From Kiritimatiellia bacterium (lineage in GTDB: Bacteria; Verrucomicrobiota; Kiritimatiellia; UBA8416; JAWODU01), in the NCBI GenBank assembly GCA_046483125.1, contig JAWODU010000019.1, forward strand, positions 1,911 through 65,910: 64,000 nt of DNA, read 5' to 3'. The position numbers and the translations under genes were made by a program. Shown here piece by piece: positions 1 to 64,000 of this stretch. The notes under the pieces are model-generated. The model made no database searches. It was given only the letters and a program-made list of their open reading frames with translations, and was not told where the DNA came from. How positions within the stretch are numbered: position 1 is the first letter of the stretch; each line of letters starts with the position of its first letter.

Positions 1-716
1 GCCATGATATCCGAGCCTTTTGTCACGGCGGATTCCATGTCCTCGACAAGCACCGCCCCGGCGCCCTCGCTGAACAGCGTCCCCGAACGGTCCGCGTCAA
101 AGGGGCGGATTTCGTCACGGGTCATCGTGCGCAGGGAACTGAGCCCGCTCCACGCGAAACGGCTCAGGGCGTCAAAGCCCACGGTAAGAACGGCCTTCGC
201 CTTTCCCGACGCGATCATTTCGGCCGCTGTCGCCAGGGCCGCGGTGCCGGATGCGCACGACAGGGACACGACGGAGCGATGACCCCTGAAACCGAGTTCC
301 GAGGCCATCCGGTCCGCGCAACTCTGAAAATTCAGTCCGTCAAAGCCCTCCGGAATATCGTCTTTTTCGCCGCACGCGTAAGCGAGAAAATCCCCGGCCG
401 CATCAATGCCGCCGAAATTCGTGGCCAGAACCAGCGCGGTATCTTCGCCGGAACCGCGCCCGTTCCGGGCCTCAAGAGCGGCTGTAACCCCGAAAGACTC
501 CGCCCGGCTTAATCCGGAGTTTTTCACCCCGTCCGGGAGCTCGAAACCGGTGACTTCCCCGGCGCGTTTGAATTTATATTCACTTGTATCGAAACAGGTA
601 ATATCCCTGATTCCCGACCGGCCGGAACACAGCGCTTCCCAGAGCTTATCCGCCCCCGCGCCGAAAGGTGAAACCGCGCCCATTCCGGTAACGGCTATTC
701 GGGGTGCCGCTTTCAC
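1..716 (-). CDS. fabF: 3-oxoacyl-ACP synthase II (FabF), 3' partial (runs off window start)
   Basis: Reverse-complement translation from a GTG at 716 gives MKAAPRIAVTGMGAVSPFGAGADKLWEALCSGRSGIRDITCFDTSEYKFKRAGEVTGFE, a classic KAS II N-terminus. The GTG overlaps the fabG stop codon. The gene is absent from the ORF track because no stop codon falls inside the window. Confidence 0.8.
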   Translation of the reverse strand, partial: MKAAPRIAVTGMGAVSPFGAGADKLWEALCSGRSGIRDITCFDTSEYKFKRAGEVTGFELPDGVKNSGLSRAESFGVTAALEARNGRGSGEDTALVLATNFGGIDAAGDFLAYACGEKDDIPEGFDGLNFQSCADRMASELGFRGHRSVVSLSCASGTAALATAAEMIASGKAKAVLTVGFDALSRFAWSGLSSLRTMTRDEIRPFDADRSGTLFSEGAGAVLVEDMESAVTKGSDIM

Positions 717-1456
717 ATGCACATCCCTCCGTCAACGCGCAGTACCTGGCCGGTTATATAGGCGGCGTCATCTGAAACCAGGAACAGGACCGCCGCGGCA
801 ACCTCGCCCGGCAGACCTGCCCTTGCCATGGGCACCGTTTCAAGTTGTTTACATTTTCTGGATTCGGGAAGAGAAGCGGTGAGGTCAGTGTCTATAAACC
901 CGGGCGCCACGGCGTTGACGCGAATTCCGGAACCCGCCAGTTCGCGCGCCGCGGTCCTGGTGAGACCCAGCATGCCCGCCTTGGCGGAGGAATAATTGGC
1001 GCGCATTACATCTCCCGCCAGTGCCGCGTCCGAAGATATGTTCACTATACAGCCGCGGCGGCGGCGCGCCATTTCGCGGGCCGCCGTTTTGGTGCAGTAA
1101 AACGCGCCCGTAAGGTCCGTGTCTATTACCTCCTGCCACTGTTCGCGTTTCATGAACGTCAGCAGGTTGTCGCTCGTGAAACCGGCGTTGTTCACCAGGA
1201 CGTCAACCGGTCCCAGTTCTTCTTCGGTTTCGGCGAACATGGCTTTTACTTCTTCAAACCGGGAGACGTCGGCTTTACACGCAAGGGCCTTTACTCCAGG
1301 TTTACGGGCTTCGTAGACAGTCTCTTTCGCGGCGTCTTCATTGCGCAGGTAGTTGACGGCCACGTCCATGCCCTTTCCGGCCAGGGCAAGCGCGACCGCC
1401 CTGCCGATGCCGCGCGATCCGCCGGTTACCAGAGCCGTTTTACCGCTGAATTCCAT
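713..1456 (-). CDS. fabG: 3-oxoacyl-ACP reductase, SDR family
   Basis: 247 aa with TGGSRGIGRAVA Rossmann motif, NNAG and S...YSSAKAG catalytic tetrad. Sits immediately upstream of fabF on the same strand. Confidence 0.9.
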   Translation of the reverse strand: MEFSGKTALVTGGSRGIGRAVALALAGKGMDVAVNYLRNEDAAKETVYEARKPGVKALACKADVSRFEEVKAMFAETEEELGPVDVLVNNAGFTSDNLLTFMKREQWQEVIDTDLTGAFYCTKTAAREMARRRRGCIVNISSDAALAGDVMRANYSSAKAGMLGLTRTAARELAGSGIRVNAVAPGFIDTDLTASLPESRKCKQLETVPMARAGLPGEVAAAVLFLVSDDAAYITGQVLRVDGGMCM

Positions 1457-1462
1457 GTTTAT

Positions 1463-1975
1463 TCAGTGCCTCCCGGGCGGTTCAGCTCTCCCCGCGCCAC
1501 GCATTTCGTTCGCAAACCGTTTCACATCCTCTTCCGTAATCGTTTCAGACTCCGTTTGCTTCCTGACGTCTTTCAGATCCACTCCCATCTCCGCCGCCAG
1601 CCTCCTTGCCGCGGGGGTAGCCCTGATTCTTTCTCTCAGGCGGGACCGTTGCCGGCGCGGTTTCCTTTCCACGGCCGCGGAACGGTGTTTTTCCATAAGT
1701 TTCCGGTTTGATCCGGAAACATCGGGCAGTTTATCGCCGAGCGGTCCGATCAACGCGACTATGTAGCCGGTCGGAACAACCGATTTTTCGGCCGCGAGAA
1801 CCGAACGGAGCACGCCGGAGCACGGCGCTTCAAGTTCAAAAGCCGCTTTCTCTGTTGTCAGCTCGGCTATGGCGTCGCCCTTGCGGACCTTTTCCCCTTC
1901 CCCGGCCAGCCATGAAGTGACCGTAACTTCGTTAACGTTCGCGCTCAGCTTCGGTATTTTCACCTTCTTTATCAT
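1463..1975 (-). CDS. Lipoyl-attachment domain plus E3-binding (PSBD) domain protein with no acyltransferase catalytic domain
   Basis: 170 aa. N-terminal lipoyl-type domain (AIAELTTEKAAFELEAPCSGVL) followed by a PSBD-like segment (ATPAARRLAAEMGVDLKDV). The start overlaps the 3' end of the upstream giant gene by 44 nt. Confidence 0.65.
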   Translation of the reverse strand: MIKKVKIPKLSANVNEVTVTSWLAGEGEKVRKGDAIAELTTEKAAFELEAPCSGVLRSVLAAEKSVVPTGYIVALIGPLGDKLPDVSGSNRKLMEKHRSAAVERKPRRQRSRLRERIRATPAARRLAAEMGVDLKDVRKQTESETITEEDVKRFANEMRGAGRAEPPGRH

Positions 1976-4900
1976 CTGCTTTCACTTCCGTTGTTTCCGT
2001 TTCTTTCAACACGAAAGGTATTCTGACCGGGACTGAAGTATTACCCGCTTTATCAAGCGCCGTCATGAGCATCCACCCCGAGGAGCCGCTTCCGGCAATA
2101 GGGCCCGCAGGGCTCATTTCCACCGCTTGCGATTCCGTTTCGTACCGTACCTCCGTCCCCGCTATGCCGCTGGCGTCGTACGCGTCGAGTTTCACCTTGT
2201 CGGCCCGGGACCACGGGGCATAAACGGCCATTCCCTGCAGGTGCAGGGGTTCCTTCTTGCGCGTGTTCTTCCTGTAGAAAATCAGGTCATCCACCAGCGG
2301 TTTCTCAAGAAGTTCGGCGGCTTCCTCTTCTTCCTTTTCCGAAAGTATCGAGGATACAAGTTCCCGCGCGTTCAGCGTGACCGTATGCCAGCGGTTCGAT
2401 TCCCATTCCACCGGCTCGGGCAGATAAACTTCGCCGTCTTTCCGTCCCGGGGAAGCCAGCAAGACCGCGCACTTTGTCTTCTTCCCCATTGAAAAGATCA
2501 TCTGTATCCTGGTTTTATCCTCCGGCTTCAGGTCGGGGCGCCTGATTCGAAACGAGAGATAAGGGTACTTGCGAAGATCCCATTTTTCCTTGCCGAAACT
2601 CCGCCATATCTTTGCTTTCTTACCGTGGGCCAGTGTGCAGAGATACGGTTCCCCGTCATCCGACACGACATACGTATCATTCCCCCCGTGGTGTTTGAGA
2701 CCCGTTTCGCCTCGACCGGCGGTCTCCCAGCCGGCATGCCACAGGACGTTGGCGGGATACTCGGCTTCCAGAAGGGTCGGCGGAAGATCATCGCTTTCGT
2801 AATCGACAGTCATGGCGACCCTGTAATCGGGCGAACTGTTTCCGGCCCCGTCCCTGATGTTTGAAACCACGATTTCAAAACTCATGTGATTGGTTGATTC
2901 ATTCAGTGCCTCGCGGAAAATATACGGCCAGTTCAGGTGCAGGACGTCGCTTTCAGGAGAATGCCCGCACGAAGAGCCCAGCTTTTCCGGTTTCACCGGG
3001 CAATCGCCCCAACCCAGGGTCAGGGCGCTGAAGTCAAGGGGTGAGCCGCCGTCATTGGCGAAAGAAACCCTGAGCAGTGACCCGTTGCATTCCCGGGAAT
3101 CCGTGCTGACGATTTCATGCTCTATTTCGAGGGGTTTGCGGTCAAGCAGGAAAGGAAGCTCCGTCACCGCCGATCCGGCGCCGCTGTTGTCTTCCGCGCG
3201 GAGACACAGGCGGTACAGACCGTCATTCAGACCCGAAAGATCCGGAATGGACCCGGATCCGTTTCGCATCGGGCTCCAGTCCGCCGTCTGAATATCCGCG
3301 TTCCCGGGCAGGATCGCAAAGCGTACGTTCTTTACGCCGTCCGGGTCGTAATACTCCGGAGTGAAAGCCAGATCAGGCCCGGCGGACACGGCGGGACCGA
3401 CACTGATATCGTCCACGTTCCATTCCGTAAACCTGCCCGTCTGGTCGACCCTTGCATAGGAACCGAGCCCGAATTTTCCGGATTTGAACAGACCGAAATT
3501 CAGCCGCCCGTTCCCTCTTACCGCGTCGCTTACCATGCCGCGCCACGTATGCCACGAATCGTCCGCTGTGAATTCCGGGGAGTATCTGACCTTTGCTGCC
3601 CCGCGGCGCGTTTCGCTGAGGTGGGCGAAGTGGTGCCGGTCGGCCATGAAAGAAACGTTCACCATGCCCTCGCCGCGGTAACGGAACTGGAACAGGGGGT
3701 GCGTTGAAAAATCGACGCGACTGCGAAAAACGGCCTTCAGGCGCTCCTTCCCGCCGGAGTTGCAGACATTCAGGCTCGTGCCCTGCAGGGGGTCGAAGTG
3801 CTCGAGGGTCATCGTCTTCCGGGAAGATTCAAGCGATTCCGGAAAGGCCCGTGTTTCAAAATTCTCGAACAGGCACCACGGGCCGCTCAATCCGACGAGA
3901 ACGGGCGGCTCGTTAATGCTCCTGTCACGCCAGGAGAGCCGGAATTCACGTTTGCCCCCTCCCCTGTATTCCGCGTCCACGCAAAGGTCGTTGGTTGCCG
4001 TGAATTTTTCACCGCGCGGAAGCGGCAAACGAAGCCTGCCTTTACCGGTCTTCAACGGTTCAACGTCAAGGCCTTCGATCGAATACGCGGCAAAGGCGAA
4101 CCTGCGGTCCGGGTAGGGAAAACTCGAGACCAGGTCCACGGCCCCCGGCTTGTCGGCGGACCACGAACAGGCAACTTCCGGCTCCGCCGGCGGAACAATC
4201 CATTCCAGCGGAATGGAAAGGGACCCGCTGGAACCGCGTATTGTCAGTTCAGCTTCCAGGAGGCCCGTACCGTCCGTTGCGTTTATCCACGCCTGCAGTG
4301 GAGCCGGAACGGGAGCGGACACGACGGCGTCCCCGGCGTCTCCGCTTTTAATACTCAGCGAGTCCGGCCGGGCCGCATCGCCTGAAAATGACAGAAGAGG
4401 CCTGCCGTACCCGATTCGCCTGAAACCGGCCACGGCGTATGCCTCGCCAGGACCGTTTCCCTCGACCCCCTGCAGAACACGGCTGGGCTGAAGGTTGCCG
4501 AAACCCTCTACCCTCACCAGGAGACCCGTATTGCCGGCGGATTCCCGGAGATCAAAAGACGGCAGTATTACGCGGACCGTCCGCCAGTCATCACTTTTAA
4601 ACCATTTTTCAGACGGTTCGCCTGCCGCTGTGATTTCCGTCCAACCGTGCTCCCGCCTTCGCCCCCTGCCGAAATCCGTTCCGCTTATCCGGTGAAAATA
4701 ACGCCTCGATTCCCTGTACTCCCCCTTATCGTCCCGCGTGCCCAGCGAATAATGAAAGTTGAATTTCGCCCCGGAGGTCCTCTTTATATCAAACTCCCAG
4801 CCGGCTGTCCGTGCGTAGGGGGTCGGCTCGGCCCGGCACCGGGTCAGCATCCTTCCGCTTCCCAGCACGTTCCTGAATTCGAAAAAAGGCCCGCGAGCGC

Positions 4901-7895
4901 CTTCATGCCACAGCAGGCGGCCGCGGCCCACCGGATCATGCGCTTCCCACAGCTCAGCCGTATTCATGTTGACCCTGCTCCCATTGTTCAGAAGCGAAAA
5001 GTACTCCGCCTTCCGTGCGCTGGCCGGAGGTTCGGGTGCCGGGACGATCCCGGGCTCCGCCTTGAAGAACTCCGGTTCCCGGCGCCTGATTTCCTCCGCG
5101 GCCATCTTGATTCTCGCCACGACCATGGAGTTCATGAACGTCCAGATACCGACGGAGCCGCTTTCGAGGGGATCGGGATCGACGACTTCAAAGACCTTCT
5201 GATTGTCGAAAAAATACTCCAGCTTGCCGTTGATTCGCCGTATTTTGATATAGTACCAGGCGCCGTGCATATCGCGCCCGCCCTTGATCCACGGTGTATA
5301 GCCGCGGCGCTTCCGCCCTTCCCTGTCGCGCGGAATGAGGTACCTGTCCGAACGGGCCATGGTTTCCCCGTTTCTGTAAAGAGTGGTGTAAAGCTCTGAA
5401 TGATCGGGGTCCCACTCCGTGCACGTTACCGTGTAGCCGCGGCTGGGCGTCGTTTTGTCGTTCATAACCGTAACGTTCAAATCACCCGACCGTCCGTACC
5501 AGCCGTGTCTTATGCCTGCGTACATTTCCACGCAGAAATCGCCGCCGAACCTGTACTTGCTCCATATGGCGGCCAGGTTGTCGTCCGACTGGCCGTTCAT
5601 GTGCGACCACCGCGGCTGGCATTGAAACCTGTTTACCACTTCCCACCTGCCCCCGTTTACCGTCCACTCGTGGAGGGATTCCTCGAAGAGCACGTCTTTC
5701 ACGTTGTAACGCCGCACCCGGGTCAGGCTCAAATCTTCGACTTCAAAACCTTCGAGCCGTATTCTGGTGCCCTGCATGGGCCTTTCCAGGGGACTCTTCA
5801 GCAGGATGTCTTCGCCGCTGGTAAGCCAGATCCACAGCCCTTCATAGTGAATTGTAAACAGCTTCCGGCTTTCGGTTTCCTCGTCTTCATCTTCTTCGTC
5901 TCCCACCTCGAATTCCTTCAGCAGGTCCGTTTCGACAGCGGCGAGGACCTCCGGTTCTTTGCCGTCCCGGGCCGGTTCAAGGAGACTTATCTCATTTGTA
6001 CCTGCCGCCACGGCCAGAAAACCGTTGGTGCGGCCTTCTTCAACACCGAGGTGTATTTCCGTGCCCGGCGCGTAAGGCATGCGGAGGCTGAACCTGCCGA
6101 AAAAATCGCTTTTGTGCCAGACTAGCGAATTTGTCGTCTCCAGCCACTGTCCTTCCGGAGAGGCCCAGTGGCGCATAAAGGGGTCCTCTATGAACTTCGT
6201 GTTGCCGACAGCCTGGTTGTGATGTACGCCTTCACGCTCGAAAACGTACTCGGGATCGCTGATCTTCACGCTGGTATCCGGTCCCACGTACAGTCCCGAG
6301 GCCCCGCGGGTTTCGCGGCCGGGATGATGTATCAGCACCATCTGCCCGTTCGCGTAAAGGCGCATTTCGCCTTCCCCGGCGGTGTCGCACATCATCTTCA
6401 GTCCTTTCGCTTGCCGGTCTTCCCGGAAGGGCAGGCGAAGCTGTTCCAGGACCTTCGCCGAATCGCCCTTAACGTCTTCAAGCACGTATATTTCGGACCC
6501 GGAAGAACGCCGGCAGGTAAAACGGTAATAAGGGTCTTCTTCGCTTTTGTAACCGGACAGCAGTCCAACCTCAAAGGTTTCTCTTTCCGGAACAAACGAC
6601 GCCGAAAATACGTGGCCTCCGTGCAGACTGGAACCCAGGACAAGCCACTGCCCTTCGTCCGAAACGTACGGCTCCAGCTCGTTGCCTATTCTGCGCGGAG
6701 GAAAAATATGGAAGAAGCGGCGCCTGGGAAAGAAGCGGCCGTGTTCCTCAAGTGTACAGCGGCGCAGTTCGCTTACTCCCTTGAAATCCAGGTCATGGTT
6801 CGTCCGCGCCGAAACGTCGTCAAACCTCACCCCCTCGCCGCCGTCGGCGTAAAGGCCGAACCTGCCGCCGACCGGCAACTCCGTCGTAACGTCTATTGCC
6901 TTTACCCCGTCAACCCGGCATTCCATTCTGTTCTGGAAAGATTTGACTCCGAGTCTTATCCACTGTCCCCTCGTCAACGGCGCCCGCACGGCCCCCAGGA
7001 CCTGATTCTTCCCGCGCCCGACCCTGCGCAGTCTGAACAGGCCGGTAGGGGAACCTTCGTCCAGGGTGACGGTGAAAACGTAATAACGCTCCGCATCCAC
7101 GAAGTGACTGACTACTCCCATTTCTCCTTCGGTTGTTTCGAGGCTGACCTCCACGACGTAAGAATCGTAAAAGCTTCTCCCGGAAGTCATGACCGCGTTT
7201 GTCCCCGAGCCTTTCACGCTGTAGAAATTGGGACTGAAAGCCGGTTCGGGAGCGCGTTTCTTGTCGGGCTTTATGTCTCCCCATTCAACCGCGCTGTCGG
7301 CGGCAGTGTGCAGGACCCACTTTCCCGATTCGATCTTCCAGCGCGGCAGGTCCGTCTCCGCTTCTTCGGGTCTCAGAAAATCGTCTTCAAACGTGAAATC
7401 GTCGACGTTCTGAAAATAAGCTTCGCGTTCATCGGAAGGAAGCGTTTCACTTTCCGGGGCCGAGACGGTTACCGGCGGCACAAACGGGGCGGGAAACAGC
7501 GCCACGGGAGAACCTTCAACGTAAACCGCCCAGGTCTCGGGCCGGAACTTGAGGACAGCCGCCGCGTTCTCGACTTCCCCGTCCGGAAGCGCCGGGAGAT
7601 CGAACTGACTGCCGGAAAGTACCGAGAGAGGAAAATCCTCCTCGGGTTCAAGCGTCAATTCGCCGTCTTCAGGCGTAAGCGACAGTTTTACGCAGGAACG
7701 GGAGCCGACAGGCACCATTTTGAGATGGAGGCCGCGCGCCGGGGACCATCTGAATTGGAACTCAAGGTTGCCGGACCTGTGTTCCGTGGTAAGGCTTTTC
7801 TTTTCGATCCGGTATACCTCTGTATACTTCACCTCGCCCGCCGCCGCCCCTGCAAGCACAAACCAGGCAATTACGATATACCTCAAGTTTTTCAT
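1932..7895 (-). CDS. Giant secreted protein (about 1990 aa) with repeated LamG/DUF1080-like jelly-roll modules
   Basis: The ORF track extends to a GTG at 7970. The likely true start is the ATG at 7895 (MKNLRYIVIAWFVLAGAAAG signal peptide). Several modules resemble DUF1080 (concanavalin-like) domains. A long antisense shadow ORF lies on the plus strand. Confidence 0.7.
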   Translation of the reverse strand: MKNLRYIVIAWFVLAGAAAGEVKYTEVYRIEKKSLTTEHRSGNLEFQFRWSPARGLHLKMVPVGSRSCVKLSLTPEDGELTLEPEEDFPLSVLSGSQFDLPALPDGEVENAAAVLKFRPETWAVYVEGSPVALFPAPFVPPVTVSAPESETLPSDEREAYFQNVDDFTFEDDFLRPEEAETDLPRWKIESGKWVLHTAADSAVEWGDIKPDKKRAPEPAFSPNFYSVKGSGTNAVMTSGRSFYDSYVVEVSLETTEGEMGVVSHFVDAERYYVFTVTLDEGSPTGLFRLRRVGRGKNQVLGAVRAPLTRGQWIRLGVKSFQNRMECRVDGVKAIDVTTELPVGGRFGLYADGGEGVRFDDVSARTNHDLDFKGVSELRRCTLEEHGRFFPRRRFFHIFPPRRIGNELEPYVSDEGQWLVLGSSLHGGHVFSASFVPERETFEVGLLSGYKSEEDPYYRFTCRRSSGSEIYVLEDVKGDSAKVLEQLRLPFREDRQAKGLKMMCDTAGEGEMRLYANGQMVLIHHPGRETRGASGLYVGPDTSVKISDPEYVFEREGVHHNQAVGNTKFIEDPFMRHWASPEGQWLETTNSLVWHKSDFFGRFSLRMPYAPGTEIHLGVEEGRTNGFLAVAAGTNEISLLEPARDGKEPEVLAAVETDLLKEFEVGDEEDEDEETESRKLFTIHYEGLWIWLTSGEDILLKSPLERPMQGTRIRLEGFEVEDLSLTRVRRYNVKDVLFEESLHEWTVNGGRWEVVNRFQCQPRWSHMNGQSDDNLAAIWSKYRFGGDFCVEMYAGIRHGWYGRSGDLNVTVMNDKTTPSRGYTVTCTEWDPDHSELYTTLYRNGETMARSDRYLIPRDREGRKRRGYTPWIKGGRDMHGAWYYIKIRRINGKLEYFFDNQKVFEVVDPDPLESGSVGIWTFMNSMVVARIKMAAEEIRRREPEFFKAEPGIVPAPEPPASARKAEYFSLLNNGSRVNMNTAELWEAHDPVGRGRLLWHEGARGPFFEFRNVLGSGRMLTRCRAEPTPYARTAGWEFDIKRTSGAKFNFHYSLGTRDDKGEYRESRRYFHRISGTDFGRGRRREHGWTEITAAGEPSEKWFKSDDWRTVRVILPSFDLRESAGNTGLLVRVEGFGNLQPSRVLQGVEGNGPGEAYAVAGFRRIGYGRPLLSFSGDAARPDSLSIKSGDAGDAVVSAPVPAPLQAWINATDGTGLLEAELTIRGSSGSLSIPLEWIVPPAEPEVACSWSADKPGAVDLVSSFPYPDRRFAFAAYSIEGLDVEPLKTGKGRLRLPLPRGEKFTATNDLCVDAEYRGGGKREFRLSWRDRSINEPPVLVGLSGPWCLFENFETRAFPESLESSRKTMTLEHFDPLQGTSLNVCNSGGKERLKAVFRSRVDFSTHPLFQFRYRGEGMVNVSFMADRHHFAHLSETRRGAAKVRYSPEFTADDSWHTWRGMVSDAVRGNGRLNFGLFKSGKFGLGSYARVDQTGRFTEWNVDDISVGPAVSAGPDLAFTPEYYDPDGVKNVRFAILPGNADIQTADWSPMRNGSGSIPDLSGLNDGLYRLCLRAEDNSGAGSAVTELPFLLDRKPLEIEHEIVSTDSRECNGSLLRVSFANDGGSPLDFSALTLGWGDCPVKPEKLGSSCGHSPESDVLHLNWPYIFREALNESTNHMSFEIVVSNIRDGAGNSSPDYRVAMTVDYESDDLPPTLLEAEYPANVLWHAGWETAGRGETGLKHHGGNDTYVVSDDGEPYLCTLAHGKKAKIWRSFGKEKWDLRKYPYLSFRIRRPDLKPEDKTRIQMIFSMGKKTKCAVLLASPGRKDGEVYLPEPVEWESNRWHTVTLNARELVSSILSEKEEEEAAELLEKPLVDDLIFYRKNTRKKEPLHLQGMAVYAPWSRADKVKLDAYDASGIAGTEVRYETESQAVEMSPAGPIAGSGSSGWMLMTALDKAGNTSVPVRIPFVLKETETTEVKADDKEGENTEAERER

Positions 7896-7924
7896 TCTAC
7901 TGTTACCCCTGCACTTACCCCGTC

Positions 7925-8006
7925 GTAGCTCTCTGGGCTCTTTGTGTACCCTTTCCCCCGCGTCATGCACTAAAAATCCTGTTGATCCCGCTGATCCTGC
8001 CTGAAA
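7925..8006. repeat. Partial copy of the GC-rich intergenic repeat family plus three 9-bp tandem repeats (ATCCTGTTGATCCCGCTGATCCTGCCTGAAA at 7976-8006)
   Basis: ctctgggctctttgtgtaccctttcccccgcgtc matches the element at 13921-13960. The tandem TGATCCTGT-like units are shared with 15651-15676 and 54031-54052. Confidence 0.6.
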
Positions 8007-8077
8007 GCTTCTCTTCTTCCCGTCCTTCCCGCGCTTCCTGTAAATCTCCCTCCCTTTTGTGCCTTTTTGCGGCCATT

Positions 8078-9949
8078 CTACTCCCCAACATACATCAATT
8101 CAGGGCTCAATTCCCAGTTCGCGTCAAAAAACCCCGCGCAAAGCGCCGTATTGGACCCGTCTTCATCCCTTTCGTCCGAATACACCATGTAATCGGGAAG
8201 AAAATCGTACTTGTGATTGTTCGAAAGGCCCGCCCCCCACTGCAGTCCCGACTGCACAACAACGAGCATTGACCTGTTCCACGGACTCGGCCGTGTCAGC
8301 CACAGTCCGTTTCCCCGCCTGGCAAACCGGCGTTTCCCGACCACGTAATTGTCCTGCGTGATCCTTACGGGTGACCCTTCAAGCGCCTTCTGCATCAAAA
8401 CACTATCCTCAGGCTCTCCGAATACAAAAACGTTGTAATCGACGAGCTCCTTTTTCGTAATGCTTCCTTCCGAAGCCACGCGCGGGAGGGCGTCCGCGTA
8501 CCAGTACCAGTCCGCCACGCTGCCTATGAATCTCCGGCGGCTGTCCGGTGAGTCCGCCGAGGCCCGGACAAAAACAAACGGAGACAGAAACGCCTCGTTC
8601 ACCGGTCCCCTGGCCTTCCGCGGCCCGTACCTGCCGCTTTCTCCCAGCCGGTACCTGATGTTGAAACGGCCGGCCGCGTTGACGGGCACATTACGGAGCC
8701 GTTCCGGCATCAGGTCCGGATATATTGCAAGCGTATCGGCGCCTTCCACCGAAGCGGCGATTGCGTTCCCTCCGGCTTCAAGCGTAAGGACGGCCGCTTT
8801 TCTTCTCCTGCGAAAGTCCGACATGCGCGCCCACCGGTATCCCCTGTACCTGGGATGATATGAAATATACCTGAAGCGCGCGGGGTCCGGCCTGCGCCTT
8901 TTCTTCATCCAGTCCCTGAGCCCGCGCATGGCAAATGCCTTTTCGTATATCCAGTGGTCTCCTTCCTCGATTTCAACGTATTCGACACTGGAGTTGATTT
9001 GCTCCAGCGCCTTTATGAAATGCCTGGCTTCTTCAACCGGTATCAATGAATCCGCGGTTCCATGAACGCAGAAGGCGGGCAGGTTCGAAAGGTTCGGCAG
9101 AAGCGAGTAACCGAAGTGCGTGTCCACGAACATCCGTTTGTAAAACGGCACTTCGTCGCGCTCCACTCCGTGCCAGAAATAGTAATCTCCGCGACCCGCC
9201 ACAACCGCCAGCCCCGCGAACATGTCCGGATAATGAGCGCCCACCGTCCATACGCCCATGCCCCCCATGGAAATACCCGCCAGTACAATGCGATCTTCGT
9301 CTATATTGTATCTTCTAGTCATCTCGGCCATAACATTCAAGACGTCCTGTTCGCCTATTCCCTGGAAATCGGTGTTTCCCCGGCCGTATGGAACAGCGAC
9401 GCAGAAACCTTCCGTCTCCGCGAATTCGATAAGGGAAGAGGGTATATACTCCCAGTTGATGATGTTGAGGTCCGGAGAATAGCCGTGCAGGTAGACTACC
9501 ATCGGGTATCCGTCGGCAGGGGCGCCTCGAGACGGTAAAAATCGCACGAACGGCTGAAAAGAACCGTCGTTTTCCGCGAGATATCCCTCCTCTCGCAAAC
9601 CCGCAACAAGCGGGGGCGCCTCGCCCTGTCTCACGGCCCGGGCCGATGCTTCCGCTTTTCGTTTTTCCCGGGCTATTACCGTCGCGGCGTTGGTCGGCCC
9701 GTAAACCCGCTGGGCGTACGCCGCCTTGCGCAGGTAAAGGTGCATGTTCTGCCATTCGAACCGCAGTACGGGGTCATCCGGCTCGGACGGGATGCCGCCG
9801 GAACCCGCCGCTTCAGGCTGGTCCTCCAGAGACGGGTTCGGCTTTTGGGGACCTGTCGTCCGGCAGGACAGCGCGAGAAAAAAAAAGAGCGCCGACATCC
9901 GCGTAATCGAGATAAGAAAGCCGGATTTCCTGTTGCGAAGTGATCTCAT
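8078..9949 (-). CDS. Alpha/beta-hydrolase (esterase/S9-like) lipoprotein
   Basis: 623 aa. Signal peptide with a LALSC lipobox and a GISMGG nucleophile-elbow motif inside an alpha/beta-hydrolase core. The start overlaps the purL stop codon (ATGA). Confidence 0.7.
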
Positions 9950-12900
9950 CCCGCGTACTCGCGCGCGTTTTCGAACAGCCTGAGCCAGGGCCCTTCCTCG
10001 CCTTCACAGAAACCCTCAGGGCGATAGGACATCTGCACCGACCTGAACACCCGTTCCGGGTGAGGCATCATTATAGTCACACTTCCGTCCGGAGTGGTTA
10101 GCCCCGTGAGTCCCTCCGGGGAACCGTTGGGGTTATAAGGATACCTCCGGGTCGATTTGCCGTAATTGTCCACGAAACGGACGCAGGCCAGCCGCTTCTT
10201 ACGCAGGTCCTTTTCCGAACCGGTGACCCCGAAGTCCGCCCGGCCCTCCCCATGCGCCACAGGAACCCCGATTCTCGAACCCTCCATGCCTTTCAGAAGC
10301 ACCGAAGGGCTCTTTTCAATCCGGACCGTTATGTACCTGGCCTCGAACTGCTCGGAAAGATTGCCCGTAAAGGCCGGCCAGTGTTCGGCGCCGGGTATAA
10401 TCTCCTTCAACTGTGACATCATCTGGCACCCGTTGCACACTCCCAGGGCAAAGGTGTCTTCCCGCGCGAAGAACTCCGCGAATATCTCCTTGAGGCGCGG
10501 GTTGAAAAGTATCGATCTGGCCCACCCGGAGCCGGCTCCCAGCACGTCCCCGTAGGAAAACCCTCCGCAGACAGCCAGTCCGGCGAAACCGCACAGGTCC
10601 CCGCCGCCGAGAAGGTCCGTCATGTGAACATCAACGCAGGAGAAGCCCGCCCGGTCAAACGCCGCGGCCATTTCGAAGTGACCGTTTACGCCCTGTTCCC
10701 TCAGGATGGCAACCTTCGGCGCGGGACCCGGACGGAATGTCTCGCGTTTTGACGGATCGAACGACAGGGCGAAATTCATGCCGGGATCCTTTTCGTCGAG
10801 AAAGTTGTCGTACTCTTCCCCGGCGCATTGCGGGTTGTCGCGAAGCTTCTGCATCCGGCTTGTCAGCTCGGACCATGACCTGTGCATTTGCGTAAGGCTT
10901 CGTTTCAGAACCGGCCGGTCTTCCCTGAGGAAGGTTATTTCCCGTTGCCGAACGGGAGACCCCGCGACAAAACTGTGCTTTGCCAGGCCGTGCTCATCGA
11001 GGATTTCTCTCGCCCGCCCGGCCGCGTTTTCCGGGATCTGGAGCACCGCCCCCAGTTCCTCCGAAAACAGGACGGCCAGATCATCGTCCCCGAGTTCGTC
11101 CATATGCATCTTCGCGCCCGTTCCCCCGCCGAAACACATCTCGGCAACCGTCACCAGCAGTCCGCCGTCCGAACGGTCGTGATACGCAAGGAGTATTCCT
11201 TCATCCCTTAGACGTCCGACGGCGCTGAAAAAGGCCTTCAGCGTATCCGGGTCCTCCAGATCGGGACAATCCGCGCCCATCCGGTTGTAGACCCTGGCCA
11301 GCGCGGAACAGCCGAGCCTGTTTTTCCCAAGCCCAAGGTCTACCACGAACAGCAAGGAAGCTTCTCCCGTTTTAAGGTCGGGGGTCACGGTCCTGCGGAC
11401 GTCCTTCACCGGAGCAAACGCGCTTACAACAAGGCTCATCGGGGCGGTGATTTTCCGGCTCTCGCCGGCGGACGTCTGCCATACCGTCCGCATGGAAAGG
11501 GAATCCTTGCCCACCGGGATCGAGATTCCCAGGGCCGGACAGAGGTCCTCTCCGAGGGCCTTGACCGTGTCGTACAGGTTGGCGTCCTCGCCCTCCTCGC
11601 CGCACGGGCACATCCAGTTCGCGGACAATTTCACATCCCCGATATTGCGCACATCCGCCGATAGTATGTTCGTAATCGCCTCCCCTACTGCCATCCTTCC
11701 GGAGGCCGGAGCCGAAACTACGGCAATGTGAGTGCGTTCGCCCATGGCCATGGCCTCTCCCGTTACCGAGCCGCACGATGTGGAGGTCACGGCGGCGTCC
11801 GAGATCGGAACCTGGTAAGGACCGGCCATCTGGTCCCGGCACACGGTCCCGGTAATGGACCTGTCGGCAATCGTTATGAGAAAAGTCTTGTCCGCCACTG
11901 CCGGCAGTCTCAGCACCCTGTCCACGGCTTCGTCCACTTCCACATCCGACAGGTCAAGGGGAGCGTGCTTCTCCTCGAGGTGAGAGACATTCCTGACCAT
12001 CCGGGGCGGTTTACCGAACAGTACCTGCATATCCAGGTCTATGGGTTTATTATCAAAATGCCCGTCATGCAGTACAAGCCGCGCATCACCCGTGGCCTCT
12101 CCGATCAGCGACACCGGGCACCTCTCGCGTCTGCACAGTGCCAGGAAAGTCTCCAGCTCCGCGGACTTTACGGCCATAACGTACCTTTCCTGCGCCTCAC
12201 AGCACCATATCTCCATGGGGCTCATTGAAGAATCCTCGCTGTAAACCCTGCGTAATTCAAAACGCGCGCCCGTTTCCCGGACCAGTTCGGGACAGCCGTT
12301 GGAAAGGCCTCCCGCCCCCAGGTCGTGAATGCTCAATACCGGGTTCTGTTCTCCCGCCGCCATGCACGCGTCTATAACGCCCTGGCATCTTCTCTGCATT
12401 TCCGCGTTGTCGCGCTGTACGGAATCATAATCCAGGTCGGCCACGTTGCTCCCCGAGGCCATGGACGAAGCCGTTCCCCCTCCGAGCCCGATGCGCAGTG
12501 CGGGGCCGCCGATCTGGACAATATGCGCCTCGGGCGGAATGTCTTCCTTGTTTACGTGCTCGCGCCTGATGTTTCCCATGCCTCCCGCCACCATTATCGG
12601 TTTGTGATAGCCCCGGTAACGCCCGTTGTAGAATTCCTCGAATGTTTTAAATATACCTACAAGCTGTGGACGGCCGAACTCATTGCCGAAACGCGCCCCG
12701 CCAATGGGACCCTCGGTCATTATTTCAAGCGGGGTCGAAAGGCGCCCGGGAAACTCCGCGTAGTCTTTTTCCCAGGGCATGATGAAATCGGGAACCCGCA
12801 GGTTGGAAACCATGAACGCGCTGAGCCCGGCCTTGCTCCTCCCGCACCTTCCGGTAGCCGCCTCGTCCCTGATTTCGCCGCCCACTCCCGTGGCCGCTCC

Positions 12901-13815
12901 GGGATAGGGACATATGCCGGTGGGATGGTTGTGAGTTTCAACTTTCATTACGATATCCAGAATTGCCGGGACCCGGCGGTATTCGCGTCCGCCACTGCCG
13001 GACTGCCACCATCTGTCTTCGAAACCTTCAAGGATCGCGGCGTTGTCGCTGTAGGCGAGCAGTGTCCCTTCCGGATGTTTTTGGTGCGTGTTCCTGATCA
13101 TGGAAAAAAGGGATTTCTCCGCCTCTTTTCCGTCCAGAATCCAGTCGGCGTTGAATATCTTGTGCCTGCAGTGTTCGGAATTCACCTGCCCGAACATTAC
13201 CAGCTCCACGTCCGTGGGATTGCGCTTCATGGCGCGGTAAGATTCGTACAGGTAGTCTATTTCATCTTCGCTGAGCGCCAGTCCCATACTCGCGTTGGCC
13301 TCGGCAAGGGCCGGGCGGCCCCGCCCTGTCACGTCAACCTCCACAAGCGGAGCCGGCTCCATGCGGTCGAATATGTCCGACACATCCCTGTAAACGCCCT
13401 CGGTCATGCGGTCGTGCAGGAGCGGCAAAACCGGTTTGAGGGAATCAGCGCCGGGCTCCCTGCCCGAGCCGTCGATCAGGGAATACCTTATACCGCGCTC
13501 GACTCTCAGAATTTCCTTCAGACCGCAGTTCCTGAAAATATCGGTCGCCTTGGAGGACCAGGGCGAAATGGTCCCCTTCCTCGGCGTTACCAGCACTCCC
13601 CCGCCCTCACCGTCTCCTTCCCGTGCGCCCAGCAGTAAGCGCGCTTTCTCGAGGACATCGTCCGGCGGAGCGGATTCACAGCCCAGGAAGTAGACATACC
13701 CGGCGCGAATATTGCGGATATCGAGGCCGGGAGCCGCAGTGCGGATGCTGTTAAGCAGGGCGGCCTCCCTGAAGCCGGAAAGAGCGGCCCTGCCGTTGAG
13801 AATGATCGGTTTCAA
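9946..13815 (-). CDS. purL: Phosphoribosylformylglycinamidine synthase, large single-chain form
   Basis: Roughly 1290 aa with an FGAM synthase core and a C-terminal class I glutamine amidotransferase (GVCNGCQMM). A PurL-like N-terminus ([17 protein letters not shown]) begins at a TTG at 13815, preceded by a GGAGGAG RBS. The track ORF reaching 14148 is a spurious N-terminal extension through a repeat element. Confidence 0.9.
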
Positions 13816-13879
13816 AGGTTGCGCTCCTCCGTGTGTTGTGAGACGGGTCCTTAATACCACGGAGCGCCCGAGAACGTCA

Positions 13880-14160
13880 ACGCCCCTCGTCACGCAGGCC
13901 GGGGTGCGGGAGGGGTTCGGGTTCTCTGGGTTCTGCTTGTGCCCTTTCCCCCGCGTCGCGGGCGGCGTACTGGAGGTACTGTAGCGCCGCTTGTCCACGA
14001 TGCAAGGGGAGTGGAGCAGTAGGGACGTTGTCGGTTTTCCCATACATCCGTGAAATCTGTGGTTGCTCCCCTCCCCTCCCATCTTAATCGTAATCATAAT
14101 CCCAATCTTAATCTCTCCCTCCGTCCTCCGTCCTCTGCCATCTGCCATCTGTCGTCTTTT
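13880..14160. repeat. GC-rich mosaic intergenic repeat element (copy A) with a hairpin-capable core and a CT-rich tract
   Basis: gcgggaggggttcggg...ccctttcccccgcgtcgcgggcggcgtactggaggtactgtagcgccgc...gatgcaagggga recurs at 15481-15660 in the same orientation and at 27400-27450 in reverse orientation. The CT-rich tract ctccctccgtcctccgtcc is shared with 54061-54090. Confidence 0.75.
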
Positions 14161-14174
14161 GTCCCTCTTTGCGG

Positions 14175-14840
14175 CTATCCTCCGGATTGTCTGCGAATTT
14201 CCTCCAGCAATTCGGCCGCCGCCGCCGCCGGATCCGGCGCCGCGGTCACGGCGCTTACCACCGCAATGGTGCGCGCCCCCGCCGCGAGCAGTGAGGGCAC
14301 GTGTTCCTTTCGTATGCCGCCCATGACCGTAAACGGAATTTTCACGTGGCTTGATATTTCCCTCAGTCCCTCCATTCCCAGACAGCGGCCGGCGTACTCC
14401 TTGGTGGCCGTGGGGAAAAGCGGCCCGATGTTCACGTACGAAGCACCGTCTTCCTGCGCCCTGACGGCTTCGTCGACGGAATGAGTTGAAGCCCCTATTA
14501 CTAAATCGGGCGCGAGCCGTCGCGCTTCTTTCACCGGAAGATCATCGGTACCCAGGTGTACTCCGTCGGCCTCAGCGGCCAGGGCCGCGTCAAGCCTGTC
14601 GTTCACGATCAGAAGCGCACCCGACCTCCGGGTCATCTTTCTTATCCGGCGGGAAAGGTCCGTAAGCTCGCGCGCCGTCATCTCCTTTTCCCTGACCTGC
14701 AGGAGTCTGACGCCGGAGGCCAGGACTGCTTCGGCAATTTCTTCCGTGCTCCTGCCCCTGGACGCCGGCGACGACGTCACAACATACAGCCCGGCGCGGC
14801 CGAACAGTTTCATTCTGCGGTCATGAAGCGAAATGTTCAT
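14175..14840 (-). CDS. thiE: Thiamine-phosphate synthase
   Basis: 221 aa with the ThiE TIM-barrel pattern ([19 protein letters not shown]). An alternative start exists at the ATG at 14813 ([13 protein letters not shown]). Confidence 0.85.
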
Positions 14841-14876
14841 AAATACAAGCGAAGCGGAAGGAGGGGGATCTGCCGG

Positions 14877-15455
14877 TCAGTTTCCGGCATGCGGACCCGA
14901 AAGGCGGTCTATTTCGTCCCTGAGCTTCGCCGCTTCTTCGTAGCGTTCCTCTTTAACCGCCTTTTTCAGCTCCGCCTGCAGTTCTTCCAGCGGTGTCAGG
15001 GCTTCTTTTTTCTTTTCTCCGCCGGTTTTTTTGCTTTCGTTTTTTTGTGCCTGAAGGTTTTCCAGAACGCGCGCCGCCCTGTCCATAACGTGCTCAGCCA
15101 CGTAAATCGGCGCCGAGGTCCTCAGCGCCAGCGCTATGGCGTCGCTGGGCCGGGAATCCATCTCCATTTCACTGCCGTCGCGTTCCAGGATAAGGCGGGC
15201 GTAGAATGTATTGTCCTTCAGGTCGCTGACTTCGACCCTGTGAAGGCGGCATTCCAGGAAATCCAGCGCATTTTTCAGAAGATCGTGCGTGAGGGGGCGG
15301 GGCAGATCGACGCCTTTCATTTTCAATGCTATCGCCTGGGCTTCGGAAGCGCCTATGAATATGGGGAGTACGCGCTCCTCGCCTTCTTTCCGGAGCATTA
15401 AAACGAAGTTCTTGTTTGCCAGGAGAAGAAGCTGGTCTACTTTAACGGGTATCAT
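14877..15455 (-). CDS. Bifunctional nuclease (DUF151/BFN) domain protein with C-terminal UVR motif
   Basis: 192 aa. LPIFIGASEAQAIALKMKGVDLPRPLTHDLL matches the BFN family. The C-terminal EERYEEAAKLRDEI is a UvrB/UvrC-type motif. Confidence 0.7.
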   Translation of the reverse strand: MIPVKVDQLLLLANKNFVLMLRKEGEERVLPIFIGASEAQAIALKMKGVDLPRPLTHDLLKNALDFLECRLHRVEVSDLKDNTFYARLILERDGSEMEMDSRPSDAIALALRTSAPIYVAEHVMDRAARVLENLQAQKNESKKTGGEKKKEALTPLEELQAELKKAVKEERYEEAAKLRDEIDRLSGPHAGN

Positions 15456-15480
15456 GTCTCTTTCTTAGCATATGATCCCA

Positions 15481-15760
15481 CATCGCGCAACCCGTTTGCG
15501 CCCCTCCCCGCGTCACGCAGGTCGCGGCTTGGAGCGCGGGAGGGGTTCGGGGTCTCCGGGTTGTGCTTGCGCCCTTCCCCCCGCATCGCCGGCGGCCACT
15601 GGAAGATGATAGCGCCGCCGGACGCGATGCAAGGGAAACAGACCTCCCCCCATCCTGTAGATCCTGTTGATCCTGTCAAAAAATCCCCATGAGAATCCTG
15701 CGGAAGCGAAATGCGTGACGCAACAGCCCGCATCGCCGGCGGCTATTCCCCGGCGAAAAG
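15481..15760. repeat. GC-rich intergenic repeat element (copy B, about 1.5 tandem units) containing three 9-bp tandem repeats at 15651-15676
   Basis: High identity to 13880-13990. The core cgcatcgccggcggc occurs twice (about 15591 and 15728). gaagcgaaatgcgtgacgcaacagcc is the reverse complement of 27443-27468. Spurious ORFs on both strands share the peptide AEAKCVTQQPAS because of this repeat. Confidence 0.75.
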
Positions 15761-17356
15761 GCTCCGGACGAACTCCGATTCAAGGGAATCCATGCCCTTC
15801 GTATTCTGCGCCTTGTCAAGCAGATCCTTCAATTCAACTATTTCCTCCAGCAGGATCATCCGGGCGAGGTGGGAATTCTTCCTTGCGGTATTCAGAACCA
15901 GTTTGGATTGTTCTTCGGTCAGTGTGATAACTATGTCTTCCTTGCGCATCTGGCACATTGGCCGGTCCATGTCCAGCCGGTGCACAAAAAACTCCTCGTT
16001 GCGGAAAGCCTGCTCCACGCGCAAACGCATGAAATGGCACACCTCGCGGGACGGAAAATCCATCACGATTGTATCCGTCTCTTCCTGTTTCCTTCCGGCA
16101 AGCTCGCCCCTGACACCCGTGCCGCCGCTGAAAGTGCCGCTGATAAGCCCCGGCGCGATAATACTTGATATGAAAAGGGCCATTACCGCCACGCCGAAAA
16201 GATCTCTTCCGATTATGCCGGACGAAAGCCCGATCCCGGCCACGATCATTGTCACTTCGCCCCTGGGAAGCATTCCCGCGCCTATCCGGGCCGCGCCCCT
16301 CGCGTTGAATCCAAGCGCCAGCGCCGGCAGTCCACAGCCGAAAAACTTCCCGGCTACGGCCGCGGCGGTATAGACGCACCCGAACAGCAAAACGGGCATC
16401 AGGGCGCTGAAATCCACCATCATGCCCATAACGCAGAAGAAAACCGGAACAAAGAACTGGTACACCCCGCTCAGTCTCTCGTGGATTTCGTGCACAACAT
16501 CCGTACGTGCCAGCGAAAAGCCCGCCACGTAAGCGCCGATTATCATGGCCAGCCCCGCGAGTTCGAACAGTCCCGCCAGGAACAGGGCAACGCCGAAAGC
16601 AGTGGCCGCTATCACGTCGTTGGATTTGAACCATTTCAGCAGGCGCGTCAGCCTCGGCGCCAGCAGAATCCCTAACAGCGAACAGCCGATCCACAGTCCC
16701 AGGGCCTTACCGGCCACCCCCGCAGCATTTCGCCAGCCGGGACCTCCCGACGAACCTGCCCGCTGGGAAACGCTTACGACTACCGCAAGAACCACCATTC
16801 CCAGCACGTCATCCAGAACGGCGCCGGACAGTATTGTCACACCCTCCGGTGAAGACATTTTCCTGTTTTCCGAAAGTATACGCGCGGTAATGCCCACGGA
16901 AGTTGCCGTGGAAACGGTTCCCAGGAAGAGCGCCGGAGGGTCCAGAAACGAATCGGCGACCCCCCACCACACTGCTATGAGATCGCCAAGCGCGAACGAC
17001 ACAACCACACCCCCCACGCCTATACCCGTGCCGACCAGCGAGTACTTCGCGAACAGTGAAAGATCCGTTTCCAGGCCAGCGCGGAAAAGCAGAACAACCG
17101 ACGCTATCGCCGCCAGGCTGTAAAGCTCCATGCTGACCGGCAGTGTTCCGTGGCTTCCGTTAAGCGGAAAAAGAGCTTTGCCGATCAGCGGAATGCTCAT
17201 GCCCCCCAGGGCGTACGGTCCTATCACCATGCCCGCTATCACTTCGCCCAGGACCCGCGGCTGTTTCAGGTAACGCGTAAACAGGCATCCGAAAGTTTTG
17301 GCGACAATCAGGATGACGGCGAGCTGGAAAACAAGCCGTATTATTGAACTGAGCAT
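15743..17356 (-). CDS. Cation:proton antiporter (CPA/NhaP-Kef type) with C-terminal soluble domain
   Basis: 537 aa, polytopic, with a VIAGMVIGPYALGG N-terminal motif typical of the Na_H_exchanger family. Confidence 0.8.
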   Translation of the reverse strand: MLSSIIRLVFQLAVILIVAKTFGCLFTRYLKQPRVLGEVIAGMVIGPYALGGMSIPLIGKALFPLNGSHGTLPVSMELYSLAAIASVVLLFRAGLETDLSLFAKYSLVGTGIGVGGVVVSFALGDLIAVWWGVADSFLDPPALFLGTVSTATSVGITARILSENRKMSSPEGVTILSGAVLDDVLGMVVLAVVVSVSQRAGSSGGPGWRNAAGVAGKALGLWIGCSLLGILLAPRLTRLLKWFKSNDVIAATAFGVALFLAGLFELAGLAMIIGAYVAGFSLARTDVVHEIHERLSGVYQFFVPVFFCVMGMMVDFSALMPVLLFGCVYTAAAVAGKFFGCGLPALALGFNARGAARIGAGMLPRGEVTMIVAGIGLSSGIIGRDLFGVAVMALFISSIIAPGLISGTFSGGTGVRGELAGRKQEETDTIVMDFPSREVCHFMRLRVEQAFRNEEFFVHRLDMDRPMCQMRKEDIVITLTEEQSKLVLNTARKNSHLARMILLEEIVELKDLLDKAQNTKGMDSLESEFVRSLFAGE

Positions 17357-17362
17357 CTGTGA

Positions 17363-17809
17363 TCACCCCGCAAGGATTCTGATAATTTCCGCGGCGGATT
17401 CGGCCTGCAGGATACGTTCGCGGATTTTCGGGTTGCTGAGCAGTTTGCTGATCTCCGACAGGTACTGAATATGCGGTCCGCTGTGATCGACCGGCGAAAG
17501 CGTCATCACGAAAATCCTCGACGGTTTTCCGTCCATGGCCTCGAAATCGACGCCTTCTTTTTTGAGGCCAATGGCAGTCGCGAGTTTTTTTACCGCCGAA
17601 GTCTTGCCGTGGGGTATGGCAACGCCGCACTGCATCCCGGTCGACATCTTTCTCTCGCGGGACATTACGGATTCAAGCGCCTCAACGCGATCCCTTATAA
17701 GCCCCGCGGATTCCAGCATGCCGATCATCTCCTCGATTATGGCTTCTTTGGTCTCACCTTTCAGGTGGGCCGTACAGCATCCTTCCTTGAGAGCTTTCTT
17801 GAAATTCAT
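17363..17809 (-). CDS. PTS EIIA type-2 (PtsN/fructose-like) domain protein
   Basis: AIPHGKT phosphorylatable-His motif and the EIIA-2 fold pattern. The track ORF starts at 17845; the ATG at 17809 (MNFKKALKEG) is the more plausible start. Ends 6 nt before the antiporter gene. Confidence 0.75.
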   Translation of the reverse strand: MNFKKALKEGCCTAHLKGETKEAIIEEMIGMLESAGLIRDRVEALESVMSRERKMSTGMQCGVAIPHGKTSAVKKLATAIGLKKEGVDFEAMDGKPSRIFVMTLSPVDHSGPHIQYLSEISKLLSNPKIRERILQAESAAEIIRILAG

Positions 17810-17948
17810 ATCACGTTTCCGATGCGGCAAAAAACAAGTTGCCAACGTATCACCGCCGCACGGCTTTGGCTATGGAAAATTTCGCGGCGTCCTGGTGCCG
17901 GCTTTCGGCCCTTTACCGCGTTCCATCAGGGGGCGGCTCACCCGCAAC

Positions 17949-18926
17949 TCATTCAAACACCGCCGTCCGCATTGAACTGTTGGAGCGGATATCACGCCTG
18001 AGAAGCCCGCTCAACTGCGAATGGATTTTCCCCGGCTGACCCGCGCCGATCGTCTCACCGTCAAATTCCTTCACCGCCACCACGTCAAGGGTCGTGCCGA
18101 CGACCAGCATTTCATCCGCTTCCTTCATGTCTTTTTTTGTGATATCCGAATATTCCGCGGCGGCAAGCCTGCCGGAACACACCAGCTCCTGCGCCAGTTC
18201 CAGTACCCTTACCATGGTTGTGCCCCTGAGAATACCGTCCAGGCGCGGGAAAAGAAGCCGTCCGTCCTTCGTGACGATGCCCATGTTCTCCGTGGCTCCC
18301 TCGGCCAGCAATCCTTCGTCGTCAAATCCGGCGGCAAAATCGGCTTCCCTTTCAAGGGCCTCTTTCTTCATCAGCACATTCGGAAGGTAATTACAGCATT
18401 TCACGCGGGCGTATTCCGGGCGCTTCACCGGTATGGAACTGGAGATAACCCGCGCCCCTTCCGGGTGTGTATTCATGAAAGGCTCTTTCAGAACGGCCGC
18501 GACCACGTACAGGCCGGTCTGCGGACAGTCCGCCGGACTCACACCAAGACTGCCCGGCCCCCGGGAAACCAGGACGCGAATAGAGCAGTTCCGTCTTCCG
18601 CCGGCACGCGCGGTTTCCAGTACCAGAGCGCCGATTTCATCCATGTTCCCGGCCGGCTCAAGGTCAAGGGCCTCCGCCGACCGGCCTAGCCTCTCCAGAT
18701 GCGCATTCATGTTGTACACCGCGCCGTTTACGCATTTCAGGCTTTCAAACACGCCGTCGCCGCGATGAACCACGTGATCGTCGAAGGGGACAGTCATCAG
18801 CACGGGATCGGTTACTATCCCGTCCCACGCGTTTGAATACATGGCCAGGTACCGGTCGTGAAAAGGCCGCCTGGCTTTTTCGGCCAGGAGAAAGAAGGAA
18901 TCGAGATCAAACCGCCTGATTTTCAA
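17949..18926 (-). CDS. Class IV (fold type IV PLP) aminotransferase, BCAT/ADC-lyase-like
   Basis: 325 aa. HRGDGVFESL and ERLGRSAEAL motifs are typical of IlvE/PabC/Dat-family enzymes. Confidence 0.75.
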   Translation of the reverse strand: MKIRRFDLDSFFLLAEKARRPFHDRYLAMYSNAWDGIVTDPVLMTVPFDDHVVHRGDGVFESLKCVNGAVYNMNAHLERLGRSAEALDLEPAGNMDEIGALVLETARAGGRRNCSIRVLVSRGPGSLGVSPADCPQTGLYVVAAVLKEPFMNTHPEGARVISSSIPVKRPEYARVKCCNYLPNVLMKKEALEREADFAAGFDDEGLLAEGATENMGIVTKDGRLLFPRLDGILRGTTMVRVLELAQELVCSGRLAAAEYSDITKKDMKEADEMLVVGTTLDVVAVKEFDGETIGAGQPGKIHSQLSGLLRRDIRSNSSMRTAVFE

Positions 18927-19797
18927 TTTTCGCTTTTGCCCTTTCCGCCGTGTACGACGCCTGCTCTTCGGAGTAGTAGGAACTCCTTATCAGGGGCCCG
19001 GACACAACAACTTCCAGTCCCTTCGCGAGCCCGGACTTTTTGAGCCCTTCGAATTCCTCCGGCGTCACGTAACGGCTCACCGGAAGGTGCAAAGCCGTCG
19101 GCTGAAGGTACTGCCCGGCGTAGAATATCCCGCATCCCGCCCCGGCCGCGTCCTCCATCAACCCGTCCACTTCCTCCATTGTTTCGCCGAGTCCCAGCAT
19201 TACAGCCGTTTTCGTAACCAGCCCGTATTCGCGTGCCGCCCTGATTACGTCAAGGGACCTGTCGTAATCCGCCTGCGGCCTTGCCGCCGGATACAGCGAA
19301 CGGACCGTTTCGAGATTGTGGCCGAACACATCCGGCTCCGCCTCGAACACCGCGCCGAGCGCTTCATCCGATCCGCGGAAATCCGGCACCAGCACTTCAA
19401 CGGTAATGTCCGGTGAAATCTCCCGGACACGCCTTATGGTTTCGGCCCATATCGCGGCCCCGCCGTCGGGCATATCGTCCCGGGTCACGGAAGTCAGGAC
19501 CACGTTTTGCAGTCCCGCTCTGCGAATCGCCTCGGCCGCCCGCCGCGGCTCGTCCGGGTCGGCCTTTTCCGGCTTTCCCGAGCCGACGCCGCAGAAGGCG
19601 CAGTTGCGGGTGCAGGTATCGCCCAGGATCATCAAAGTGGCATGGCCGTGTTCCCAGCATTCTCCGATGTTGGGGCACATCGCTTCCCGGCAGACCGTGT
19701 GCAGGCCCAGCGAATCCACGATGTTCCTGAGGCGCGAGTACTCCGGGCCCGTCGGGATCTTCGCCCTCAGCCACTCCGGCTTCTTGAGTTTCTGCAT
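18907..19797 (-). CDS. lipA: Lipoyl synthase
   Basis: 296 aa. CPNIGECW and CTRNCAFC radical-SAM and auxiliary cluster motifs, plus a conserved LipA C-terminus. Confidence 0.9.
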   Translation of the reverse strand: MQKLKKPEWLRAKIPTGPEYSRLRNIVDSLGLHTVCREAMCPNIGECWEHGHATLMILGDTCTRNCAFCGVGSGKPEKADPDEPRRAAEAIRRAGLQNVVLTSVTRDDMPDGGAAIWAETIRRVREISPDITVEVLVPDFRGSDEALGAVFEAEPDVFGHNLETVRSLYPAARPQADYDRSLDVIRAAREYGLVTKTAVMLGLGETMEEVDGLMEDAAGAGCGIFYAGQYLQPTALHLPVSRYVTPEEFEGLKKSGLAKGLEVVVSGPLIRSSYYSEEQASYTAERAKAKIENQAV

Positions 19798-19853
19798 ACC
19801 AACCGCCGCACTTCTCCATCCTGCCGATCCGGGAAAATCCTGACTGCTGAATA

Positions 19854-19929
19854 TGGAGCCAGCTGTCAGATTCGAACTGACGACCTAGTGATTACAAATC
19901 ACTTGCTCTGCCGACTGAGCTAAGCTGGC
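19854..19929 (-). tRNA. tRNA-Thr (anticodon UGU), 76 nt, CCA encoded
   Basis: The reverse complement folds as a cloverleaf: acceptor GCCAGCT/AGCTGGC, D-arm GCTC..GAGC, anticodon stem AGTGA/TCACT with loop TTTGTAA, T-arm GTCAG-TTCGAAT-CTGAC, discriminator T, CCA. Confidence 0.85.
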
Positions 19930-20160
19930 CCCGGTCCAGTATCATGCCTGCACCAAAAACATAATACGCGAGCGCCCCCTGCGCAATACACAAAAGAGAG
20001 AAGGAAAAGTGCACCTGTGCGGCCGGATAAGTGTCTACAGCCGCTCGTCGACATTATTTCTCAAAAACGTTACCGTTAAACGAAATTGTACCTTGCAAAC
20101 CGGTAAGACAATGCTCTAGCATGATACATGTGAAGCGTGTGATTATCACAACAGCAGGAG

Positions 20161-20589
20161 ATGACATCCGTGTCGACTAAAGCACGTGCACCGATGGGAG
20201 TTGCCCTGGTTATTTGCGATCAGGTGATGACAGAGGCAGGCACAAACAAGAAGAGCCTGATCGGGATCTTCAACCAAATCTCTGCGAAGCAATTTCCATG
20301 TCGCCACCCTCGATTATGTATCTTTGTATCGTTAACCGGTGGTCACGGCAAAGGAAAAGCTAAGGTCCGGTGTGTCAACGAAAACAACGAAGACGAAGAA
20401 CTATTCGGCGCAGAGGGAGAAATCAACTTTCAGAGTCCCCTTCATGTAGTGGAGATAAACTTTGAGTTCAACAACGCACCTTTTCGAGCTCCCGGCAAAC
20501 ACCGAATTGACTTTTTATATGAGGGGGCCCCGGTATTGCAGAGGCCGTTTCGTGTAACGCAAACCAAAACCAGGGGGAACCAGACATGA
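20161..20589 (+). CDS. Hypothetical protein, first gene of a three-gene operon ending in a MazF-like toxin
   Basis: 142 aa with no recognisable family. The stop overlaps the next start (ATGA). Lies in lower-GC DNA. Confidence 0.4.
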   Translation: MTSVSTKARAPMGVALVICDQVMTEAGTNKKSLIGIFNQISAKQFPCRHPRLCIFVSLTGGHGKGKAKVRCVNENNEDEELFGAEGEINFQSPLHVVEINFEFNNAPFRAPGKHRIDFLYEGAPVLQRPFRVTQTKTRGNQT

Positions 20590-20810
20590 GTATCCTTGTC
20601 AAAGAAAAACCCGCTGTTCGTATCGAGGGTAGCCCACGGGATGCAGATCAAGTGTTTTTCGATGATGATTTCGCATCATCGTTCTTCGAATTCAAGATTT
20701 TTATGGCACAGGAACTCTCGGACGATGAGGTTATCAGATCTGCCGTGGAGTCCGGCGCTTACCAGTTCCTGGATTCACCAGAAGAAGACCTGTATTCCAG
20801 TACGGATTGA
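20586..20810 (+). CDS. Small acidic protein, putative antitoxin of the downstream MazF-like toxin
   Basis: 74 aa, D/E-rich. Overlaps both neighbours by 4 nt, the typical position of an antitoxin upstream of a PemK/MazF gene. Confidence 0.4.
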   Translation: MSILVKEKPAVRIEGSPRDADQVFFDDDFASSFFEFKIFMAQELSDDEVIRSAVESGAYQFLDSPEEDLYSSTD

Positions 20811-21160
20811 TAAGGATGAAGAAATGGGACGTCGTTCTTCTTTCATATCCATTCACTGACCTAACTGGTACTAAGGTGCGGCCCGCTGTAGTCCTGTCGC
20901 CTGACTCCGAAAATTCTGCGCAGGATGACGGGCTTTTCCTTTTGGTGACTTCAAACACCGCACGTATTTCAAGATATGATCTAGTGGTGGATTCAGGCCA
21001 TAAGGAATTCACTAAAACGGGCCTCAGAAAATCATCGGCCCTTAGAATTAACAAGCTGGTAACACTTAAGCAGACCCTGATCAGGAGGACGCTGGGCAAG
21101 ATTGGCCCAGAACTGCGGAAAGATATTACGTCTAGGCTTAGGGGCTACCTTGATCTCTAA
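20807..21160 (+). CDS. MazF/PemK-family type II toxin (endoribonuclease)
   Basis: 117 aa. WDVVLLSYPFTDLTGTKVRPAVVLS followed by LLVTSNT matches the PemK/MazF signature. Confidence 0.75.
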   Translation: MIRMKKWDVVLLSYPFTDLTGTKVRPAVVLSPDSENSAQDDGLFLLVTSNTARISRYDLVVDSGHKEFTKTGLRKSSALRINKLVTLKQTLIRRTLGKIGPELRKDITSRLRGYLDL

Positions 21161-21237
21161 GACAGACGTCTTACTTGAAGCGACAGCGGAAGTGGGCGGG
21201 CGGCGAGGACTACGACTAAGCCCAATTTCGTCGTTCG

Positions 21238-21492
21238 CTATCTGTAGACTTCTTTTCGATCTCCGATCGCGACCACCAAGACTACAAGCCTGTCATCATG
21301 GATTTCGTAAATCACGCGGTATGAACCGATGCGAATACGCCAAGCAGGCCGGCCCGAAAGCTTCTTGCAGCCGGGAGGGCGAGGATTCTCCGCAAGGGAT
21401 TCAATGGCTGCAATGATGCGTGCGTGGTCCTGACGGTTGATTTTCGCGAGTTGCCGTTGAGCCCGACGCAGAATATCGACTGCGTACGTCAC
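21238..21492 (-). CDS. RelE/ParE-family type II toxin
   Basis: 84 aa. LAENP..GCKKLSGRPAWRIRIGSYRVIYEIHDDRLVVLVVAIGDRKEVY is a canonical RelE/ParE core. Confidence 0.85.
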   Translation of the reverse strand: MTYAVDILRRAQRQLAKINRQDHARIIAAIESLAENPRPPGCKKLSGRPAWRIRIGSYRVIYEIHDDRLVVLVVAIGDRKEVYR

Positions 21493-21695
21493 GTATCATA
21501 TCCCTCTCGAATCTCTCGCACGGCTTGCTCGAAAGGGATGGCGTCCTGAGGGCCGGCTTTCGCCTTGTCGTAGGTTCTGATATCGTCGAGTTCCTCGAGA
21601 TCCTCGACAACGCGTTGCCACTCGGAAACAGGAAGGATGACAGATTTGGGGTTCTGTTTTTCGTCAACCACGTATTCTGGATGGACTTTAATCAT
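21489..21695 (-). CDS. Phd/YefM-type antitoxin paired with the RelE-like toxin
   Basis: 68 aa. Overlaps the toxin start by 4 nt and carries a GGAGGAAATAAT RBS. The acidic C-terminus is typical of these antitoxins. Confidence 0.65.
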   Translation of the reverse strand: MIKVHPEYVVDEKQNPKSVILPVSEWQRVVEDLEELDDIRTYDKAKAGPQDAIPFEQAVREIREGYDT

Positions 21696-21749
21696 ATTAT
21701 TTCCTCCAACTGACAGGCTTCTCGATCTTGCAGATCAATTCTTTTCGCT

Positions 21750-21942
21750 TCATGCGATTTGAAGCTCCGCCACCTTGCGGACACCAGGGATGTGCCCGCC
21801 TGTGAGGTCGTCATAAAGATCCTTAAGATTTTCCTGAAGGTTCCTCAAGGGTTTCTCCTTGAGTCATGTAATCGGGATAATCCTCCAGATATCCCAACCA
21901 CATATTTTCATATTGCCAGTGGACATATCGTATTGTTTTCAT
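21750..21942 (-). pseudogene. HicB-like (HicB_lk_antitox-type) antitoxin gene with an apparent +1 frameshift
   Basis: Frame A gives MKTIRYVHWQYENMWLGYLEDYPDYMTQGETLEEPSGKS*. Shifting one nucleotide at about 21835 continues the family-conserved ...TLEELQENLKDLYDDLTGGHIPGVRKVAELQIA*. This is consistent with an extra C in a CC run. Confidence 0.5.
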
Positions 21943-22009
21943 GTTATTAATATACACCTTGTTTGGATTTTTAGCAATCTTCTCTTTTGACACAACGCAA
22001 TCGGGGGAT

Positions 22010-22204
22010 TCATACCCGGCGTAGGCCGCATCTGCCATACCCGCCGGTCTGCCCCAGCTGCCTCCAGCCACTGACCCGGTACGCCGTGCCTCGAAAAAAC
22101 TGCCCGTCAACAAAGCTCTCGGCCACCAGGATCGGATGTTTATACCGCTGTTGCCAGTCGTTACTCAGACGCTGCAGGCACAACTTCATCGTCCGGCTGG
22201 CCAA
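22010..22204 (-). mobile_element. Possible IS/transposase-associated remnant (DUF4338-like C-terminal fragment)
   Basis: The 64-aa ORF VAESFVDGQFFRGTAYRVSGWRQLGQTGGYGR resembles the conserved C-terminus of IS-associated proteins. No intact transposase or terminal inverted repeats were recognised. Confidence 0.25.
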
Positions 22205-22390
22205 GTTCGCATAGTGACAGTCCGGCAGGAGCTTATGTGTTTTTTAAGGGACGCTGACCCCGTGGCCCCGTCGCTGATTTGTCTTCTTCGCAAGGCAGAA
22301 TAATGCTTAAATACTAATTCAAGGGTTGGCCCCACGGTCCACCACGGTCCATCTTAAAACGAGCATTTCCTTCCGTTTGTCCAAGTAAGT

Positions 22391-23908
22391 TCAGCGGATA
22401 ACACGCCGGTCGGAGATTTTCAGCAATTCTTCGGCCATGGCGTCCGAGCGCGCCACCCGCGGCACCTTGTGCTGGCCGCCCAGCTTGCCTTTTTCCTTCA
22501 TCCACTCGTAAAACGTGCCGGGAGACACCGTTATCATGACCGGCGGCCTGAGCCCGTAATCGCCGCGGCGATGGGTGTCGTAGTCCTCGCTCCGCGCGCG
22601 GATTTCGGAGTCCACGGTTTTCATGAATTCGCTTTCGTTTCCGGGCGGCGAGTCGAATTCAAATATCCACCTGTGAACCGGAACGGGTTCTTCAACAGAA
22701 GGATAACGCGGCCACACGGTGTAGTCGCTGAGAACCGCCCCGGTTTTTTCGCAGGCTTTTCCCACGGCTTTTTCCATCATCTCAAGGGTCACGTGTTCTC
22801 CGAAAGCGCTCAAGCCGATCCTGGTGCGCCCCGCGAATCTCACCCGCGGCGGCTGTACGCTTTCGAAACGTATCACGTCGCCAAGAGGATAGGCCCAGAT
22901 GCCGCCGTTTGTGGAAACGACTAAAGCGTAGTCCCTGCCCGTTTCCACCTCGCCGAAATGCAGGCGCGGCGCTTTCGCGTCTCCGGCCCGCTCCGCGGGA
23001 ATGAATTCGTAGTAGACACCGTTGTCCACGAGCATCCGCAACGGCCCGCCCGGTTCTTCCTGTATGGCCGTCATTCCCGCTTCGGAGGATGAATACGTGT
23101 CCATGTAAGCTATTCGGCGGCCTATGTATTCTTCAAAGGACTTCCCATAGGGTTCAAAGGCCATGCCGTATGACACGAAACACGCAAAGTCCGGCCACAG
23201 GGTCCCCGCGTTGCCGCCTCCCGAAGCAATCATTTCCTTAAACAGAAGCGCCGCCCAGGAAGGACAGGCGGACAGCACGCGGACCCTGGAGGTCAGGTAA
23301 CGTTCCACGATCATACGAATCTTCCGCTCCCAGTCGGCAACACACGCTATGTCCGCCTCCGGCAGATACCTGCCGTGCGCGTAAAACGGTATGTGTCTGC
23401 CCATTATTCCGGAGGCGTCGCCGTAGAGGCTTCTGCCCCGTTTCCTCAGGGAAGTCGAACCGCCGAGGTAAAAGAATTTCCCGTCCAGAATCGTCTCCGC
23501 GCCGACCCGCCGCGCCATAAAGGCGAGAAGCGCCGCGCCGGACCTCTTGTTGGAAGCGATGGCTTCTCTGGTAACAGGCAGGAGCTTGTTGCCGGCGGTA
23601 GTGCCCGAAGAAAGGGCAAAATAGCGGACGTGTCCCGGCCAGGTCACGTCGCGGGCGCCTTCAAACGCCTCGTGCCATTCGGGGGAGGCGGTTTCGTAGT
23701 CGGCAAGGGGCACGGCCGAGCGGTATTCTTCGGGGGTACGGATCTTCGAAAAACCGTGTTTACGGCCCAGGCGCGTAGCAGCCGCGCGCCCAAGCAGGCC
23801 GCGCAGAAGACGCGACTGGGAAGCGGCCGGATCGCGGCCGGATTCTTCCAGCTGTGCCGTGCGGCGCCGTATTGCCGCCTCTACCGCCAGTACCGCGAGT
23901 TTTTTCAC
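22391..23908 (-). CDS. GH3-family acyl-acid amido synthetase (adenylate-forming)
   Basis: 505 aa. SSGTTAGNKLLPVT AMP-binding motif and overall GH3-like architecture. Confidence 0.8.
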   Translation of the reverse strand: MKKLAVLAVEAAIRRRTAQLEESGRDPAASQSRLLRGLLGRAAATRLGRKHGFSKIRTPEEYRSAVPLADYETASPEWHEAFEGARDVTWPGHVRYFALSSGTTAGNKLLPVTREAIASNKRSGAALLAFMARRVGAETILDGKFFYLGGSTSLRKRGRSLYGDASGIMGRHIPFYAHGRYLPEADIACVADWERKIRMIVERYLTSRVRVLSACPSWAALLFKEMIASGGGNAGTLWPDFACFVSYGMAFEPYGKSFEEYIGRRIAYMDTYSSSEAGMTAIQEEPGGPLRMLVDNGVYYEFIPAERAGDAKAPRLHFGEVETGRDYALVVSTNGGIWAYPLGDVIRFESVQPPRVRFAGRTRIGLSAFGEHVTLEMMEKAVGKACEKTGAVLSDYTVWPRYPSVEEPVPVHRWIFEFDSPPGNESEFMKTVDSEIRARSEDYDTHRRGDYGLRPPVMITVSPGTFYEWMKEKGKLGGQHKVPRVARSDAMAEELLKISDRRVIR

Positions 23909-24028
23909 GGAGGCAGGATACCAGAGCGGCGGTGCGGAATGCCAAAGGAAATTCCTTGCGTTTTATTCTCAAATAACATCTACTTCCCACACTGTCGGCA
24001 GTGGCGGGTGAACGGAAAGAAGGAAGTT

Positions 24029-25261
24029 ATGGCCGATATTTTCGACAAATGCGTGAAGTTCCATAAGGAGTCGCGGATAGTAAGACAGGAAGACAGGGCC
24101 ATGGCGGAAAGTACCCTGTTCCGCCGCTCCCCCTTGAACAACGCGGGCCCCTGGATCAACCTGAACGGACGCCGCGTCCTGCAGTTCAGCACCAACGACT
24201 ATCTGGGCCTTGCCAGCCACGCCAAAGTGCGGAAAGCCGCCGTTGAAATAGTAAAAAAATACGGTGTGAGCGCTCCGATGGGTGCCCGGCCCCTGACGGG
24301 TACCATAGATCTGCACCTGGAACTGGAACAGCAGATCGCGGAATTCAAGCGCACCGAAAGATCCCTTGTCTTCAGTAACGGCGCCCATACCATGATGGGA
24401 ACCATAGCGGCCCTTGCCAGTCCGAGAGACCTGCTGATTCTTGACCGTTACGCTCACGCCAGCCTGCTGGCGGGCGCGAAAATGTCGGGGGCCCGGGTGC
24501 GTTTCTTCCGGCACAACGATCTGGAGCATCTCGAGGCGATACTTCTTGAAATCCCCTCCTCACAGGCCCGCATGGTGGTAGTTGACGGTGTGTACTCCAT
24601 GCAGGGGGACGTTGCGCCCCTGCCGGAACTGTGCGACCTGTGCGAGAAATACGGAGCAAGGCTTCTGGTCGACGACGCGCACGGAACGGGGGTCTGCGGT
24701 GAAAACGGCCGAGGCACGGCCGAAATGCTGGGCGTGGAAGACCGCGTGGACCTTCACCTAGGTACTTTCAGCAAGGCCGTTGCCACAACCGGCGGTTTCG
24801 CGGCTGGAGAAGCATCAGTCATAGAGTATCTCAAATACACCGCTCCCACGATTCTCTTTACCAAGGCCATGCCCGCGTGCGTGGCCGCCGCTACCCTTGA
24901 ATCCCTTCAGCTTCTGCGAAAGGCCAAGCGGCGACGGAAAGCGCTGTGGCGCAACGCACAGCATCTGCAGGAAGGCCTCCGCAAGGCAGGCTACGACATC
25001 GGCAGTACTCAATCCCCGATAACGCCGATAACCGGAAATGGAATCGATGCCGTTCACATGTCCACCGCTCTTTTTAACGAGCACAACATATGGGCCAGCG
25101 CCGTGCTCTACCCGGCCGTCCCGATGGGCACTTCCATTCTTCGCGTTATTCCCACCGCCGCTCACGCGCGCCACGACGTGAATGTCTTTCTTAAAGCAAT
25201 GAACAGGCTTAGGCATCCGCACTTGAACGTCTCTGAAAACACCGCTTATTCGGCCGCATGA
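24029..25261 (+). CDS. Alpha-oxoamine synthase (BioF/Kbl/SPT-family PLP enzyme)
   Basis: Roughly 410 aa from the ATG at 24029 (MADIFDK). GTFSKA PLP-lysine motif and the DDAHGTG motif. The track ORF starts at 23375, which is a spurious extension overlapping the GH3 gene. Confidence 0.85.
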   Translation: MADIFDKCVKFHKESRIVRQEDRAMAESTLFRRSPLNNAGPWINLNGRRVLQFSTNDYLGLASHAKVRKAAVEIVKKYGVSAPMGARPLTGTIDLHLELEQQIAEFKRTERSLVFSNGAHTMMGTIAALASPRDLLILDRYAHASLLAGAKMSGARVRFFRHNDLEHLEAILLEIPSSQARMVVVDGVYSMQGDVAPLPELCDLCEKYGARLLVDDAHGTGVCGENGRGTAEMLGVEDRVDLHLGTFSKAVATTGGFAAGEASVIEYLKYTAPTILFTKAMPACVAAATLESLQLLRKAKRRRKALWRNAQHLQEGLRKAGYDIGSTQSPITPITGNGIDAVHMSTALFNEHNIWASAVLYPAVPMGTSILRVIPTAAHARHDVNVFLKAMNRLRHPHLNVSENTAYSAA

Positions 25262-26403
25262 GTCCGGACCTGGAAATCGTTTCCGCCGGCAAACGGGCTG
25301 AACTTGAAGATTTTCTCGATCTGCCTTTCCGCCTTTACAGAGGCAATCCGAACTGGGTTCCCCCTCTGCGGAGTTCCCGGATGCGGACCCTGAAAGGGAA
25401 AACTGCCTTTTTCGAACACGGTGAAATGAAGCTCTTCCTCGCCGTGCGCGGCGGACAACCCGTCGGCAGAATCGCGGCCATAAAGAATGACGCTCACAAC
25501 CGCCGCTACAGCGACCGTACCGGGTTTTTCGGTTTTTTCGAATGCGACACCGAAGACGCCGAGGCCGCGGTAGAACTGTTCCGGCGCGCCGAGCGCTGGC
25601 TGAAGGAGAAGGGCATGGATACCGCTCGCGGACCCGTGAACCCTTCAATGAACTCGGAATGCGGACTGCTGATCCAGGGCTTTGACCACCCGCCGATGGT
25701 TCTGATGCCGTACAATCCGCCCGGGTATGAGGTTTTTTTTGAAAACGCCGGTTACGGGAAATGCAGGGATCTTTACGCTTATCTTGTAAAGGCCGAAGCG
25801 CTCATGCCTGAAAGCTCCCTGCACCGCCGCCTTCAGAAAATAGCCGACGGGCTGAAGCGCCGGCATCCCGAGATCTCCGTCAGGCCGCTCGACATGAAAA
25901 ACTACACCGCGGACATAATAAACGTGATGAACGTGTTCGAAGAGGCCAGGAAATCGAACTGGGGCTACGTGCCCGTTGCGCGGCGTGAAGTCCTTGAAAC
26001 AGCTTCGGATTTGAAACGGGTAGTTGATCCGGAAATAGTGCTTCTGGCGGAAGTAAACGGCGAACAGGCCGGAGTGTCCCTGGCCCTGCCCAACGTCAAC
26101 AGGGGGCTACTGAAAGCCCGGGGCCGCCTCTTTCCCGCCGGTTACTTAAGGTTCAGGCGGGAGATGAAAAAGAACCGGGAGGTCAGGATATTCGGCATAG
26201 CCGCTCTGCCGAAATACCGCCACATGGGAATTGCGGCCCTGCTGACCCTGGAAACCGTAAAGAGGGGATCGGCGCGCGGCTATAACCGGGGAGAGGCTTC
26301 CTGGGTGCTCGAAGATAACGACCTGTCAAACAGGACCATCACGCACGCGCTGGATCCCGATCACTACAAAACCTACCGTATATACGATAAAAAGCTCGCG
26401 TGA
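25258..26403 (+). CDS. GNAT-fold N-acyltransferase (FemAB/BioF2-like family)
   Basis: 381 aa. C-terminal GNAT-like motif RIFGIAALPKYRHMGIAALL. The start overlaps the upstream alpha-oxoamine synthase stop by 4 nt. Confidence 0.5.
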   Translation: MSPDLEIVSAGKRAELEDFLDLPFRLYRGNPNWVPPLRSSRMRTLKGKTAFFEHGEMKLFLAVRGGQPVGRIAAIKNDAHNRRYSDRTGFFGFFECDTEDAEAAVELFRRAERWLKEKGMDTARGPVNPSMNSECGLLIQGFDHPPMVLMPYNPPGYEVFFENAGYGKCRDLYAYLVKAEALMPESSLHRRLQKIADGLKRRHPEISVRPLDMKNYTADIINVMNVFEEARKSNWGYVPVARREVLETASDLKRVVDPEIVLLAEVNGEQAGVSLALPNVNRGLLKARGRLFPAGYLRFRREMKKNREVRIFGIAALPKYRHMGIAALLTLETVKRGSARGYNRGEASWVLEDNDLSNRTITHALDPDHYKTYRIYDKKLA

Positions 26404-26506
26404 AGGGACAATTTAAAAAATCTATTTTCCCCCTTCCCACCCCCGTATGATTCTGATAAGAATTCCGCCGATTGGTTAAAGAGTTTGAATAAGGAGGTGA
26501 ATTATC

Positions 26507-26719
26507 GTGCAGGTTAAAGTCACTGAAGACTGCATCGCGTGCGGACTCTGTGTGGAATTGTGCCCGGACGTTTTTCAGATCGGCGACCAGTACGCGGAAG
26601 TCCAGTTGGATCCGGTTCCACAGGAGTTCGCCAACGATGTTGAGCACACCGCCGATGAATGCCCGGTTTCCGCAATTGTAATCGACGAAGATCTGATAGG
26701 CGAAGAAAACGGCAACTGA
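26507..26719 (+). CDS. Small ferredoxin (single CxxCxxC...CP cluster)
   Basis: 70 aa. CIACGLCVELCP plus a distal CP. GTG start preceded by an AAGGAGGTG RBS. Confidence 0.8.
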   Translation: MQVKVTEDCIACGLCVELCPDVFQIGDQYAEVQLDPVPQEFANDVEHTADECPVSAIVIDEDLIGEENGN

Positions 26720-26725
26720 AACCGT

Positions 26726-27313
26726 CTACCAGCCGCCTCTTACTATGGGAAGCATTCGCCAGTGATACCGGTCGGTTATCACATTGGCCAGGCCGATTTG
26801 AAATCCTTTCAGGTAGCCGGTTATATTAACTACCCCGATCTGGGTCCCGGTTACCCGCCAGGCGTAATTGTATCCTCCAATCTGGAAACCTCTCAGCGTA
26901 TCGCACAGGTTGAGCAAGCCGATCTGGCAACCCATGATTTCCATGCCCATGGTGTTGAGCAGGCCTATCTGGGCGCCCTTGGCGTCATACTCCACAGCGT
27001 TCCACGGGGATATGGTCATGCCCCGCATTCCGTCCCGACAGCTGTTCATCAGGACACCTATACCTAAACCTTCGAAGTATCCTTCCGCACGATTGACAAA
27101 CCCTAAATCCAGGCCTCTTACGTTGCGGTTGCGGGAGTAAGGCAGGCTCAGACGCAGGCCTTCTATCGAGGCGTACTCATTGACTATTTGTCTCTTGGGA
27201 CTCAAGGATATCTGGAAATGCCCGATTTCCTCCTTGTCCTGCGCCCGGCCCGCGGCCGGGATCAGAAACATGATACTCGCGAGAAAAAGAATAAAACGGG
27301 ATGGTTTCATCAT
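26726..27313 (-). CDS. Secreted protein with about 7 tandem G-x-Q-I-G-L-x-N type repeats
   Basis: 195 aa. Signal peptide MMKPSRFILFLASIMFLIPAAGRAQ. Repeats include GAQIGLLN, GCQIGLLN, GFQIGGYN, GTQIGVVN and GFQIGLAN. Confidence 0.6.
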   Translation of the reverse strand: MMKPSRFILFLASIMFLIPAAGRAQDKEEIGHFQISLSPKRQIVNEYASIEGLRLSLPYSRNRNVRGLDLGFVNRAEGYFEGLGIGVLMNSCRDGMRGMTISPWNAVEYDAKGAQIGLLNTMGMEIMGCQIGLLNLCDTLRGFQIGGYNYAWRVTGTQIGVVNITGYLKGFQIGLANVITDRYHWRMLPIVRGGW

Positions 27314-27399
27314 TAATGTCCTCCTGATTGATTCCGCATACTATAAACTGCCGCCCTGTTATGCAAACATTTTAACTTGCGGTTTTTCATTTTTGCATC

Positions 27400-27600
27400 G
27401 CGGATAAGCGGCGCTACAGTACCTCCAGTACGCCGCCAGCGATGCAGGCTGTTGCGTCACGCATTTCGCTTCCGGAGGATTCGCAAATCGGATCGCAAGC
27501 CTGCCGCTTCTGCAAGGCCCCGCGCTCCGGGCTCCAACCCGCGTGTGGCGCGGGGGAGTGGCCGTACCGAACCTGCCCGGCATGCCCCTTGCCTCAATCC
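27400..27600. repeat. GC-rich intergenic repeat element (copy C, reverse orientation) in the nadA 5' leader
   Basis: aagcggcgctacagtacctccagtacgccgcc is the reverse complement of 13951-13995. ggctgttgcgtcacgcatttcgcttc is the reverse complement of 15706-15731. Its orientation relative to the downstream gene matches copies A and B. Confidence 0.7.
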
Positions 27601-27640
27601 ACAAAGAAATGTACATTACACCAAACAAGGAGGAATCACC

Positions 27641-28570
27641 GTGTCTTCTTCAGCTTCAGCAGAACCCGCACCGCTCATCGCGGAGATAAACAGCCTCCGC
27701 AGGTCCGCAAACGCCGTCATACTGGCCCACAATTACCAGATCCCCGAAATCCAGGACATAGCCGACTTCACCGGCGATTCCCTCCAGCTCAGCCGCCGCG
27801 CGGCCGGCACCGACGCGGATGTCATTGTCTTCTGCGGCGTTCACTTCATGGCTGAAACCGCCGCCATCCTCTGCCCCGGGAAAAAAGTCCTGATCCCCGA
27901 CCCGGAGGCGGGCTGTCCCATGGCGGACATGATCACGGCCGAAGAACTGCGCAGGATGAAATCGGAACACCCGGGGGCGAAGACGGTCTGTTACGTCAAC
28001 AGTACGGCCGAAGTCAAAGCGGAAAGCGACGTCTGCTGTACGTCGTCAAACGCGACAGCGGTTGTAGAATCGCTGTCTGAAAGCGAAGAAATAATTTTCG
28101 TTCCCGACGGAAATCTCGGAGAACACGTCCGGGATAAAACCGGGCGGCCTCTCCTGCTGTGGCCCGGCTATTGCCCCACCCACGTTGCCATTACCCCCGG
28201 GGCAATACTCGCCGTTAGGAACGCGCACCCGGACGCCGTGGTCATAGTGCATCCCGAGTGCCCGGCTCCCGTTCGGAAGACAGCCGATGAGATACTGTCC
28301 ACCGGCGGCATGCTCAAGTTCGCGCGCTCATCGCCCAAGAAGGAATTCATAGTCGGCACCGAATCGGGTCTTCTTTACACGCTGGAAAAAGCAAATCCCG
28401 GCAAGCTCTTTTACGGAATGCCCGAGCCGGCGGTATGCGCGGATATGAAACGTATAACCCTGGAAAAAGTGCGGGCCTCTCTCGCGGAAAAACGCTGTGA
28501 GGTAAACGTTCCCGAACACACGGCCCGGGGCGCCCGTAAAGCCGTGGAGCGCATGCTTTCAGTTGCGTAA
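27641..28570 (+). CDS. nadA: Quinolinate synthase
   Basis: 309 aa from a GTG at 27641 (RBS AGGAGG). NadA motifs VILAHNYQ and FCGVHFMAE with the three-fold pseudo-repeat architecture. The track ORF from 27377 is a spurious extension through the repeat. Confidence 0.9.
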   Translation: MSSSASAEPAPLIAEINSLRRSANAVILAHNYQIPEIQDIADFTGDSLQLSRRAAGTDADVIVFCGVHFMAETAAILCPGKKVLIPDPEAGCPMADMITAEELRRMKSEHPGAKTVCYVNSTAEVKAESDVCCTSSNATAVVESLSESEEIIFVPDGNLGEHVRDKTGRPLLLWPGYCPTHVAITPGAILAVRNAHPDAVVIVHPECPAPVRKTADEILSTGGMLKFARSSPKKEFIVGTESGLLYTLEKANPGKLFYGMPEPAVCADMKRITLEKVRASLAEKRCEVNVPEHTARGARKAVERMLSVA

Positions 28571-28586
28571 TGAAGCACTCACGCCT

Positions 28587-29636
28587 ATGCCGAACGCACC
28601 GACAACAAAAATAATCGCCACACTGGGGCCGGCCAGCGATACATACGGCGTAATTCGCCGCATGGTCAGACAGGGCCTCGACATTGTCCGTCTTAACTTT
28701 TCCCACGGCAGTCACGCCTCGCATCTGCGTCTTCTTCAGACCGTCCGGAAAATCAACGCTAAATACCGCCGCCGCGTAAAAATAATGCAGGATCTCGAAG
28801 GCTTCCGCATACGCGTGGGACGGATTGAAAGCGAGGAGGGAATGGAACTGGCCAAGGGCAGGCGGATTGTCCTTAACAGGTCCGCGAAGGCATCAGGGGC
28901 TTCAACCGTACCCTTCGATTATTCAGGCGACCTGAACCGGATACCGAAAGGACAGCTTATATTCATAGACGACGGCAACCTGGTCCTGAGAGCCGATTCC
29001 AGAACCGCTCATACCGTGAGAACCACCGTTATCGAAGGCGGAAGGCTCTTCAGCCGCAAAGGGGTGAACATGCCCGGCGTAAAGCTGGACTTCCCGGTGC
29101 CCACGGAAAAGGACCGCGAGGACATCGAATTCGGAGTTGAGCACGAAGTTGATTTCATCGCGCTTTCCTTTGTGCGGACCGGCGCGGACGTGGCGGCCGT
29201 ACGCGACTTGGTGAAAAAACGTCATCCCGACTGCGGCATAATAGCCAAGATAGAATCGCGTGACGCCGTCAGAAACCTGGAATCTATCATAAAAGCGTCC
29301 GACGGCATTATGATCGCCCGGGGAGACATGGGCATAGCCATGCCCGTCTACAAGGTGCCCATGATTCAGAAGGACATTATCCGCAGATGCAATGAGTGCG
29401 GTAAACTCGTGATAACCGCCACTCAGATGCTCGAGAGCATGGCCCGGAGGAAACGCCCCAGCCGCGCGGAAGCGGCCGACGTGGCAAACGCGGTTCTGGA
29501 CGGCACCGACTGCGCCATGCTTTCGGGTGAAACGGCTTCGGGCAAATACCCTGTGGAATCGGTGAAAATGATGAACGATATCATAAAATACACGGAATCG
29601 CGGAGGTCTTCGGCCGGTGAAGGATACCGGAGATAA
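28587..29636 (+). CDS. pyk: Pyruvate kinase, short form lacking the C-terminal domain
   Basis: TKIIATLGP, the NFSHG motif, MIARGDLG-like MIARGDMG and TQMLESM. The protein ends after the A domain (about 350 aa). Confidence 0.8.
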   Translation: MPNAPTTKIIATLGPASDTYGVIRRMVRQGLDIVRLNFSHGSHASHLRLLQTVRKINAKYRRRVKIMQDLEGFRIRVGRIESEEGMELAKGRRIVLNRSAKASGASTVPFDYSGDLNRIPKGQLIFIDDGNLVLRADSRTAHTVRTTVIEGGRLFSRKGVNMPGVKLDFPVPTEKDREDIEFGVEHEVDFIALSFVRTGADVAAVRDLVKKRHPDCGIIAKIESRDAVRNLESIIKASDGIMIARGDMGIAMPVYKVPMIQKDIIRRCNECGKLVITATQMLESMARRKRPSRAEAADVANAVLDGTDCAMLSGETASGKYPVESVKMMNDIIKYTESRRSSAGEGYRR

Positions 29637-30549
29637 GAAACCGTCCACCAAGCGCTTCAGGCGCGCGGCGCTCGCGCTTATCGCCGCGGCGGTAATTGCC
29701 GCCTGCTGGTTCGGGGGGCCCGCCGGTATCCTGCTCAGGAAAATCCTTTCCGGATATCTGCCTTACGAAACCCGTGAAGTAACCGTCACAGCCATCAGGC
29801 GCCGGAAAGCGTCCGAAAGCCTCAAAAGGGGCCTGTCTCTCCGGATAGAGCCTGAGCGGCTTATGGAAATAATCACCGCCGCGTATCCGGCCGCGGCGGC
29901 TCTGCCCCGGAAACTGGTCGAAAAAGGACTGTGCGTCGACGGTTACTGGCGGCCCGGGGAGTTCTCCCTGCCCGGAGGCGAATCGATACCGCTGAAACTC
30001 ATCCTGGAAGACACCCGTAACGGACCGGTGCTCGAAGGCAGGCTTCCGGTTGAGGAGGTCAACAGATCGCTGGAAACGGAACTTGTCGAGAAACTGAGGC
30101 GGAAGAAGAAATGGTTTCTTGGACATTATGAAGTAGTTTATGAGCCCGAATTCGTAACGTTCGCGCTGAGGTCACAGTCCGGTCCAGTTCTTACTCCCGT
30201 CACGAGCCGTAAATTCTTTTTCGAGGCCTCCGGACGCGTGAAAATATGGTTTGAGGACAGCCTGATTGCCGCCCGCAAAACCGCCGACGTAAAGAACCTC
30301 TTCGGGACAATAAACGTGAAAGTCGTCCGCGAAGACTCCCGGACGCGTCTTTCGTACGAAGCAGTCGTCGACATTCTGGAAGCCGATCTGCACGACACGC
30401 CGCCGTGGCTGGAAAGAGACCTGATTGACGACCTTCGGGAATCCCTGGAAAAATCACTGAACCGCGACAAGAACAGGAAACGCGTGGAAAGTCTCCCGAT
30501 TCCGGAATGGGCGCCCATGGATCTCGCAGTGAATCTAAGATTCGACTGA
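29617..30549 (+). CDS. Membrane-anchored hypothetical protein
   Basis: 310 aa with one N-terminal TM helix (AALALIAAAVIAACWF) and no recognisable family. Confidence 0.45.
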   Translation: MKDTGDKKPSTKRFRRAALALIAAAVIAACWFGGPAGILLRKILSGYLPYETREVTVTAIRRRKASESLKRGLSLRIEPERLMEIITAAYPAAAALPRKLVEKGLCVDGYWRPGEFSLPGGESIPLKLILEDTRNGPVLEGRLPVEEVNRSLETELVEKLRRKKKWFLGHYEVVYEPEFVTFALRSQSGPVLTPVTSRKFFFEASGRVKIWFEDSLIAARKTADVKNLFGTINVKVVREDSRTRLSYEAVVDILEADLHDTPPWLERDLIDDLRESLEKSLNRDKNRKRVESLPIPEWAPMDLAVNLRFD

Positions 30550-33500
30550 ACCATCTGCGGCGAGATACACGGTGATCTCGCTGACGTCGCCTTCGCGGAT
30601 GCGGCGGGCAAGCGGGTCATCGACGGAGCATCCGCTTGCCTCCGCTGAACCGCCGTCTTCGAACCGGAGCACGTAACGCGCGGGAGAGACCCCGTCTTCG
30701 CCGAAGGTGTTCTTCTTCCCGGGGTTCACGTAAACCACCAGGGTCCTGTTGAAAAGCACGAAGGCGTAGTGATCGGCGGGCAGAACGGATTCTCTTGTTT
30801 CTCCATCCCTGAGCCAGTTGACCTTCCGTTCCGCGCGGGCGAACAGCCACGCGGGCAGTACGGGCCGGAGACGGAAACGAAGGCGGCCCCCGCCGTCCGT
30901 CTCAAAAGGCGCGTTGCCGCAGTTGGCGTGTATCCACATGTCGTGAAACTCCGCAGTGGCCCCGCTGAGACGCGCATAGAAACCCCGGCCGTGCCACTCC
31001 CGGCACGGATGCGCGGAAGTGACCAGGAAGGAGGAATTCTCCAGGACCGAGCGGCCGTAGCGTTCCGGGGGCTGGAAGGGAATGAGGGCTTTTCGCATGT
31101 CCCGCCAGAACTCGGAATGCAGTCCGGATTTCAGGACCTCCAGCAGGAACTTGTACTCCATGTGCAGCCATATGGACGCGTTTTCGAGATACCCCGGCGG
31201 CCAGGCGCATGCCGCTCCCATCTGTTCGTAAACTCTGCCGAGGGGCTCGCTGACCCGGTACATTTCAAGCTCGGTATCGTAAAGCGGGGAGTTGCGCACC
31301 GCCAGATACTGGCTCCGGGCTTCATCCTCATCCCGGGAGGACCTGAGGTAATGCATCGGCCCTTCCAGAAAGTCCGTCAGGCCGTGCTGTTCAAATCGTC
31401 CGGGCACCACCACGACGCGGCCGTCTTTTTTCACGGTCTCGTACTCGACAAGCCGGTGATAGAAGTAGCTCGTAATAAGACCGGTTTTCCCGTCAATGGC
31501 GCGTTCAATGCCGCTGTCCAGTTTTTCGCGGCACGCCTTCAGAAAAGCCGCGGCCGCGTTCGCCCCAAGTGTCTTTTCCTCCCCGTCTATGCCGTCACGT
31601 GTTGAAGCACGGAAGGTTTCCTTGGCGGTGTTCGTGCGGTCCCAGTATTCAAACAGCGAATCCGGATCGTCGCCCGCCGTATCCCGGAGCGCCGCGCTCA
31701 CCGCGTCCACGAGGTCCGCGACTTCCCCGGGCAGTCGTATTTCAGCCGACCCGGCGTCCGGGAGGACGTCCGTCAACAGGTCCACAAGCCTTCGAAGCTC
31801 TATAGTTTCGTTTATGCTGGACCCGAAGTGGCGGGACATATCGTGCAGAGCGTCGTTCCAGTTGGCTTTTCCCGCTTCGAATTCAATGCCCATTCCGAAG
31901 GGATCCAGCGTGGCCATTTTCACCGGCACCAGCGCGAAGAGCCTCTCGAACAGAGACGTTTCGTAGACTTCTCCGGCGCCGCGGCCGATCCTTACTCCCT
32001 GGACCGGAAGCGGCAGAGGCGGCCAGGGCTCGCGGTTCGTATCCAGGAAATTCTTTTGTACCGGTATGCCGTCTTCAATCACTACGCGTTCTGAACGCGG
32101 TCTGACAAACGCTTCGCCGCGGCAGAAACGGTAAGTCCTGTCGTCGAAGAAAAGTTCTTTCCTGCAGTCGGGATAGAGGGAGAGAAAGCTGTCTATGAAA
32201 TCCAGGTTGTAGTGGAAATGGTCCGTCCAGAAACCGCTGATGGTGTCGGCTTTGTGCACGGCAAAGCTTTTCGCCATTACCCGGCCGAGAAATTCCAGCG
32301 GCTGTACGGCGGTTTTAATTCTGTTTTCGGCAACGGCCGTAAGAAGCCCTCCCGGGGTGAATTCTCTTTTCAGTATCTCCGTCAACACGGCCGTACCTTC
32401 ACCTCCCGCCCCGGCTTCGGCAGCGGCTTCGCCCGGAACGACGCCCTCTTCAAGCCTGAACACAGTTCCGAAAAGGTAATGCGGATTGTAACCGTCCAGG
32501 AAAATCATATCTGTATAGGTCCGGATATTGCTCTCGAGGACGTCGGGGTTCACGTAAATGGCGTTGCGCTGGTTCTGCGCTATATCCCGGTACCCGCCGT
32601 TGCCCTGGGACCAGAAACACGGTTCCACTTCGAAATGATTGTAGTCGCGCTCAAGGTCCCCGTGAATTCTGGAATAGACGTAAAAGACCCGTTTGCGGCC
32701 CGAAGCATCCGGAAGGTTAACCGGCAATCCGCCCCGCAGTACGTTATCCAGAAAAGTCGCCCGGCAGTAGTTGTCGTACGTAACGTCCGCGGAGAAAACG
32801 GCGCAGGGATTGGTAATCTCACTGATCAGGCGGCGGTTTTCCTCCCGCTTCTGCTTAAACCAGCCCGGGGTACACGCGGAGGCGGAGATACTCTCCAGTT
32901 TTGCCCGCCCGTTGACGTGCCCGTAAAGCGCGTGAATTGCGACGGTTTCGCCGGGGGGGATTTCCACGGATTTTGCCATCATCGCGGTGAAGAGAAGCCC
33001 TTCGCAAAGCTGGCCGCGCGGCACACTGAAAGGCGCGTCGAGAAAAGCGCGGGGAAGGTCAAGGCCGGTGTCCGGCCCGAACACGCATGCGGGATCCACA
33101 ATCGGCGGCATCAGCCCCTCTTCGTCACAGTGAAGGGCGAAATGTCCGCCGCCTTCCGCGCCCTGCGCCGACAGTTTGCGGGTCTGGAAGACGGGCGCGC
33201 GGTTTTCCAGGTTGGCCGCCACCGCCGTGCCCGAACGCGTGTTCATCATGTGCTTGATGTCCATGTGGTCAAGGCCGAACGGCAGGACCCTTGGAAGACC
33301 GTCGATCCATTCAATTGAGACTGTTTCACTGCCGGTATTGGTGACGCTGACGCGGCGGGCAAGAGCAGGGTACAGTTCCCGCGGGACAGTCATGAAGGTA
33401 ACGTTGACTTCAACGTTGAGACGCGGGTTTATTTCTTTCAGGTTCAGCTCGGCAGGATTAAAGGAAAGAGTAGATACACAGCCGTACTCGCGGGGACCCC

Positions 33501-33792
33501 TTCCGGGCCGGAACGGTTCGTAATACTGCCCCGCGACTTTCAGGAACGTGCGGAAACCGCCCAGGGGCGTCAACCGGTAAGCGTCCACCGCCGGTGAAAA
33601 ATCCAGCATGGCTCCGGACTTGTTGCGCACGCCGAATGAACTCACGCACTGTCCGCGGTTGACGAAGAAACACCAGAGCGGCACGCCGTCCAGGCCGGCC
33701 ACTCCCGGAAAGAAATTCGCGAAAGGCGCGGCGTTGTTGTAGTTCTCGATGGTTGTGGAACCATCTTCGGAGATATCATAGCTCACTTTCAA
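30535..33792 (-). CDS. Large (1085 aa) uncharacterised protein, possibly (alpha/alpha)6-barrel glycoside hydrolase/phosphorylase-like
   Basis: Long ORF with a soluble composition and weak resemblance to toroid glycosidase/phosphorylase families. Last gene of a co-directional array. Confidence 0.5.
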   Translation of the reverse strand: MKVSYDISEDGSTTIENYNNAAPFANFFPGVAGLDGVPLWCFFVNRGQCVSSFGVRNKSGAMLDFSPAVDAYRLTPLGGFRTFLKVAGQYYEPFRPGRGPREYGCVSTLSFNPAELNLKEINPRLNVEVNVTFMTVPRELYPALARRVSVTNTGSETVSIEWIDGLPRVLPFGLDHMDIKHMMNTRSGTAVAANLENRAPVFQTRKLSAQGAEGGGHFALHCDEEGLMPPIVDPACVFGPDTGLDLPRAFLDAPFSVPRGQLCEGLLFTAMMAKSVEIPPGETVAIHALYGHVNGRAKLESISASACTPGWFKQKREENRRLISEITNPCAVFSADVTYDNYCRATFLDNVLRGGLPVNLPDASGRKRVFYVYSRIHGDLERDYNHFEVEPCFWSQGNGGYRDIAQNQRNAIYVNPDVLESNIRTYTDMIFLDGYNPHYLFGTVFRLEEGVVPGEAAAEAGAGGEGTAVLTEILKREFTPGGLLTAVAENRIKTAVQPLEFLGRVMAKSFAVHKADTISGFWTDHFHYNLDFIDSFLSLYPDCRKELFFDDRTYRFCRGEAFVRPRSERVVIEDGIPVQKNFLDTNREPWPPLPLPVQGVRIGRGAGEVYETSLFERLFALVPVKMATLDPFGMGIEFEAGKANWNDALHDMSRHFGSSINETIELRRLVDLLTDVLPDAGSAEIRLPGEVADLVDAVSAALRDTAGDDPDSLFEYWDRTNTAKETFRASTRDGIDGEEKTLGANAAAAFLKACREKLDSGIERAIDGKTGLITSYFYHRLVEYETVKKDGRVVVVPGRFEQHGLTDFLEGPMHYLRSSRDEDEARSQYLAVRNSPLYDTELEMYRVSEPLGRVYEQMGAACAWPPGYLENASIWLHMEYKFLLEVLKSGLHSEFWRDMRKALIPFQPPERYGRSVLENSSFLVTSAHPCREWHGRGFYARLSGATAEFHDMWIHANCGNAPFETDGGGRLRFRLRPVLPAWLFARAERKVNWLRDGETRESVLPADHYAFVLFNRTLVVYVNPGKKNTFGEDGVSPARYVLRFEDGGSAEASGCSVDDPLARRIREGDVSEITVYLAADGSVES

Positions 33793-33810
33793 GGGTACGA
33801 TGCTTTCCTG

Positions 33811-34326
33811 TTACCTGATCTCGCGGCCCGGCTTTTCGATACGCGACTCTATCACGGGAAGAACGTCGTACATGCGTATCAGCATCTGCTCTTCGGTTGC
33901 GTCGGGCGAAACCACGAATATAACATTGCCCCGGACGAAGTACCTTAACCCCGCCATTTCCGTAACGACATCAAGAGTTTCTCCCAGCTTCAGTCCCCTG
34001 GCCCTGAGGGTGAGCGCGGGCAGGGTGATTTTTTCTCCGGCGCGCGGTTTCAGGGCCAGCACTATGTTGACGCCCTTCATATTTCCCGCGCCGGGATCGA
34101 GGTCCGCGCTTTTTGCCGTGAGAAAATCAAGGATATCCCGAACATCCGCCTGCCTGAAATCGATCTTCGGTATGGTTATATTTTCAAGTTTCCAGTTTGT
34201 GAGCCGGGTTCTTGCGGCTTCGCTGTTTTCACCCTCGCCGCACATGCCGGAAAGAGCGGAAGCGCATAGAACAAGAACAAATAAACCGCAAAACGGAAAA
34301 CGGTCACTGGATCTAAATAAACTCAT
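33811..34326 (-). CDS. Small secreted protein or lipoprotein with a single secretin-N/STN-like domain
   Basis: 171 aa. The signal peptide is followed by IDFRQADVRDILDFLTAKSADLD...NIVLAL...ITL...LGLRYFVRGNVIFV, which fits the secretin N-domain pattern. Confidence 0.5.
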   Translation of the reverse strand: MSLFRSSDRFPFCGLFVLVLCASALSGMCGEGENSEAARTRLTNWKLENITIPKIDFRQADVRDILDFLTAKSADLDPGAGNMKGVNIVLALKPRAGEKITLPALTLRARGLKLGETLDVVTEMAGLRYFVRGNVIFVVSPDATEEQMLIRMYDVLPVIESRIEKPGREIR

Positions 34327-34327
34327 C

Positions 34328-35791
34328 CTATTTGCCGGGGTCCCACCTGCCTACGAGCTTCTCGAAGGCAGGGCCGGGAAAGTTCTCCTTGAAAATCCTG
34401 TAATACCACATTTCCTTCGGAGAATTGAGCCTGTAACCGCCTTCCGTGTTCCGGCTCTCTTCCGTGAATGCGTCCTTTTCGAGCTTCCTGCCGGCTATTT
34501 CGTCCATCAGGTCGTCCGTTCCCGTACCGGCGGAAAATCTCAGTTTGACCCTCCTGTATATTCTGTCGGGCAGAAGGTCTCTGAAAGCTTCGCGAAGTAT
34601 CCATTTTTCCACGAGCGTACCGTTCCCGGACGGATGAATTTTCCATTGCACAGGCGCTGAGTCCGCGAAAGCTATCACGTGCGGATCGATGAAAGGAGTC
34701 CTGTAATTTATGCCGTTACCCATCATCGCCCTGTCTAGCCGCTGTACGGCAGTGTTGTAAGCTATGGCCACGAGCTTGTGCATCATATGCAGGCGGTCGA
34801 GATCCGTGGGCAGTTCCTTCAGAAGATGATATCCTCCGAAAAGCTCGTCTCCCCCTTCCCCGCTCAAGATGCAGTTTGTGAATCCGCTTGCCAGCCTGGA
34901 AGCGAACAGATTTGATATCGCCCCGCTGACGCAATCCTCGTCGAATGATTCCAGGATCCGGACCGCTTCCGGCACCATTGTCTCTATTTCCGAAGCGTCG
35001 AAAATGTGGACCTCGTGTTTCATGTTAAGGTGTTTAGCCATCAGTTCCGCGTTCTCCAGGTCCTGCGCCCCTTCCACCCCAACGGTCACCGCGGGCACTT
35101 CCGCTCCAATCTCTCTTGCCGCGGCGGCTATTACCGAACTGTCCAGGCCGCCGCTCAGAAGGCAGGCGCCGACGGCCCCGTCCTCTATGCGGCGTTTCAC
35201 CGATTCGCTGAGAATTACGCGCAGTTTTTCAGCGGCTTCCCCCGCTTCGGCCGGCATGGTTATGTCCGGCTGGCGCGCCACGTACCCGCCGGTTCCGTGC
35301 CTCGCCGAATACGTAGTTGAAGGATGCATTTCCCACACGTCCTCAACCAGCCCGGACAGCGCCTTCATTTCGGAAGCGAAACACAGCGCGCCGTTCTTAG
35401 CCGTTCCAGCGTACAGGGGACGCACACCGACGGGATCCCTGGCAAGAACCACGTCTTTGCCGTCGTAAACCGCGCTGGCGAATACCCCCTCCAGATAGGC
35501 GGGAAAAGCCAGTCCGTGTTTCTCAAACTCATCCATCACAACATCCGCGTCGGACTGTCCCCGCGGCCGGTCGTTGTAAATTTCCCCATCCAGCAAAACA
35601 GCAATGTTGTCCTTTTGGGTAAACCCGTTCCCCCGCGCCGGAGAAAGACGCCCGGCGCAGACACCCAGGGCCGCCTGTTCGTACTGCCTGATTTCACGGC
35701 TGTCGGCTCCCCGGTGCCGCATGGTTTCGATCATACCGGCTGCACGTTCTTTATCGCTTCCCGCCCCGAACATTCCCGCTATTCCCGCCAT
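34328..35791 (-). CDS. Asparagine-synthase-family amidotransferase homologue lacking the N-terminal Cys nucleophile
   Basis: 487 aa. Starts MAGIAG rather than MCGI. SGGLDSS PP-loop ATP pyrophosphatase motif. Its stop overlaps the downstream start by 1 nt. Confidence 0.8.
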   Translation of the reverse strand: MAGIAGMFGAGSDKERAAGMIETMRHRGADSREIRQYEQAALGVCAGRLSPARGNGFTQKDNIAVLLDGEIYNDRPRGQSDADVVMDEFEKHGLAFPAYLEGVFASAVYDGKDVVLARDPVGVRPLYAGTAKNGALCFASEMKALSGLVEDVWEMHPSTTYSARHGTGGYVARQPDITMPAEAGEAAEKLRVILSESVKRRIEDGAVGACLLSGGLDSSVIAAAAREIGAEVPAVTVGVEGAQDLENAELMAKHLNMKHEVHIFDASEIETMVPEAVRILESFDEDCVSGAISNLFASRLASGFTNCILSGEGGDELFGGYHLLKELPTDLDRLHMMHKLVAIAYNTAVQRLDRAMMGNGINYRTPFIDPHVIAFADSAPVQWKIHPSGNGTLVEKWILREAFRDLLPDRIYRRVKLRFSAGTGTDDLMDEIAGRKLEKDAFTEESRNTEGGYRLNSPKEMWYYRIFKENFPGPAFEKLVGRWDPGK

Positions 35792-35821
35792 AGTCCAACT
35801 CCCTTCTTTTTTTCTCCCTGT

Positions 35822-36715
35822 TCAGAGCAGGCCCTGCTCTTTCAGAAACTGTTCCGCCACTTCTTCCGGTTCGCGTTTTTTTTCATCGACCTGGTAGTTG
35901 AGCTTTCTCATCGTCTTATCGTCAATCAAACCGCCGAGACGTTCCAGGGCATCGACCGCGTCCGGATACTTCTCTTTAAATTCAATGCGAATTACCGGGG
36001 CCGCGAAATACGGCGGGAAGAACTGCTTGTCGTCTTTCAGTTTTTGCAGATTGTAAGCGGCAATGCGTCCGTCGGTGGCAAAGGCGCAGATTACGTCCAC
36101 GTTGCCCTGCTCCGCCGCTTCATACATGATCCCGGGGTCCATGTCCATGGTGTTCCCGAAATCAAGCCCGTAGCGGTTCTTGAGACCGGGGTACCCGTCC
36201 TCACGTTCCATGAATTCGGCCGTGAATCCGGCCGTCAGGGTATCGCCAATGGCCCCGAGGTCGCTTATGGTGTCCAGGTTTTTTTCTTCGGCGAAGCTTT
36301 CGCGGACCGTTATGGCGTAAGTGTTGTTGAAGCCGAAGGGTTCCAGCCAGTCGCATTGATAGCGCTCCCTGTAAGCCCGGTCCACAGCCTCGTACGCTTC
36401 TTCGGGGTCCCGTATCACGTCTTTTTTCAGAATGGCCGTCAGGGCGGTTCCTGTGTATTCGGCGTACACGTCAAGGCTTCCGGATTCCAGCCCTCCGTGG
36501 CAGATCATTGTGCCTCCGAGGTTGAACACTCTCTTAACGTCCATGTCTGTTTCCGCCTCGATCACAAGGGCCATCAGTTCGCCCAGTATCAGCTGTTCGG
36601 TAAAGTTTTTCGACCCTACCCGGATAACGCCTTCCGTGTTGCCGCCGCCGCATCCGGATCCGGCTAGAATCGCGGCCGCCGCCGCGCACGCCGTTATGTT
36701 TTTTATTATATGCAT
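35822..36715 (-). CDS. Glycine betaine/quaternary-amine ABC transporter substrate-binding lipoprotein (OpuAC/ProX-like)
   Basis: 297 aa with a LAGSGC lipobox and IRVGSKNFTEQLILGEL typical of OpuAC. Confidence 0.85.
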   Translation of the reverse strand: MHIIKNITACAAAAAILAGSGCGGGNTEGVIRVGSKNFTEQLILGELMALVIEAETDMDVKRVFNLGGTMICHGGLESGSLDVYAEYTGTALTAILKKDVIRDPEEAYEAVDRAYRERYQCDWLEPFGFNNTYAITVRESFAEEKNLDTISDLGAIGDTLTAGFTAEFMEREDGYPGLKNRYGLDFGNTMDMDPGIMYEAAEQGNVDVICAFATDGRIAAYNLQKLKDDKQFFPPYFAAPVIRIEFKEKYPDAVDALERLGGLIDDKTMRKLNYQVDEKKREPEEVAEQFLKEQGLL

Positions 36716-36728
36716 AACTTAACTCCCG

Positions 36729-37370
36729 TTATTCCGACTGCCTCAGTTTCTTTTTCAGTGCTTTCTCCGCGAGATGGAGCAGAAAATCGACCAGCAACGC
36801 CAGTATCGAAGCCCCGACGACTCCCAGCAGTATGAGGTCGCGACTGCGTATGCTGAGTCCGCGGTTAATGAAATCGCCCAGGCCTCCGGCGCCGATAAGC
36901 GTGGAAAGTGTCGCGATACCGATATTGATCACGGTCGCCGTGCGGATGCCGGCCATGATAATGGGTGAAGCAAGCGGCAGTTCCACCTTCCATAACCTCT
37001 GTGTACGGGTATATCCCAGGCCGTTGGCGGCTTCCAGAATGGCCGGGCCCACATTCTGAAGCCCAGCATAGGTGTTGCGCACAATAGGCAGAAGCGCGTA
37101 TAGCACCAGCGCCGTAAAGGCGGGAAGAAAGCCCATCGCGTTCATCCATACCTGCAGGAGGGCCAGCATGGCCAGACTGGGGATGGTCTGCACGACCCCC
37201 GCGATCCCCATCACCGGGCCGGCAAGCTTTTGATGCCGCCCCACCAGCATGCCAAGCGGCACGCCCACGGCCACGGCGAGCCCGCAGGCCGAACCCACCA
37301 GCAGTACATGCTCCAGTGTTTTACTCAGCAACATCGTGTGCCGTTCGGCGATAAGGTTCAGGAATTCCAT
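36729..37370 (-). CDS. ABC transporter permease (OpuAB/ProW-like)
   Basis: 213 aa with 5-6 TM helices and a BPD-transporter EAA-like loop. Confidence 0.85.
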   Translation of the reverse strand: MEFLNLIAERHTMLLSKTLEHVLLVGSACGLAVAVGVPLGMLVGRHQKLAGPVMGIAGVVQTIPSLAMLALLQVWMNAMGFLPAFTALVLYALLPIVRNTYAGLQNVGPAILEAANGLGYTRTQRLWKVELPLASPIIMAGIRTATVINIGIATLSTLIGAGGLGDFINRGLSIRSRDLILLGVVGASILALLVDFLLHLAEKALKKKLRQSE

Positions 37371-38128
37371 GACGCTTCCCGGTTAAGCTGTTTCAGTTGA
37401 TTCGCCGGTTTTTCAAACAGGCTTTTTACAAAATCGGAGGCGGGGCGCTGAAGGATGTCATCTTTTGTCCCTACCTGTTCCAGCCGGCCCTCATGCATCA
37501 CCGCCACGCGGTCGGCCAGTGTCAGCGCTTCGAAAATATCGTGGGTAACGAAAATAATCGATTTGCTGATTTCCCTCTTCAGCGAAAGGAATTCCTGCTG
37601 AAGCTCGTCCCTGGTCAGCGCGTCCAGGGCGCCGAAAGGCTCGTCCATCAGGAGGTATTTCGGATCGGCCGCCAGACCCCGCGCAACTCCCACCCGCTGT
37701 TTCTGTCCCCCGGAAAGCTGATCGGGGTATTGAGAGCCGTACCGGTCGGGGGGCAGTTTAACCAGCTCCATAAGCTTCCGTGAACGATCACGGCGTTTCT
37801 GCCGGTCCCAGCCAAGAAGGCGCGGCACGGTTTCAATGTTTTCCTCAACGGTCATGTGAGGAAACAGGCCGATGCCCTGGAAAACATATCCGATGGACCT
37901 GCGAAGTTCTACCTCGTCGCGGTCCATGATATTCCGGCCGTCCACCGTAATGATACCGCCCGAAAGTTCAATCAGGCGGTTGATCATCTTGAGCGTGGTG
38001 GTCTTGCCGCATCCGGAGGACCCCAGCAGAACGAGCGTTTCATCCTCTTCAACGGTCAGGGAAACGCCGTCCACCGCGTATGTACTGCCGCCGTCAAAGG
38101 ACTTTCTGACTTCCTCGAGCTCAATCAT
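37358..38128 (-). CDS. ABC transporter ATP-binding protein (OpuAA/ProV-like, no CBS domains)
   Basis: 256 aa. Walker A GSSGCGKTT, signature LSGGQKQRV and Walker B LLMDEP. Confidence 0.9.
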   Translation of the reverse strand: MIELEEVRKSFDGGSTYAVDGVSLTVEEDETLVLLGSSGCGKTTTLKMINRLIELSGGIITVDGRNIMDRDEVELRRSIGYVFQGIGLFPHMTVEENIETVPRLLGWDRQKRRDRSRKLMELVKLPPDRYGSQYPDQLSGGQKQRVGVARGLAADPKYLLMDEPFGALDALTRDELQQEFLSLKREISKSIIFVTHDIFEALTLADRVAVMHEGRLEQVGTKDDILQRPASDFVKSLFEKPANQLKQLNREASWNS

Positions 38129-38976
38129 GTCCGGGATTCCGTCGAAGGCGTTTTGAGGGTGAAGTCCTCGGGAATTTCTCCGAACCTGACGAGACCTTCG
38201 ATAATTCCCGAAACATAGTAACCATTCAATTCGCCCATTCCCTCCGCCACCCGCAGGAGATGCTCCATGCCGTTTGAACGCATTGCCTCTTTCACGGCGG
38301 TTTTTACTTCGGGAATGGCGTTTCGCACTACTATGGCCCTGTACCCCGCCGTCAGGGGAAGCAGATCGTTCCCGCTGTCTCCGCAGTAAATAATTTCCTC
38401 TTTTTGAACTTTCATGGATCCCCGCAGGTATTCCAGAGCTTCAAGTTTACTGGCGGCGCGAGGCAGTACGTCCAGAAGACCCCGGCCCCTTGTTTCGTCG
38501 ACGCTGTAGATAACGCGGAAATCCGGACAGATCTCTCCAATAGCTTTCTTTACCGCTTCGACAGTATCGGACCCCTTTTCCGGATGGTCCAGGTAATAGC
38601 TCAATTTGAACTCGTTCTGATTCCGCGCTTCCTGGAGCCGGAGATCCGCCAGCGAGGCCAGGGCGTTTTTGAAAGCTTCGACGTCCCAGTTGCGCGTCGA
38701 TTCCTCGATTAAACGGATGTACCCTTTGTCTTCGGTGAACTCCCTTCCGTCCAGGTCGTATATTTTCGTGCCCACCTCCGCCACCGCGTACAGCGGCAGG
38801 GGAGGATCGTATTTTTCCATGCCTTCGAGTATCTGGTCGCGGTTGCGGCCGGTTACGTAAATCAGCGGAATTTCCCGTTTGCGGACGATTTCGCCGAACA
38901 GCCGCATGGAGTTATCGTATTCCTGTTTCCCGTTGGGGAAAAGGGTCCGGTCCAGGTCGGTGGCAATCACCGTCAT
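38125..38976 (-). CDS. HAD-IIB phosphatase, sucrose-6-phosphate-phosphatase-like
   Basis: 283 aa. DLDRTL (DxDxT) motif and an SPP-like cap. Translationally coupled to the flanking genes. Confidence 0.7.
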   Translation of the reverse strand: MTVIATDLDRTLFPNGKQEYDNSMRLFGEIVRKREIPLIYVTGRNRDQILEGMEKYDPPLPLYAVAEVGTKIYDLDGREFTEDKGYIRLIEESTRNWDVEAFKNALASLADLRLQEARNQNEFKLSYYLDHPEKGSDTVEAVKKAIGEICPDFRVIYSVDETRGRGLLDVLPRAASKLEALEYLRGSMKVQKEEIIYCGDSGNDLLPLTAGYRAIVVRNAIPEVKTAVKEAMRSNGMEHLLRVAEGMGELNGYYVSGIIEGLVRFGEIPEDFTLKTPSTESRT

Positions 38977-38991
38977 GGTTCGTTCCTCCGG

Positions 38992-41508
38992 TTACTCTTC
39001 AAGGATTTCCTTGATGTCTCTTGTGCACATCCCGGGCGAAGCCTGGCAGATGTAAAGGCCGATCTGTTCGTACCCCCCGCATTCCTGGCTGTACGGCAGG
39101 AACTCGAAGAAGAGACCCGCGCCCGGACCGTTGGCCGTCGTAACGTTGAAAGCGACTTCCCGGCCCAGCATAAGCAGTATTCTGTGCATCGCCCTTGAAG
39201 CATCGTGCCAGCCCTGGGCCACGGCCTCCAGTTCCTGGTCGTTCAGCTCGAAAATGTGGGACTTCTCCGTGTCTTTCACCAACAGCATCATGTCGTAGGG
39301 ACGGCGCATGAAGTAAGGCACGGCCAGGACTGCCGGGCCGTAGTCACGCAGGGTGAATTCCGGAGGATTTGTCTCCTGCATGTAAGCGGAAAAGAATTTG
39401 CCTTCCTTTTCCCGGAATTTCACCAGGTCGTCGTTTCTCCGCGGCATGACGTTGGCGTAGACTATCTGCTGATGGCCGTGGGCTATCGATCCGCCCACCA
39501 GCCGCCCGTGATTTTTGATAATTGAAACGTACCTGTCTTCCCGCCCTCCGTTATCCCCGGAAAGCAGAACTTTTTCCAGCTTCCCCAGTCTCCGCATAAC
39601 TATTTTACAGTCCGATACCGGCATATTGTGCCAGTCCCTGTCCTGGTAGGAAGAAGTCCACTGCAGAAAATGACAGCCGGACACTTCTTTTCCCTCCGGA
39701 CCGCCGCCGGTCTTCGAGCCCTTCTGTTTCCGGCTTTCCTTTCCGTCGGGACAGACCACGGGAAACAGGTTGAAGTTTATGAACGTGAAACCCTGGCTCA
39801 GATCCGCGACGTCCACAGCCCCGGTGGTCTTTCCCTTGGAAATAATGGAAGGGGCCCTGTTGGGATCCTCCTGGGGCGCTTCTTCCACGTTCCCCGATTC
39901 GTGGGGCCGGCGGGCCCTTGCCAGACTGTACAGGATGCGGTCGCCGTTACGCGGGTCGACCTGGTATCTTTTTTCGGGCCGGTAATCCCCGATATCGGGC
40001 TCTTCCTTCGCCAGTTTTATAATCCCGTCCCGGTCCAGTCTTTCGATGTTTTCGTTGCGGAGTATGCCCTTCAGTTTGTCGCGGGAAAAAGAAAAGCGAA
40101 TCTGCAGTTCAACCGGCTTCAGTTCTATCCCGATGCTTTTCAGGAACTGGGTGCTCAGGTTCTCCCATGTAAAATGAGGTATCGTGATATTGTAGGCTTT
40201 TCTGCCCATCTCCCTGCGCAGTGAATCGTCGCTCAGCAGTATTTCCAGCGCGCCGGCGAAGCCTTCAACGCTGTTGGCCGGCACCACAATGACCCCGTCT
40301 CCCCGCCGCACCTTTTCTCCGCCGTCTACAGGCACCTCTTCGGCTTCCCTGCCCAGGAGATGCTCCACGGCGAACGGAACAAGGTCGCTCGCCACGGCCG
40401 GAACGCCCGTGGCCGCCGCCTCCTCAACCGACATTCCGAAGCCTTCCATTACCGAAGGCGTGCAGTACACACTGCTTGCCGCGTATATCTTCGGAAGAAC
40501 GTCCCATACCGAACCGACGACTATGACGTCGTCCTCCACTTTCAGCTCCGAAATCAGCCCTCGAAGTTTCTGGGCCAGTTCCCTCTTGTTGTCGTCTATG
40601 GAGACTACAAGGAGGCTGTCTTCCGCCTTTTCATGCATCCGGGCGAAGGCGCGAATCAGAATGTCCTTCTTCTTGGTGTCGTCGGTCCTGCTGATCTCGG
40701 TTATGATCCTGCGCTTCTTTATTTCTTCGGGCTTCAGGCGGCTGTGCTCGCTGAAGAAGCACCATATCTCGCTGTCGTGAGAGAGGTCCGCGGGGTGAAA
40801 ACGCCTGGGATTGACGCAGGGCGGCAGAAAGAGATCGGTGTCGTATTCGTAATCGTTTTTCAGCGAATCTCTGATAACCGATGACGTGGCGGCGATATCG
40901 TCCACGGTTTTGACGATGCCTTTTTCTTCCTCTATGCGTTCGTCGATGCGCAGGGATTCCCATGTGGACCGGTCTACGTTGCGTTTCTTCAGCGCTCCCA
41001 GGGAATGGGGTATCCAGATGTGCTTCTGATTGTACGGCAGGCGCTGATTCAGCAGAAGGCCCAGCTTCGCCCCGTCCCAGTAATGGGAAATGATCAGATC
41101 TACCTGCGTGTCCTCCTGTATCACGTACTGTTCCAGGTTTTCCGCCAGTTTCGGAAGCTGTTCATTCATGTCTTCCTTGCGGACGAATTCCTTTTTGTCG
41201 TCCTCGACGTATAGAATCCTCTGGAGTTCGTCCTGATAATCGAGTCCCCTCCGCAGAAGCCCCGTGTTGGGATGCAGATAACCTCCCCTGTTTACTATGG
41301 TGACCTTGAACCCGGCCCTGACCAGGGCGTGTGTCATCTGGTTGACGAAAACGTTCTGCCCTCCCGTGTCGGGAAGTCCCGGTATGACGTCCCACTGATG
41401 AATACCGTGATTGGTTATCATCAGCAGATGGGGGCGTTTTGAAGCCAGAAAATCCTTGTGAAATCTTCTCCTGCGAATCTGCCTTTCGGACTGCGGAATA
41501 TCCAGCAC
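38992..41508 (-). CDS. Fusion protein: sucrose-phosphate-synthase-like GT4 glycosyltransferase plus C-terminal GalT-like (HIT superfamily) nucleotidyltransferase domain
   Basis: 838 aa. The N-terminal HGIHQWDVIPGLPDTGGQNVFV is the SPS/GT4 hallmark. The C-terminal KNHGRLVGGSIAHGHQQIVYANVMPRRNDDL aligns with the GalT active-site region (NPHPHGQIWAN) and an upstream Cys pair. Confidence 0.7.
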   Translation of the reverse strand: MLDIPQSERQIRRRRFHKDFLASKRPHLLMITNHGIHQWDVIPGLPDTGGQNVFVNQMTHALVRAGFKVTIVNRGGYLHPNTGLLRRGLDYQDELQRILYVEDDKKEFVRKEDMNEQLPKLAENLEQYVIQEDTQVDLIISHYWDGAKLGLLLNQRLPYNQKHIWIPHSLGALKKRNVDRSTWESLRIDERIEEEKGIVKTVDDIAATSSVIRDSLKNDYEYDTDLFLPPCVNPRRFHPADLSHDSEIWCFFSEHSRLKPEEIKKRRIITEISRTDDTKKKDILIRAFARMHEKAEDSLLVVSIDDNKRELAQKLRGLISELKVEDDVIVVGSVWDVLPKIYAASSVYCTPSVMEGFGMSVEEAAATGVPAVASDLVPFAVEHLLGREAEEVPVDGGEKVRRGDGVIVVPANSVEGFAGALEILLSDDSLRREMGRKAYNITIPHFTWENLSTQFLKSIGIELKPVELQIRFSFSRDKLKGILRNENIERLDRDGIIKLAKEEPDIGDYRPEKRYQVDPRNGDRILYSLARARRPHESGNVEEAPQEDPNRAPSIISKGKTTGAVDVADLSQGFTFINFNLFPVVCPDGKESRKQKGSKTGGGPEGKEVSGCHFLQWTSSYQDRDWHNMPVSDCKIVMRRLGKLEKVLLSGDNGGREDRYVSIIKNHGRLVGGSIAHGHQQIVYANVMPRRNDDLVKFREKEGKFFSAYMQETNPPEFTLRDYGPAVLAVPYFMRRPYDMMLLVKDTEKSHIFELNDQELEAVAQGWHDASRAMHRILLMLGREVAFNVTTANGPGAGLFFEFLPYSQECGGYEQIGLYICQASPGMCTRDIKEILEE

Positions 41509-41541
41509 TGTAACTGTGCTCCTTTCTGTTATCTCGTTTAC

Positions 41542-42993
41542 TTACTCAAAAACCGATACCGCCGGGGTAAGCCTTCCCTCCACCAGGCGCAATAGCTGTT
41601 GGGCTATGCCCGTCCACGTGAACAGACTGCGGACCTTTCGCGCTCCGTGCATGGAAAGCCTCTGCCTGATGTCCGCGAACTGCAGGATTTTCGTTACGGC
41701 TATGCCGAAATCCTCCGAGTCCAGCGGGTCCGCGTAAAGAGCTTCTATCCCGTAGGCTATTGTTCTGTACAGCCCGCCCCGCGTGGTGACTACCGTGGGC
41801 GTGCCGCAGGCCATGGCCTCCACCGCCGTCATGCCGAAAGGTTCGTACCTGCTTGGAACCGCGAATACGTCCGCGGCCCTGTAATAATCCGCCATGGCCT
41901 CGTCCGGCAGGGAGCCGGATATCCGCACTCTGTCTTCGAGCCTGTACTTCCTCACCAGCCCGTGCAGTTCCTCGCACATCGGATCTTCGGTGCTCTTGTC
42001 GTCCTCTTTGCCCACCGCCAGTCTTAAACGTGCCTTGGGTATGCGTTTGGCCGTCACCGCGAAGGCGTCTATAAGAAGATCGAACCCCTTGTTGCGGCTC
42101 AATCGACCTATTGAAGCCACCACTGGTCCCTCGTAGCCGAAGTCGCCGCGAATACGCCGTCTCATGGGTTCACCCACAGGGTAAAACCGGCTGTCGTCGT
42201 AGCCGGGCGGAATCATGCGCACTCCGTCCCGCGGCACCTCGTAATCTTTTTTCAGCATGTCTATCTGCATCGGAGAAGTGGCGATCACCATATCGGCGTC
42301 GCGGTAAAGAAGGCGTTCGTTATGAATGCGCTCGGTGAAATTGTAAGTCTTGTCCAGTTCCTCTTCCGACGCCGAACCGTCCGCCTGCATCTGCCTCTTT
42401 TTCCACAAGCCCAGCGAATGCGGCGTGTGCACGTGCGGAATATCAAGCGCCGCGGCCATCTTCTGCCCTGCCATGCCGCCGTCCCAGTAGTGACTGTTCA
42501 CGAACTGGTAAGTCAGGCCGTTGTCCCTGATATATCTCAGGGCGCGCTCTCCCCACTCGCCCAGTTCCCTGTACAGGTGCTCTTTGGGTATGAAATCACG
42601 GCCGCCGCAGGGTATTCGAATAATACGTACGTTCTCGGCGACTTCCTCGGTTTCGGGCTGGTCCTCGAACCGCCTGGTCCAGATATCCACCCTGTATCCC
42701 AGCTCGGCGAGTTTTACGGACAGCTCCAGGAGATAAACCACCTGTCCCCCCGTATCCGGTGCGCCCAGCGGCGGCTCGGCGGCCACGTACCCGTGAGTCG
42801 ACACCATTGCTATCCCCTCGCGGGCCTCTCCGGGTTCGTCGTGTTTCCTTATCGGTGTGAATTCTTCTCTTTCCACGGACATCCCTTCTCCTTCCCCATT
42901 GTCTCCGCTTACCGTTTCCGGTTCCATGGAATGCTCAATTGCGGCTTCCTCGTCTTCTTTCATGACAACTGCGCTTTCCGCCCCGCCGGCCAC
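41542..42993 (-). CDS. Sucrose-phosphate-synthase-like GT4 glycosyltransferase (catalytic domain only)
   Basis: 483 aa. APDTGGQVVY motif and a GT-B retaining-GT pattern (EPFGMTAVEAMACG). Confidence 0.8.
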   Translation of the reverse strand: MAGGAESAVVMKEDEEAAIEHSMEPETVSGDNGEGEGMSVEREEFTPIRKHDEPGEAREGIAMVSTHGYVAAEPPLGAPDTGGQVVYLLELSVKLAELGYRVDIWTRRFEDQPETEEVAENVRIIRIPCGGRDFIPKEHLYRELGEWGERALRYIRDNGLTYQFVNSHYWDGGMAGQKMAAALDIPHVHTPHSLGLWKKRQMQADGSASEEELDKTYNFTERIHNERLLYRDADMVIATSPMQIDMLKKDYEVPRDGVRMIPPGYDDSRFYPVGEPMRRRIRGDFGYEGPVVASIGRLSRNKGFDLLIDAFAVTAKRIPKARLRLAVGKEDDKSTEDPMCEELHGLVRKYRLEDRVRISGSLPDEAMADYYRAADVFAVPSRYEPFGMTAVEAMACGTPTVVTTRGGLYRTIAYGIEALYADPLDSEDFGIAVTKILQFADIRQRLSMHGARKVRSLFTWTGIAQQLLRLVEGRLTPAVSVFE

Positions 42994-43003
42994 GGCGGGA
43001 CTG

Positions 43004-44293
43004 CTACCGTTTGTCTATTTCCAGTATACCCACCAGTCCATGCGCGCATCCCTGACCCTGTTGAAGTTTTGTGGCCACGTGCCTCAGCGCGTAACCGAGC
43101 TGAGGTTCGATAATATTTTCCCTCGGAAGACCCATACCCAGCCACCCCGTGCCCTGAATGACTCTCTGCATTCTCCTCAGCATGTCGCGTACCGGCTCCG
43201 GGGCCGCGGGCAGAGGTTCCGGCAGGGGGCCCCCGAACCTTTCGCTTTCCTCGTCGAACAGTTCAAGCAGTTCGGCCGTGTAGCTTATCAGGTAGTTCCA
43301 GCAGGCCTGCATATTCTCGAAATACCTGTTCAGAAAGTCAAAACCCTGCCTGGGGACGTAATCAATCTTAACATTCTGCAGGTCGGTCCGCACATTCACC
43401 TCGTGAAGCGAGTTGATGCCGCTCCGGATAGGCTGTGCGTACGGGTTGTAGTCGCCGGTGTCCATATGGCGCCCGGTAAAAATGGACCTGTCGTAAAAAC
43501 ATACGGGGTTGATCTTCACGCGGGCACGGCGGCTTGCTTCAGTTATGATATTCTCCGCTTCCGCGCGGCTCATTAATCTCAGCGTCAGGTGTTCCAGCTC
43601 GCTTCGCCTCGCTTCCCGCTCATCCTCGTCATAGATATAGGACACCACGTAGTCCATGTTCTTCAGTTCCGAGGGCTCTTTTTTCCACAAACTCTGCCAC
43701 TCGTACGAATACCGCCCTATCCAGTCGCAGTGCACAATAGTGTAATTCCTCGCCTGCGAAGCGATATCGCATAAAAGCTGGATCATCGTCTCATCGTCAT
43801 TGAGATGCGAACAGGTCCCGAATGACGAAAAATAAAGATCATACGGATCCTCGCCGTCCACCGCGGGCAGTCCTTGTGTGAAATCGCCTTGTTCAAACAT
43901 CACTTTCGGCTCGTTCCCGTAGATTCCAGCGGCCTGGTCCAGCAGGTCCCTGTTGAGATCGACGCCCTTGTAAAGTCCAAGGACATCGGGCGAAAGCAGG
44001 TCCGTTTCCACCTGCTGTAGATCGGCGTCACGCTGACGTACACCCGCCAGGAGCTCGTAACCGTCCGCGCTCCCACAGCCAAGGTCCAGGATTCTCACCC
44101 TTCTCAGGTCCCGCCTGCAGTTCTTTATCAGCTTCAACAGATACGGGCGGAGATAATGACGCGTGATTTCGTCCTCCCAGAACCGCCGCACGTTGTCGTA
44201 TTTGCCTACAAGCCCGGATTTCTTCGCGTAAAGCCCGCTTTTCACCGCTTCGGTATAAGCAGACATCTGGTCGTTTTCGGGGTTTTCGCTCAC
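43004..44293 (-). CDS. Class I SAM-dependent methyltransferase
   Basis: 429 aa with motif I ILDLGCGSADG. The substrate is unknown. Confidence 0.65.
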   Translation of the reverse strand: MSENPENDQMSAYTEAVKSGLYAKKSGLVGKYDNVRRFWEDEITRHYLRPYLLKLIKNCRRDLRRVRILDLGCGSADGYELLAGVRQRDADLQQVETDLLSPDVLGLYKGVDLNRDLLDQAAGIYGNEPKVMFEQGDFTQGLPAVDGEDPYDLYFSSFGTCSHLNDDETMIQLLCDIASQARNYTIVHCDWIGRYSYEWQSLWKKEPSELKNMDYVVSYIYDEDEREARRSELEHLTLRLMSRAEAENIITEASRRARVKINPVCFYDRSIFTGRHMDTGDYNPYAQPIRSGINSLHEVNVRTDLQNVKIDYVPRQGFDFLNRYFENMQACWNYLISYTAELLELFDEESERFGGPLPEPLPAAPEPVRDMLRRMQRVIQGTGWLGMGLPRENIIEPQLGYALRHVATKLQQGQGCAHGLVGILEIDKR

Positions 44294-44302
44294 GATATAC
44301 TC

Positions 44303-45778
44303 CTATTTCAGTGTCTGCGGCAGTATGCCCGGTATTTCTCTTCTGATGTGCTCCGCCACTTCATCGGGCAGAGGATTGCGTTCCTGCTCCATGATCTGCT
44401 CGTACTGCCGGTGCGCGGCCCAGAGTGCTCCATGCTCTTCGTCTTCCAGCGGGTACTTTACGTAAACGGACTCACGGGACGGGAGCGGAAGGTGGTAGAT
44501 AAAGGTTTTCTGGTCTTCCGCCATTACTTCCCTGATCGTGGAAAGGACTTCTTCGGTCCCGTCCTCGGAAAAGCCGGGCTCCTTGAGCATATGCTTAATG
44601 AACCCTATGTGGGCGTCGTCCATGACCGCCTGTTCCGGGCAGAAAATGTTGGTCCTTTCCAGGAGACCGAAGGCGTAATGAATGTACTGGGCGCCCCCGC
44701 GCGGCACCGAAGCCAGCGTCAGGATCTTTTCAGCCGTCGCCTGTATGCCCGGAGCGGGCGCATCCGCCACACCCGCCGTGGAATAACACGGAATGCCGTA
44801 GAAGCGCGCCATCTGCGCGCAGTCGATATTGTAGTGGCTGAATTCGGGCGCGCCGTACATGTCGTTCAGGTTGTCGAGCCTCGTGCGCACGGGAACGGCG
44901 CCGTAGAGTATGGAACTGCCGGGCTGGACCATCTGGTTGAGTGTTATGCCGGCGAGCAGTTCCGCGTTTATCAGCGCCGTCATGCCGAATTCGTCGAACG
45001 GTCCCGTGGCCCCTCCCATGGGACAGCTCGATATGACAACGGGCTGGCGCCGCCTGGCTATTTCCATAAACGTCTCCGCCGTGTCCTCCACCAGCTGTAA
45101 AGGGCTCTTGACCGCACAGCAGATAAACGAAATCACCGGATTGGTCTTGAAAGCTTCCTTCCCGCCGGCCACTATTTCGGCCATTTTCAAGACTTCGTCG
45201 AGCGAGTCGATATCCGTCAGTCCGGCCTGAACGTGCTTCGTTATGTTGTTAAGGCTGGCCAGGAACTTGTTCACGTCCTTGTTGCGTGCGGTAACTTCCT
45301 CATCCTGAATGTTGACACAGCGGATGAAGAAGTCGAGATTGGGCAGATGATCGCACAGATGGGCGGCCCTGCACAGCCGTTGGATGGAACCGTTCTCTCT
45401 GCTGAATACCGGCTTGCCGTCTTCAAAAGAGACGTCCAGCCATATGTTCGTCTCCGACCCGCTCCCGAACCGCACGCGCGGCTCCCCGGCATTCAGGATA
45501 AGCCGGTTGTCCGGGTTTCTCGCGCCCAGCACCACCGTGGAAGGCGCCGATTCCACCGCCCTGCTTACCATGTCGGACGGAATGCGGACACGACTGCAGT
45601 CTTTGGCGTCTTCAACCGCCGCGCCGGCCTTTTGGAATACCTTCGCGGCCTTTTCGTTGTAACACAGAAGCCCGGGATCCTGGAGCATCTCCCTGGATGC
45701 CGCGTCTACCTGGGCAATCTGCTTCTCCGAGAGTCGCAGGTAGGGTTTTACGAGCACTCCCTCACGCTGTTTCTTCAT
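44303..45778 (-). CDS. MttB-superfamily (non-pyrrolysine) quaternary-amine:corrinoid methyltransferase homologue 1
   Basis: Roughly 490 aa from the ATG at 45778 (MKKQREG...). TIM-barrel MttB-family similarity and no in-frame amber codon. The track ORF extends to 45859. Confidence 0.8.
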   Translation of the reverse strand: MKKQREGVLVKPYLRLSEKQIAQVDAASREMLQDPGLLCYNEKAAKVFQKAGAAVEDAKDCSRVRIPSDMVSRAVESAPSTVVLGARNPDNRLILNAGEPRVRFGSGSETNIWLDVSFEDGKPVFSRENGSIQRLCRAAHLCDHLPNLDFFIRCVNIQDEEVTARNKDVNKFLASLNNITKHVQAGLTDIDSLDEVLKMAEIVAGGKEAFKTNPVISFICCAVKSPLQLVEDTAETFMEIARRRQPVVISSCPMGGATGPFDEFGMTALINAELLAGITLNQMVQPGSSILYGAVPVRTRLDNLNDMYGAPEFSHYNIDCAQMARFYGIPCYSTAGVADAPAPGIQATAEKILTLASVPRGGAQYIHYAFGLLERTNIFCPEQAVMDDAHIGFIKHMLKEPGFSEDGTEEVLSTIREVMAEDQKTFIYHLPLPSRESVYVKYPLEDEEHGALWAAHRQYEQIMEQERNPLPDEVAEHIRREIPGILPQTLK

Positions 45779-45866
45779 GACTTCCCTTCTGTTTTCTTTT
45801 TTCGGAATAGGTCCCACGGTTGCCACAGCAGTTGCCATGCGCCCCGGCCGCGGAGACACGATCGCC

Positions 45867-47333
45867 TCATTCTACACCGGGTGTACGGATCTCCGGGCAG
45901 GTTTTCAGAATATCGCTCCGCAGAGACGGCTCTATCAGTTCGGGCGCCTGCCCCTTGCGCACCTCGGCCACGAAGGCCCTTGCCCTGGACAGGGCGTCGT
46001 CATCCGGCCCCATGCTTTCGCGCCTGTCCCGGTTGGAGAGTTTCGGCTCGAAAAATTCGCCGCGCATATATCTGATCGTGTGCTCCTCCGCGAGGTAATC
46101 TTTCCCCGGCCCCTTTTTGATCATTACGTCGGTTGCCAGGGTGCCCCTGTCCACCTCGATTCCCCTGAGTACTCTCTGGCACATCCCCAGTATTTCGTTG
46201 TCCATCGCAAGCTTTTCGTAGGAGACCGTAAGGTCCGTTTCCATCAGCCCGGCAATATCGTGAATATAATTCGCCCCGCTCATGGCCACCAGCAGACTGG
46301 ACATTGCGCTCTCGTACGCCGCCTGGATATCCACTTCTTTGGCGTCGGTCGTTCCGCCGGTCGAATACAGAGGTATCTCGAAATACTGGGCCATTTGAGA
46401 AACCGCGGCGTTTATCATGGCCCTTTCTATGGCGCCGCCCACGTGGTTCATGGTGCGGAGATTCGTGACCGATCCCACGCTCCCGCATATGCCGGGAGCC
46501 CCCCTGCGCACCGACTGAACCAGCGCTATCCCGCCGAGTGTTTCGGCAATGTGGGTCAGGACGTTCCCGGCCAGTGTTATCGGAGATGTGGTTCCGCATA
46601 TCGGCTCGGTAGGCATTACAACCGGCAGGCCCTTCCCCGCAAGGTAACAGCTTATTTCGCCGTAGTGGTCGTCTATTTTAAAAGGGCTGATAACCAGCGT
46701 AATGAAAGATACAAATGGCTTCTCGGCCAGCGCCTCGGCGCCGCCGGCCAGTTTTTCCGCGATTTCAACGGCCCGACGGCATCCGTTCATGGTGTATATA
46801 CCGCCCATCACGTGCTTGGTGGTGTTGTCAAAGGCATGAAAGAACCGGTTGGCGTCGATTTCCTCCCTCTCTTCTATGTCGTTGGGAAACACGTTAATGG
46901 TAAAAAGATGGATATTCTCAAGAGCCTGCACCATACGGGCGTTAAGTATGACGTCGGTAACCGTCGAAGGCCGCCTTTCCCCGGTGTCAGGGTCCAGTAC
47001 GTATATCGCCGTTCCCCCGGTGCCGTAATGGACGCGGTTTTTTTCGAGCACGCAGTCGGTTTTTCCGTCACGCGAGTAAAGAGTTACGCTTGAAGGGTTG
47101 GAGGAAACCGCGTCTTCAACCAGGCTCCGGGACAGCTTGACCGTGGACGTTTCCTCGTCAACTTCGGCTCCCGCATTCCTGAAGGCCTCCCTTGCGGCCT
47201 TTGAATAGACCAGCATGCCCGCCTTTTCCAGAATCTCGAAAGCCGATTCGGCTATTTCCTTTACATCCCGGTCCGAAAGGGGCCTGTACAGCGATGACCT
47301 GAGCCCGTGTTTTTCATGTTTCAATTCAGTCAT
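45867..47333 (-). CDS. MttB-superfamily (non-pyrrolysine) methyltransferase homologue 2
   Basis: 488 aa, paralogue of the downstream gene. No adjacent corrinoid-protein gene is visible. Confidence 0.8.
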   Translation of the reverse strand: MTELKHEKHGLRSSLYRPLSDRDVKEIAESAFEILEKAGMLVYSKAAREAFRNAGAEVDEETSTVKLSRSLVEDAVSSNPSSVTLYSRDGKTDCVLEKNRVHYGTGGTAIYVLDPDTGERRPSTVTDVILNARMVQALENIHLFTINVFPNDIEEREEIDANRFFHAFDNTTKHVMGGIYTMNGCRRAVEIAEKLAGGAEALAEKPFVSFITLVISPFKIDDHYGEISCYLAGKGLPVVMPTEPICGTTSPITLAGNVLTHIAETLGGIALVQSVRRGAPGICGSVGSVTNLRTMNHVGGAIERAMINAAVSQMAQYFEIPLYSTGGTTDAKEVDIQAAYESAMSSLLVAMSGANYIHDIAGLMETDLTVSYEKLAMDNEILGMCQRVLRGIEVDRGTLATDVMIKKGPGKDYLAEEHTIRYMRGEFFEPKLSNRDRRESMGPDDDALSRARAFVAEVRKGQAPELIEPSLRSDILKTCPEIRTPGVE

Positions 47334-47600
47334 AATACCTTTTCCCTTCTCAATCGGCCCCTACGCCACACGGCCGGCCGGGCTTTTCGGCCCGCCGGTC
47401 GCTGTACCGTCCGGTACGCGGATTTTCGAGCAATATAACCCCCGACCCGCCTGCCGGTTAAAACCTGTAGCGTCTACAGTACCCGCGGGCGCCGGTGAAT
47501 TCAAGCCTAAATACGCGGGCGTACGAAGTGCTCGTCGTAAAATTACATGACATGATGGCCCGTTGGCTGATATTCTTACATTTGAAACAGGAGCAAAGAT

Positions 47601-47777
47601 ATGAGGGAAAACCTGATATTGGCCTTCGTTTTGACTGCTTTGGCCGCCGGCCTGGCCACCGGTATAGGCAGTATTCTGGATCTTTTCGCGAAAAATACAA
47701 ATCACCGCTATTTATCGGTGTCCCTGGGTTTTTCGGCGGGAGTAATGATCTACGTGTCTTTCGCGGGAACCGGTTGA
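47601..47777 (+). pseudogene. N-terminal fragment of a ZIP-family (ZupT-like) metal transporter
   Basis: The 58-codon ORF MRENLILAFVLTALAAGLATGIGSILDLFAKNTNHRYLSVSLGFSAGVMIYVSFAGTG* matches the first two TM helices of ZIP transporters and then stops. An inverted repeat follows (acgattacgg...ccgtaatcgt). Confidence 0.35.
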
Positions 47778-47874
47778 CGACTGCGGGCGACGATTACGGA
47801 TTACGAGAAAAACGCTCTCAATCGTCCGCCGTAGTCGTCGCCGTAATCGTTAACCGGAAGGGAAGAGGAATAAC

Positions 47875-48036
47875 ATGAAAAAATACGTATGCGATGTCTG
47901 CGGTTATATCTACGATCCGGAAAAAGGCGATCCCGAAAACGGCATACAGCCCGGCACCGCTTTTGAGGAAGTGCCCGGCGACTGGGTATGCCCGGAATGC
48001 GGTGTGGGAAAGGAAGATTTCTCGCCCGCGGAATAA
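47875..48036 (+). CDS. Rubredoxin
   Basis: 53 aa: [53 protein letters not shown]. Two CxxCG knuckles and a GGAAGAGGAATAAC RBS. Too short to appear in the ORF track. Confidence 0.85.
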
Positions 48037-48061
48037 GTTCCCCCGGCGGCAAACCGTTTTC

Positions 48062-48814
48062 ATGGCAAAAGTAACAAAAGCGGAACTGGAACGGATTTAC
48101 CGGAAGTATAACCGCAGGAAATACGTAATCCCGGACCCTCTGCAGTTTTTGTACGCCTATTCCGAAGTTCGCGACCGTGAAATAGCCGCGCTTATAGCCT
48201 CTTCACTCGCCTACGGCCGCGTAACCCAGATAGTAAACAGCGTGCAAAAAGCACTGGCCGTTGCCGGGCCCTCCCCGCGGAAGTTTATTGAGGAAACAGC
48301 CCCCCGCGAAATTGACCGGCGCCTGGCGCATTTTACCCACCGCTTCACGACCGGTGTGCACCTTGCCGGTATGCTCAAGCGAGTCAGAAAAGTTCTCCGC
48401 CGTTACGGTTCGCTCAACCGCTGTTTCCTGGAGGGACTTGACACCTCCGAAGAAACCGTCCTGCCCGCCCTTGCCGAATTTGTTCGGCGGCTGGACTGCA
48501 GAGACAATTATCTACTTCCCGATCCCCGGCGGGGAAGCGCCTGCAAGCGCCTGAACCTTTTTCTCAGGTGGATGGTCCGAAAGGACACGGTGGACCCCGG
48601 CGGCTGGCGCGGCGTTCCGGCGGCCATGCTGATTGTTCCGCTCGACACTCATATGGCCGCGAAGGGCCGTGAGCTTGAAATAACCGACAGGAAAGCTCCG
48701 GACATTAAAATGGCACTGGAAATGACCGCGTTCTTCCGGTCACTGTGCCCCGGGGACCCGGTGAAATACGATTTCGCCCTGACCCGGCCGGGAATCCGGC
48801 GCGAAAGCGAGTAG
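48062..48814 (+). CDS. DUF2400/TIGR02757-family protein
   Basis: 250 aa from the ATG at 48062 (MAKVTKAELE). DPLQFLY...DREIAALIASSLAYGRV matches the family pattern. The track ORF from 47894 is an in-frame extension. Confidence 0.5.
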   Translation: MAKVTKAELERIYRKYNRRKYVIPDPLQFLYAYSEVRDREIAALIASSLAYGRVTQIVNSVQKALAVAGPSPRKFIEETAPREIDRRLAHFTHRFTTGVHLAGMLKRVRKVLRRYGSLNRCFLEGLDTSEETVLPALAEFVRRLDCRDNYLLPDPRRGSACKRLNLFLRWMVRKDTVDPGGWRGVPAAMLIVPLDTHMAAKGRELEITDRKAPDIKMALEMTAFFRSLCPGDPVKYDFALTRPGIRRESE

Positions 48815-48819
48815 TCGCT

Positions 48820-49947
48820 TTACTTCTTTGCGGCTTCTTTTCTCGCCGCTTCCACTTCTCCCGCTATTTCCTTCAGCCGTTCCCGGATGGGCAGTTTCTG
48901 GGTGCATCTTTCCTCGCACTGCCCGCACTCGGTACAGCGGTCCAGGTAATCGTCTTCGAGCGATATTCCCCAGTGAAAACGCAGGCGGTTTAACGCCTGC
49001 CGCAGTTTGCCGCTCAGAATGTAATGATTGTACGCCTCCATGTACTTGGGTACCGGGATCCCTTCCGGGCAATCGTCGCAGTAACGACAGCTCGTGCACA
49101 TCGCGTCGAAAGAGTCGCTCAGGCTTCGGCGTATCCGGTCCACCTCCTTCTCCGGGATCGGGCGCATGCCTTCGACGGCGCTTACGGCCTCTTTGACCTG
49201 GTCCTCCGTGCTGAACCCGACCAGGGCCACGGTGATACGCGGATCGTTTATCAGGAATCTCAGGGCGCCTTCGACTACGCTCTCCTCTTCGCGCGTCTTG
49301 ACGAATGAAAACCGGTCCGCGTGCTCGGGAATAATGCCCCCGCCCAGCGGGTTCATCACCACCACGCCCATGCCGCGCTCCGCCGCGGCGGCGATTCCCG
49401 CTTCCCTGTAAGCGAAATTCATCGCGCAGTAACCGGCCAGCAGGCCGTCAAAAGGGTAATCGTTCACCATCTCAGTGATTTCGTTTCCCGACATGTGTGA
49501 AGAAACGCAGATATGCTTAATCAGGCCCTCGTCCCTGAACTTTTCCATTGCCTTCAGCACGCCCTTGTTTTTGCGGTTCGCGTAGTCTTCCGGCGTCAGC
49601 ACGCACCACACGTGATAGAAATCAATGTAGTCCAGGCCCATCCGTTCGAGCGAATTTTCAAGGTTGCGGCGCATTCCTTCCGCGTCCTTGGCCATTGTCT
49701 TCGTAGACACGTAAAACGGCTTTTCCCCGCGGGTCTTCTTCATTTCCTTGAACGCGGTGCCGTAAATATCCTCGGATTTCCCGTACCCCGGGGCGGTGTC
49801 GAAATAGTTGATTCCCGCGTCGTAAGCGGCCTTTACCACCGCCGCCCCCGCGTCCCAGTTGTCGTGGTCCGGAAAACGCATGCCCCCGAAACCTATGCTT
49901 GATACTTCCGGTCCGTTTGCCCCGTATTTACTGCATTTCATTGCCAT
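48820..49947 (-). CDS. Aldo/keto reductase with C-terminal Fe-S (ferredoxin-like) Cys cluster domain
   Basis: 375 aa with an AKR core (GINYFDTAPGYG) and C-terminal CTSCRYCDDCP...CTECGQCEERC. Confidence 0.8.
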   Translation of the reverse strand: MAMKCSKYGANGPEVSSIGFGGMRFPDHDNWDAGAAVVKAAYDAGINYFDTAPGYGKSEDIYGTAFKEMKKTRGEKPFYVSTKTMAKDAEGMRRNLENSLERMGLDYIDFYHVWCVLTPEDYANRKNKGVLKAMEKFRDEGLIKHICVSSHMSGNEITEMVNDYPFDGLLAGYCAMNFAYREAGIAAAAERGMGVVVMNPLGGGIIPEHADRFSFVKTREEESVVEGALRFLINDPRITVALVGFSTEDQVKEAVSAVEGMRPIPEKEVDRIRRSLSDSFDAMCTSCRYCDDCPEGIPVPKYMEAYNHYILSGKLRQALNRLRFHWGISLEDDYLDRCTECGQCEERCTQKLPIRERLKEIAGEVEAARKEAAKK

Positions 49948-50080
49948 ATCCCGCTTCTCCTTCCGGTATTTCGCGTTTCATCTGCCCCCTTACCGTAACA
50001 CCGGAAAGACGCAGTGTCGAGATGCGAAATGCGGAATGCGGGTGTTGTGTGTCTGGCGGAAAGTCGCTGTACCATCACAG

Positions 50081-50998
50081 CTACGCGTCGGGGAGGAAGC
50101 GCTTGAGCACCTGGAGGTCCTCTTCCTTCCTGTAGCTGAACGCCCACACGATGAGCTGGTTATTCTGCTTCTCGACCCTGCAGTGCACCTTCAGTTTGAA
50201 ACACCACCGGCTGATCTCGTCGCGGTGCGCTATCACATGCGGGGCCCTTCTCCGCCACAGTATCTCGCCGTTCTTCCCGGGCCTGAACACTATGCCGGGG
50301 AACCCGCGGAAGGTGTTGAGGTAGCCTGTTACCCACTCTTCCATTGATTTGTCCCCTTTAAGGAACCGGTCCGCGCAGGAGAAATGCCAGAGGTGGAACC
50401 GGCGCATCTTCCAGCGGAAAATCATGAGTTTCGAACCGATGTCGAACTTGGTGTTTTCGAGAAGAAAGTCATGGGGCACCTCAAAAGAAATGTCGTAAAG
50501 CTGCCACGGCACCAGCCCCGCCTCATTGTGCTTTATGAAGTCCGAAGAAAGCACCTTCATTATCTTAACGGGGCTTTCCCTGTCGCCAGGCATGAAATGC
50601 ACAAAGAAACAGCCCACCAGTGTTGATCGCGGGCAGAGATAAAAAGCAGTCACCAGGCTGTGTTCCACGGCGCTGAGCTCTTTTTTGTTACTTCGGGTGG
50701 GAAGGGTTTCGCGCATAATGTACTGCGTGGCGTGCCAGTCCGGAGGAAGTCCGGATATGCGTTTCGTGCGGCTGGCGCGCATCGTGAGCTTGCGCGTGGA
50801 TTTTTCGTAACGATCCAGAATCTGTTTGGGCGTGATTTTCCTGCCGGGCCTTATCCATTCCGCCTCCATGCGAACCGCGTACTCGTCTTCCAGCTCCAGG
50901 CGCGTAACTCCTTTTTTAAGGAACCTGTAGAGCGCGACTTCCCAGTTCTCCGGCACCAGAAAAGACACTCTGTCCCAGGAAATCCGGCGGGTATTCAT
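50081..50998 (-). CDS. Hypothetical soluble protein, last gene of the novel membrane-protein operon
   Basis: 305 aa with no TM helix and no recognisable family. Lies 15 nt downstream of the 985-aa membrane-protein gene. Confidence 0.5.
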   Translation of the reverse strand: MNTRRISWDRVSFLVPENWEVALYRFLKKGVTRLELEDEYAVRMEAEWIRPGRKITPKQILDRYEKSTRKLTMRASRTKRISGLPPDWHATQYIMRETLPTRSNKKELSAVEHSLVTAFYLCPRSTLVGCFFVHFMPGDRESPVKIMKVLSSDFIKHNEAGLVPWQLYDISFEVPHDFLLENTKFDIGSKLMIFRWKMRRFHLWHFSCADRFLKGDKSMEEWVTGYLNTFRGFPGIVFRPGKNGEILWRRRAPHVIAHRDEISRWCFKLKVHCRVEKQNNQLIVWAFSYRKEEDLQVLKRFLPDA

Positions 50999-51013
50999 CG
51001 GGTTTGCCGTTTG

Positions 51014-53971
51014 TCAGAACCTGTTGAGGGTCACGCCGAACAGGCACATGAAAAGTTCACCCAGTATCAATCCGATAAACATGGCGCGAAACTGGGCGTA
51101 GGTCCGGTTGTCGCCGTACTTGCTGACCATCGTCTTGAACAGCCAGCCCAGCAGAATGGAAAACCAGTACTGCCACATCAGCGGGTTGACCCACATTATC
51201 AGGCCGATAGGGTGCGGAAGCCAGAAAACGCGCTGGCGCAAGAATATCAGCGCCCCCATCACGATAACGCCGGTAAGAAGCCAGTACTTGCCGCCGGCCA
51301 CGTCCGTGGGCTCACTCTGGGCCATGTTTTTGATCTCGCTGAATATGTCCGTAAGGGCGGTGCTGTAGAACCACCCATGCATTCCGTCGGCCCCGTTTTT
51401 GTATCCCAGAATAATGTGAGTGGCAATGGCAACGACGGTGGCCGCCAGAATGCCGAATGCCACCGCGGTGTGGAACCTGAGGCGTCCCATTTTCACGTTG
51501 TCCCTCACCTTGAGCGCGTTGGCCATGGCCGGGGCTATGAAAGCCTTTATGTCCCAGAAGAAAATATACAGGTAGCACACCAGCGGAGCCAGAAGCGGAG
51601 CGGCGGTCCAGGCCTTGTTCATGCCGACAACGTGCCTGATAAGGTGAAACGGTCCGAAGAAACACTGGAATCCCAGCAGGCCCCCCTCCGTCACCGCCCT
51701 GACCAGCCCGATCGTGATAACCAGCACTACCAGGTAAACGAAAATGGAAAAGTAGATGTTGGCGCCCAGCCCCCAGGTCAGCACTCCTACCAGCCCCGCG
51801 GAACAGAAAACAAAGAGAAAGGACGAAATCCTGAGTTCCGTGCGCTCCGGCTTCTCCAGTTCGGAGACGGCCCCGGGCCTGAACGCGCAGAAAAGGTACT
51901 GGCGGCATTTCCACAATATCACCGCGGCGAACGCGGTGAGGGCGCCTCCGCCTATGGCGGTACGGAAATTCAGGAGCGAAGTCATGCCCTTGGGAAAGGA
52001 ATTCAGGTTTTCCCCGTAGCCCATCCACACCAGCACGAGCGTCAGGACCATGAAAACAAGATGAAAGAACCAGAGGGAAAAGGATATCTTTGCCGGAATC
52101 AGGAAGGTGAGACCTACCAGCGTAAAAATTATCTGATGGTGGGCGTTAGGTAAGAGCCCCGCAAACGGGCTGTTCTGAATGTACGGCGTCCAGTCATACC
52201 TGAGAGCTATATCACCCGCTCCGGGAATAATCTGCTTTGTGGCCAGCAGGTTCCACCCCATAACCCCTATGGATATCGCCGCACCCGTCCAGAACATTCC
52301 GTTTCTGTAAAGCGCCGGTACCCGTCCGCCGTTCTCGTCGTAGGCGCCGCTGAGATAAGTGGGCAGTTCCGCCAGAGGATAGATCAATTTCTCGTTATAG
52401 GCCCACTGGCGGAATATCAGGACGTTAAACGTCATGAGCACCGTATAGGTAAGGAGAATCACCACCGCCCACTTCGCGAGAGGGCCGACCCACTTTTTCC
52501 ACGGCACGTTACCGGCCGCGAAAGTGCGCAGGTCGCCGTCGAAAGTCCTGAACGCGGCCATTTCCGATTCGATCTTTTCGACAAGAGCGGGGCAACCCCC
52601 GGGCACCGCCGTTTCGGACTCGGCCGAAAGTTCCTCAAGGTTTTCCATGGTCTCGGCAACGACCCCGGCGGTCGCCAGGGACGGTTTCACTTTGCGGTCC
52701 AGTCTGGAGTTAAGCGATTCAAGATTTTTCTTCTTCTTGTCTACCCACTTCTGTACTTTCTTTATTCTCCTGGTAAGCTCTTCGGCAGTTTCGTCCATTG
52801 CGTACCGTCTCTGCTCCCTGAGCAGTCTCAAGTGCTTTTCTTCGTCCCCTATCTCCTCGCGCAGGTTGTTTATTTTCGCTTCCAGGTCCGCCTGGCGCTC
52901 TTCAAGTTCGGGAAGACCTGCCAATGGTTCAAGCATTCCGGCGGCTTCGGCAATCAATGCCGCCGCCTCTTTGCCCGTCCGGGGCCCTGAACTGTCTTCA
53001 AGCATGCTGCGGGCCTTTTCCAGCAACTCGAGCGAGTCGGTGCCGCGGCTGAAACGGCGTACGCGGTACATGTACGAGTGAAGTCCCTCTCCGGGATCGT
53101 ATATGAACCCGGGCACAGCCCGCAGTTCGCCCGGAAGGCCCCTGCGGAATTGCTCCACGGTTTCAAAAGTGCCGGCCTTTGCCTCGGCCAGTTCCCCGGC
53201 GCGTTCGTCCTTTGTCTCCTGAAGTAACCGGATTTTTTCCGGAAAAGTATCCAGGACTTTCCCGCGGTTGTACTCGCCTTCGTATTCTTTCCAGGCTTCG
53301 CGCGCCCTCTCCAGCGCCTGCCTGATTACCAAAACCTGGTGTCTCAGCGGCTCCGCCCGAAGCGTTCTTTCTTTCTCGTCGGGAATCTTCTCGAGTTCGT
53401 GAAGTTTCGCGGTGACTTCTTCGAGATTTTCCGCCGCCGCCTGCACGTTCGCGGCGGCGCGGTATACCTTCTTTGCCCTGTCCCACTTGAGTTCAGCGTC
53501 CCTTGCCTCGATGGCGGCCTCGCGGATCCCGTCCTCGGCCACGAAGAAGTCGTCGTTGACGTAAGGTTCCACGTAAAGGTCCCAGCGGGACTGCATATTG
53601 TTCCAGTCCGGGTTGAATAGGCCCGAGGTAAGCGGCACGAGCTGTGAAGCCAGCCCGAAAGTGGAAACCCCGCCCGAAACAGCCCCCATAACAAAAACTA
53701 TGAGGAGTTCGGTTGGTGTGAACCTGCGTATGAAGCGGACAAATTTCAGCAGTGGGTTAATCAGCACTACTCCAACGGCAAGCAATATGTAAGGCAGGAC
53801 CGCAATCTGAGTAGAGGTGATGATGTGGCCCGGCACGTTCTCCTGATACACGGTGTACCAGGCAAAAAGACCCGCGAAGATCATGCCCAGCAGAAAGGAC
53901 CGCAGTGTTATGCGGTTCCTCTTCGGCTCCTCGCCCCATTTCCCGGATTTATCTTTCACACCATTACTCAT
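51014..53971 (-). CDS. Large polytopic membrane protein (985 aa) with a roughly 350-aa coiled-coil insertion, paralogue of 54113-56122
   Basis: More than 12 predicted TM helices. The E/K/R-rich heptad-like insert lies between TM helices. The C-terminus VSKYGDNRTYAQFRAMFIGLILGELFMCLFG is homologous to the C-terminus of the upstream paralogue. Confidence 0.6.
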   Translation of the reverse strand: MSNGVKDKSGKWGEEPKRNRITLRSFLLGMIFAGLFAWYTVYQENVPGHIITSTQIAVLPYILLAVGVVLINPLLKFVRFIRRFTPTELLIVFVMGAVSGGVSTFGLASQLVPLTSGLFNPDWNNMQSRWDLYVEPYVNDDFFVAEDGIREAAIEARDAELKWDRAKKVYRAAANVQAAAENLEEVTAKLHELEKIPDEKERTLRAEPLRHQVLVIRQALERAREAWKEYEGEYNRGKVLDTFPEKIRLLQETKDERAGELAEAKAGTFETVEQFRRGLPGELRAVPGFIYDPGEGLHSYMYRVRRFSRGTDSLELLEKARSMLEDSSGPRTGKEAAALIAEAAGMLEPLAGLPELEERQADLEAKINNLREEIGDEEKHLRLLREQRRYAMDETAEELTRRIKKVQKWVDKKKKNLESLNSRLDRKVKPSLATAGVVAETMENLEELSAESETAVPGGCPALVEKIESEMAAFRTFDGDLRTFAAGNVPWKKWVGPLAKWAVVILLTYTVLMTFNVLIFRQWAYNEKLIYPLAELPTYLSGAYDENGGRVPALYRNGMFWTGAAISIGVMGWNLLATKQIIPGAGDIALRYDWTPYIQNSPFAGLLPNAHHQIIFTLVGLTFLIPAKISFSLWFFHLVFMVLTLVLVWMGYGENLNSFPKGMTSLLNFRTAIGGGALTAFAAVILWKCRQYLFCAFRPGAVSELEKPERTELRISSFLFVFCSAGLVGVLTWGLGANIYFSIFVYLVVLVITIGLVRAVTEGGLLGFQCFFGPFHLIRHVVGMNKAWTAAPLLAPLVCYLYIFFWDIKAFIAPAMANALKVRDNVKMGRLRFHTAVAFGILAATVVAIATHIILGYKNGADGMHGWFYSTALTDIFSEIKNMAQSEPTDVAGGKYWLLTGVIVMGALIFLRQRVFWLPHPIGLIMWVNPLMWQYWFSILLGWLFKTMVSKYGDNRTYAQFRAMFIGLILGELFMCLFGVTLNRF

Positions 53972-53984
53972 TGCAGTATTCAGT

Positions 53985-54110
53985 ACACGGTACCGTTCCC
54001 CTGAACCGCCCAGCCTCCCTCTTGCTCCCCATCCTGTTGATCCTGTCTGAAATTCCCCTCTTCTCTCTTCCTCTCCTCCGTGCCTCCGTGGTTCAATTCT
54101 CCCCTCCGCC
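53985..54110. repeat. Intergenic repeat element (copy E) with two 9-bp tandem repeats (54031-54052) and a CT-rich tract
   Basis: atcctgttgatcctgtctgaaa and cttcctctcctccgtgcctccgt match the elements at 7976-8006, 15651-15676 and 14101-14130. Confidence 0.6.
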
Positions 54111-54112
54111 GC

Positions 54113-56122
54113 CTACCACGGCGTCGGACTCAACATCCTGGATATCACGTTAAAAGACAACGCTATCATGGACGTCAGTCCCAACCCGCATCCAAACCCC
54201 GCCATGATCGCCGTCATGTACTTGAGCCACATGTCCTTGTACTTGCGCTTGAAATGAAAACGCGCCACGGCCGCGCCCAGCATCGTGCAGAAAACCGCAC
54301 CCGGGTTGCTCTGCGCCAGCCCCCATACCGCCCCGAATATAAGCATTATGGGCATTCCCACGGCCGAAAGGATCGCAAAAAGCGACGAACCCGATATGAA
54401 ACCCCATAGCGCGTAGTCCAGGTTCATGGCCTCCAGGAACTGCGATCCTCCCTCCTGCGTGGCGGTAATCATAACCGCCCAGTTTCTCAGCTTAAGCGGC
54501 CACATCTTCTGCGTGTACGGATACGCCCCGGAAGGCACCTCCGCCATCCGCCAGAGAATCTCGGAGGTCAGGAAAGAGGCTATAAGTATAATGGGAACCG
54601 TAAGAATAAGTGTCTTGACCTGGCTCTTGATCTTGGTCCCGGTCAGTTCCAGAACACGAAAACCCACCGTTTCAGAGCCGAGGTTCTGTATGGGCATGGG
54701 CACGAACCATATGTCCGTCCCCTTGTATCCGGTGAGTATAATGGTCAACTCCTTCAGGTACGGTATGTTTACCGCCCGCCCGCATATGCCTTCCAGCTTG
54801 GCGGTGGCATACGAGATAAGAGGCGTGTACAGAAGGGCGTAGAACGTCATGATCTTCCACGGATAGCTGTTGCCTATCAGGAAGACGCCCAGCAACACCC
54901 AGGAAAAGGTACTGAACAGGTATATGAACAGGGCAACGAAAATTGAAAAATCACCCCTCGCGGCGTTGCCCATCACAAGCGTTCGCCAGGTTTCCCTGGC
55001 GCGCCGGCCGAAGCTCTTGGTGTGAGTCAGTTCCCTCGACCGGGGCCTCACGGCGTTTTTCACCGTTGTGGTCAGAAACACCACGAGCTGGCTGAATGTA
55101 ACCGCAAGGGTCAACCCGATACCGAAAGCGAGGTAAAAATCAATGTGGTTGGAAAACTGCGCGTTGACGAAACCCATCTCCGGACGCCAGGTCGTCAGTA
55201 TTCCGGCCTCGTAAAGCAGGGGATTCGCCACCCAGGTCATTACCAGCCCCACGAACGCCCCCACCACGCTCCAGAACGGCACTATCATGCCTACCATGAA
55301 AGCGGCAAAATCGAGTTTCAGGTTAAAGGGAACCGCGGGAAGCACGCGCCCGATCTGCTGTGTGTAATCTATGAAAATCATCGGGATGAGTTCTATGCGC
55401 TTGGGAAGCACCGCCTGGGTTATCATCGGAACGCAGATGTAAAGCAGGCCCCATATCATTCCCAGTACGCCCCCTATGGAGAAACACCGCCAGCGCCACG
55501 TCGTCTCTTCGCCCCTGTCGGTGGAAAGGGCCACTATTCCCGCGGCCCCCACGGGCGCGAACGGGAAAGGCAGTCTTTCCACGTCGTTTACCATCCGGTA
55601 CAGGACGTACCCGAGACCGTAGTTGTCTATCCGGGTTATGAAAATGCGGAACATGGTGATGCCGATAACCGGAAGCCAGGCCAGGCTGAAAAGCGTCCGT
55701 CCGGCGCTTTGTATATCGGCGGCACGCGGGAAAGCCCACGTCGGCAGATCAACCAGGCCCAGCCCCTGAATGTATTCGGACTGCGCGACGTACTGCTTGA
55801 ACAGGAAACCGGCGAAGGGATCGGCCAGCACCGCCCCGGCCATGAAATGAAGCGTATAGAGTTCCTGGCTCTTAAGCGTGGTGAACGAACGCTTGGCAAT
55901 CTCGGCGAAGAGAATCACAAGCACCCATTTCATGGCGTTTCCGATCTGGGCGTCGTTGCCTATCACGAGCACGAGGTAATCGGTGGCCGGGTTGACTATG
56001 AACCCGAGCAGGATGGCGCCCACTACCGTCTTCCAGCTGAAACCGTCCCGGAACTCCGTGATGTCCGGGGGTTTCATAATGTCCCGGTACTCGTTGAGTT
56101 CCTTGTCGTCAACCCATGACAT
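54113..56122 (-). CDS. Large polytopic membrane protein (669 aa), paralogue of 51014-53971
   Basis: About 14 predicted TM helices. N- and C-terminal blocks align with the 985-aa protein (FMAGAVLADPFAGFL versus MGAVSGGVSTFGL; KRKYKDMWLKYMTAIMAGFGCGLG versus VSKYGDNRTYAQFRAMFIGLILGE). Confidence 0.6.
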   Translation of the reverse strand: MSWVDDKELNEYRDIMKPPDITEFRDGFSWKTVVGAILLGFIVNPATDYLVLVIGNDAQIGNAMKWVLVILFAEIAKRSFTTLKSQELYTLHFMAGAVLADPFAGFLFKQYVAQSEYIQGLGLVDLPTWAFPRAADIQSAGRTLFSLAWLPVIGITMFRIFITRIDNYGLGYVLYRMVNDVERLPFPFAPVGAAGIVALSTDRGEETTWRWRCFSIGGVLGMIWGLLYICVPMITQAVLPKRIELIPMIFIDYTQQIGRVLPAVPFNLKLDFAAFMVGMIVPFWSVVGAFVGLVMTWVANPLLYEAGILTTWRPEMGFVNAQFSNHIDFYLAFGIGLTLAVTFSQLVVFLTTTVKNAVRPRSRELTHTKSFGRRARETWRTLVMGNAARGDFSIFVALFIYLFSTFSWVLLGVFLIGNSYPWKIMTFYALLYTPLISYATAKLEGICGRAVNIPYLKELTIILTGYKGTDIWFVPMPIQNLGSETVGFRVLELTGTKIKSQVKTLILTVPIILIASFLTSEILWRMAEVPSGAYPYTQKMWPLKLRNWAVMITATQEGGSQFLEAMNLDYALWGFISGSSLFAILSAVGMPIMLIFGAVWGLAQSNPGAVFCTMLGAAVARFHFKRKYKDMWLKYMTAIMAGFGCGLGLTSMIALSFNVISRMLSPTPW

Positions 56123-56126
56123 GGTC

Positions 56127-59100
56127 TTATTCCTCTTTTCCGGAGAAAAGCTTTTCGCTTTCCTTAACGTACCAGCTGTGCTGTGTGGGGTCTATATTCC
56201 GCCACCGCATCAGGGCTTTTCTCATCCTCTGCAGGAACGGTCTGTTCGTGGTGGCCCAGTTGGTGTCCTGGCCGGAAACACGGTAAATGTCCATATACAG
56301 CCTGTAGCTTTCCACCGTTTCGTCGTAGCGGGCGTTGAATATGACCTTCTGGGTCACGCCAAGGTCAAAAGGCGCCAGCGCTACCGAGTATTCCAGGGTG
56401 TAGGCAGGACGTCCTGAATCATCCTTACTTTTATGTATTCTTTTACATGAAGCTATAAGATCGCCTATGGACTGCTCGGTAAAGTCGGAAAAATACTCGT
56501 AAAGGTAATACACGACGCCCGCGGCCAGCTCCAGCTGGTAAATAAAGGGAAACGCAACGTGCATTTTCTCTCCGTCGTTGTCGGGGAGCGACCACTTCCG
56601 GCGTCCCGAAGGCACCGCCGTGCGCGTCGCGACGTAAGCGGGGTACACCGTCGAAAGCAGAACCAGTCCCACGGTAAACAGAATGGCCCACACCACGATA
56701 AGCGAGGAGAAGTTTATGTTTATTCCCTGAATAAGACCCGCGGACTTCACCGCTATCGCCCCGATCTGGCCTATAAGGTACCCGCCTATGGCGCCGATGA
56801 AACTGTACACAAGGGCCTCGGCCAGGAAAAACGTGAAAATGTGCAGGGGGTTCAGGCCTATGGCGTTGTAAACGGCTATCTCCGAACGCCGCTCATACAC
56901 GGTCCCCAGCATCGTGTTGAAAATAATCAGCCCCGCTATCAGAAGGGGTATTACAAGTCTTGATACCCCGCCTATGGTGGTCCTGTAACTGCTCCCCACG
57001 TAGTAAACCCCCTGGTCCGTGTCCTGCTCGGCGTCTTCCCCGAGCCTGAACGGTTCCCGGCTCCCCAAGAAGAACTTCGCCCCGGTTATGCCCAGCAGAA
57101 AGTCCGCGGCCTCCCACAGCGCGGTGTCGCTACGTTCCTCTTTTCTTGTCCGGAGCCTTATGGAAACCGTGTAGGGGTCCGCGTCCATGTCTTCGGCAAG
57201 TTCCGCGGGCAGGAGTACCAGCGAAGCCATATCTATTGTGGACATCCCAACGTAGTCGGTATCGGATTCTTCAACCCCCTGGGATTTCTGCTGTGCCTCG
57301 GCTGCCTTTTCCTGAAACGGAACCAGGGGAAGCTTCGGATCCAGGTCCCGCAGAGCGCGGTACCTGCTGTCGTCAAGGATACCCGCCACCTTCAGGTCCC
57401 GGCCAAGGAACCGGACGTACGTTTCCCCGGCGTCATCCGGATGGAGCCCCAGCGCCTCGGCCATGGCCGCGGTTATTATGATTTCCTCCGCGCACGGCCC
57501 CGAAAAGAACTCACCGCCCAGAAGAGGAAACGGGCCCAGGAAATACCTGTCTTCCTGAGGCAGGCCCACTACCGCTTTCACGTCGACATTCTGCGCTTCT
57601 TCGCCCGCGAGATCGAGCCTCCAAGTAATGCGCGCATCCTTGGCGCCCCTCGGCGGCAGTTTGATCCTGCGGACAAGTACCTGGGCTTTCCCGGTAAAGA
57701 GCGTGTTAAAAACTTCCGCGGTGGCCTCGTCCATGGATTTACCGCCGGGAGCGCGGTAAAAGAGTCCCGTATAGGGGCTGTTTTCGGACTTCGATATGAG
57801 GGTCGGCTTCGCCTTCCTGGATACGCTGGAAAATGCCAGCATGGTGAATACCACCAGCACGATGGTTCCCGTGGTCAGCGAGGTGCGCACCCTGCGGCGC
57901 TTCATGTTGTTTACGCCGATAATCATCGCCGTCTGTCCCACGGTTCCGTAAGCCACGTCGAATTCCATACTGCCGGAGGTCTTGAACAGAAGTTCCATTT
58001 CGGTCTGGAACCGCTTCTTCAGAACCCAGGCTATAAACAATCCCATGGCTCCCAGAACGAAGGCTATGAATATGGCCTCTGCGTTCATTGCTATGGCAAA
58101 CGCCGGGTGGATAAAGCGGAACCCGACGTATGTGACCAGAAACAGGAGTGTAAATGCCCCCAGTTCGTGCTGAAGCTTGGTGAAATTGAAAATCAGCTTC
58201 TGAAGAAAATAACAGAACGGCACCATCATCGCCATGTACAGCATGATCGCCTTGAGCATGTCCGCGTTCATGCCCCTTATCTGGGAGTACGCCTTCACTT
58301 CCGCGCCCAGCGCCCCGTAAAGCGCGAGAAGGTATCCGGTGTGGTCCCGCTGGGCTTTTTCGGCTTCCATTCGATTGAGGGCGGATTTTCCCTTTTCAAG
58401 AAAAGTATCCAGGAGTTCGTTGGCGACGCCCTTCATTTCGTTCTTGCGGTAACGGTTGAGTTTGTCCATGTCCCGCGCCGCGACGGCGAAGAAATCCGCT
58501 CCAAGCTCTTCGGCGTTTTTATATCCGTAACCCCCCGGCTCCTTTTCCTTGGGATTGAGCGCGCACCTTTTATTTCCGGTAAGCAGGAGCAGGCGGTCTT
58601 CATGGAATCCCTCCTGCTTTTTCTTCCACAGGTAAACCGCCACCGGCCCCGTGGAAACATGGCTTTTCGCGGGCGAAAGTGAAATCGCCCCGTGCACCCC
58701 GTATTCCTCCGGCTCCGACTGCATCTGGGCGCTCTTGGGCCACCATTGATCAACTTTAACCTGGGAGCTTCCCGCCAGGGTCGGATCCTTGCGGGTATAA
58801 ACCGGGAACTCCCTGCATGGGAACATGGGCAGGGTGGTACTCGGCCCGGGCACTATGTTGCTGGTAATTTCTTCGGATTCCTGGACCCGTCCCTTGTCGA
58901 TGGTGTGGGTGACTTTTCTGAAACCTTCGCCCATGCGGTATGCCGTGGAACAAAGCTGGCCGTCATTGAGGCCGTAAATGTACGTGGAGCCGCTTATGTC
59001 GGTAATAGCCGGGTAGCAGTTGACGACGTCACCGTCAACAAGCGGAGGAACAAGCGTGTTCCCGCCGGGATAAAGGGTCACCATACAGCCGGGCACCGGA

Positions 59101-61511
59101 AGATCCGGACTGCCCTGCGAAGAGAACTCGTCGATGGCGTAGGTGCGGACCAGCGTTGACCACAGCCAGTACTGGTGCTTTCGTTCGACCTTTCCGATGG
59201 TGTCCGGAGAAGCCAGTACGGGCTCGTCTATCAGCCGGGGAAGGTAGCGGCTCAGCCATTCCATGTTCCGTTCCGCCGTGTCTGAATCCAGTCTTTCGGC
59301 CGTGTCCGCCGGGCTGAATGCGGCCCCCTCGTTCACAAACACTCCTTTAAGGGCCATCGCCGGTGTCCGGCCCGAATGGAACACCGCCGAGGGTGATTCC
59401 CATCCCGGGAAAAAACGTTTCTGGCTCTTGCCCGCGGCTCCGCCCAGGGTTTCCAGGAACGGACTTTTCTCTGTTCCCGTTTCTTCGTCTATCTCGCCGG
59501 CGACACGCAGGCACAGGTTCCCCAGCCCCCTTTCCCAGTCGGTGGTAACGTTGGGGTCCAGGGAACAGAAACCCGCCTGCTCCGCGCGCCAGTTCATGTC
59601 CAGGTTTATAACCAGGGCCACCTGCCGCATCTGGAGGGCTTCGCGCAGATTGTCATTCGATGTATCAAGCGACAGCACCTCTTCTTTTTTCCGCTCGAAC
59701 TCCCCGAACCTCTCGACCAGCGTGTCCCGGTAATCCTTCAGAATGTTCCTGTGGATATCGCTGAGCGCGATTTCACGGTAGCGCACCTTGCTTCGTCCGA
59801 TGCCCACGTCAATTTTGTTGAAAAGCCTCAATACTTTTGCCAGATCATCTTTTCTTTTTATGGCTTTTTTCCGCAGATCTTCCAGGCGCTCATCATCCAT
59901 ATCTTCCACGCGGGCTAAATCAAGAAGGCGCAGTTTCGACATGTTGAGTTCACGCTTGGCCTTTGTCTGGAGCTTGTCCTTGACCGGAAGCCTTTTCCCC
60001 GTGCTGGCGTCCATCTCGCTGCGCCATTCCTCCAGGAGTTTTTCGTCGTCGAACACCGTCTTCGCCCGCCTGAGAAGGATGAATATTTTCTCGGCGGGCC
60101 ATTGCTTCATTTCCTCGACGTGACGCCGGTCCTTTTTGAGCATCCGGATCGCCTCGCTGTCCGTGGAAAACATGGCCAGAAATCCGCCGGCTTCTTTGGA
60201 CAGTTCCTCGACTACACGGTCTATTGCGGCATAAACGTCTTCGGCGTCGAACTCGGAAAGATCAAGCTTCCAGTCTATTTCCGGCACCGGCTGAAGTTCG
60301 ATCTCCGAGGTGTCTTTTTCCTGATCCTCCAGCCGCTCAAGTTCGTTTCTTCTTTCCTCGAGCAGTTTCTCGTGCTCGGCTTCGCGTTTTTCCTGCTGGA
60401 TCTCGTCAAGTCTGCCCATGATTTCCACGGCGGCGTAAAGGTCCGAAGCCGGTATGTCCACCGGTTCGAGCTTGAGCAGGCTGTACTTATCGTGAAAAAG
60501 CCTGGCTATCCGCATTTCCGTGCCGATGGAGTCTCTGAATTTGGCGATATCTTTCATACCGGCCAGAAGGTGCCATGCCAGGACGCGCTCTCCCCGGAAG
60601 TTCTGAGTATGGGCGTTCACGGCGCAGAGCAGGACCGTCCGGGCCGGCGGCTCCCGGCGAAGTTTTTCGAGAATCTCCAGCAGAAGGCAGAGGTTTCCCG
60701 CCCCCTGGGCGCCCCAGGACCTGTCGGGCACCGCGGAGGCGGCGTCCAGCGGGGCGGTAATCACCACCACTTCCCGTCCGAGGTCAGGGTCGTTTCCCGG
60801 TATCAATACCCAGGGGCTTTCGAGCACGCTGTTGGTCCAGATCGATGGAGAAGAATGGACCCGGCATTCGAGTTCGCCGCCGCCTTCCCCGCACAGTTCC
60901 CGGAGCACAAGCCCGTCCGAATGCGTAAGGAAAAACCGGGGAAATCCGACTTCGGTATTGTAAATCTTGGACAGGGAATCTTTGTACTGGTACCTGCCCT
61001 CGCCCAGCCCCATGAAGATAACACCCGCCGGATTAAACCTCAGAAGGTCCAGCCACGCGCCGCCGCAGTCGTAATCCATAAGGAAAAAAGCCCGGTCCAG
61101 TTCAATTCCGTTCACCGCCTTCAGGTCCCGGTACCCGCCCTTACGAAGGTCCACGAGACGGGTTGTTACGGTATCGCGAGGCAGGTTCCCGGGCCGCATG
61201 AGAGTGGGATGCATTACCGACAGGTTCACAGGGAGGGCGCCTTCGGCTTCAAGCCGCCCGCTCCCCGGCTCAAAGACCGGGGCTGTGAACCGGATTACCC
61301 CGTTGGTGAACCCGGAATCCGCGAAAACGCCCGCGACTTCCCGCTGAAGAGCGAGATTCCCCTTCATTCCCGGAGCGCGGGGCTGTGCGGAAATGCTCTC
61401 CATGTCGGCGGAGAACCCCGCAAAAGCCGCGGAGACGCCCTGCAGAAGTGCAATGGAACACAACCATGAAAAACAGCGGACCACCGCTGATCCTGCCCGG
61501 CCTGAATGCAC
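56127..61511 (-). CDS. Giant (1794 aa) MacB/FtsX-type permease fusion with a roughly 1000-aa N-terminal PA/M28-like ectodomain (catalytic residues not conserved) and a coiled-coil region
   Basis: N-terminal signal anchor. PA-like (GIELDRAFFLMDYDCGGAWLDLLRFNPAGVIFMG) and M28-like (VVVITAPLDAAS...GAQGAGN) segments lack the His/Asp/Glu zinc ligands. The C-terminal half holds TM clusters and the FtsX hallmark ERRSEIAVYNAIGL followed by three TM helices, with a MacB-like periplasmic domain between TM helices. Confidence 0.65.
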   Translation of the reverse strand: MHSGRAGSAVVRCFSWLCSIALLQGVSAAFAGFSADMESISAQPRAPGMKGNLALQREVAGVFADSGFTNGVIRFTAPVFEPGSGRLEAEGALPVNLSVMHPTLMRPGNLPRDTVTTRLVDLRKGGYRDLKAVNGIELDRAFFLMDYDCGGAWLDLLRFNPAGVIFMGLGEGRYQYKDSLSKIYNTEVGFPRFFLTHSDGLVLRELCGEGGGELECRVHSSPSIWTNSVLESPWVLIPGNDPDLGREVVVITAPLDAASAVPDRSWGAQGAGNLCLLLEILEKLRREPPARTVLLCAVNAHTQNFRGERVLAWHLLAGMKDIAKFRDSIGTEMRIARLFHDKYSLLKLEPVDIPASDLYAAVEIMGRLDEIQQEKREAEHEKLLEERRNELERLEDQEKDTSEIELQPVPEIDWKLDLSEFDAEDVYAAIDRVVEELSKEAGGFLAMFSTDSEAIRMLKKDRRHVEEMKQWPAEKIFILLRRAKTVFDDEKLLEEWRSEMDASTGKRLPVKDKLQTKAKRELNMSKLRLLDLARVEDMDDERLEDLRKKAIKRKDDLAKVLRLFNKIDVGIGRSKVRYREIALSDIHRNILKDYRDTLVERFGEFERKKEEVLSLDTSNDNLREALQMRQVALVINLDMNWRAEQAGFCSLDPNVTTDWERGLGNLCLRVAGEIDEETGTEKSPFLETLGGAAGKSQKRFFPGWESPSAVFHSGRTPAMALKGVFVNEGAAFSPADTAERLDSDTAERNMEWLSRYLPRLIDEPVLASPDTIGKVERKHQYWLWSTLVRTYAIDEFSSQGSPDLPVPGCMVTLYPGGNTLVPPLVDGDVVNCYPAITDISGSTYIYGLNDGQLCSTAYRMGEGFRKVTHTIDKGRVQESEEITSNIVPGPSTTLPMFPCREFPVYTRKDPTLAGSSQVKVDQWWPKSAQMQSEPEEYGVHGAISLSPAKSHVSTGPVAVYLWKKKQEGFHEDRLLLLTGNKRCALNPKEKEPGGYGYKNAEELGADFFAVAARDMDKLNRYRKNEMKGVANELLDTFLEKGKSALNRMEAEKAQRDHTGYLLALYGALGAEVKAYSQIRGMNADMLKAIMLYMAMMVPFCYFLQKLIFNFTKLQHELGAFTLLFLVTYVGFRFIHPAFAIAMNAEAIFIAFVLGAMGLFIAWVLKKRFQTEMELLFKTSGSMEFDVAYGTVGQTAMIIGVNNMKRRRVRTSLTTGTIVLVVFTMLAFSSVSRKAKPTLISKSENSPYTGLFYRAPGGKSMDEATAEVFNTLFTGKAQVLVRRIKLPPRGAKDARITWRLDLAGEEAQNVDVKAVVGLPQEDRYFLGPFPLLGGEFFSGPCAEEIIITAAMAEALGLHPDDAGETYVRFLGRDLKVAGILDDSRYRALRDLDPKLPLVPFQEKAAEAQQKSQGVEESDTDYVGMSTIDMASLVLLPAELAEDMDADPYTVSIRLRTRKEERSDTALWEAADFLLGITGAKFFLGSREPFRLGEDAEQDTDQGVYYVGSSYRTTIGGVSRLVIPLLIAGLIIFNTMLGTVYERRSEIAVYNAIGLNPLHIFTFFLAEALVYSFIGAIGGYLIGQIGAIAVKSAGLIQGININFSSLIVVWAILFTVGLVLLSTVYPAYVATRTAVPSGRRKWSLPDNDGEKMHVAFPFIYQLELAAGVVYYLYEYFSDFTEQSIGDLIASCKRIHKSKDDSGRPAYTLEYSVALAPFDLGVTQKVIFNARYDETVESYRLYMDIYRVSGQDTNWATTNRPFLQRMRKALMRWRNIDPTQHSWYVKESEKLFSGKEE

Positions 61512-61553
61512 TGTGCCCCCTATCCGATTTACGCCCGGCGGCGCGTCCCCTGC

Positions 61554-61943
61554 TTATCCGGCAGCCGTTTCTTCCCGTTTCAGCATGACGCTCACCAGAT
61601 TGCGTTTCATGAGTATTTTTATGAAGGCCACGACCCCGAGTTCCGATTCCCGGTAGCTCATGCCGAACTGCTTCTGAAAAGCGCGGATTATCTCAAGAAC
61701 GGTTCGTTCGTGATCTATGTTATCCACTACAAAACTACCGAATTCATCCAGCTCAAACCGCTTGTTTATGACCCGCGGCCGGAATCTTTCGAGAAAATGG
61801 TTCCGCCTGGTTTCCCTGATTTTAACACTGGACAAGCCTGAATCGGCCTTCTCGATTTTGACATTGTCCGAAATCACGGGCACCCCGGCCAGGGCGGCGC
61901 GGCGATCGATGCTGTTTCTGTGCCTTTTCCAGAATAAAGACAT
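61554..61943 (-). CDS. PqqD-family (RiPP recognition element-like) small protein, first gene of the minus-strand operon
   Basis: 129 aa. The C-terminal segment LDEFGSFVVDNIDHERTVLEIIRAFQKQFGMSYRESELGVVAFIKILMKRNLV fits the PqqD/RRE winged-helix pattern. Ends 42 nt upstream of the giant permease gene. Confidence 0.5.
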   Translation of the reverse strand: MSLFWKRHRNSIDRRAALAGVPVISDNVKIEKADSGLSSVKIRETRRNHFLERFRPRVINKRFELDEFGSFVVDNIDHERTVLEIIRAFQKQFGMSYRESELGVVAFIKILMKRNLVSVMLKREETAAG

Positions 61944-62083
61944 TCTTTGAGTTCCCCCGGCCGCGGCTCCGGCGGTTTTTTCTTGCCGCCCTGTTGCCGG
62001 GGCCCTATTAGAAACTTGCCCGGTTGAGTAATTCCATGATATATGAAGTTTTCCTGGGTCAGGTCAAGACGGATTCGAGACTA

Positions 62084-62842
62084 ATGGAAACAGCGGCAAC
62101 AAAAGACATAGTAATTCGCGCCCTTGGCGTAAAGCGCTACTACGGTGAGGGGGAAAACCTCACCAAAGCCCTCGACGGCGTAAGTCTGAACATCTACAGG
62201 GGTGAATATCTTTCGATTATGGGGCCTTCGGGATCCGGTAAAAGCACGCTTTTCAACATGATCGGCGGCATAGATTCGCCCACCGAAGGCATGGTGTTCA
62301 TTGACGAAATCGACGTGGCACAGCTCGATTCCTTTGAACTTGCCTGGATGCGCTGTCACAAAATCGGCTACATATTCCAGACCTACAATATACTTCCGGT
62401 GCTGACAGCGCTGGAAAACGTTACTTTGCCCATGACGTTCGCGGGGCTTTCACCGGACGAAGCCAGGGAAAAAGGGCGTGAAATCCTGCGGATCGTCGGT
62501 CTCGGCGACAGGGTCTTTCACCGCCCCTTCGAGCTTTCGGGCGGTCAACAGCAGAGGGTAGCCGTGGCAAGGGCCATAGCCAACGATCCGGTCATCGTTC
62601 TTGCCGACGAACCGACCGCCAACCTGGACGTGGACACCGGCCAGGAAATCATTGATCTCCTGGCCAAACTCAAGGAAGAGCGGGGAATGACCGTGATTTC
62701 GGCGACTCACGACATGAAGATGCTCGATATCTCCGACCGGATACTCTGGATAAGAGACGGACGCGTCCAGAGGCTGGAGGACCGCAGGAATCTGGACATC
62801 AACGTGGGCGGCATCGGGGGCAGATCAAAGCAGGCAGTCTGA
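62084..62842 (+). CDS. ABC transporter ATP-binding protein (MacB/LolD-type)
   Basis: Walker A GPSGSGKST, signature LSGGQQQRV and Walker B LADEPT. Likely start at the ATG at 62084 (METAATKDIVIRALGV); the track ORF starts at 62024. Confidence 0.85.
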   Translation: METAATKDIVIRALGVKRYYGEGENLTKALDGVSLNIYRGEYLSIMGPSGSGKSTLFNMIGGIDSPTEGMVFIDEIDVAQLDSFELAWMRCHKIGYIFQTYNILPVLTALENVTLPMTFAGLSPDEAREKGREILRIVGLGDRVFHRPFELSGGQQQRVAVARAIANDPVIVLADEPTANLDVDTGQEIIDLLAKLKEERGMTVISATHDMKMLDISDRILWIRDGRVQRLEDRRNLDINVGGIGGRSKQAV

Positions 62843-62855
62843 AAGGAAAACCATC

Positions 62856-63557
62856 TTGGCCGACACAGCAACAGCCAGTCGCGCCGCCGCTCCCGCCGGC
62901 GGCCTCAAGGGAACCATTCCCGAACAGTCCCCTCTGCCGTGGAACATGATCTGCCGGGTGGCGTCCGCCGGAATGAAGCGCCGCATGACGCGCTCCGTTA
63001 TGAGCATATCCATTGTCGTTCTGGCAATCGCCTTCGTGGCCTACATGCTGATTATAGACAACATTACCGTGTCCCTCGTAGCCGTGCGCGACAGTCGTCT
63101 TGCCGTACTGCTCCAGGAGAAAGGGGTCGAGGTATACGGCCGCACCGGAACGGATGAGATGACGGTTCTGCTGATAAGTCTGGCACTGCTTACCTGTACC
63201 GTGGGGATAGTAAACTCCATGCTGATGTCGGTAACCGAGCGGGTCCGTGAAATAGGAACGCTCAAATGCCTCGGCGCCAGGGACCTGTTCATCGTGAAAA
63301 CCTATTTTGTGGAAGCCACACTGCAGGGCATATTCGGCTCCATCTGCGGGATGGTTCTAGGGGTGCTGGTCGCGGTACTCGTCTCCATGACCGATTACCC
63401 CGGTTACGTTCTGCCCAACCTGCCGTACGGGACCATAGGGCGCTCGCTCCTGCTGGCCTTTCTCGCGGGTCTTGTTATATCGGTGATAGCGGCCATAGCC
63501 CCGGCCTATGCCGCCGCCCGCAAACAGCCCGTTGACGCGCTCAGGGTTGAAGAATGA
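62856..63557 (+). CDS. Minimal FtsX-family ABC permease (233 aa, 4 TM, no large periplasmic domain)
   Basis: TERVREIGTLKCLGA FtsX hallmark, with one TM helix before it and three after it. Confidence 0.7.
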   Translation: MADTATASRAAAPAGGLKGTIPEQSPLPWNMICRVASAGMKRRMTRSVMSISIVVLAIAFVAYMLIIDNITVSLVAVRDSRLAVLLQEKGVEVYGRTGTDEMTVLLISLALLTCTVGIVNSMLMSVTERVREIGTLKCLGARDLFIVKTYFVEATLQGIFGSICGMVLGVLVAVLVSMTDYPGYVLPNLPYGTIGRSLLLAFLAGLVISVIAAIAPAYAAARKQPVDALRVEE

Positions 63558-64000
63558 CAGACAACGCTCTCATATCGGTACGCGACGTCGCCAAGGTTTA
63601 CCGCATGGGCGACGAGGAAGTGCACGCCCTGCGGAACATTACCGCCGACATAGCCCGCGGCGAATACGTATCCATCATGGGGCCTTCCGGCTCGGGAAAA
63701 TCCACTCTCTTCAACATGATCGGCGGTCTGGACACTCCAAGCGGCGGTGAAGTTGTCGTGGACGGATGGAAACTGGCGGACCTCAACTCCGACCAGCTCG
63801 CGTGGTTCAGGAACCGCAACATCGGCTTCATTTTTCAGAACTTCAACCTGGTGCCCACAATGACCGCCGCCGAAAACGTGGCCATTGCCAGGATGTTTAC
63901 CGGTGTTTCCGCTCACGAGGCCAACGAAGCCGCCGGCCGGGTCCTGGAAAAAGTCGGGCTGGGGCACCGTCTCCATCACCTTCCCGGGGAAGTGTCCGGA
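63554..64000 (+). CDS. Second ABC transporter ATP-binding protein (MacB-type), 3' partial at window end
   Basis: Its ATG overlaps the permease stop (ATGA). Walker A GPSGSGKST. The frame is open to the end of the window. Confidence 0.85.
   Translation, partial: MTDNALISVRDVAKVYRMGDEEVHALRNITADIARGEYVSIMGPSGSGKSTLFNMIGGLDTPSGGEVVVDGWKLADLNSDQLAWFRNRNIGFIFQNFNLVPTMTAAENVAIARMFTGVSAHEANEAAGRVLEKVGLGHRLHHLPGEVSG

Follow-up and report, generated by a model that had tools for sequence, protein, structure and literature searches.

Pneumococcal BOX elements consist of boxA, boxB and boxC modules in a fixed A-Bn-C order, and the Correia elements of Neisseria carry terminal inverted repeats (TIRs) and a TA duplication; both are co-transcribed with the flanking genes and are able to change expression. 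REPs and REPINs are typically present in more than 100 copies per genome, the cognate RAYT being a Y1 HUH transposase gene flanked by the repeats, and REPs are rare between divergent genes. In the strict sense a REP is an extragenic palindrome of 20-40 bp, with a 6-13-bp stem and an unpaired terminal GTAG or CGTC, and two members of the PVC superphylum, Opitutus terrae and Rhodopirellula baltica, have abundant REPs, often as head-to-head dimers and sometimes together with other repeated tracts (PMC3733652). The BIMEs of E. coli combine REP palindromic units, in alternating orientation at regular spacing, with extra-palindromic motifs (PMC2817692), and the RAYT-mobilized REPINs of Pseudomonas and other bacteria are inverted REP doublets forming one hairpin, with singlets as remnants (PMC3337134, PMC3116915). 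We describe here five intergenic spacers (E1-E5), carrying common non-coding modules, in a 64-kb stretch of Kiritimatiellia DNA, the whole of which is referred to below as the window. We think it rather likely that these elements form a lineage-specific REP/REPIN/BIME-like family of non-coding interspersed mosaic repeats.

Modules of the five spacers

The repeats were detected by a repeat search together with self-blastn of the five spacers against the 64-kb window. The initial annotation had reported near-identical blocks at five places; self-blastn did recover common sub-blocks, of 16-61 nt and 86-100% identity, collinear and co-oriented, but the blocks as wholes are not near-identical, being mosaics of differing sub-modules (Table 1). 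Segment 13956-14005 matches 27442-27393 in inverted direction (94% over 50 nt, E 3e-16), as does 15693-15742 with 27482-27433 (94% over 50 nt, E 3e-16), and 13906-13966 matches 15536-15596 (88.5% over 61 nt, E 3e-13); exact short matches join 7949-7964 with 13942-13957, 15661-15677 with 54031-54047, and 15580-15596 with 15727-15743. An nhmmer profile for each module found no extra copy of any of them within the window. The additional weak copy proposed at 47455-47495 did not hold up, having only about 13 nt in common with the elements and giving no match in the profile search at E <= 10. That segment, located 5' of the second of two MttB genes (see below), can form a separate small hairpin with perfect pairing, CTGTAG-CGT-CTACAG, and its overlap of about 13 nt is with the loop of the palindromic unit (PU), GCG(T)CTACAGTACC.

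The right flank of PU alternates, being M1 in E2 and E3 and M4 in E4 and after the half-copy of E3, and in E1 the M1 module occurs without PU, after the junction TGCAT/GACGC. The M0 module is similar to this PU-less junction together with the start of M1 (TGCGTGACGCGGGGAGGGGCGCAA compared with TGCATGACGCGGGGGAAAGGG), a likeness which suggests an internal duplication. The left edge of the hairpin unit in E2 is overlapped by an inverted repeat with 85% complementary arms and a 45-nt loop, pairing the G-rich tract GGGAGGGGAGGGGAGCA with TGCTCCACTCCCCTTGC.

Table 1. Spacers, modules and related repeats (window positions, unless a contig is named; strand is that of the gene orientation).
Feature	Position	Strand	Remarks
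Spacer E1	7897-8077	-	S9-peptidase gene to giant 1987-aa gene; without hairpin core
E1 M5	8073-8054	-	immediately 3' of stop codon
E1 GGA-rich purine tract	between M5 and M3 array	-	
E1 M3 array	8007-7973	-	
E1 PU-less junction	7969-7956	-	break TGCAT/GACGC
E1 M1	7964-7928	-	
Spacer E2	13816-14174	-	thiE to purL
E2 M5	14175-14156	-	
E2 microrepeats	14066-14151	-	period 5-7 nt
E2 20-nt inverted repeat	13999-14018 / 14064-14083		
E2 PU hairpin (PU copy 1)	14005-13950	-	imperfect palindrome TTGCATCGTGGACAAGCGGCGCTACAGTACCTCCAGTACGCCGCCCGCGACGCGGG
E2 M1	13957-13906	-	
E2 M0	13898-13881	-	followed by Shine-Dalgarno GGAGG and TTG start 13815 (purL)
Spacer E3	15456-15742	-	Na+/H+ exchanger gene to BFN-UVR nuclease gene
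E3 isolated right half of PU	15743-15727	-	directly 3' of stop codon
E3 M4	15728-15690	-	
E3 M3 array	15688-15648	-	
E3 PU hairpin (PU copy 2)	15632-15580	-	longer inner stem CCGGCGGC/GCCGCCGG, other loop
E3 M1	15587-15536	-	
E3 M0	15521-15496	-	
E3 M4/M0 16-nt inverted pair	15706-15721 / 15510-15525		encloses 180 nt
Spacer E4	27314-27640	+	divergent lipoprotein-like gene / nadA
E4 PU hairpin (PU copy 3)	27393-27448	+	94% identical to PU copy 1
E4 M4	27447-27485	+	
E4 degenerate M0-like block	27519-27543	+	
Spacer E5	53972-54112	-	OPT-like transporter gene to DUF6785/6784 membrane-protein gene; without hairpin core
E5 short repeats CACGGAGG	5' of M3 in gene orientation	-	
E5 M3 array	54058-54021	-	followed by G-rich tail
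M5 sequence			GCCGCAAAAAGGCACAAAAG; E1, E2
M3 sequence in E1			CAGGATCAGCGGGATCAACAGGAT; 9-nt-period array (ACAGGATNN)n
M0 sequence			begins CCTGCGTGACG; E2, E3, degenerate in E4
M3 array site, L155	872-940		
M3 array site, L165	2341-2406		
M3 array site, L169	5973-6041		
M3 array site, L146	1601-1741		
L136 array/palindrome sites	e.g. 9590-9647, 11022-11079, 11568-11621		

PU is a GC-rich imperfect palindrome of about 55 nt (53-56), in which two inverted arms, each of about 20 nt, enclose a spacer or loop of 10-17 nt, with stem segments of 7-9 bp (outer), 6-8 bp (inner) and a further 3 bp. The window holds three full copies, in E2, E3 and E4, and one half-copy (15727-15743), whose 17 nt are the same as those of the right arm in the full E3 copy. 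The hairpin cores quoted in the initial annotation are present and do fold, but they are confined to these three spacers, with none at 7925-8006 or 53985-54110. Folded as RNA, PU copies 1, 2 and 3 gave -26.7 kcal/mol (z -2.8), -27.3 kcal/mol (z -3.2) and -26.1 kcal/mol (z -4.0), respectively, and folds with DNA parameters agreed with these, giving -13.4 kcal/mol for copy 1 and a z of -4.9 for copy 3. The complementary strand folds about equally (-27.6 to -28.7 kcal/mol, z -2.1 to -3.6), as expected of a DNA palindrome rather than of a strand-specific RNA.

The core had further been described as covarying, which the alignment of the three copies does not bear out: 11 of the 18 pairs are invariant, there is one double change, sitting next to the loop where the alignment is poor, and a score as high as the observed one was obtained in 153 of 500 shuffles. 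In the E3 variant the inner stem is longer, through changes that turn mismatches into pairs; these would be compatible with a maintained palindrome but are not statistical covariation. A second hairpin, in which the end of M1 pairs with M0, is common to E2 and E3, two copies in which covariation is uninformative. CTAC, the complement of GTAG, lies inside the PU loop in E2 and E4, with CTAT in E3, and CGTC adjoins the palindrome in E2 only, the other PU copies having CATC. None of the PU copies was flagged for an intrinsic-terminator pattern; PU is followed by GGGGG or AGGCTG, with no U-run. The hairpin loops of E2 and E4 (13975-13985 and 27413-27423) show the anti-Shine-Dalgarno-like ACCUCC in gene orientation, and that of E3 CUUCC; tandem GGAGG repeats are found in E2 and E4 as well, for example at 14118-14135.

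Genes around the elements and orthologous loci

The gene names given initially to the flanks were correct by Pfam, which places at the spacers an S9 peptidase, PurL, ThiE, a BFN and UVR nuclease, a Na+/H+ exchanger, NadA, and DUF6785/6784 and OPT-like membrane proteins. The spurious N-terminal ORF extensions noted initially were also borne out, the purL ORF being 111 codons and the nadA ORF 88 codons too long. From the true TTG start at 13815, PurL aligns with an orthologue from the first residue on, so that the additional codons of purL and nadA are artefacts which the repeats produce. The peptide EAKCVTQQPAS, noted initially as shared, does exist and represents the antisense reading of M4 in E3 and E4. 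That the elements always have the same orientation relative to the downstream gene is correct for all five spacers, but alone this has a P of only about 0.06. E4 is the sole opposite-strand copy, so orientation follows nadA rather than the window's uniformly negative GC skew; the match in five of five spacers tracks transcription and could reflect function. E4 lies between divergent genes, and a promoter for the leftward gene was flagged at 27367-27340. No transposase or RAYT (Y1_Tnp) was found among the genes of the 64-kb window, no direct repeat marking a target-site duplication at any homology boundary in the five spacers, and no consistent terminal inverted repeats, E2 and E4 having none and E3 the 16-nt M4/M0 pair.

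Several other features of the window deserve mention. Two long genes have almost no Pfam coverage: 1932-7895 (minus strand, 1987 aa), with a weak match to 3-keto-disaccharide hydrolase/LamG-like domains, and 56127-61511 (minus strand, 1794 aa), with a C-terminal FtsX-like permease domain and, as neighbours, an ABC/FtsX pair and a PqqD-like gene. Methyltransferases of the MttB family are encoded by two tandem genes (44303-47333, minus strand) next to a glycine-betaine-type ABC transporter (OpuAC, 35822-38128). An Rfam PYLIS_3 match at 46253-46352 (41 bits, gathering threshold 38) falls inside an uninterrupted MttB ORF; it therefore reflects coding homology and provides no evidence for a pyrrolysine UAG site. 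An islet of low GC content (48%; 19854-22300), adjoining tRNA-Thr(TGT), encodes a DUF6941 protein, a PemK/MazF-like toxin (20807-21160) and a RelB-like/ParE pair (21238-21695), and is probably a small integrated toxin-antitoxin island.

The cluster of lipoyl synthase, aminotransferase IV, PTS-EIIA, (exchanger), BFN, (ThiE) and PurL is kept in distant relatives, the closest other BFN protein being only 65% identical. In the relatives the genes of the cluster overlap or are separated by 0-44 nt (a 4-nt overlap of thiE and purL in L107; 40 nt from BFN to purL in L108; 2 nt from EIIA to BFN and 44 nt from BFN to thiE in L118), compared with 287 nt (E3) and 359 nt (E2) in the window. The window has the same cluster with module-filled spacers of these lengths, and the spacers are therefore derived insertions; as judged from these sequences, the modules are shown to have invaded and enlarged spacers whose ancestral length was 0-44 nt. 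PU, M1, M4, M0 and M5 were not found in the relatives' loci, M3 being the exception. Intergenic arrays with a period of 6-9 nt occur in the relatives L105 and L108, often as inverted pairs between convergent genes; in such spacers L105 (17013-17131 and 15658-15896) and L108 (14519-14597) have the inverted heptamer arrays (GAACATC)n/(GATGTTC)n and (AGTGATC)n/(GATCACT)n, which would fold into long hairpins and may represent an unusual terminator architecture of the clade.

Searches beyond the window and the M3 module

The PU pattern gave 77 matches in 185,579 species-representative genomes, and a loop-anchored PU pattern gave 27 in the JGI metagenomes, all of them chance matches in coding DNA. 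Neither M4 nor M1 had a match in IMG/VR viral contigs, the PU, M1, M4, M0 and M5 profiles found nothing in 457 kb of fetched viral loci, and the E3 spacer had no real match among phage and plasmid records. The spurious 93-aa ORF across E3 had no homologue in the protein databases even at E <= 10. The Rfam search that had been proposed for the elements assigned the spacers to no family at the gathering threshold (Rfam 15), the best sub-threshold scores of a permissive search being 17-25 bits against thresholds of 47-110. Our literature searches turned up no description of repeats of this sort from Kiritimatiellia, nor any paper with the M3 strings or with the array and palindrome strings of L136 (see below).

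M3 with its flanks has the form GGGGA-TTTTTG-(ACAGGATNN)2-3-GGGG. The relative L105 (45% GC) has a 25/28 match in a 60-nt convergent spacer, and M3 with its flanks (GGGGA..TTTTTG..array..GGGG) is present at 85-90% identity in many IMG/VR contigs with a GC content of 0.55-0.68; conservation to this extent, flanks included, across different metagenomes hints at a possible constraint. In seven contigs (L155, L156, L159, L165, L169, L140 and L146) M3 occurs as inverted doublets forming long hairpins, sometimes flanked by A or T runs, and solo copies stand directly upstream of a Shine-Dalgarno sequence and ATG in short intercistronic gaps (L172, 3043; L151, 9108). Contig L136 (IMG/VR 3300029959_001594) is a Mu-like prophage by its Pfam Mu Gp36/Gp37 matches, and its M3-type arrays (ACAGGATTT)n adjoin 12 copies of a GTAG-tagged perfect palindrome, GTAGGGGCAATTCATGAATTGCCCCTAC. 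A 68-nt alignment (75%) joins E5 (54096-54031) to one arm of an inverted pair of about 75 nt in L146, the outer end of which is TTGAACCAC; within the window no inverted partner was found for the M3 copies. Two further ideas about M3 were discarded: a Dam/GATC reading, GATC not being unusual in the window (240 observed, 256 expected), and kinship with the long (GGACAGGAT)n arrays of low-GC viral contigs, which are collagen-like Gly-X-Y coding repeats.

These observations also allow M3 to be seen as a cis element present throughout a clade, namely GC-rich bacteria like the Kiritimatiellia and their Mu-like prophages, served by a dedicated trans factor and having PU-like, genome-specific palindromes as interchangeable partners. 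We regard this as rather improbable; in such a case M3 could be the RNA target of a CsrA-type protein, a doublet acting as terminator or in the manner of an uptake signal, or a site recognized by a new mobilizing enzyme.

Origin and possible role of the elements

The initial annotation had left open whether the elements were REP- or MITE-like, structured leader RNAs or protein-binding modules, and of these readings the first is the best supported: the spacers contain a palindrome in a mosaic with extra-palindromic modules, which the relatives' spacers lack, and they show no Rfam match and no coding signal. The occurrence of M3 elsewhere next to a GTAG-tagged palindrome, and as inverted doublets, argues for a REP/BIME-like family; against it, the 64-kb window has just the three full copies and one half-copy of PU, and no upstream transcript is expected at E4, with its divergent genes. 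The family is new but ordinary in kind, and a regulatory RNA is not demonstrated.

It might be argued that low-complexity, GC-rich spacers resemble each other by chance, or that the assembly is at fault, because the spacers consist partly of low-complexity microrepeats and because the blocks which join E5 and E1 to the others are all short. Blast E values of 1e-13 to 1e-17 within 64 kb, obtained with complex sequence, speak against this, as do the length of the blocks (50-60 nt, below read length), their unique flanks and the conserved gene cluster; we consider the idea to be effectively refuted by self-blastn and practically negligible. Classical MITEs or foldback elements moved by a DDE transposase, of which the window would hold mostly solo arms and nested insertions, would account for the 68-nt alignment of E5 with one arm of the L146 pair and for the 16-nt inverted pair around 180 nt in E3. 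However, such elements seem quite unlikely here, given the missing target-site duplications, the lack of an inverted partner for any M3 copy in the window, the absence of terminal inverted repeats from E2 and E4, and the lack of a transposase nearby.

Two regulatory explanations have to be weighed with these. The elements might be regulatory modules acting as DNA, namely pieces of operators and promoters such as TGCGT(S)ACGCA, a palindrome found in M4 and M0, or, within PU, a weak promoter, TTGCAT-N15/16-TA(C/T)(A/C)(G/A)T. The motif GCGTSACGC is over-represented (5 observed, 0.85 expected) and provides a candidate for the protein-binding modules mentioned in the initial annotation; three of the five occurrences are inside elements, that of E2 just upstream of a candidate promoter, TTGACG-18-TATTAA, and a TAnnnT hexamer follows TTGCAT by 15-16 nt in both variants of the PU loop (both read by eye), while all copies are co-oriented with the downstream gene. 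Yet the promoter scan flagged no consensus sigma-70 site of this kind within the elements, the candidate promoters downstream of M0 are weak and were likewise not flagged, and the homology between copies ends before the candidate -35 boxes. Moreover, purL, nadA, the BFN nuclease and thiE genes, and those of the giant secreted protein and the DUF6785 membrane protein form no obvious regulon, and the relatives express the same genes without such a spacer, so that regulation at the DNA level appears unlikely. A structured cis-acting RNA, either a 5' leader or an intercistronic riboregulator, would fit the stable hairpin, the second conserved hairpin between the end of M1 and M0 and the constant gene-strand orientation; M3 (ACAGGAUG-like) and the GGA/GGAGG tracts might then be CsrA-like sites, or CCUCC in the PU loop might mask the Shine-Dalgarno sequence. 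M3 matches the CsrA SELEX core, RUACARGGAUGU, and the CsrB repeat, CAGGAUG, and in other contigs (L172 and L151) it lies directly upstream of a Shine-Dalgarno sequence and ATG. The claim of a structured 5' leader leaned, however, on the covariation, which three copies do not support, and its downstream genes belong to unrelated pathways, with the nadA copy between divergent genes. Both strands fold about alike and have no Rfam match; the L105 copy of M3 has two of its three GGA motifs changed while its GATC spacing is kept, M3 in other genomes is usually inside long perfect stems, and no CsrA gene was seen, a small ORF beside flagellin in L118, examined as a candidate, not being CsrA. We therefore hold an RNA of this kind to be decidedly unlikely.

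If the elements are a REP/BIME-like family, as we prefer to think, PU would be the unit joined in varying combinations to M1/M0 downstream, to M4 as an alternative right flank, to M3, to M5 after stop codons and to purine-rich microrepeats. Spread would occur at the DNA level, by hairpin- or ssDNA-dependent transposition in trans or by recombination or gene conversion between copies, and would be followed by local slippage. As four of the five spacers are enclosed in arrays of co-directional genes, these four are probably transcribed, and the transcribed hairpin (-26 to -27 kcal/mol) would hold up 3' exonucleases or bring about partial termination. Genes whose translation is coupled in the relatives would thereby become independent in their expression, and insertions of tolerated orientation would be the ones kept. 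Mobility of the elements is inferred, as is any influence on the stability of mRNAs or on the coupling of operons.

With these elements a family of interspersed mosaic repeats is documented for the Kiritimatiellia, an uncultured PVC lineage that has been little studied. The repeats lengthen spacers and split ancestral operons (thiE-purL and exchanger/EIIA-BFN), cause systematic N-terminal over-extension of gene calls (by 111 codons for purL and 88 for nadA) as well as spurious shared peptides, and are likely break points in MAG assembly. If mobile, they would provide a handle for finding their mobilizing enzyme.

Integron attC sites, dif and CRISPR were excluded by inspection, as neither a GTTRRRY core nor an array is present and the flanks are housekeeping genes. 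BOX and Correia elements resemble the present ones in being modular, composite intergenic repeats with stable secondary structure, but there is no sequence relation, and the TIRs and TA duplication of Correia elements were not found here. The L136 prophage also has a mosaic in which an M3-type array adjoins a palindromic unit and is dispersed in intergenic gaps; in contrast to the elements of the window, its palindrome is a perfect, GTAG-tagged 28-nt REP unrelated to PU, and M1, M4 and M0 are absent. The GTAG/CGTC-tagged REP super-families share PVC-superphylum hosts with our repeats, but PU, although extragenic, is 53-56 nt long and has no unpaired terminal GTAG or CGTC, the defining tag. The geometry of PU is compatible with that of REPINs, with two inverted arms of about 20 nt and a short spacer, forming one hairpin, and with a singlet (15727-15743) in the same spacer as a full copy, and the sequence is lineage-specific as in REPINs; the PU arms are, however, not themselves palindromes, no RAYT is present in the 64-kb window, and GTAG/CTAC is in the loop and is absent from E3 (n = 3). 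E. coli BIMEs differ in their REPs of 20-40 nt, compared with about 55 nt for PU, in the terminal GTAG that PU lacks, and in their alternating orientation at regular spacing; in the window one copy lies between divergent promoters, the half and full PU of E3 have the same orientation about 100 nt apart, and the other spacers with PU have a single one. They are alike in consisting of palindromic units in a mosaic with a few conserved extra-palindromic motifs (here, PU in combinations with M1 or M4, M0, M3 and M5), extragenic and GC-rich, located within operons and after stop codons, and joined to alternative flanks.

Follow-up and report, generated by a model that had tools for sequence, protein, structure and literature searches.

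The locus raises the question of how a compact group of AT-rich genes came to lie between a tRNA gene and a GH3-family gene in a Kiritimatiellia chromosome, and whether it arrived there as one element integrated at the tRNA. We refer to the whole 64,000-nucleotide stretch of DNA that was analysed as the window, and to positions 19930-22390 as the islet. The features of the islet and its flanks are as follows.

18907..19797, minus strand: lipA (lipoyl synthase), left flank, last gene in a block whose synteny extends to other Kiritimatiellia; its product is 100% identical to a protein attributed to a Kiritimatiellia MAG (metagenome-assembled genome)
19854..19929, minus strand: tRNA-Thr (anticodon TGT), left landmark (ARAGORN; Rfam RF00005, 71 bits)
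19930..20160, strand not applicable: AT-rich intergenic region, GC 0.476
20161..20589, plus strand: DUF6941 protein, 142 aa, gene 1 of cassette 1 (PF22091, 83.8 bits)
20586..20810, plus strand: acidic protein, 74 aa, pI 4.1, presumed antitoxin
20816..21160, plus strand: predicted MazF/PemK-fold toxin, 114 aa, pI 10.1 (PF02452)
21238..21492, minus strand: predicted ParE/RelE-superfamily toxin, 84 aa (PF05016, 54.6 bits against a cut-off of 23)
21489..21695, minus strand: predicted RelB-like/Phd-type antitoxin, 68 aa (PF18506, 30.5 bits against 27)
21697..21753, minus strand: hicA remnant, its ATG overlapping the hicB stop
21750..21942, minus strand: hicB-like antitoxin pseudogene, an extra base near 21840 splitting the 63-codon frame
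22013..22243, minus strand: DUF4338/DruA-like fragment, about 77 aa (PF14236, profile positions 140-225 of 297)
22332..22351, plus strand: trivial tandem doubling of the 10-mer CCACGGTCCA
22391..23908, minus strand: GH3-family gene, right flank (PF03321, PF23571, PF23572), GC3 0.71, host composition

The islet has a GC content of 0.497, against a mean of 0.573 (sd 0.013, minimum 0.544) for 567 other stretches of equal length, and the lowest two of the 64 1-kb bins (GC 0.477 and 0.491) make up the span 20001-22000. The GC profile (49.7% vs 57.3 ± 1.3%) hence agrees with an earlier note on this DNA, which had described the region as AT-richer than its flanks, and third codon positions follow the same pattern: GC3 is 0.41-0.57 in the toxin-antitoxin (TA) genes, with 0.48-0.57 in the five intact islet genes, against 0.64-0.75 in ten flanking host genes. 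The left and right flanks are alike in both GC and GC3. GC is unequal from cassette to cassette (0.47-0.49, 0.51-0.55, 0.39-0.52 and 0.60). The tRNA was the sole RNA match in an Rfam scan, and PADLOC matched no islet protein.

We consider the islet to be a mosaic of type II TA cassettes which arrived by horizontal transfer, serially and without tRNA-targeted integration, in a variable tRNA-Thr/lipA–GH3 gap (probability about 0.75). The lack of an integrase and of a tRNA repeat, the position on the 5' side of the tRNA, the unequal GC values and a hicA gene cut by the relBE cassette together argue for successive small insertions, and TA cassettes would accumulate one by one in this gap of the chromosome. 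Taken whole, the islet is ordinary: small TA clusters are often met with in the variable gaps of chromosomes, and this one adds a clear case of one cassette overwriting another.

The overwriting is visible at the junction of cassettes 2 and 3. Cassette 2 (21238-21695) would be a canonical pair of RelB-like antitoxin and ParE/RelE toxin, and is predicted to be intact, with both partners above Pfam thresholds, antitoxin-then-toxin order and a 4-nt overlap between antitoxin stop and toxin start. The toxin also matched the PHROG RelE-like family (E 5.7e-24) and fell short of the TIGR02385 RelE_StbE cut-off (25.6 bits, cut-off 27.9), while the antitoxin reached 16.4 bits against PhdYeFM, below 29.8. 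The earlier description of a RelE-Phd pair is supported by the PF05016 and PF18506 scores.

Cassette 3 is a hicBA pair which, judging from its reading frames, is dead. The hicB-like gene, already recognised as frameshifted, carries a 1-nt insertion near 21840, which could be an assembly error, the window being derived from a metagenome-assembled genome (MAG). When repaired, its 63-aa product scores 16.7 bits against UPF0150, below the threshold of 27.3, and we assign it to the HicB family because an uninterrupted 63-aa homologue on a viral contig (L176, 1501-1692; 51% identity over the full length) is followed by HicA (PF07927, 45.5 bits); a search of plasmids gave no match to the HicB-like protein. 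The first 12 codons of hicA (MKRKELICKIEK, 21718-21753) match the HicA N-terminus, with 7/12 residues identical and 11/12 similar to the HicA of the viral contig, after which the frame enters the phd ribosome-binding site and stops. The gene thus appears to break off after codon 12, where it meets the relBE cassette, and the cut would have been made as that cassette joined. Three TA modules had been claimed for the islet, and three cassettes are indeed present, but only two of them are intact, hicB being frameshifted and hicA truncated. We propose that the intact cassettes persist through addiction, because their loss would free the stable toxin, and they may act in abortive phage defence.

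At the right side of the islet, the DUF4338-like fragment, previously noted as transposase-associated, lies just below the PF14236 cut-off (24.7 bits against 27, E 1.6e-5; the family is now named DruA in Pfam). It is 48% identical to residues 113-175, in the N-terminal domain, of a Thiodictyon plasmid “ISAs1 family transposase” with the domain order DruA, DDE_Tnp_1_assoc and DDE_Tnp_1. As some ISAs1 transposases begin with a DruA-like domain, the piece is probably an insertion-sequence scar. The window contained no DDE domain, and a repeat search found no convincing terminal inverted repeats. The fragment adjoins TA genes and GH3, and DruB-E genes are absent.

The whole segment might instead be a single integrative element (an island or prophage) at tRNA-Thr, eroded and since deprived of its integrase, which we regard as unlikely. 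Such an origin would account for the tRNA adjacency and foreign composition, the transposase-associated fragment at the far end and a gapped 13-nt resemblance between both boundaries, i.e. the sole boundary repeat, TGGCCC(CA)CGGTCCA, at 19926-19938 and 22327-22341. The local-alignment score of this repeat was, however, equalled by 6.4% of random window pairs (p about 0.06), and no att-like repeat was significant by repeat finder, exact k-mer search or local alignment of both boundaries. The earlier note had proposed looking for an attachment-site repeat matching the tRNA end, and an exact k-mer search with the tRNA ±30 nt found no tRNA-derived repeat of ≥12 nt in the window. The short direct repeats which it reported near 22320 do exist, as the doubled 10-mer listed above, but the doubling is trivial and its resemblance to the tRNA side is not significant.

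Furthermore, an integrase is missing, as had been observed before: no tyrosine or serine integrase/recombinase domain was detected with Pfam in the ORFs scanned from 8 to 36 kb, antisense and overlapping ORFs being left out and four ORFs (26726-27313, 29617-30549, 30535-33792 and 33800-34660) having no Pfam match of any kind. The tRNA lies on the minus strand, hence the islet abuts its 5' end, again as first described, whereas tRNA-targeting integrases duplicate the 3' part of the tRNA. The unequal GC values of the cassettes also speak against one element, as do the truncation of hicA by the relBE cassette, which implies separate events, and the existence of cassette 1 at other loci as a three-gene unit on its own, with no island around it. 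What survives of the idea of a decayed mobile-element remnant turned TA islet is the foreign composition, the TA cassettes and the decay, but not the single tRNA-integrated element.

It is quite unlikely that the region is native and old, and AT-rich merely in the way that short TA genes and intergenic DNA are everywhere. TA genes are often AT-richer than their host even as old residents, the DruA-like fragment is already at host GC3 (0.73), and the 230 bp adjoining the tRNA (19930-20160) could be the host's own promoter DNA, of an ordinary kind and outside the insert; promoters for the tRNA and for the DUF6941 operon, facing away from each other, probably lie in this intergenic region. A perfect palindrome, TGTGATTATCACA, lies within it at 20138-20150, 10 nt before the DUF6941 start codon, and could serve as an operator; a comparable TGTGAAATTCACA is found upstream of the cassette at another locus (L091). 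Against a native origin, the GC3 of the intact genes stays below that of the host (0.48-0.57 vs 0.64-0.75), GC is at least 0.544 in every other 2.46-kb stretch of the 64 kb, cassette 1 occurs in unrelated neighbourhoods of other organisms, and the islet junction is not kept among relatives. In the nearest of these, lipA is at most 64% identical; the block purL-thiE-BFN-EIIA-aminotransferase-lipA is conserved, and synteny is lost exactly upstream of lipA, where the relatives have lipB or a TPR gene, without a tRNA. On the other side of the islet, the GH3 protein, scanned against the genome collection, matched only Bacteroidota-type relatives (29-36% identity). Separate look-ups of the exact lipA and DUF6941 proteins, made to find relatives, gave no match. 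The case for acquisition is based on base composition, together with the mobility that the cassettes are known to show elsewhere.

A chimeric join of the MAG contig at the tRNA, with the islet coming from another organism, is very improbable: the window does come from a metagenome-assembled genome, and tRNA genes and mobile cassettes are frequent mis-join points, but the flanks share GC and GC3, the islet lies inside the contig, where host-like sequence resumes within 2.5 kb to either side, and the DruA-like fragment at its right side has host composition.

Within the serially acquired mosaic, cassette 1 (20161-21160) would be an intact, translationally coupled operon: the DUF6941 stop overlaps the start of the 74-aa ORF (ATGA, 4 nt), and a gap of 5 nt separates the latter from the PemK gene. 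This agrees with the MazF/PemK-like three-gene operon reported earlier, the toxin scoring 36.6 bits against PemK_toxin (PF02452, cut-off 23.1) across profile positions 1-106 of 109, with the DUF6941 gene and the 74-aa ORF tightly coupled upstream. A profile of the toxin matches M. tuberculosis MazF6 and other solved MazF chains. Its AF2 model (pLDDT 93.6) points to a MazF/CcdB-type SH3-like barrel fold, with Foldseek TM scores of 0.82-0.84 and rmsd of 1.6-2.9 Å to MazF-mt3 (TM 0.84), MazF-mt1 and the MazF proteins of B. subtilis and S. aureus. An alignment of 32 sequences shows no variation at R22 and T45, while the invariance of S46 is limited to the eight cassette sequences. The three residues align with RRP and ITSNT of MazF6, R22 and T45 occupying the positions of the MazF “RP” and “TS” motifs. 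The catalytic role of the Arg and Thr/Ser of MazF is known from published work, and the toxin is predicted to be a MazF/PemK-fold endoribonuclease.

The acidic protein resembles MazE and PemI in being small, acidic and encoded directly upstream of the toxin. Neither its sequence nor a profile of its eight orthologues matched anything in Pfam, NCBIfam, PDB sequences or PADLOC, including any AbrB/SpoVT-type or RHH DNA-binding domain. Its C-terminus carries a conserved motif, F-x-F-L-D-x-x-E-E-D-x-Y; the protein would be the labile antitoxin, and this segment may sit in the RNA-binding groove of the MazF dimer.

The three genes form, as far as comparison of sequences can tell, a conserved mobile unit that qualifies as a three-component TA system in the generic sense, which goes beyond what the earlier note saw. 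Approached from the toxin side, all seven PemK homologues (46-57% identity) have an upstream DUF6941 gene and an ORF of 76-88 aa. From the DUF6941 side, a small protein and PemK lie directly downstream in 11/80 metagenome loci. The order DUF6941–small protein–PemK is thus strictly kept at 18 loci or more, among unrelated neighbours, which in the seven toxin-side loci are type I R-M; ParB/MauE; IS66/HsdM/PIN; unannotated/Laminin_G; apiosidase/MOSC; purM/greA; and fabH/plsX. The cassette at one further locus (L092) adjoins an MmeI-type enzyme. In other cassettes, the junction between small gene and toxin is an overlap of 4-11 nt or a gap of up to about 15 nt. A comparison of 15 cassettes gave average pairwise identities of 52% (DUF6941), 39% (small protein) and 53% (PemK); the pI is about 6-9, 4.1-4.6 and 9-10, respectively. 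The cassette is probably an undescribed three-component MazF-type system: no paper on tripartite or three-component TA systems that we checked describes a DUF6941 cassette, and the literature searched holds no mention of DUF6941 or PF22091.

A plainer reading, in which DUF6941 is an independent upstream gene and the module a standard mazEF pair whose MazE has diverged, seems rather improbable. It draws on the size of the DUF6941 family, most members of which are away from PemK (69/80 metagenome loci), and on the lack of any match between DUF6941 and a known TA or defence component. However, DUF6941 accompanies the toxin in 7/7 toxin-side loci, at a 4-nt overlap or few-nt spacing and in seven differing neighbourhoods. 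Its divergence also follows that of the other two genes (pairwise identities of the three proteins correlate in the 15 cassettes, r = 0.78-0.87), the TA-linked copies form a single separate clade in a neighbour-joining tree, and promoter-like TTGACA boxes precede DUF6941 in several loci, with none ahead of the small gene.

As a family, DUF6941 is broad: PF22091 has 4014 representatives (about 4000 clusters at 50% identity), most of them without a TA link, such as a Verrucomicrobia clade located after an ACT-domain gene near cysNC. The AF2 model (pLDDT 91) is an all-beta sandwich of ten strands, which in the PDB resembles generic Ig-like sandwiches only weakly (TM about 0.4-0.5). Searches with the sequence, the model and its fold revealed no DNA-binding (RHH, HTH) or chaperone signature, and SecB was matched by neither sequence nor fold, though the sandwich may bind DNA. 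A catalytic Cys/His in DUF6941 was considered and dropped, because C47 and H49 vary among the TA-linked copies and are missing from some.

Temperate Pseudomonas phages carry DUF6941 members in their cI immunity operon, and members of the family have close structural twins in other phages. The phage sequence search returned nothing at E ≤ 1e-3 and a weak match at E = 2e-3, which Pfam confirms as DUF6941; the plasmid search was without match, and IMG/VR scans with the PemK and DUF6941 profiles gave zero confirmed matches.

Since the antitoxin has no recognisable DNA-binding domain, DUF6941 would supply a third function. By analogy, it is most likely a regulator or sensor/adaptor of the antitoxin-toxin pair, because the gene order is that of omega-epsilon-zeta and paaR2-paaA2-parE2. 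Given its kin in a phage immunity operon and its phage structural twins, it might recognise a phage or cellular cue. A three-component TA or abortive-infection system in which DUF6941 senses or regulates the moment of MazF release from the antitoxin is a possibility that we put forward tentatively. The MazF/PemK subfamily described here appears to be obligately three-gene, with an antitoxin devoid of a DNA-binding domain and a first gene drawn from a large family. If DUF6941 regulates or triggers the toxin, MazF systems gain a new architecture, a widespread domain its first function, and the DUF6941 genes of phage immunity regions a possible tie to TA biology.

Compared with known systems, the islet shares tRNA adjacency, foreign composition and TA cargo with tRNA-associated genomic islands, but differs in its size (2.4 kb), its position on the 5' side and the absence of an integrase and of a significant flanking tRNA repeat. 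Its DruA-like piece resembles Druantia DruA (DUF4338) over a 77-aa stretch (profile positions 140-225), but is a sub-cut-off fragment without DruB-E; to ISAs1 transposases it is 48% identical in the N-terminal domain, but lacks the DDE domain. Cassette 3 has the order and 4-nt overlap of the intact hicAB pair on the viral contig, whereas here hicB is frameshifted with a sub-threshold UPF0150 score and hicA is reduced to 12 recognisable codons. Cassette 2 shares with relBE, parDE and phd-doc the antitoxin-then-toxin order, the overlapping stop and start and scores above Pfam thresholds, and its toxin may, from sequence alone, be either a RelE (ribosome-dependent RNase) or a ParE (gyrase poison).

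Cassette 1 is like mazEF and pemIK (kis-kid) in the predicted MazF fold, a score above the Pfam PemK threshold, the small acidic protein upstream and tight coupling. It differs in an antitoxin without an AbrB/SpoVT or RHH domain or detectable similarity to MazE or PemI, and in the DUF6941 gene that heads the operon in every cassette sampled. With omega-epsilon-zeta, paaR2-paaA2-parE2, pasABC and the HigB-HigA-SecB “TAC” type it has in common three genes that would be co-transcribed and a short protein without its own DNA-binding domain, but its toxin family (MazF) is not theirs, and the DUF6941 beta sandwich is unlike omega (RHH), PaaR (HTH), PasC and SecB. Where TAC systems have a SecB-like chaperone, the third gene here is DUF6941, and where omega-epsilon-zeta and paaR-paaA-parE begin with an RHH or HTH repressor, DUF6941 stands in first place. 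The order itself, extra component, antitoxin, toxin, is the same as in omega-epsilon-zeta and paaR2-paaA2-parE2.

Cassette 1 of the islet at 19930–22390 is a translationally coupled operon and a mobile unit, combining a MazF-fold protein that has the active-site residues with an acidic partner and a third, likewise conserved, gene. It shares the interval between a tRNA gene and a GH3-family gene with two further toxin-antitoxin (TA) cassettes, cassettes 2 and 3, and a transposase-related fragment:

19854–19929, minus strand: tRNA-Thr(TGT)
20161–20589, plus strand: DUF6941 protein (PF22091, 83.8 bits), cassette 1
20586–20810, plus strand: 74-aa ORF without a family match, cassette 1
20816–21160, plus strand: PemK/MazF toxin (PF02452, 36.6 bits against a cut-off of 23.1), cassette 1
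21238–21492, minus strand: ParE/RelE toxin (PF05016, 54.6 bits), cassette 2
21489–21695, minus strand: RelB-like antitoxin (PF18506, 30.5 bits), cassette 2
21697–21753, minus strand: hicA remnant, cassette 3
22013–22243, minus strand: DUF4338/DruA-like fragment, 77 residues matching Pfam DruA (formerly DUF4338)
22391–23908: GH3-family gene, right neighbour of the islet

The first two genes of cassette 1 overlap in an ATGA and PemK follows after 5 nt. The MazF/PemK-like three-gene operon described in the earlier note is present, with its toxin above the family cut-off. The PemK profile matches solved MazF proteins, the best being Mycobacterium tuberculosis MazF6 (E 4.6e-8), and its AF2 model (pLDDT 93.6) superposes on MazF-mt3, MazF-mt1 and the Bacillus subtilis and Staphylococcus aureus MazF proteins with TM 0.82–0.84. 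In MazF6 the RRP and ITSNT motifs are aligned with residues Arg22, Thr45 and Ser46, of which the first two are invariant across a 32-sequence alignment, Ser46 only among the eight cassette sequences. The 74-aa protein, the putative antitoxin, belongs to an acidic, fast-evolving family which keeps an N-terminal M-x-T-x-x-x-E-x-P-A and a C-terminal F-x-F-L-D-x-x-E-E-D-x-Y motif, and family searches recognised no DNA-binding domain in it. DUF6941 is modelled confidently as a ten-strand beta sandwich (pLDDT 91) with weak, generic matches in the PDB; it had no mention in the literature searched and no model in PADLOC. At E ≤ 1e-3 its family counts 4014 representatives, almost without exception stand-alone proteins of 130–150 aa. 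A perfect palindrome, TGTGATTATCACA, lies at 20138–20150, 10 nt upstream of the DUF6941 start codon, and in one metagenome locus (L091) another, TGTGAAATTCACA, is found at a comparable place, about 39 nt ahead of the DUF6941 start, while several other cassettes have a clear TTGACA −35 box upstream of the first gene instead. The palindromes are a candidate operator, a weak lead from two loci only.

Conservation of the trio was assessed from both ends, in samples rather than a census. Among 80 metagenome loci fetched with a profile of DUF6941 homologues, PemK was found by tblastn immediately downstream of DUF6941 in 11 (L086–L094, L096, L097; 33–62% identical), 10 of which also carried a tblastn homologue of the 74-aa protein (34–50% identical); L094 has a 70-aa ORF in the small-protein position. 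From the toxin side, all seven PemK homologues looked up (46–57% identical) were preceded, in order, by DUF6941 (132–139 aa) and an unannotated ORF of 76–88 aa, with PemK itself 114–129 aa long and the genes overlapping or spaced by a few nt. These seven sit in neighbourhoods that all differ: type I R-M with DUF4268; ParB, MauE and rhodanese; IS66, HsdM, HTH-peptidase M78 and PIN; unannotated and Laminin_G genes; apiosidase and MOSC; purM and greA; and fabH, plsX and rpmF. Mean pairwise identity across 15 cassettes was 52% (DUF6941), 39% (small protein) and 53% (PemK), and the pairwise values of the three are correlated with one another (r = 0.78–0.87), with isoelectric points of about 6–9, 4.1–4.6 and 9–10, respectively. 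The TA-linked DUF6941 sequences fall into one long-branched clade of a neighbour-joining tree, separate from a short-branched ACT-linked clade. The shared gene order, correlated divergence and single clade therefore indicate that the trio moves and diverges as one unit.

The cassette in L092 adjoins an MmeI-type enzyme. Copies in L092 (3834–6614) and two other loci, L167 (1–2160) and L170 (1–2145 and 4569–5703), have defence-island-like surroundings, including the MmeI-type restriction-modification enzyme, type I R-M subunits, an IS66 transposase, HTH-peptidase M78 and PIN.

Outside the TA cassette, DUF6941 is found in the remaining 69 of the 80 loci, a tight, mostly Verrucomicrobia-like clade without PemK, where it comes after an ACT-pair gene near cysNC. 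In approximately 50 of the 80 loci it directly follows, and often overlaps, a 156-aa ACT-domain-pair gene (PF19571; e.g. L100 22–884, and also L102, L103, L113 and L121), with a cysN/cysC-type gene on its upstream side and a ubiE-type methyltransferase on its downstream side. This conserved context is apparently housekeeping and quite unlike the TA cassette. Phages also carry relatives: two phage proteins of the same size, A0A2H4JCJ7 and A0A2P1JU14 (Anoxybacillus phage A403), are good structural twins (TM 0.76–0.80), and gp49c of the temperate Pseudomonas phage MR13 (L183 3983–4402, equivalent to MT104473.1 29435–29854; the same in MR15) is a DUF6941 member (Pfam E 2.9e-11) that is encoded in the immunity operon, downstream of cI. 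The cI repressor operon is the usual place of lysogen-expressed exclusion or defence genes.

Cassettes 2 and 3 are more familiar. The RelB-like and ParE/RelE genes overlap by 4 nt and form what is predicted to be a textbook relBE/parDE-type pair, which bears out the RelE pair of the earlier note. The frameshifted HicB-like gene it had described is likewise there, on the minus strand: three-frame translation reads MKTIRYVHWQYENMWLGYLEDYPDYMTQGETLEE and LQENLKDLYDDLTGGHIPGVRKVAELQIA in different frames, split by one extra base near 21840. When repaired, the 63-aa protein has a sub-threshold UPF0150/HicB-like match only; a viral contig (L176) encodes a homologue of 63 aa with an unbroken frame and 51% identity along its full length. 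The gene after it, which overlaps it by 4 nt, specifies a 58-aa protein that is clearly a HicA (PF07927, 45.5 bits). Beside this intact hicBA, an ORF of 255 aa that looks transposase-like by eye is encoded on the other strand of L176 (IMGVR_UViG_2841135142_000001; 2062–2829). In the islet, the ATG of the hicA remnant overlaps the hicB stop as in L176, and its opening MKRKELICKIEK is identical to the L176 HicA N-terminus at 7 of 12 residues and similar at 11 of 12. Beyond these residues the frame loses its resemblance and ends within the RelB-like gene's ribosome-binding site; hicA was therefore cut after codon 12, where it meets the relBE cassette. This remnant, absent from the earlier note, is direct evidence of separate cassette arrival or rearrangement. 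Judged from its sequence, cassette 3 is dead, with the hicB frameshift and contig continuity both resting on the assembly of a MAG contig.

Islet GC is 0.497, against a mean of 0.573 (s.d. 0.013, minimum 0.544) for same-length windows elsewhere (n = 567); the two 1-kb bins at 20001–22000 have the lowest GC among all 64, and GC3 is 0.48–0.57 in the five intact islet genes versus 0.64–0.75 in ten flanking genes. The deviation in composition is real and strong, confirming that the islet is AT-richer than its flanks. It is also uneven, with GC of 0.47–0.49 in the PemK operon and 0.51–0.55 in the relBE pair; the two parts of hicB stand at 0.39 and 0.52, and the DruA-like fragment resembles the host (GC 0.60, GC3 0.73). 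The tRNA-proximal 230 bp may simply be native promoter DNA serving both tRNA-Thr and the operon that starts with DUF6941.

The earlier note had taken the DruA-like fragment for a possible IS remnant. It matches profile positions 140–225 of 297 just below the cut-off (E 1.6e-5), and among annotated relatives the best, 48% identical over 63 residues, is an "ISAs1 family transposase" encoded by Thiodictyon plasmids; in this transposase a DruA-like domain precedes DDE_Tnp_1_assoc and DDE_Tnp_1. No DDE part is left anywhere in the window, and a candidate IS remnant is therefore a reasonable but unproven description. One such protein, on Ca. Thiodictyon syntrophicum plasmid pTs417 (L166 2165–3499), is annotated as ISAs1 and has at its N-terminus a domain resembling Druantia DruA/DUF4338 (E 8.7e-26), a case of a defence-system domain joined to a transposase.

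Insertion of a single integrative element at tRNA-Thr, of which the islet would be the remnant, fails on three features that define such islands: an integrase, an att repeat and the side of the tRNA on which they lie. As the earlier note had held, domains of integrases or recombinases are absent from the ORFs scanned at 8–36 kb, overlapping and antisense ORFs aside; four of the scanned ORFs had no Pfam match. Across the window, no stretch of ≥12 nt is identical to part of the tRNA ±30 nt, as an attachment-site repeat would be. The short direct repeats reported near 22320 are seen as a tandem CCACGGTCCA ×2 at 22332–22351. The tRNA 5′ end is straddled by TGGCCC–CGGTCCA (19926–19938), a gapped 13-nt counterpart of TGGCCCCACGGTCCA; this and TGGCCCCACGGTCCA(CCACGGTCCA) at 22327–22351 lie at the two borders of the islet. 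As an att site the boundary repeat was discounted, with 6.4% of random window pairs scoring as high (not significant).

The lipA product (lipoyl synthase) matches a protein of a Kiritimatiellia MAG at 100% identity and its next best relative at 64%, so that no close relative was available for comparison. The order of the left-side genes (purL, thiE, BFN/UVR nuclease, Na/H exchanger, PTS-EIIA, class IV aminotransferase, lipA) is shared with three other Kiritimatiellia/Lentisphaerae-type contigs, and synteny ends exactly upstream of lipA, where lipB or a TPR gene, without a tRNA, is found in the relatives, and tRNA-Thr, the islet and then GH3 in the window. The putative acquired status of the islet is read from its composition and from the mobility of the cassette at other loci rather than from an empty site. 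The window also contains very long minus-strand ORFs at 1932–7970 (2012 aa), 56127–61511 (1794 aa) and 30535–33792 (1085 aa), the last with no Pfam match at E ≤ 1e-3.

We infer that the PemK toxin of cassette 1 would cleave RNA, that the C-terminal segment of the acidic protein would block it and that DUF6941 would supply what the small antitoxin lacks. A regulator would be favoured because DUF6941 is the first gene, as in omega-epsilon-zeta and paaR2-paaA2-parE2; a sensor or adaptor would also fit because DUF6941 is more conserved than the antitoxin and has phage relatives, and we favour neither decisively. Cassette 1 would presumably work like mazEF, but differs in that its putative antitoxin has no AbrB or RHH domain and its third gene appears obligatory, and its likeness to known three-component systems is one of logic only, with no common protein family. 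It is by antitoxin and third gene that cassette 1 departs from mazEF; the islet as a whole is ordinary, a further example of a very common thing.

What the first reader, a model, noticed from the sequence alone, without database searches (positions are those of the whole stretch)
22391..26403. Divergent cluster: GH3-type adenylating amido synthetase / alpha-oxoamine synthase / FemAB-BioF2-like N-acyltransferase, a candidate lipoamino-acid or sphingoid-type lipid pathway
GH3 enzymes conjugate carboxylic acids to amino acids. Alpha-oxoamine synthases condense acyl-CoA/ACP with amino acids (SPT, CapB, BioF). The translationally coupled GNAT/FemAB-like protein is an acyltransferase. Together with the nearby ferredoxin, this suggests biosynthesis of an N-acyl or 3-keto-amine lipid such as a sulfonolipid, sphingolipid or ornithine-lipid-like molecule.
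Basis: partly seen in the sequence, partly recalled or inferred. Interest (0 to 1): 0.7.

Follow-up and report, generated by a model that had tools for sequence, protein, structure and literature searches.

The report
PVC-bacterial acidic sphingoid-lipid gene cassette
Three adjacent genes in this Kiritimatiellia genome form a cassette conserved across the Planctomycetes-Verrucomicrobia group that most likely builds a ceramide-like membrane lipid with a negatively charged (sulfonate-type) head, a lipid type so far known only from Bacteroidetes, and ties a plant-hormone-type GH3 enzyme to it.

Summary
There are three genes: a GH3 gene (22391-23908, minus strand), an alpha-oxoamine synthase (AOS, 24029-25261) divergent from it, and a 381-aa acyltransferase (25258-26403) that overlaps the AOS stop by ATGA.

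The lipid interpretation is broadly right and can be sharpened.
- **Conservation.** The GH3/AOS pair is present in all 12 relatives' loci that could be examined, and the full trio in 11 of them. An epimerase-type reductase is often adjacent.
- **AOS.** It is not BioF, Kbl or a standard serine palmitoyltransferase. It carries the Lys and PMGAR signature of cysteate acyltransferases (SulA/CapB) and is their sister clade.
- **Acyltransferase.** It is a tandem GNAT, not FemAB-like. In many other phyla the same family sits in reductase-Spt-GNAT clusters that lack GH3 and look like ceramide clusters. The PVC subfamily differs at two acceptor-loop positions (Tyr to Phe, Trp to Arg).
- **GH3.** It is an intact homologue of the ornithine-lipid enzyme OlsH but scores below that family's cutoff.

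Best reading: this is a capnine-like or otherwise anionic sphingoid lipid pathway. The GH3 step and the amino-acid substrate remain unresolved. The nearby ferredoxin is not conserved. I rate this a new variant of known pathways.

The parts
22391..23908 (-). GH3-family (ANL superfamily) acyl-acid amido synthetase, 505 aa. It is a homologue of the lyso-ornithine-lipid synthetase OlsH but falls below that family's cutoff.
   Evidence: Pfam GH3, GH3_M and GH3_C all match. NCBIfam OlsH_GH3_orni scores 417.9 bits over residues 6-497, against a cutoff of 620. The nucleotide motifs S100SGTTAGNK108, Y272SSSE276 and Y340PLGD344 are present. Within them, S101, G102, T103, T104, K108, S273, S275, E276, G343 and D344 are at least 97% conserved in 110 orthologues; compare the OlsH motifs. 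The gene is divergently paired with the AOS in all 12 distinct relatives' loci examined.
23909..24028 (.). 120-bp divergent intergenic spacer between GH3 and the AOS. It presumably holds the two promoters.
   Evidence: The sequence was read directly. No sigma-70 consensus site was found here, so a regulatory role is inferred only from the conserved divergent arrangement.
24029..25261 (+). PLP-dependent alpha-oxoamine synthase, 410 aa, of the cysteate-acyltransferase-like ('Lys-type') kind.
   Evidence: Aminotran_1_2 matches at E 2e-56. The protein is below the cutoffs of the bioF, Kbl, Spt, ALAS and CqsA NCBIfam models. The best PDB sequence matches are Sphingobacterium Spt 3a2b (276 bits), cysteate-C-fatty acyltransferase 28eh (270 bits) and SulA 7u7h (266 bits). 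The catalytic residues N56, H143, K249 and R372 are kept. K279 aligns with SulA Lys281, and A82PMGAR87 matches the insertion motif of SulA/CapB. In the NJ tree the GH3-linked clade is monophyletic in 200/200 replicates and sister to the two cysteate acyltransferases in 165/200.
25258..26403 (+). Tandem-repeat GNAT N-acyltransferase, 381 aa, translationally coupled to the AOS. It belongs to the family that accompanies Spt-like genes in many phyla and is a putative bCerS-type enzyme.

Best explanation
The three genes are the core of a lipid-biosynthesis cassette specific to the PVC superphylum (Kiritimatiellia, Phycisphaerae, Brocadiia, Pirellulaceae, Lentisphaeria). It is a derivative of the widespread bacterial reductase-Spt-ceramide-synthase cluster, re-tooled for an anionic head group. 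The proposed steps follow.

1. The AOS forms a PLP aldimine with an acidic amino acid. L-cysteate is favoured, by homology to SulA/CapB. The AOS then condenses it decarboxylatively with a fatty acyl-ACP/CoA to give a 3-keto long-chain amine (3-ketocapnine-like). Shown: AOS family membership, intact catalytic residues, the SulA-type Lys/PMGAR signature and the sister position to cysteate acyltransferases. Inferred: the actual substrate.
2. The translationally coupled tandem GNAT N-acylates that amine from an acyl thioester, as bacterial ceramide synthase does. Its PVC-specific Arg231 in the acceptor loop would accommodate the anionic head group. Shown: the fold, the synteny and fusions with AOS, and the subfamily-specific residues. 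Inferred: the reaction.
3. An extended-SDR 'epimerase' reductase reduces the 3-keto group. It sits next to GH3 in 7 of the 12 distinct relatives' loci but is missing from this window, where a low-GC toxin-antitoxin island lies instead. This step is inferred.
4. The GH3 enzyme adenylates a carboxylic acid with ATP and forms an amide in the same pathway. My best guess (about 0.3 on its own) is an OlsH-like, CoA/ACP-independent N-acylation of the long-chain base with a free (hydroxy) fatty acid. This is the weakest step.

The predicted product is an N-acyl capnine-like sulfonolipid, or a closely related anionic sphingoid membrane lipid.
For: **Conservation.** The GH3/AOS divergent pair is present in all 12 distinct relatives' loci examined, and the full trio in 11. 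It survives the insertion of a restriction-modification system between AOS and GNAT in L007.

**Accessory genes in relatives.** These include the epimerase-type reductase, LPG_synthase_TM flippase-like genes and an MMPL gene.

**AOS.** It has the SulA-type Lys, the PMGAR insertion and the YPAVP..RVIPTA motif in every GH3-linked locus. Every intact AOS in a GH3-less locus has Ala/GSR like Spt. Lys281 distinguishes the four aligned SulA/CapB cysteate acyltransferases from the Spt, and the K281A mutant is about 1000-fold less active. The NJ tree agrees. Only 8 of the 150 nearest 50%-identity representatives carry this Lys.

**GH3-less clusters.** Their AOS is 47-59% identical to the crystallised Sphingobacterium Spt. 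That makes the neighbouring GNAT and reductase the likely bCerS/CerR equivalents described.

**GNAT.** 58 positions are conserved across both subfamilies. Only F227/R231 versus Y/W switch, and they do so perfectly.

**GH3.** There is a full-length match to the OlsH model and the adenylation motifs are intact. OlsH makes N-acyl-ornithine from a free fatty acid plus ATP.
Against: - No substrate was tested.
- The AOS is only 36-38% identical to SulA/CapB, about the same as to Spt. The bootstrap for the sister relationship is 82%, in a simple NJ tree with partial reference sequences.
- Radka et al. concluded that Lys281 is structural rather than a charge-neutralising ligand, so it does not prove cysteate use.
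- No cysteate synthase gene was seen in this 64-kb window or in the flanks of relatives.
- With a GNAT already available for N-acylation, an N-acylating GH3 looks redundant.
- All GH3-linked loci form one clade. The GH3 / Lys-type AOS association is therefore a single evolutionary event, not independent replication.
- Identity of the GNAT family with Caulobacter bCerS (CCNA_01212) could not be tested directly.
- The reductase gene is not in this window.
Confidence: 0.5

Rival explanations
1. A new amino-lipid built on an aspartate- or glutamate-derived backbone. The Lys-type AOS would condense an acidic carboxylate amino acid (aspartate is isosteric with cysteate) with acyl-ACP, giving a 3-amino-4-oxo long-chain acid. 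The GNAT would N-acylate the amine. GH3 would then do its canonical chemistry on the remaining carboxylate and amidate it with an amino acid. The product would be an ornithine-lipid analogue whose second chain is amide-linked rather than ester-linked.
For: This is the only scheme in which all three enzymes perform their canonical reactions and none is redundant. GH3 and OlsH act on lipidic carboxylic acids plus amino acids. No cysteate-synthesis gene was found near any cassette. Gains of positive charge in both the AOS (K279) and the GNAT (R231) fit any anionic side chain, not only a sulfonate. The PVC AOS clade is well separated from the Bacteroidota cysteate enzymes, at 36-38% identity.
Against: No AOS using aspartate or glutamate appeared among the characterised PDB or NCBIfam matches, and I know of none and of no such lipid. 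The only characterised Lys-type AOS enzymes use cysteate. There is no direct evidence on the acid substrate of this GH3.
Confidence: 0.2
2. GH3 is the acyl-activating partner of the AOS. It would be a functional analogue of the dedicated acyl-ACP synthetase AasR of alphaproteobacterial sphingolipid clusters, or of FAAL domains. In this scheme it activates a free fatty acid that the AOS then consumes, while the GNAT alone performs the N-acylation.
For: The Caulobacter ceramide locus combines an adenylating enzyme (AasR), CerR, AcpR and Spt. Close AOS relatives, including Lys-type ones, occur as AMP-binding / PP-binding / AOS tridomain proteins: P0367, P0378 and P0383. GH3-AOS is the tightest pair and is retained in L091, where the GNAT is not adjacent. 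This scheme removes the redundancy of two N-acylases.
Against: No carrier-protein gene lies in any of the cassettes. The only characterised bacterial GH3, OlsH, needs neither CoA nor ACP and forms an amide. To my knowledge no GH3 enzyme is known to form a thioester.
Confidence: 0.18
3. An ordinary serine-derived ceramide (sphingolipid) cluster, Spt plus bCerS. GH3 would be either an unrelated neighbour or an independent OlsH-like N-acyl-amino-acid (lyso-aminolipid) synthetase that is merely co-localised with other membrane-lipid genes.
For: Spt-like proteins were already predicted in 138 Planctomycetota and 22 Verrucomicrobiota MAGs. The AOS scores almost equally against Spt and the cysteate enzymes. 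The GNAT family accompanies true Spt-like genes elsewhere. GH3 is a separate transcription unit.
Against: The AOS lacks the Spt signature (Ala, GSR) that is found in every intact AOS of a GH3-less locus, and has the SulA one instead. It is excluded from the Spt clade in 199/200 bootstraps. The partner GNAT has switched two otherwise invariant acceptor-loop residues. GH3 adjacency is kept in 12/12 distinct loci across several classes.
Confidence: 0.1
4. Housekeeping BioF (biotin) or Kbl (threonine catabolism) that happens to lie next to unrelated genes.
For: The best single NCBIfam score is for the bioF model, at 354.6 bits.
Against: That score is below the bioF cutoff of 426. No bio or tdh genes are nearby. 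E. coli BioF and Kbl fall outside the clade, at 32% and 29% identity. The conserved partners are lipid-type enzymes.
Confidence: 0.02

Closest known systems
Sulfonolipid (capnine) pathway of Bacteroidota: CapA/cysteate synthase, CapB = SulA = CFAT, CapC/KCR reductase, and an unidentified N-acyltransferase
   Same: The AOS shares the distinguishing Lys (SulA Lys281 = window K279), the PMGAR insertion and the C-terminal YP..P.G...R.IPTA motif. It groups as sister to SulA and the 28eh enzyme. The overall logic also matches: condensation, keto-reduction, then N-acylation.
   Different: Identity is only 36-38%. The host phyla are PVC, not Bacteroidota. No cysteate synthase is nearby. The associated reductase is an extended SDR/epimerase type like CerR, not the classical short SDR described for CapC/KCR. 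Here the condensing enzyme is coupled to a tandem GNAT and paired with a GH3. Neither partner is part of the published sulfonolipid pathway, whose fourth enzyme was not named in the 2023-2024 papers I read.
Bacterial ceramide pathway Spt-bCerS-CerR (Caulobacter crescentus; also AasR/AcpR)
   Same: The set of activities and the gene-cluster logic are the same. In at least 45 genome loci from Ignavibacteria, Acidobacteriota, Bacteroidota, Gemmatimonadota, Caldithrix and Rubrobacteraceae, the same GNAT family lies beside an Spt-like AOS (47-59% identical to SmSpt among the closest) and an epimerase-type reductase. 58 GNAT positions are shared with the PVC subfamily.
   Different: The PVC version has a Lys-type AOS instead of the Ala-type. 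It has F227/R231 instead of Y/W in the GNAT. It has an added GH3 and no dedicated ACP or AasR. Direct homology of this GNAT to CCNA_01212 was not tested.
OlsH/OlsI ornithine-lipid pathway of Singulisphaera acidiphila (GH3-like lyso-ornithine lipid synthetase)
   Same: OlsH is the closest characterised relative of the GH3 gene. The match to the OlsH model is full-length, at E 5e-125. All three nucleotide-binding motifs are kept. Both occur in the PVC superphylum.
   Different: The score of 418 is below the equivalog cutoff of 620. No OlsG methyltransferase or OlsI alpha/beta-hydrolase lies in the operon. The partners are instead an AOS and a tandem GNAT. The amine or acid substrate is therefore probably different.
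FAAL-ACP-AOS tridomain enzymes and AasR-AcpR-Spt systems
   Same: An adenylating enzyme is genetically tied to an alpha-oxoamine synthase. Some of the fused proteins are also Lys-type.
   Different: Here the adenylating enzyme is a GH3, not a classical AMP-binding (PF00501) enzyme. There is no carrier-protein domain or gene.

Membership tests
GH3 acyl-acid amido synthetases (Pfam PF03321/PF23571/PF23572) | All three GH3 domains score above their gathering thresholds. | tested here: met
   The scores are 117.4, 60.1 and 75.3 bits, each against a cutoff of 23.6.
GH3 acyl-acid amido synthetases | The three nucleotide-binding motifs are present: SSGT..G..K, Y.SSE and Y..GD. | tested here: met
   The window protein has S100SGTTAGNK108, Y272SSSE276 and Y340PLGD344. 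The core residues are at least 97% conserved in 110 orthologues.
OlsH (lyso-ornithine lipid synthetase, NCBIfam NF052613 equivalog) | The score reaches the curated equivalog cutoff. | tested here: not met
   The score is 417.9 bits against a cutoff of 620.
OlsH | The gene lies in an operon with the OlsI alpha/beta-hydrolase (and OlsG), as in planctomycete OlsH genes. | tested here: not met
   The neighbours are an AOS and a GNAT. No hydrolase or methyltransferase lies in the cassette in the window or in the 12 distinct relatives' loci.
OlsH | ATP-dependent N-acylation of ornithine with a free fatty acid. | not testable with these tools
   This needs an enzyme assay.
Alpha-oxoamine synthases (PLP fold type I, Aminotran_1_2) | The domain matches, and the catalytic Asn/His/Lys/Arg equivalent to SulA N53, H140, K251 and R376 are present. 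| tested here: met
   PF00155 scores 192 bits. N56, H143, K249 and R372 align with the SulA residues.
BioF (8-amino-7-oxononanoate synthase, TIGR00858) | The equivalog cutoff is reached and the gene lies in a bio operon. | tested here: not met
   The score is 354.6 against 426.45. No bio genes are in the window. E. coli BioF lies outside the clade.
Serine palmitoyltransferase (NF047600/NF047599/NF047603) | The equivalog cutoffs are reached, and the Spt active-site signature is present (Ala at the SulA-281 position and GSR without the insertion). | tested here: not met
   The scores are 341.5/640, 306.3/500 and 252.7/670. The window protein has Lys279 and APMGAR instead. It is excluded from the Spt clade in 199/200 bootstraps.
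Cysteate-C-fatty acyltransferase (SulA/CapB/CFAT) | Lys at the SulA Lys281 position, the one clear active-site difference from Spt. | tested here: met
   K279 lies in LFTKAMP and aligns with LYAKSLP of 7u7h and MFAKSLP of 28eh. The Lys is present in every GH3-linked locus with an intact AOS, and in L091.
Cysteate-C-fatty acyltransferase | Phylogenetic grouping with characterised members. | tested here: inconclusive
   The clade is sister to 28eh and 7u7h in 165/200 NJ bootstraps. Identity is only 36-38%, and only two partial references were available.
Cysteate-C-fatty acyltransferase | Uses L-cysteate and acyl-ACP to make 3-ketocapnine, with a cysteate supply in the genome. | not testable with these tools
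No cysteate synthase was seen in the window or in the flanks of relatives, but the whole genomes were not available.
Bacterial ceramide synthase bCerS (Caulobacter CCNA_01212 family) | A GNAT-superfamily acyltransferase genetically linked to Spt and CerR. | tested here: met
   The same family lies next to Spt-like AOS genes (47-59% identical to SmSpt among the closest) in 53 non-PVC genome loci. An epimerase-type reductase is also adjacent in 45 of them. AOS-GNAT fusions exist.
Bacterial ceramide synthase bCerS | Sequence homology to the characterised CCNA_01212 / BF9343_4218 proteins. | not tested
   No reference sequence was reachable. The paper is not held. NCBIfam has no matching model. 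The last homologue search returned only uncultured lineages.

The most novel reading that the evidence does not exclude
The cassette makes a lipid class not yet described. An acidic amino acid (aspartate-like, or cysteate) is condensed with a fatty acyl chain. The resulting amine is N-acylated by the tandem GNAT. The GH3 enzyme then completes the molecule with a second amide bond. In the carboxylate version this yields an ornithine-lipid analogue whose 'piggy-back' chain is amide-linked rather than ester-linked. A corollary follows: the very large, functionally unassigned bacterial GH3 family (about 90% of it in Bacteroidota) would be tied to sphingoid/sulfonolipid-type lipids, and the GH3 or this GNAT would be the missing N-acylating enzyme of sulfonolipid synthesis.
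Probability: 0.2. Interest if true: 0.8.

Novelty: new variant of a known kind. Interest (0 to 1): 0.62.

Why it matters
- **Taxonomic reach.** In the papers I read, sulfonolipids are described as lipids of Bacteroidota, plus a diatom. They act in gliding motility, in choanoflagellate development and in TLR4 signalling in the gut. A conserved cysteate-acyltransferase-like cassette in Kiritimatiellia, Phycisphaerae, Brocadiia and Pirellulaceae would extend anionic sphingoid lipids to the PVC superphylum, whose envelope lipids are poorly known.
- **Testable candidates.** The cassette gives two concrete candidates for N-acylation of such bases: a bCerS-like tandem GNAT with a subfamily-specific Arg, and an OlsH-like GH3. 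The enzyme for this step in the sulfonolipid pathway was not named in the 2023-2024 papers I read.
- **A context for bacterial GH3.** It is the first conserved genomic context, apart from OlsH-OlsG-OlsI, for the large bacterial GH3 family.
- **Sequence markers.** AOS Lys versus Ala, and GNAT Phe/Arg versus Tyr/Trp, could be used to split 'Spt-like' hits in metagenomes into neutral and anionic head-group producers.

Tried and rejected
**Direct test of GNAT = bCerS.** The Stankeviciute 2022 and Vences-Guzman 2021 papers are not held. Other papers give only locus tags. The supplement of Ding 2024 has no sequences. The third homologue search, using the GNAT next to the most SmSpt-like AOS (L020), returned only uncultured candidate phyla. 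The link therefore rests on synteny.

**Accessory genes in the window.** I searched by tblastn for the epimerase reductase, LPG_synthase_TM, the small membrane protein, MMPL, LysE and the second aminotransferase. There were no hits.

**Ferredoxin as a pathway member.** Rejected, because it is not conserved next to the cassette in any relative.

**FemAB-type reading of the acyltransferase.** Rejected on fold comparison.

**BioF/Kbl reading.** Rejected.

**Promoter and terminator scan of 22000-27400.** There was nothing in the divergent spacer, and the counts equalled the shuffled expectation.

**att-like direct repeats flanking the low-GC island.** None were convincing.

**Literature.** I looked for GH3 linked to sulfonolipids and for sulfonolipids in Planctomycetes. 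No such report is in the held library.

**Structural paper on the 28eh cysteate acyltransferase.** Not found.

**Cultured carriers.** The genome scan returned only MAGs among the close (PVC-type) hits.

**Technical failures.** A Biopython bootstrap run timed out and was replaced by a faster distance/NJ script.

Full report
**What is in the window.** The 64-kb window matches a Kiritimatiellia metagenome-assembled genome: the GNAT and GH3 proteins are 100% identical to NCBI entries of that name.

At the reported coordinates there are three real genes.
- A GH3-family gene at 22391-23908 on the minus strand (505 aa). All three Pfam GH3 domains are well above threshold.
- An alpha-oxoamine synthase (AOS). 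Its true start is the ATG at 24029, behind a purine-rich ribosome-binding stretch. It is 410 aa, with Aminotran_1_2 at E 2e-56, and homologues align from residue 1.
- A 381-aa acyltransferase at 25258-26403. Its ATG overlaps the AOS stop codon as ATGA.

GH3 and the AOS are divergent across 120 bp. The surrounding genes are housekeeping: PurL, ThiE, LipA, NadA, pyruvate kinase, and betaine transport with MttB genes.

**Is the arrangement conserved?** Yes, strongly. I examined contigs carrying homologues of the GNAT or of GH3, from Planctomycetota, Phycisphaerae, Brocadiia, Pirellulaceae and unclassified PVC lineages. After removing duplicate contigs these are 12 distinct loci: L001, L003-L008, L010, L011, L013, the DNA-less contig, and L091. 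A further contig, L012, starts at the AOS and cannot be scored for GH3.
- Every one of the 12 has GH3 divergently paired with the AOS, and 11 also have the GNAT.
- The pair survives the insertion of an Eco29kI restriction-modification system between the AOS and GNAT in L007.
- It also survives the loss of GNAT adjacency in L091.
- An NAD-dependent epimerase / 3-beta-HSD-type reductase lies next to GH3 in seven loci. LPG_synthase_TM (flippase-like) genes, an MMPL gene and a small membrane protein recur.
- None of these accessory genes is in our window. The position beside GH3 is occupied instead by a 48%-GC island after tRNA-Thr that carries toxin-antitoxin genes.
- The ferredoxin is never conserved there, so I exclude it from the unit.

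**The acyltransferase.**
- It has no PDB sequence match and no NCBIfam match.
- An AlphaFold2 model built on 35 homologues is confident: pLDDT 89, pTM 0.87.
- The family is very large: at least 7000 proteins and 595 confirmed matches in the scan of species-representative genomes.
- In the 80 best genome loci, 58 have an AOS next to it. In the non-PVC ones there is usually also the same epimerase-type reductase, but never a GH3. These come from Ignavibacteria including Melioribacter, Acidobacteriota, Bacteroidota, Gemmatimonadota, Caldithrix, Nitrospinota and Rubrobacteraceae.
- Among these loci, the AOS genes closest to the crystallised Sphingobacterium multivorum serine palmitoyltransferase are 47-59% identical to it.
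- This matches the Spt-bCerS-CerR arrangement described for bacterial ceramide synthesis, which has been used to predict sphingolipid producers in metagenomes.
- Natural AOS-GNAT fusions exist: L055 at 799 aa, and P0379.
- I could not align the protein with Caulobacter bCerS itself, so membership of that family rests on synteny.

**The AOS.**
- It is below the curated cutoffs of all NCBIfam equivalogs: bioF, Kbl, three Spt models, ALAS and CqsA.
- It scores almost equally against Spt (3a2b) and two cysteate acyltransferases (28eh, and SulA 7u7h) in the PDB.
- The residue-level alignments are more telling. Every intact AOS from a GH3-linked locus has three features in common with SulA/CapB: a one-residue insertion with the motif A/S-P-M-G-A-R, a Lys at the position of SulA Lys281 (window K279, LFTKAMP), and a C-terminal YPAVP...RVIPTA motif.
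- Every intact AOS from a GH3-less locus has GSR without the insertion, and Ala at that position, like Spt.
- Radka et al. identified Lys281 as the one clear active-site difference between an Spt and the four SulA/CapB cysteate acyltransferases they aligned. [quoted passage not shown]
- In a neighbour-joining tree (33 sequences, 393 columns, 200 bootstraps):
  - the GH3-linked AOS are monophyletic (200/200);
  - they are sister to the two cysteate enzymes (165/200);
  - they are separate from the Spt clade (199/200);
  - E. coli BioF and Kbl and the Thermus AOS lie outside.
- In an exhaustive search of 1.84 billion representatives, the clade is compact: three representatives at 376-476 bits, then a drop to 357 and 309 bits. 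Only 8 of the 150 nearest representatives carry the Lys, and all seven that could be aligned over that region also carry the P-M/L-G-A/S-R motif.

**A matching change in the GNAT.** Between the PVC subfamily and the non-PVC (Spt-linked) loci, 58 positions are conserved and identical. Only three differ consistently. Two of them switch perfectly in a larger comparison of window-like and L020-like proteins: F227/R231 in 118/118 versus Y/W in 117/117. They lie at the end of helix alpha-1 and in the alpha-1/alpha-2 loop of the C-terminal, acyl-CoA-binding GNAT domain (secondary structure; R321-x-x-G324 motif). That is the usual acceptor-binding region of GNAT enzymes; this last point is general knowledge of the fold and was not tested here.

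So the enzyme that makes the long-chain amine and the enzyme predicted to acylate it have each gained a basic residue. This is what one expects if the shared intermediate carries an anionic head group. It is an inference, and all these loci form one clade, so it counts as one evolutionary event.

**GH3.**
- The gene matches NCBIfam's OlsH model over its whole length (E 5e-125, 418 bits) but falls short of the 620-bit equivalog cutoff.
- OlsH is a planctomycete GH3-like enzyme that makes N-acyl-ornithine from a free fatty acid, ornithine and ATP/Mg2+, without CoA or ACP. It works with the O-acyltransferase OlsI.
- The three nucleotide-binding motifs are present here, and their core residues are at least 97% conserved in 110 orthologues. 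The enzyme should therefore be active.
- Its operon partners differ from those of OlsH. The OlsH authors themselves expect homologues outside the OlsH clade to use other substrates.

**How it most likely works.** The cassette is a PVC-specific derivative of the reductase-Spt-ceramide-synthase cluster.
1. The Lys-type AOS condenses an acidic amino acid with an acyl thioester, giving a 3-keto long-chain amine. Cysteate is favoured by homology.
2. The coupled GNAT N-acylates that amine.
3. The epimerase-type reductase, encoded elsewhere in this genome, reduces the ketone.
4. GH3 adds an ATP-driven amide-forming step.

The product would be a sulfobacin-like N-acyl capnine or a related anionic sphingoid membrane lipid. 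The flippase-like and MMPL genes in relatives fit a membrane destination.

The GH3 step is the least certain, and I see three options.
- (a) OlsH-like N-acylation of the base with a free fatty acid. This is my best guess, but it is redundant with the GNAT.
- (b) Amidation of a lipid carboxylate, if the amino acid is aspartate-like rather than cysteate. This is the only scheme in which no enzyme is redundant. It would give a new lipid class, and nothing here excludes it.
- (c) Acyl activation for the AOS, by analogy with AasR and with the AMP-binding / ACP / AOS fusions found among close relatives, some of them Lys-type. The complete absence of a carrier protein argues against it.

**Weaknesses.**
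- No biochemistry was possible.
- The AOS is only 36-38% identical to the cysteate enzymes.
- The tree is a simple NJ tree with partial reference sequences.
- Lys281 was interpreted by its discoverers as structural, not as the sulfonate ligand.
- No cysteate synthase was found near any cassette.
- The bCerS link is by synteny only.

**Novelty.** Spt-like proteins have been predicted before in Planctomycetota and Verrucomicrobiota. Bacterial GH3 homologues are known to be widespread. In the held literature I found no report linking GH3 enzymes to sulfonolipid or sphingolipid clusters. I also found no sulfonolipids reported from PVC bacteria, and no named N-acyltransferase for the sulfonolipid pathway. 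I therefore class this as a new variant of known pathways. It comes with testable sequence markers and clear experiments.

Noticed in passing
window 19854-22390: tRNA-Thr(tgt) is followed by a roughly 2.4-kb island of 48% GC, against about 58% elsewhere. It carries DUF6941 (20161-20589), a MazF/PemK-like gene (20807-21160), a RelE/ParE-like toxin (21238-21492, minus strand) with an overlapping antitoxin-like ORF (21489-21695, minus strand), and gene fragments. It sits where relatives carry the reductase or the small membrane protein next to GH3. It may therefore be an insertion that displaced them. No flanking att repeat was found.
   Followed up: partly
window 26507-26719 and 26726-27313: There is a 70-aa ferredoxin (CxxCxxC...CP), and on the opposite strand a 195-aa signal-peptide protein with GxQIGLxN-type repeats and no Pfam family. 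Neither is conserved next to the cassette in relatives.
   Followed up: partly
L055 5741-8140; proteins P0379 (648 aa) and P0366 (777 aa): These appear to be natural fusions of the AOS and the tandem GNAT in one polypeptide. L055 and P0366 are Ala-type; for P0366 Pfam detected only the AOS domain. P0379 is Lys-type and N-terminally truncated. Longer GNAT-family proteins (P0105, P0269, P0279, P0289) were not examined.
   Followed up: partly
proteins P0367, P0378, P0383 (also P0394 and P0437): These are tridomain AMP-binding / phosphopantetheine-carrier / AOS proteins of about 1050-1130 aa, found among the nearest AOS representatives. Three of them carry the SulA-type Lys and PMGSR motif. Their organisms and gene contexts could not be looked up.
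   Followed up: no
L007 4362-6586: An Eco29kI-type restriction endonuclease and a DNA methylase are inserted between the AOS and GNAT genes of an otherwise intact cassette.
   Followed up: no
L004 9622-12731: A glycyl-radical enzyme (PFL-like) and its radical-SAM activase lie directly downstream of the cassette in a Brocadiia MAG. Glycyl-radical enzymes include sulfonate-cleaving members, but this adjacency was seen only once.
   Followed up: no
window 35822-47333 (minus strand): This block holds a glycine-betaine-type ABC transporter (OpuAC, permease, ATPase), a sucrose-6-phosphate phosphatase-like gene, two GT4 glycosyltransferases (one of 838 aa), a methyltransferase and two MttB-family methyltransferase genes. 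It suggests compatible-solute synthesis and betaine demethylation.
   Followed up: no
window 1932-7970, 30535-33792, 56127-61511 (all minus strand): These are very large ORFs of 2012, 1085 and 1794 aa. The first two have essentially no Pfam match. The third was not scanned.
   Followed up: no
L087 (Cloacimonetes UBA5553) and other loci with the GNAT alone (for example L015, L019, L029, L039): In 22 of the 80 genome loci, the tandem GNAT has no AOS or reductase within 7 kb. For Cloacimonadota this agrees with the published remark that bCerS and CerR are not co-localised with Spt there.
   Followed up: no
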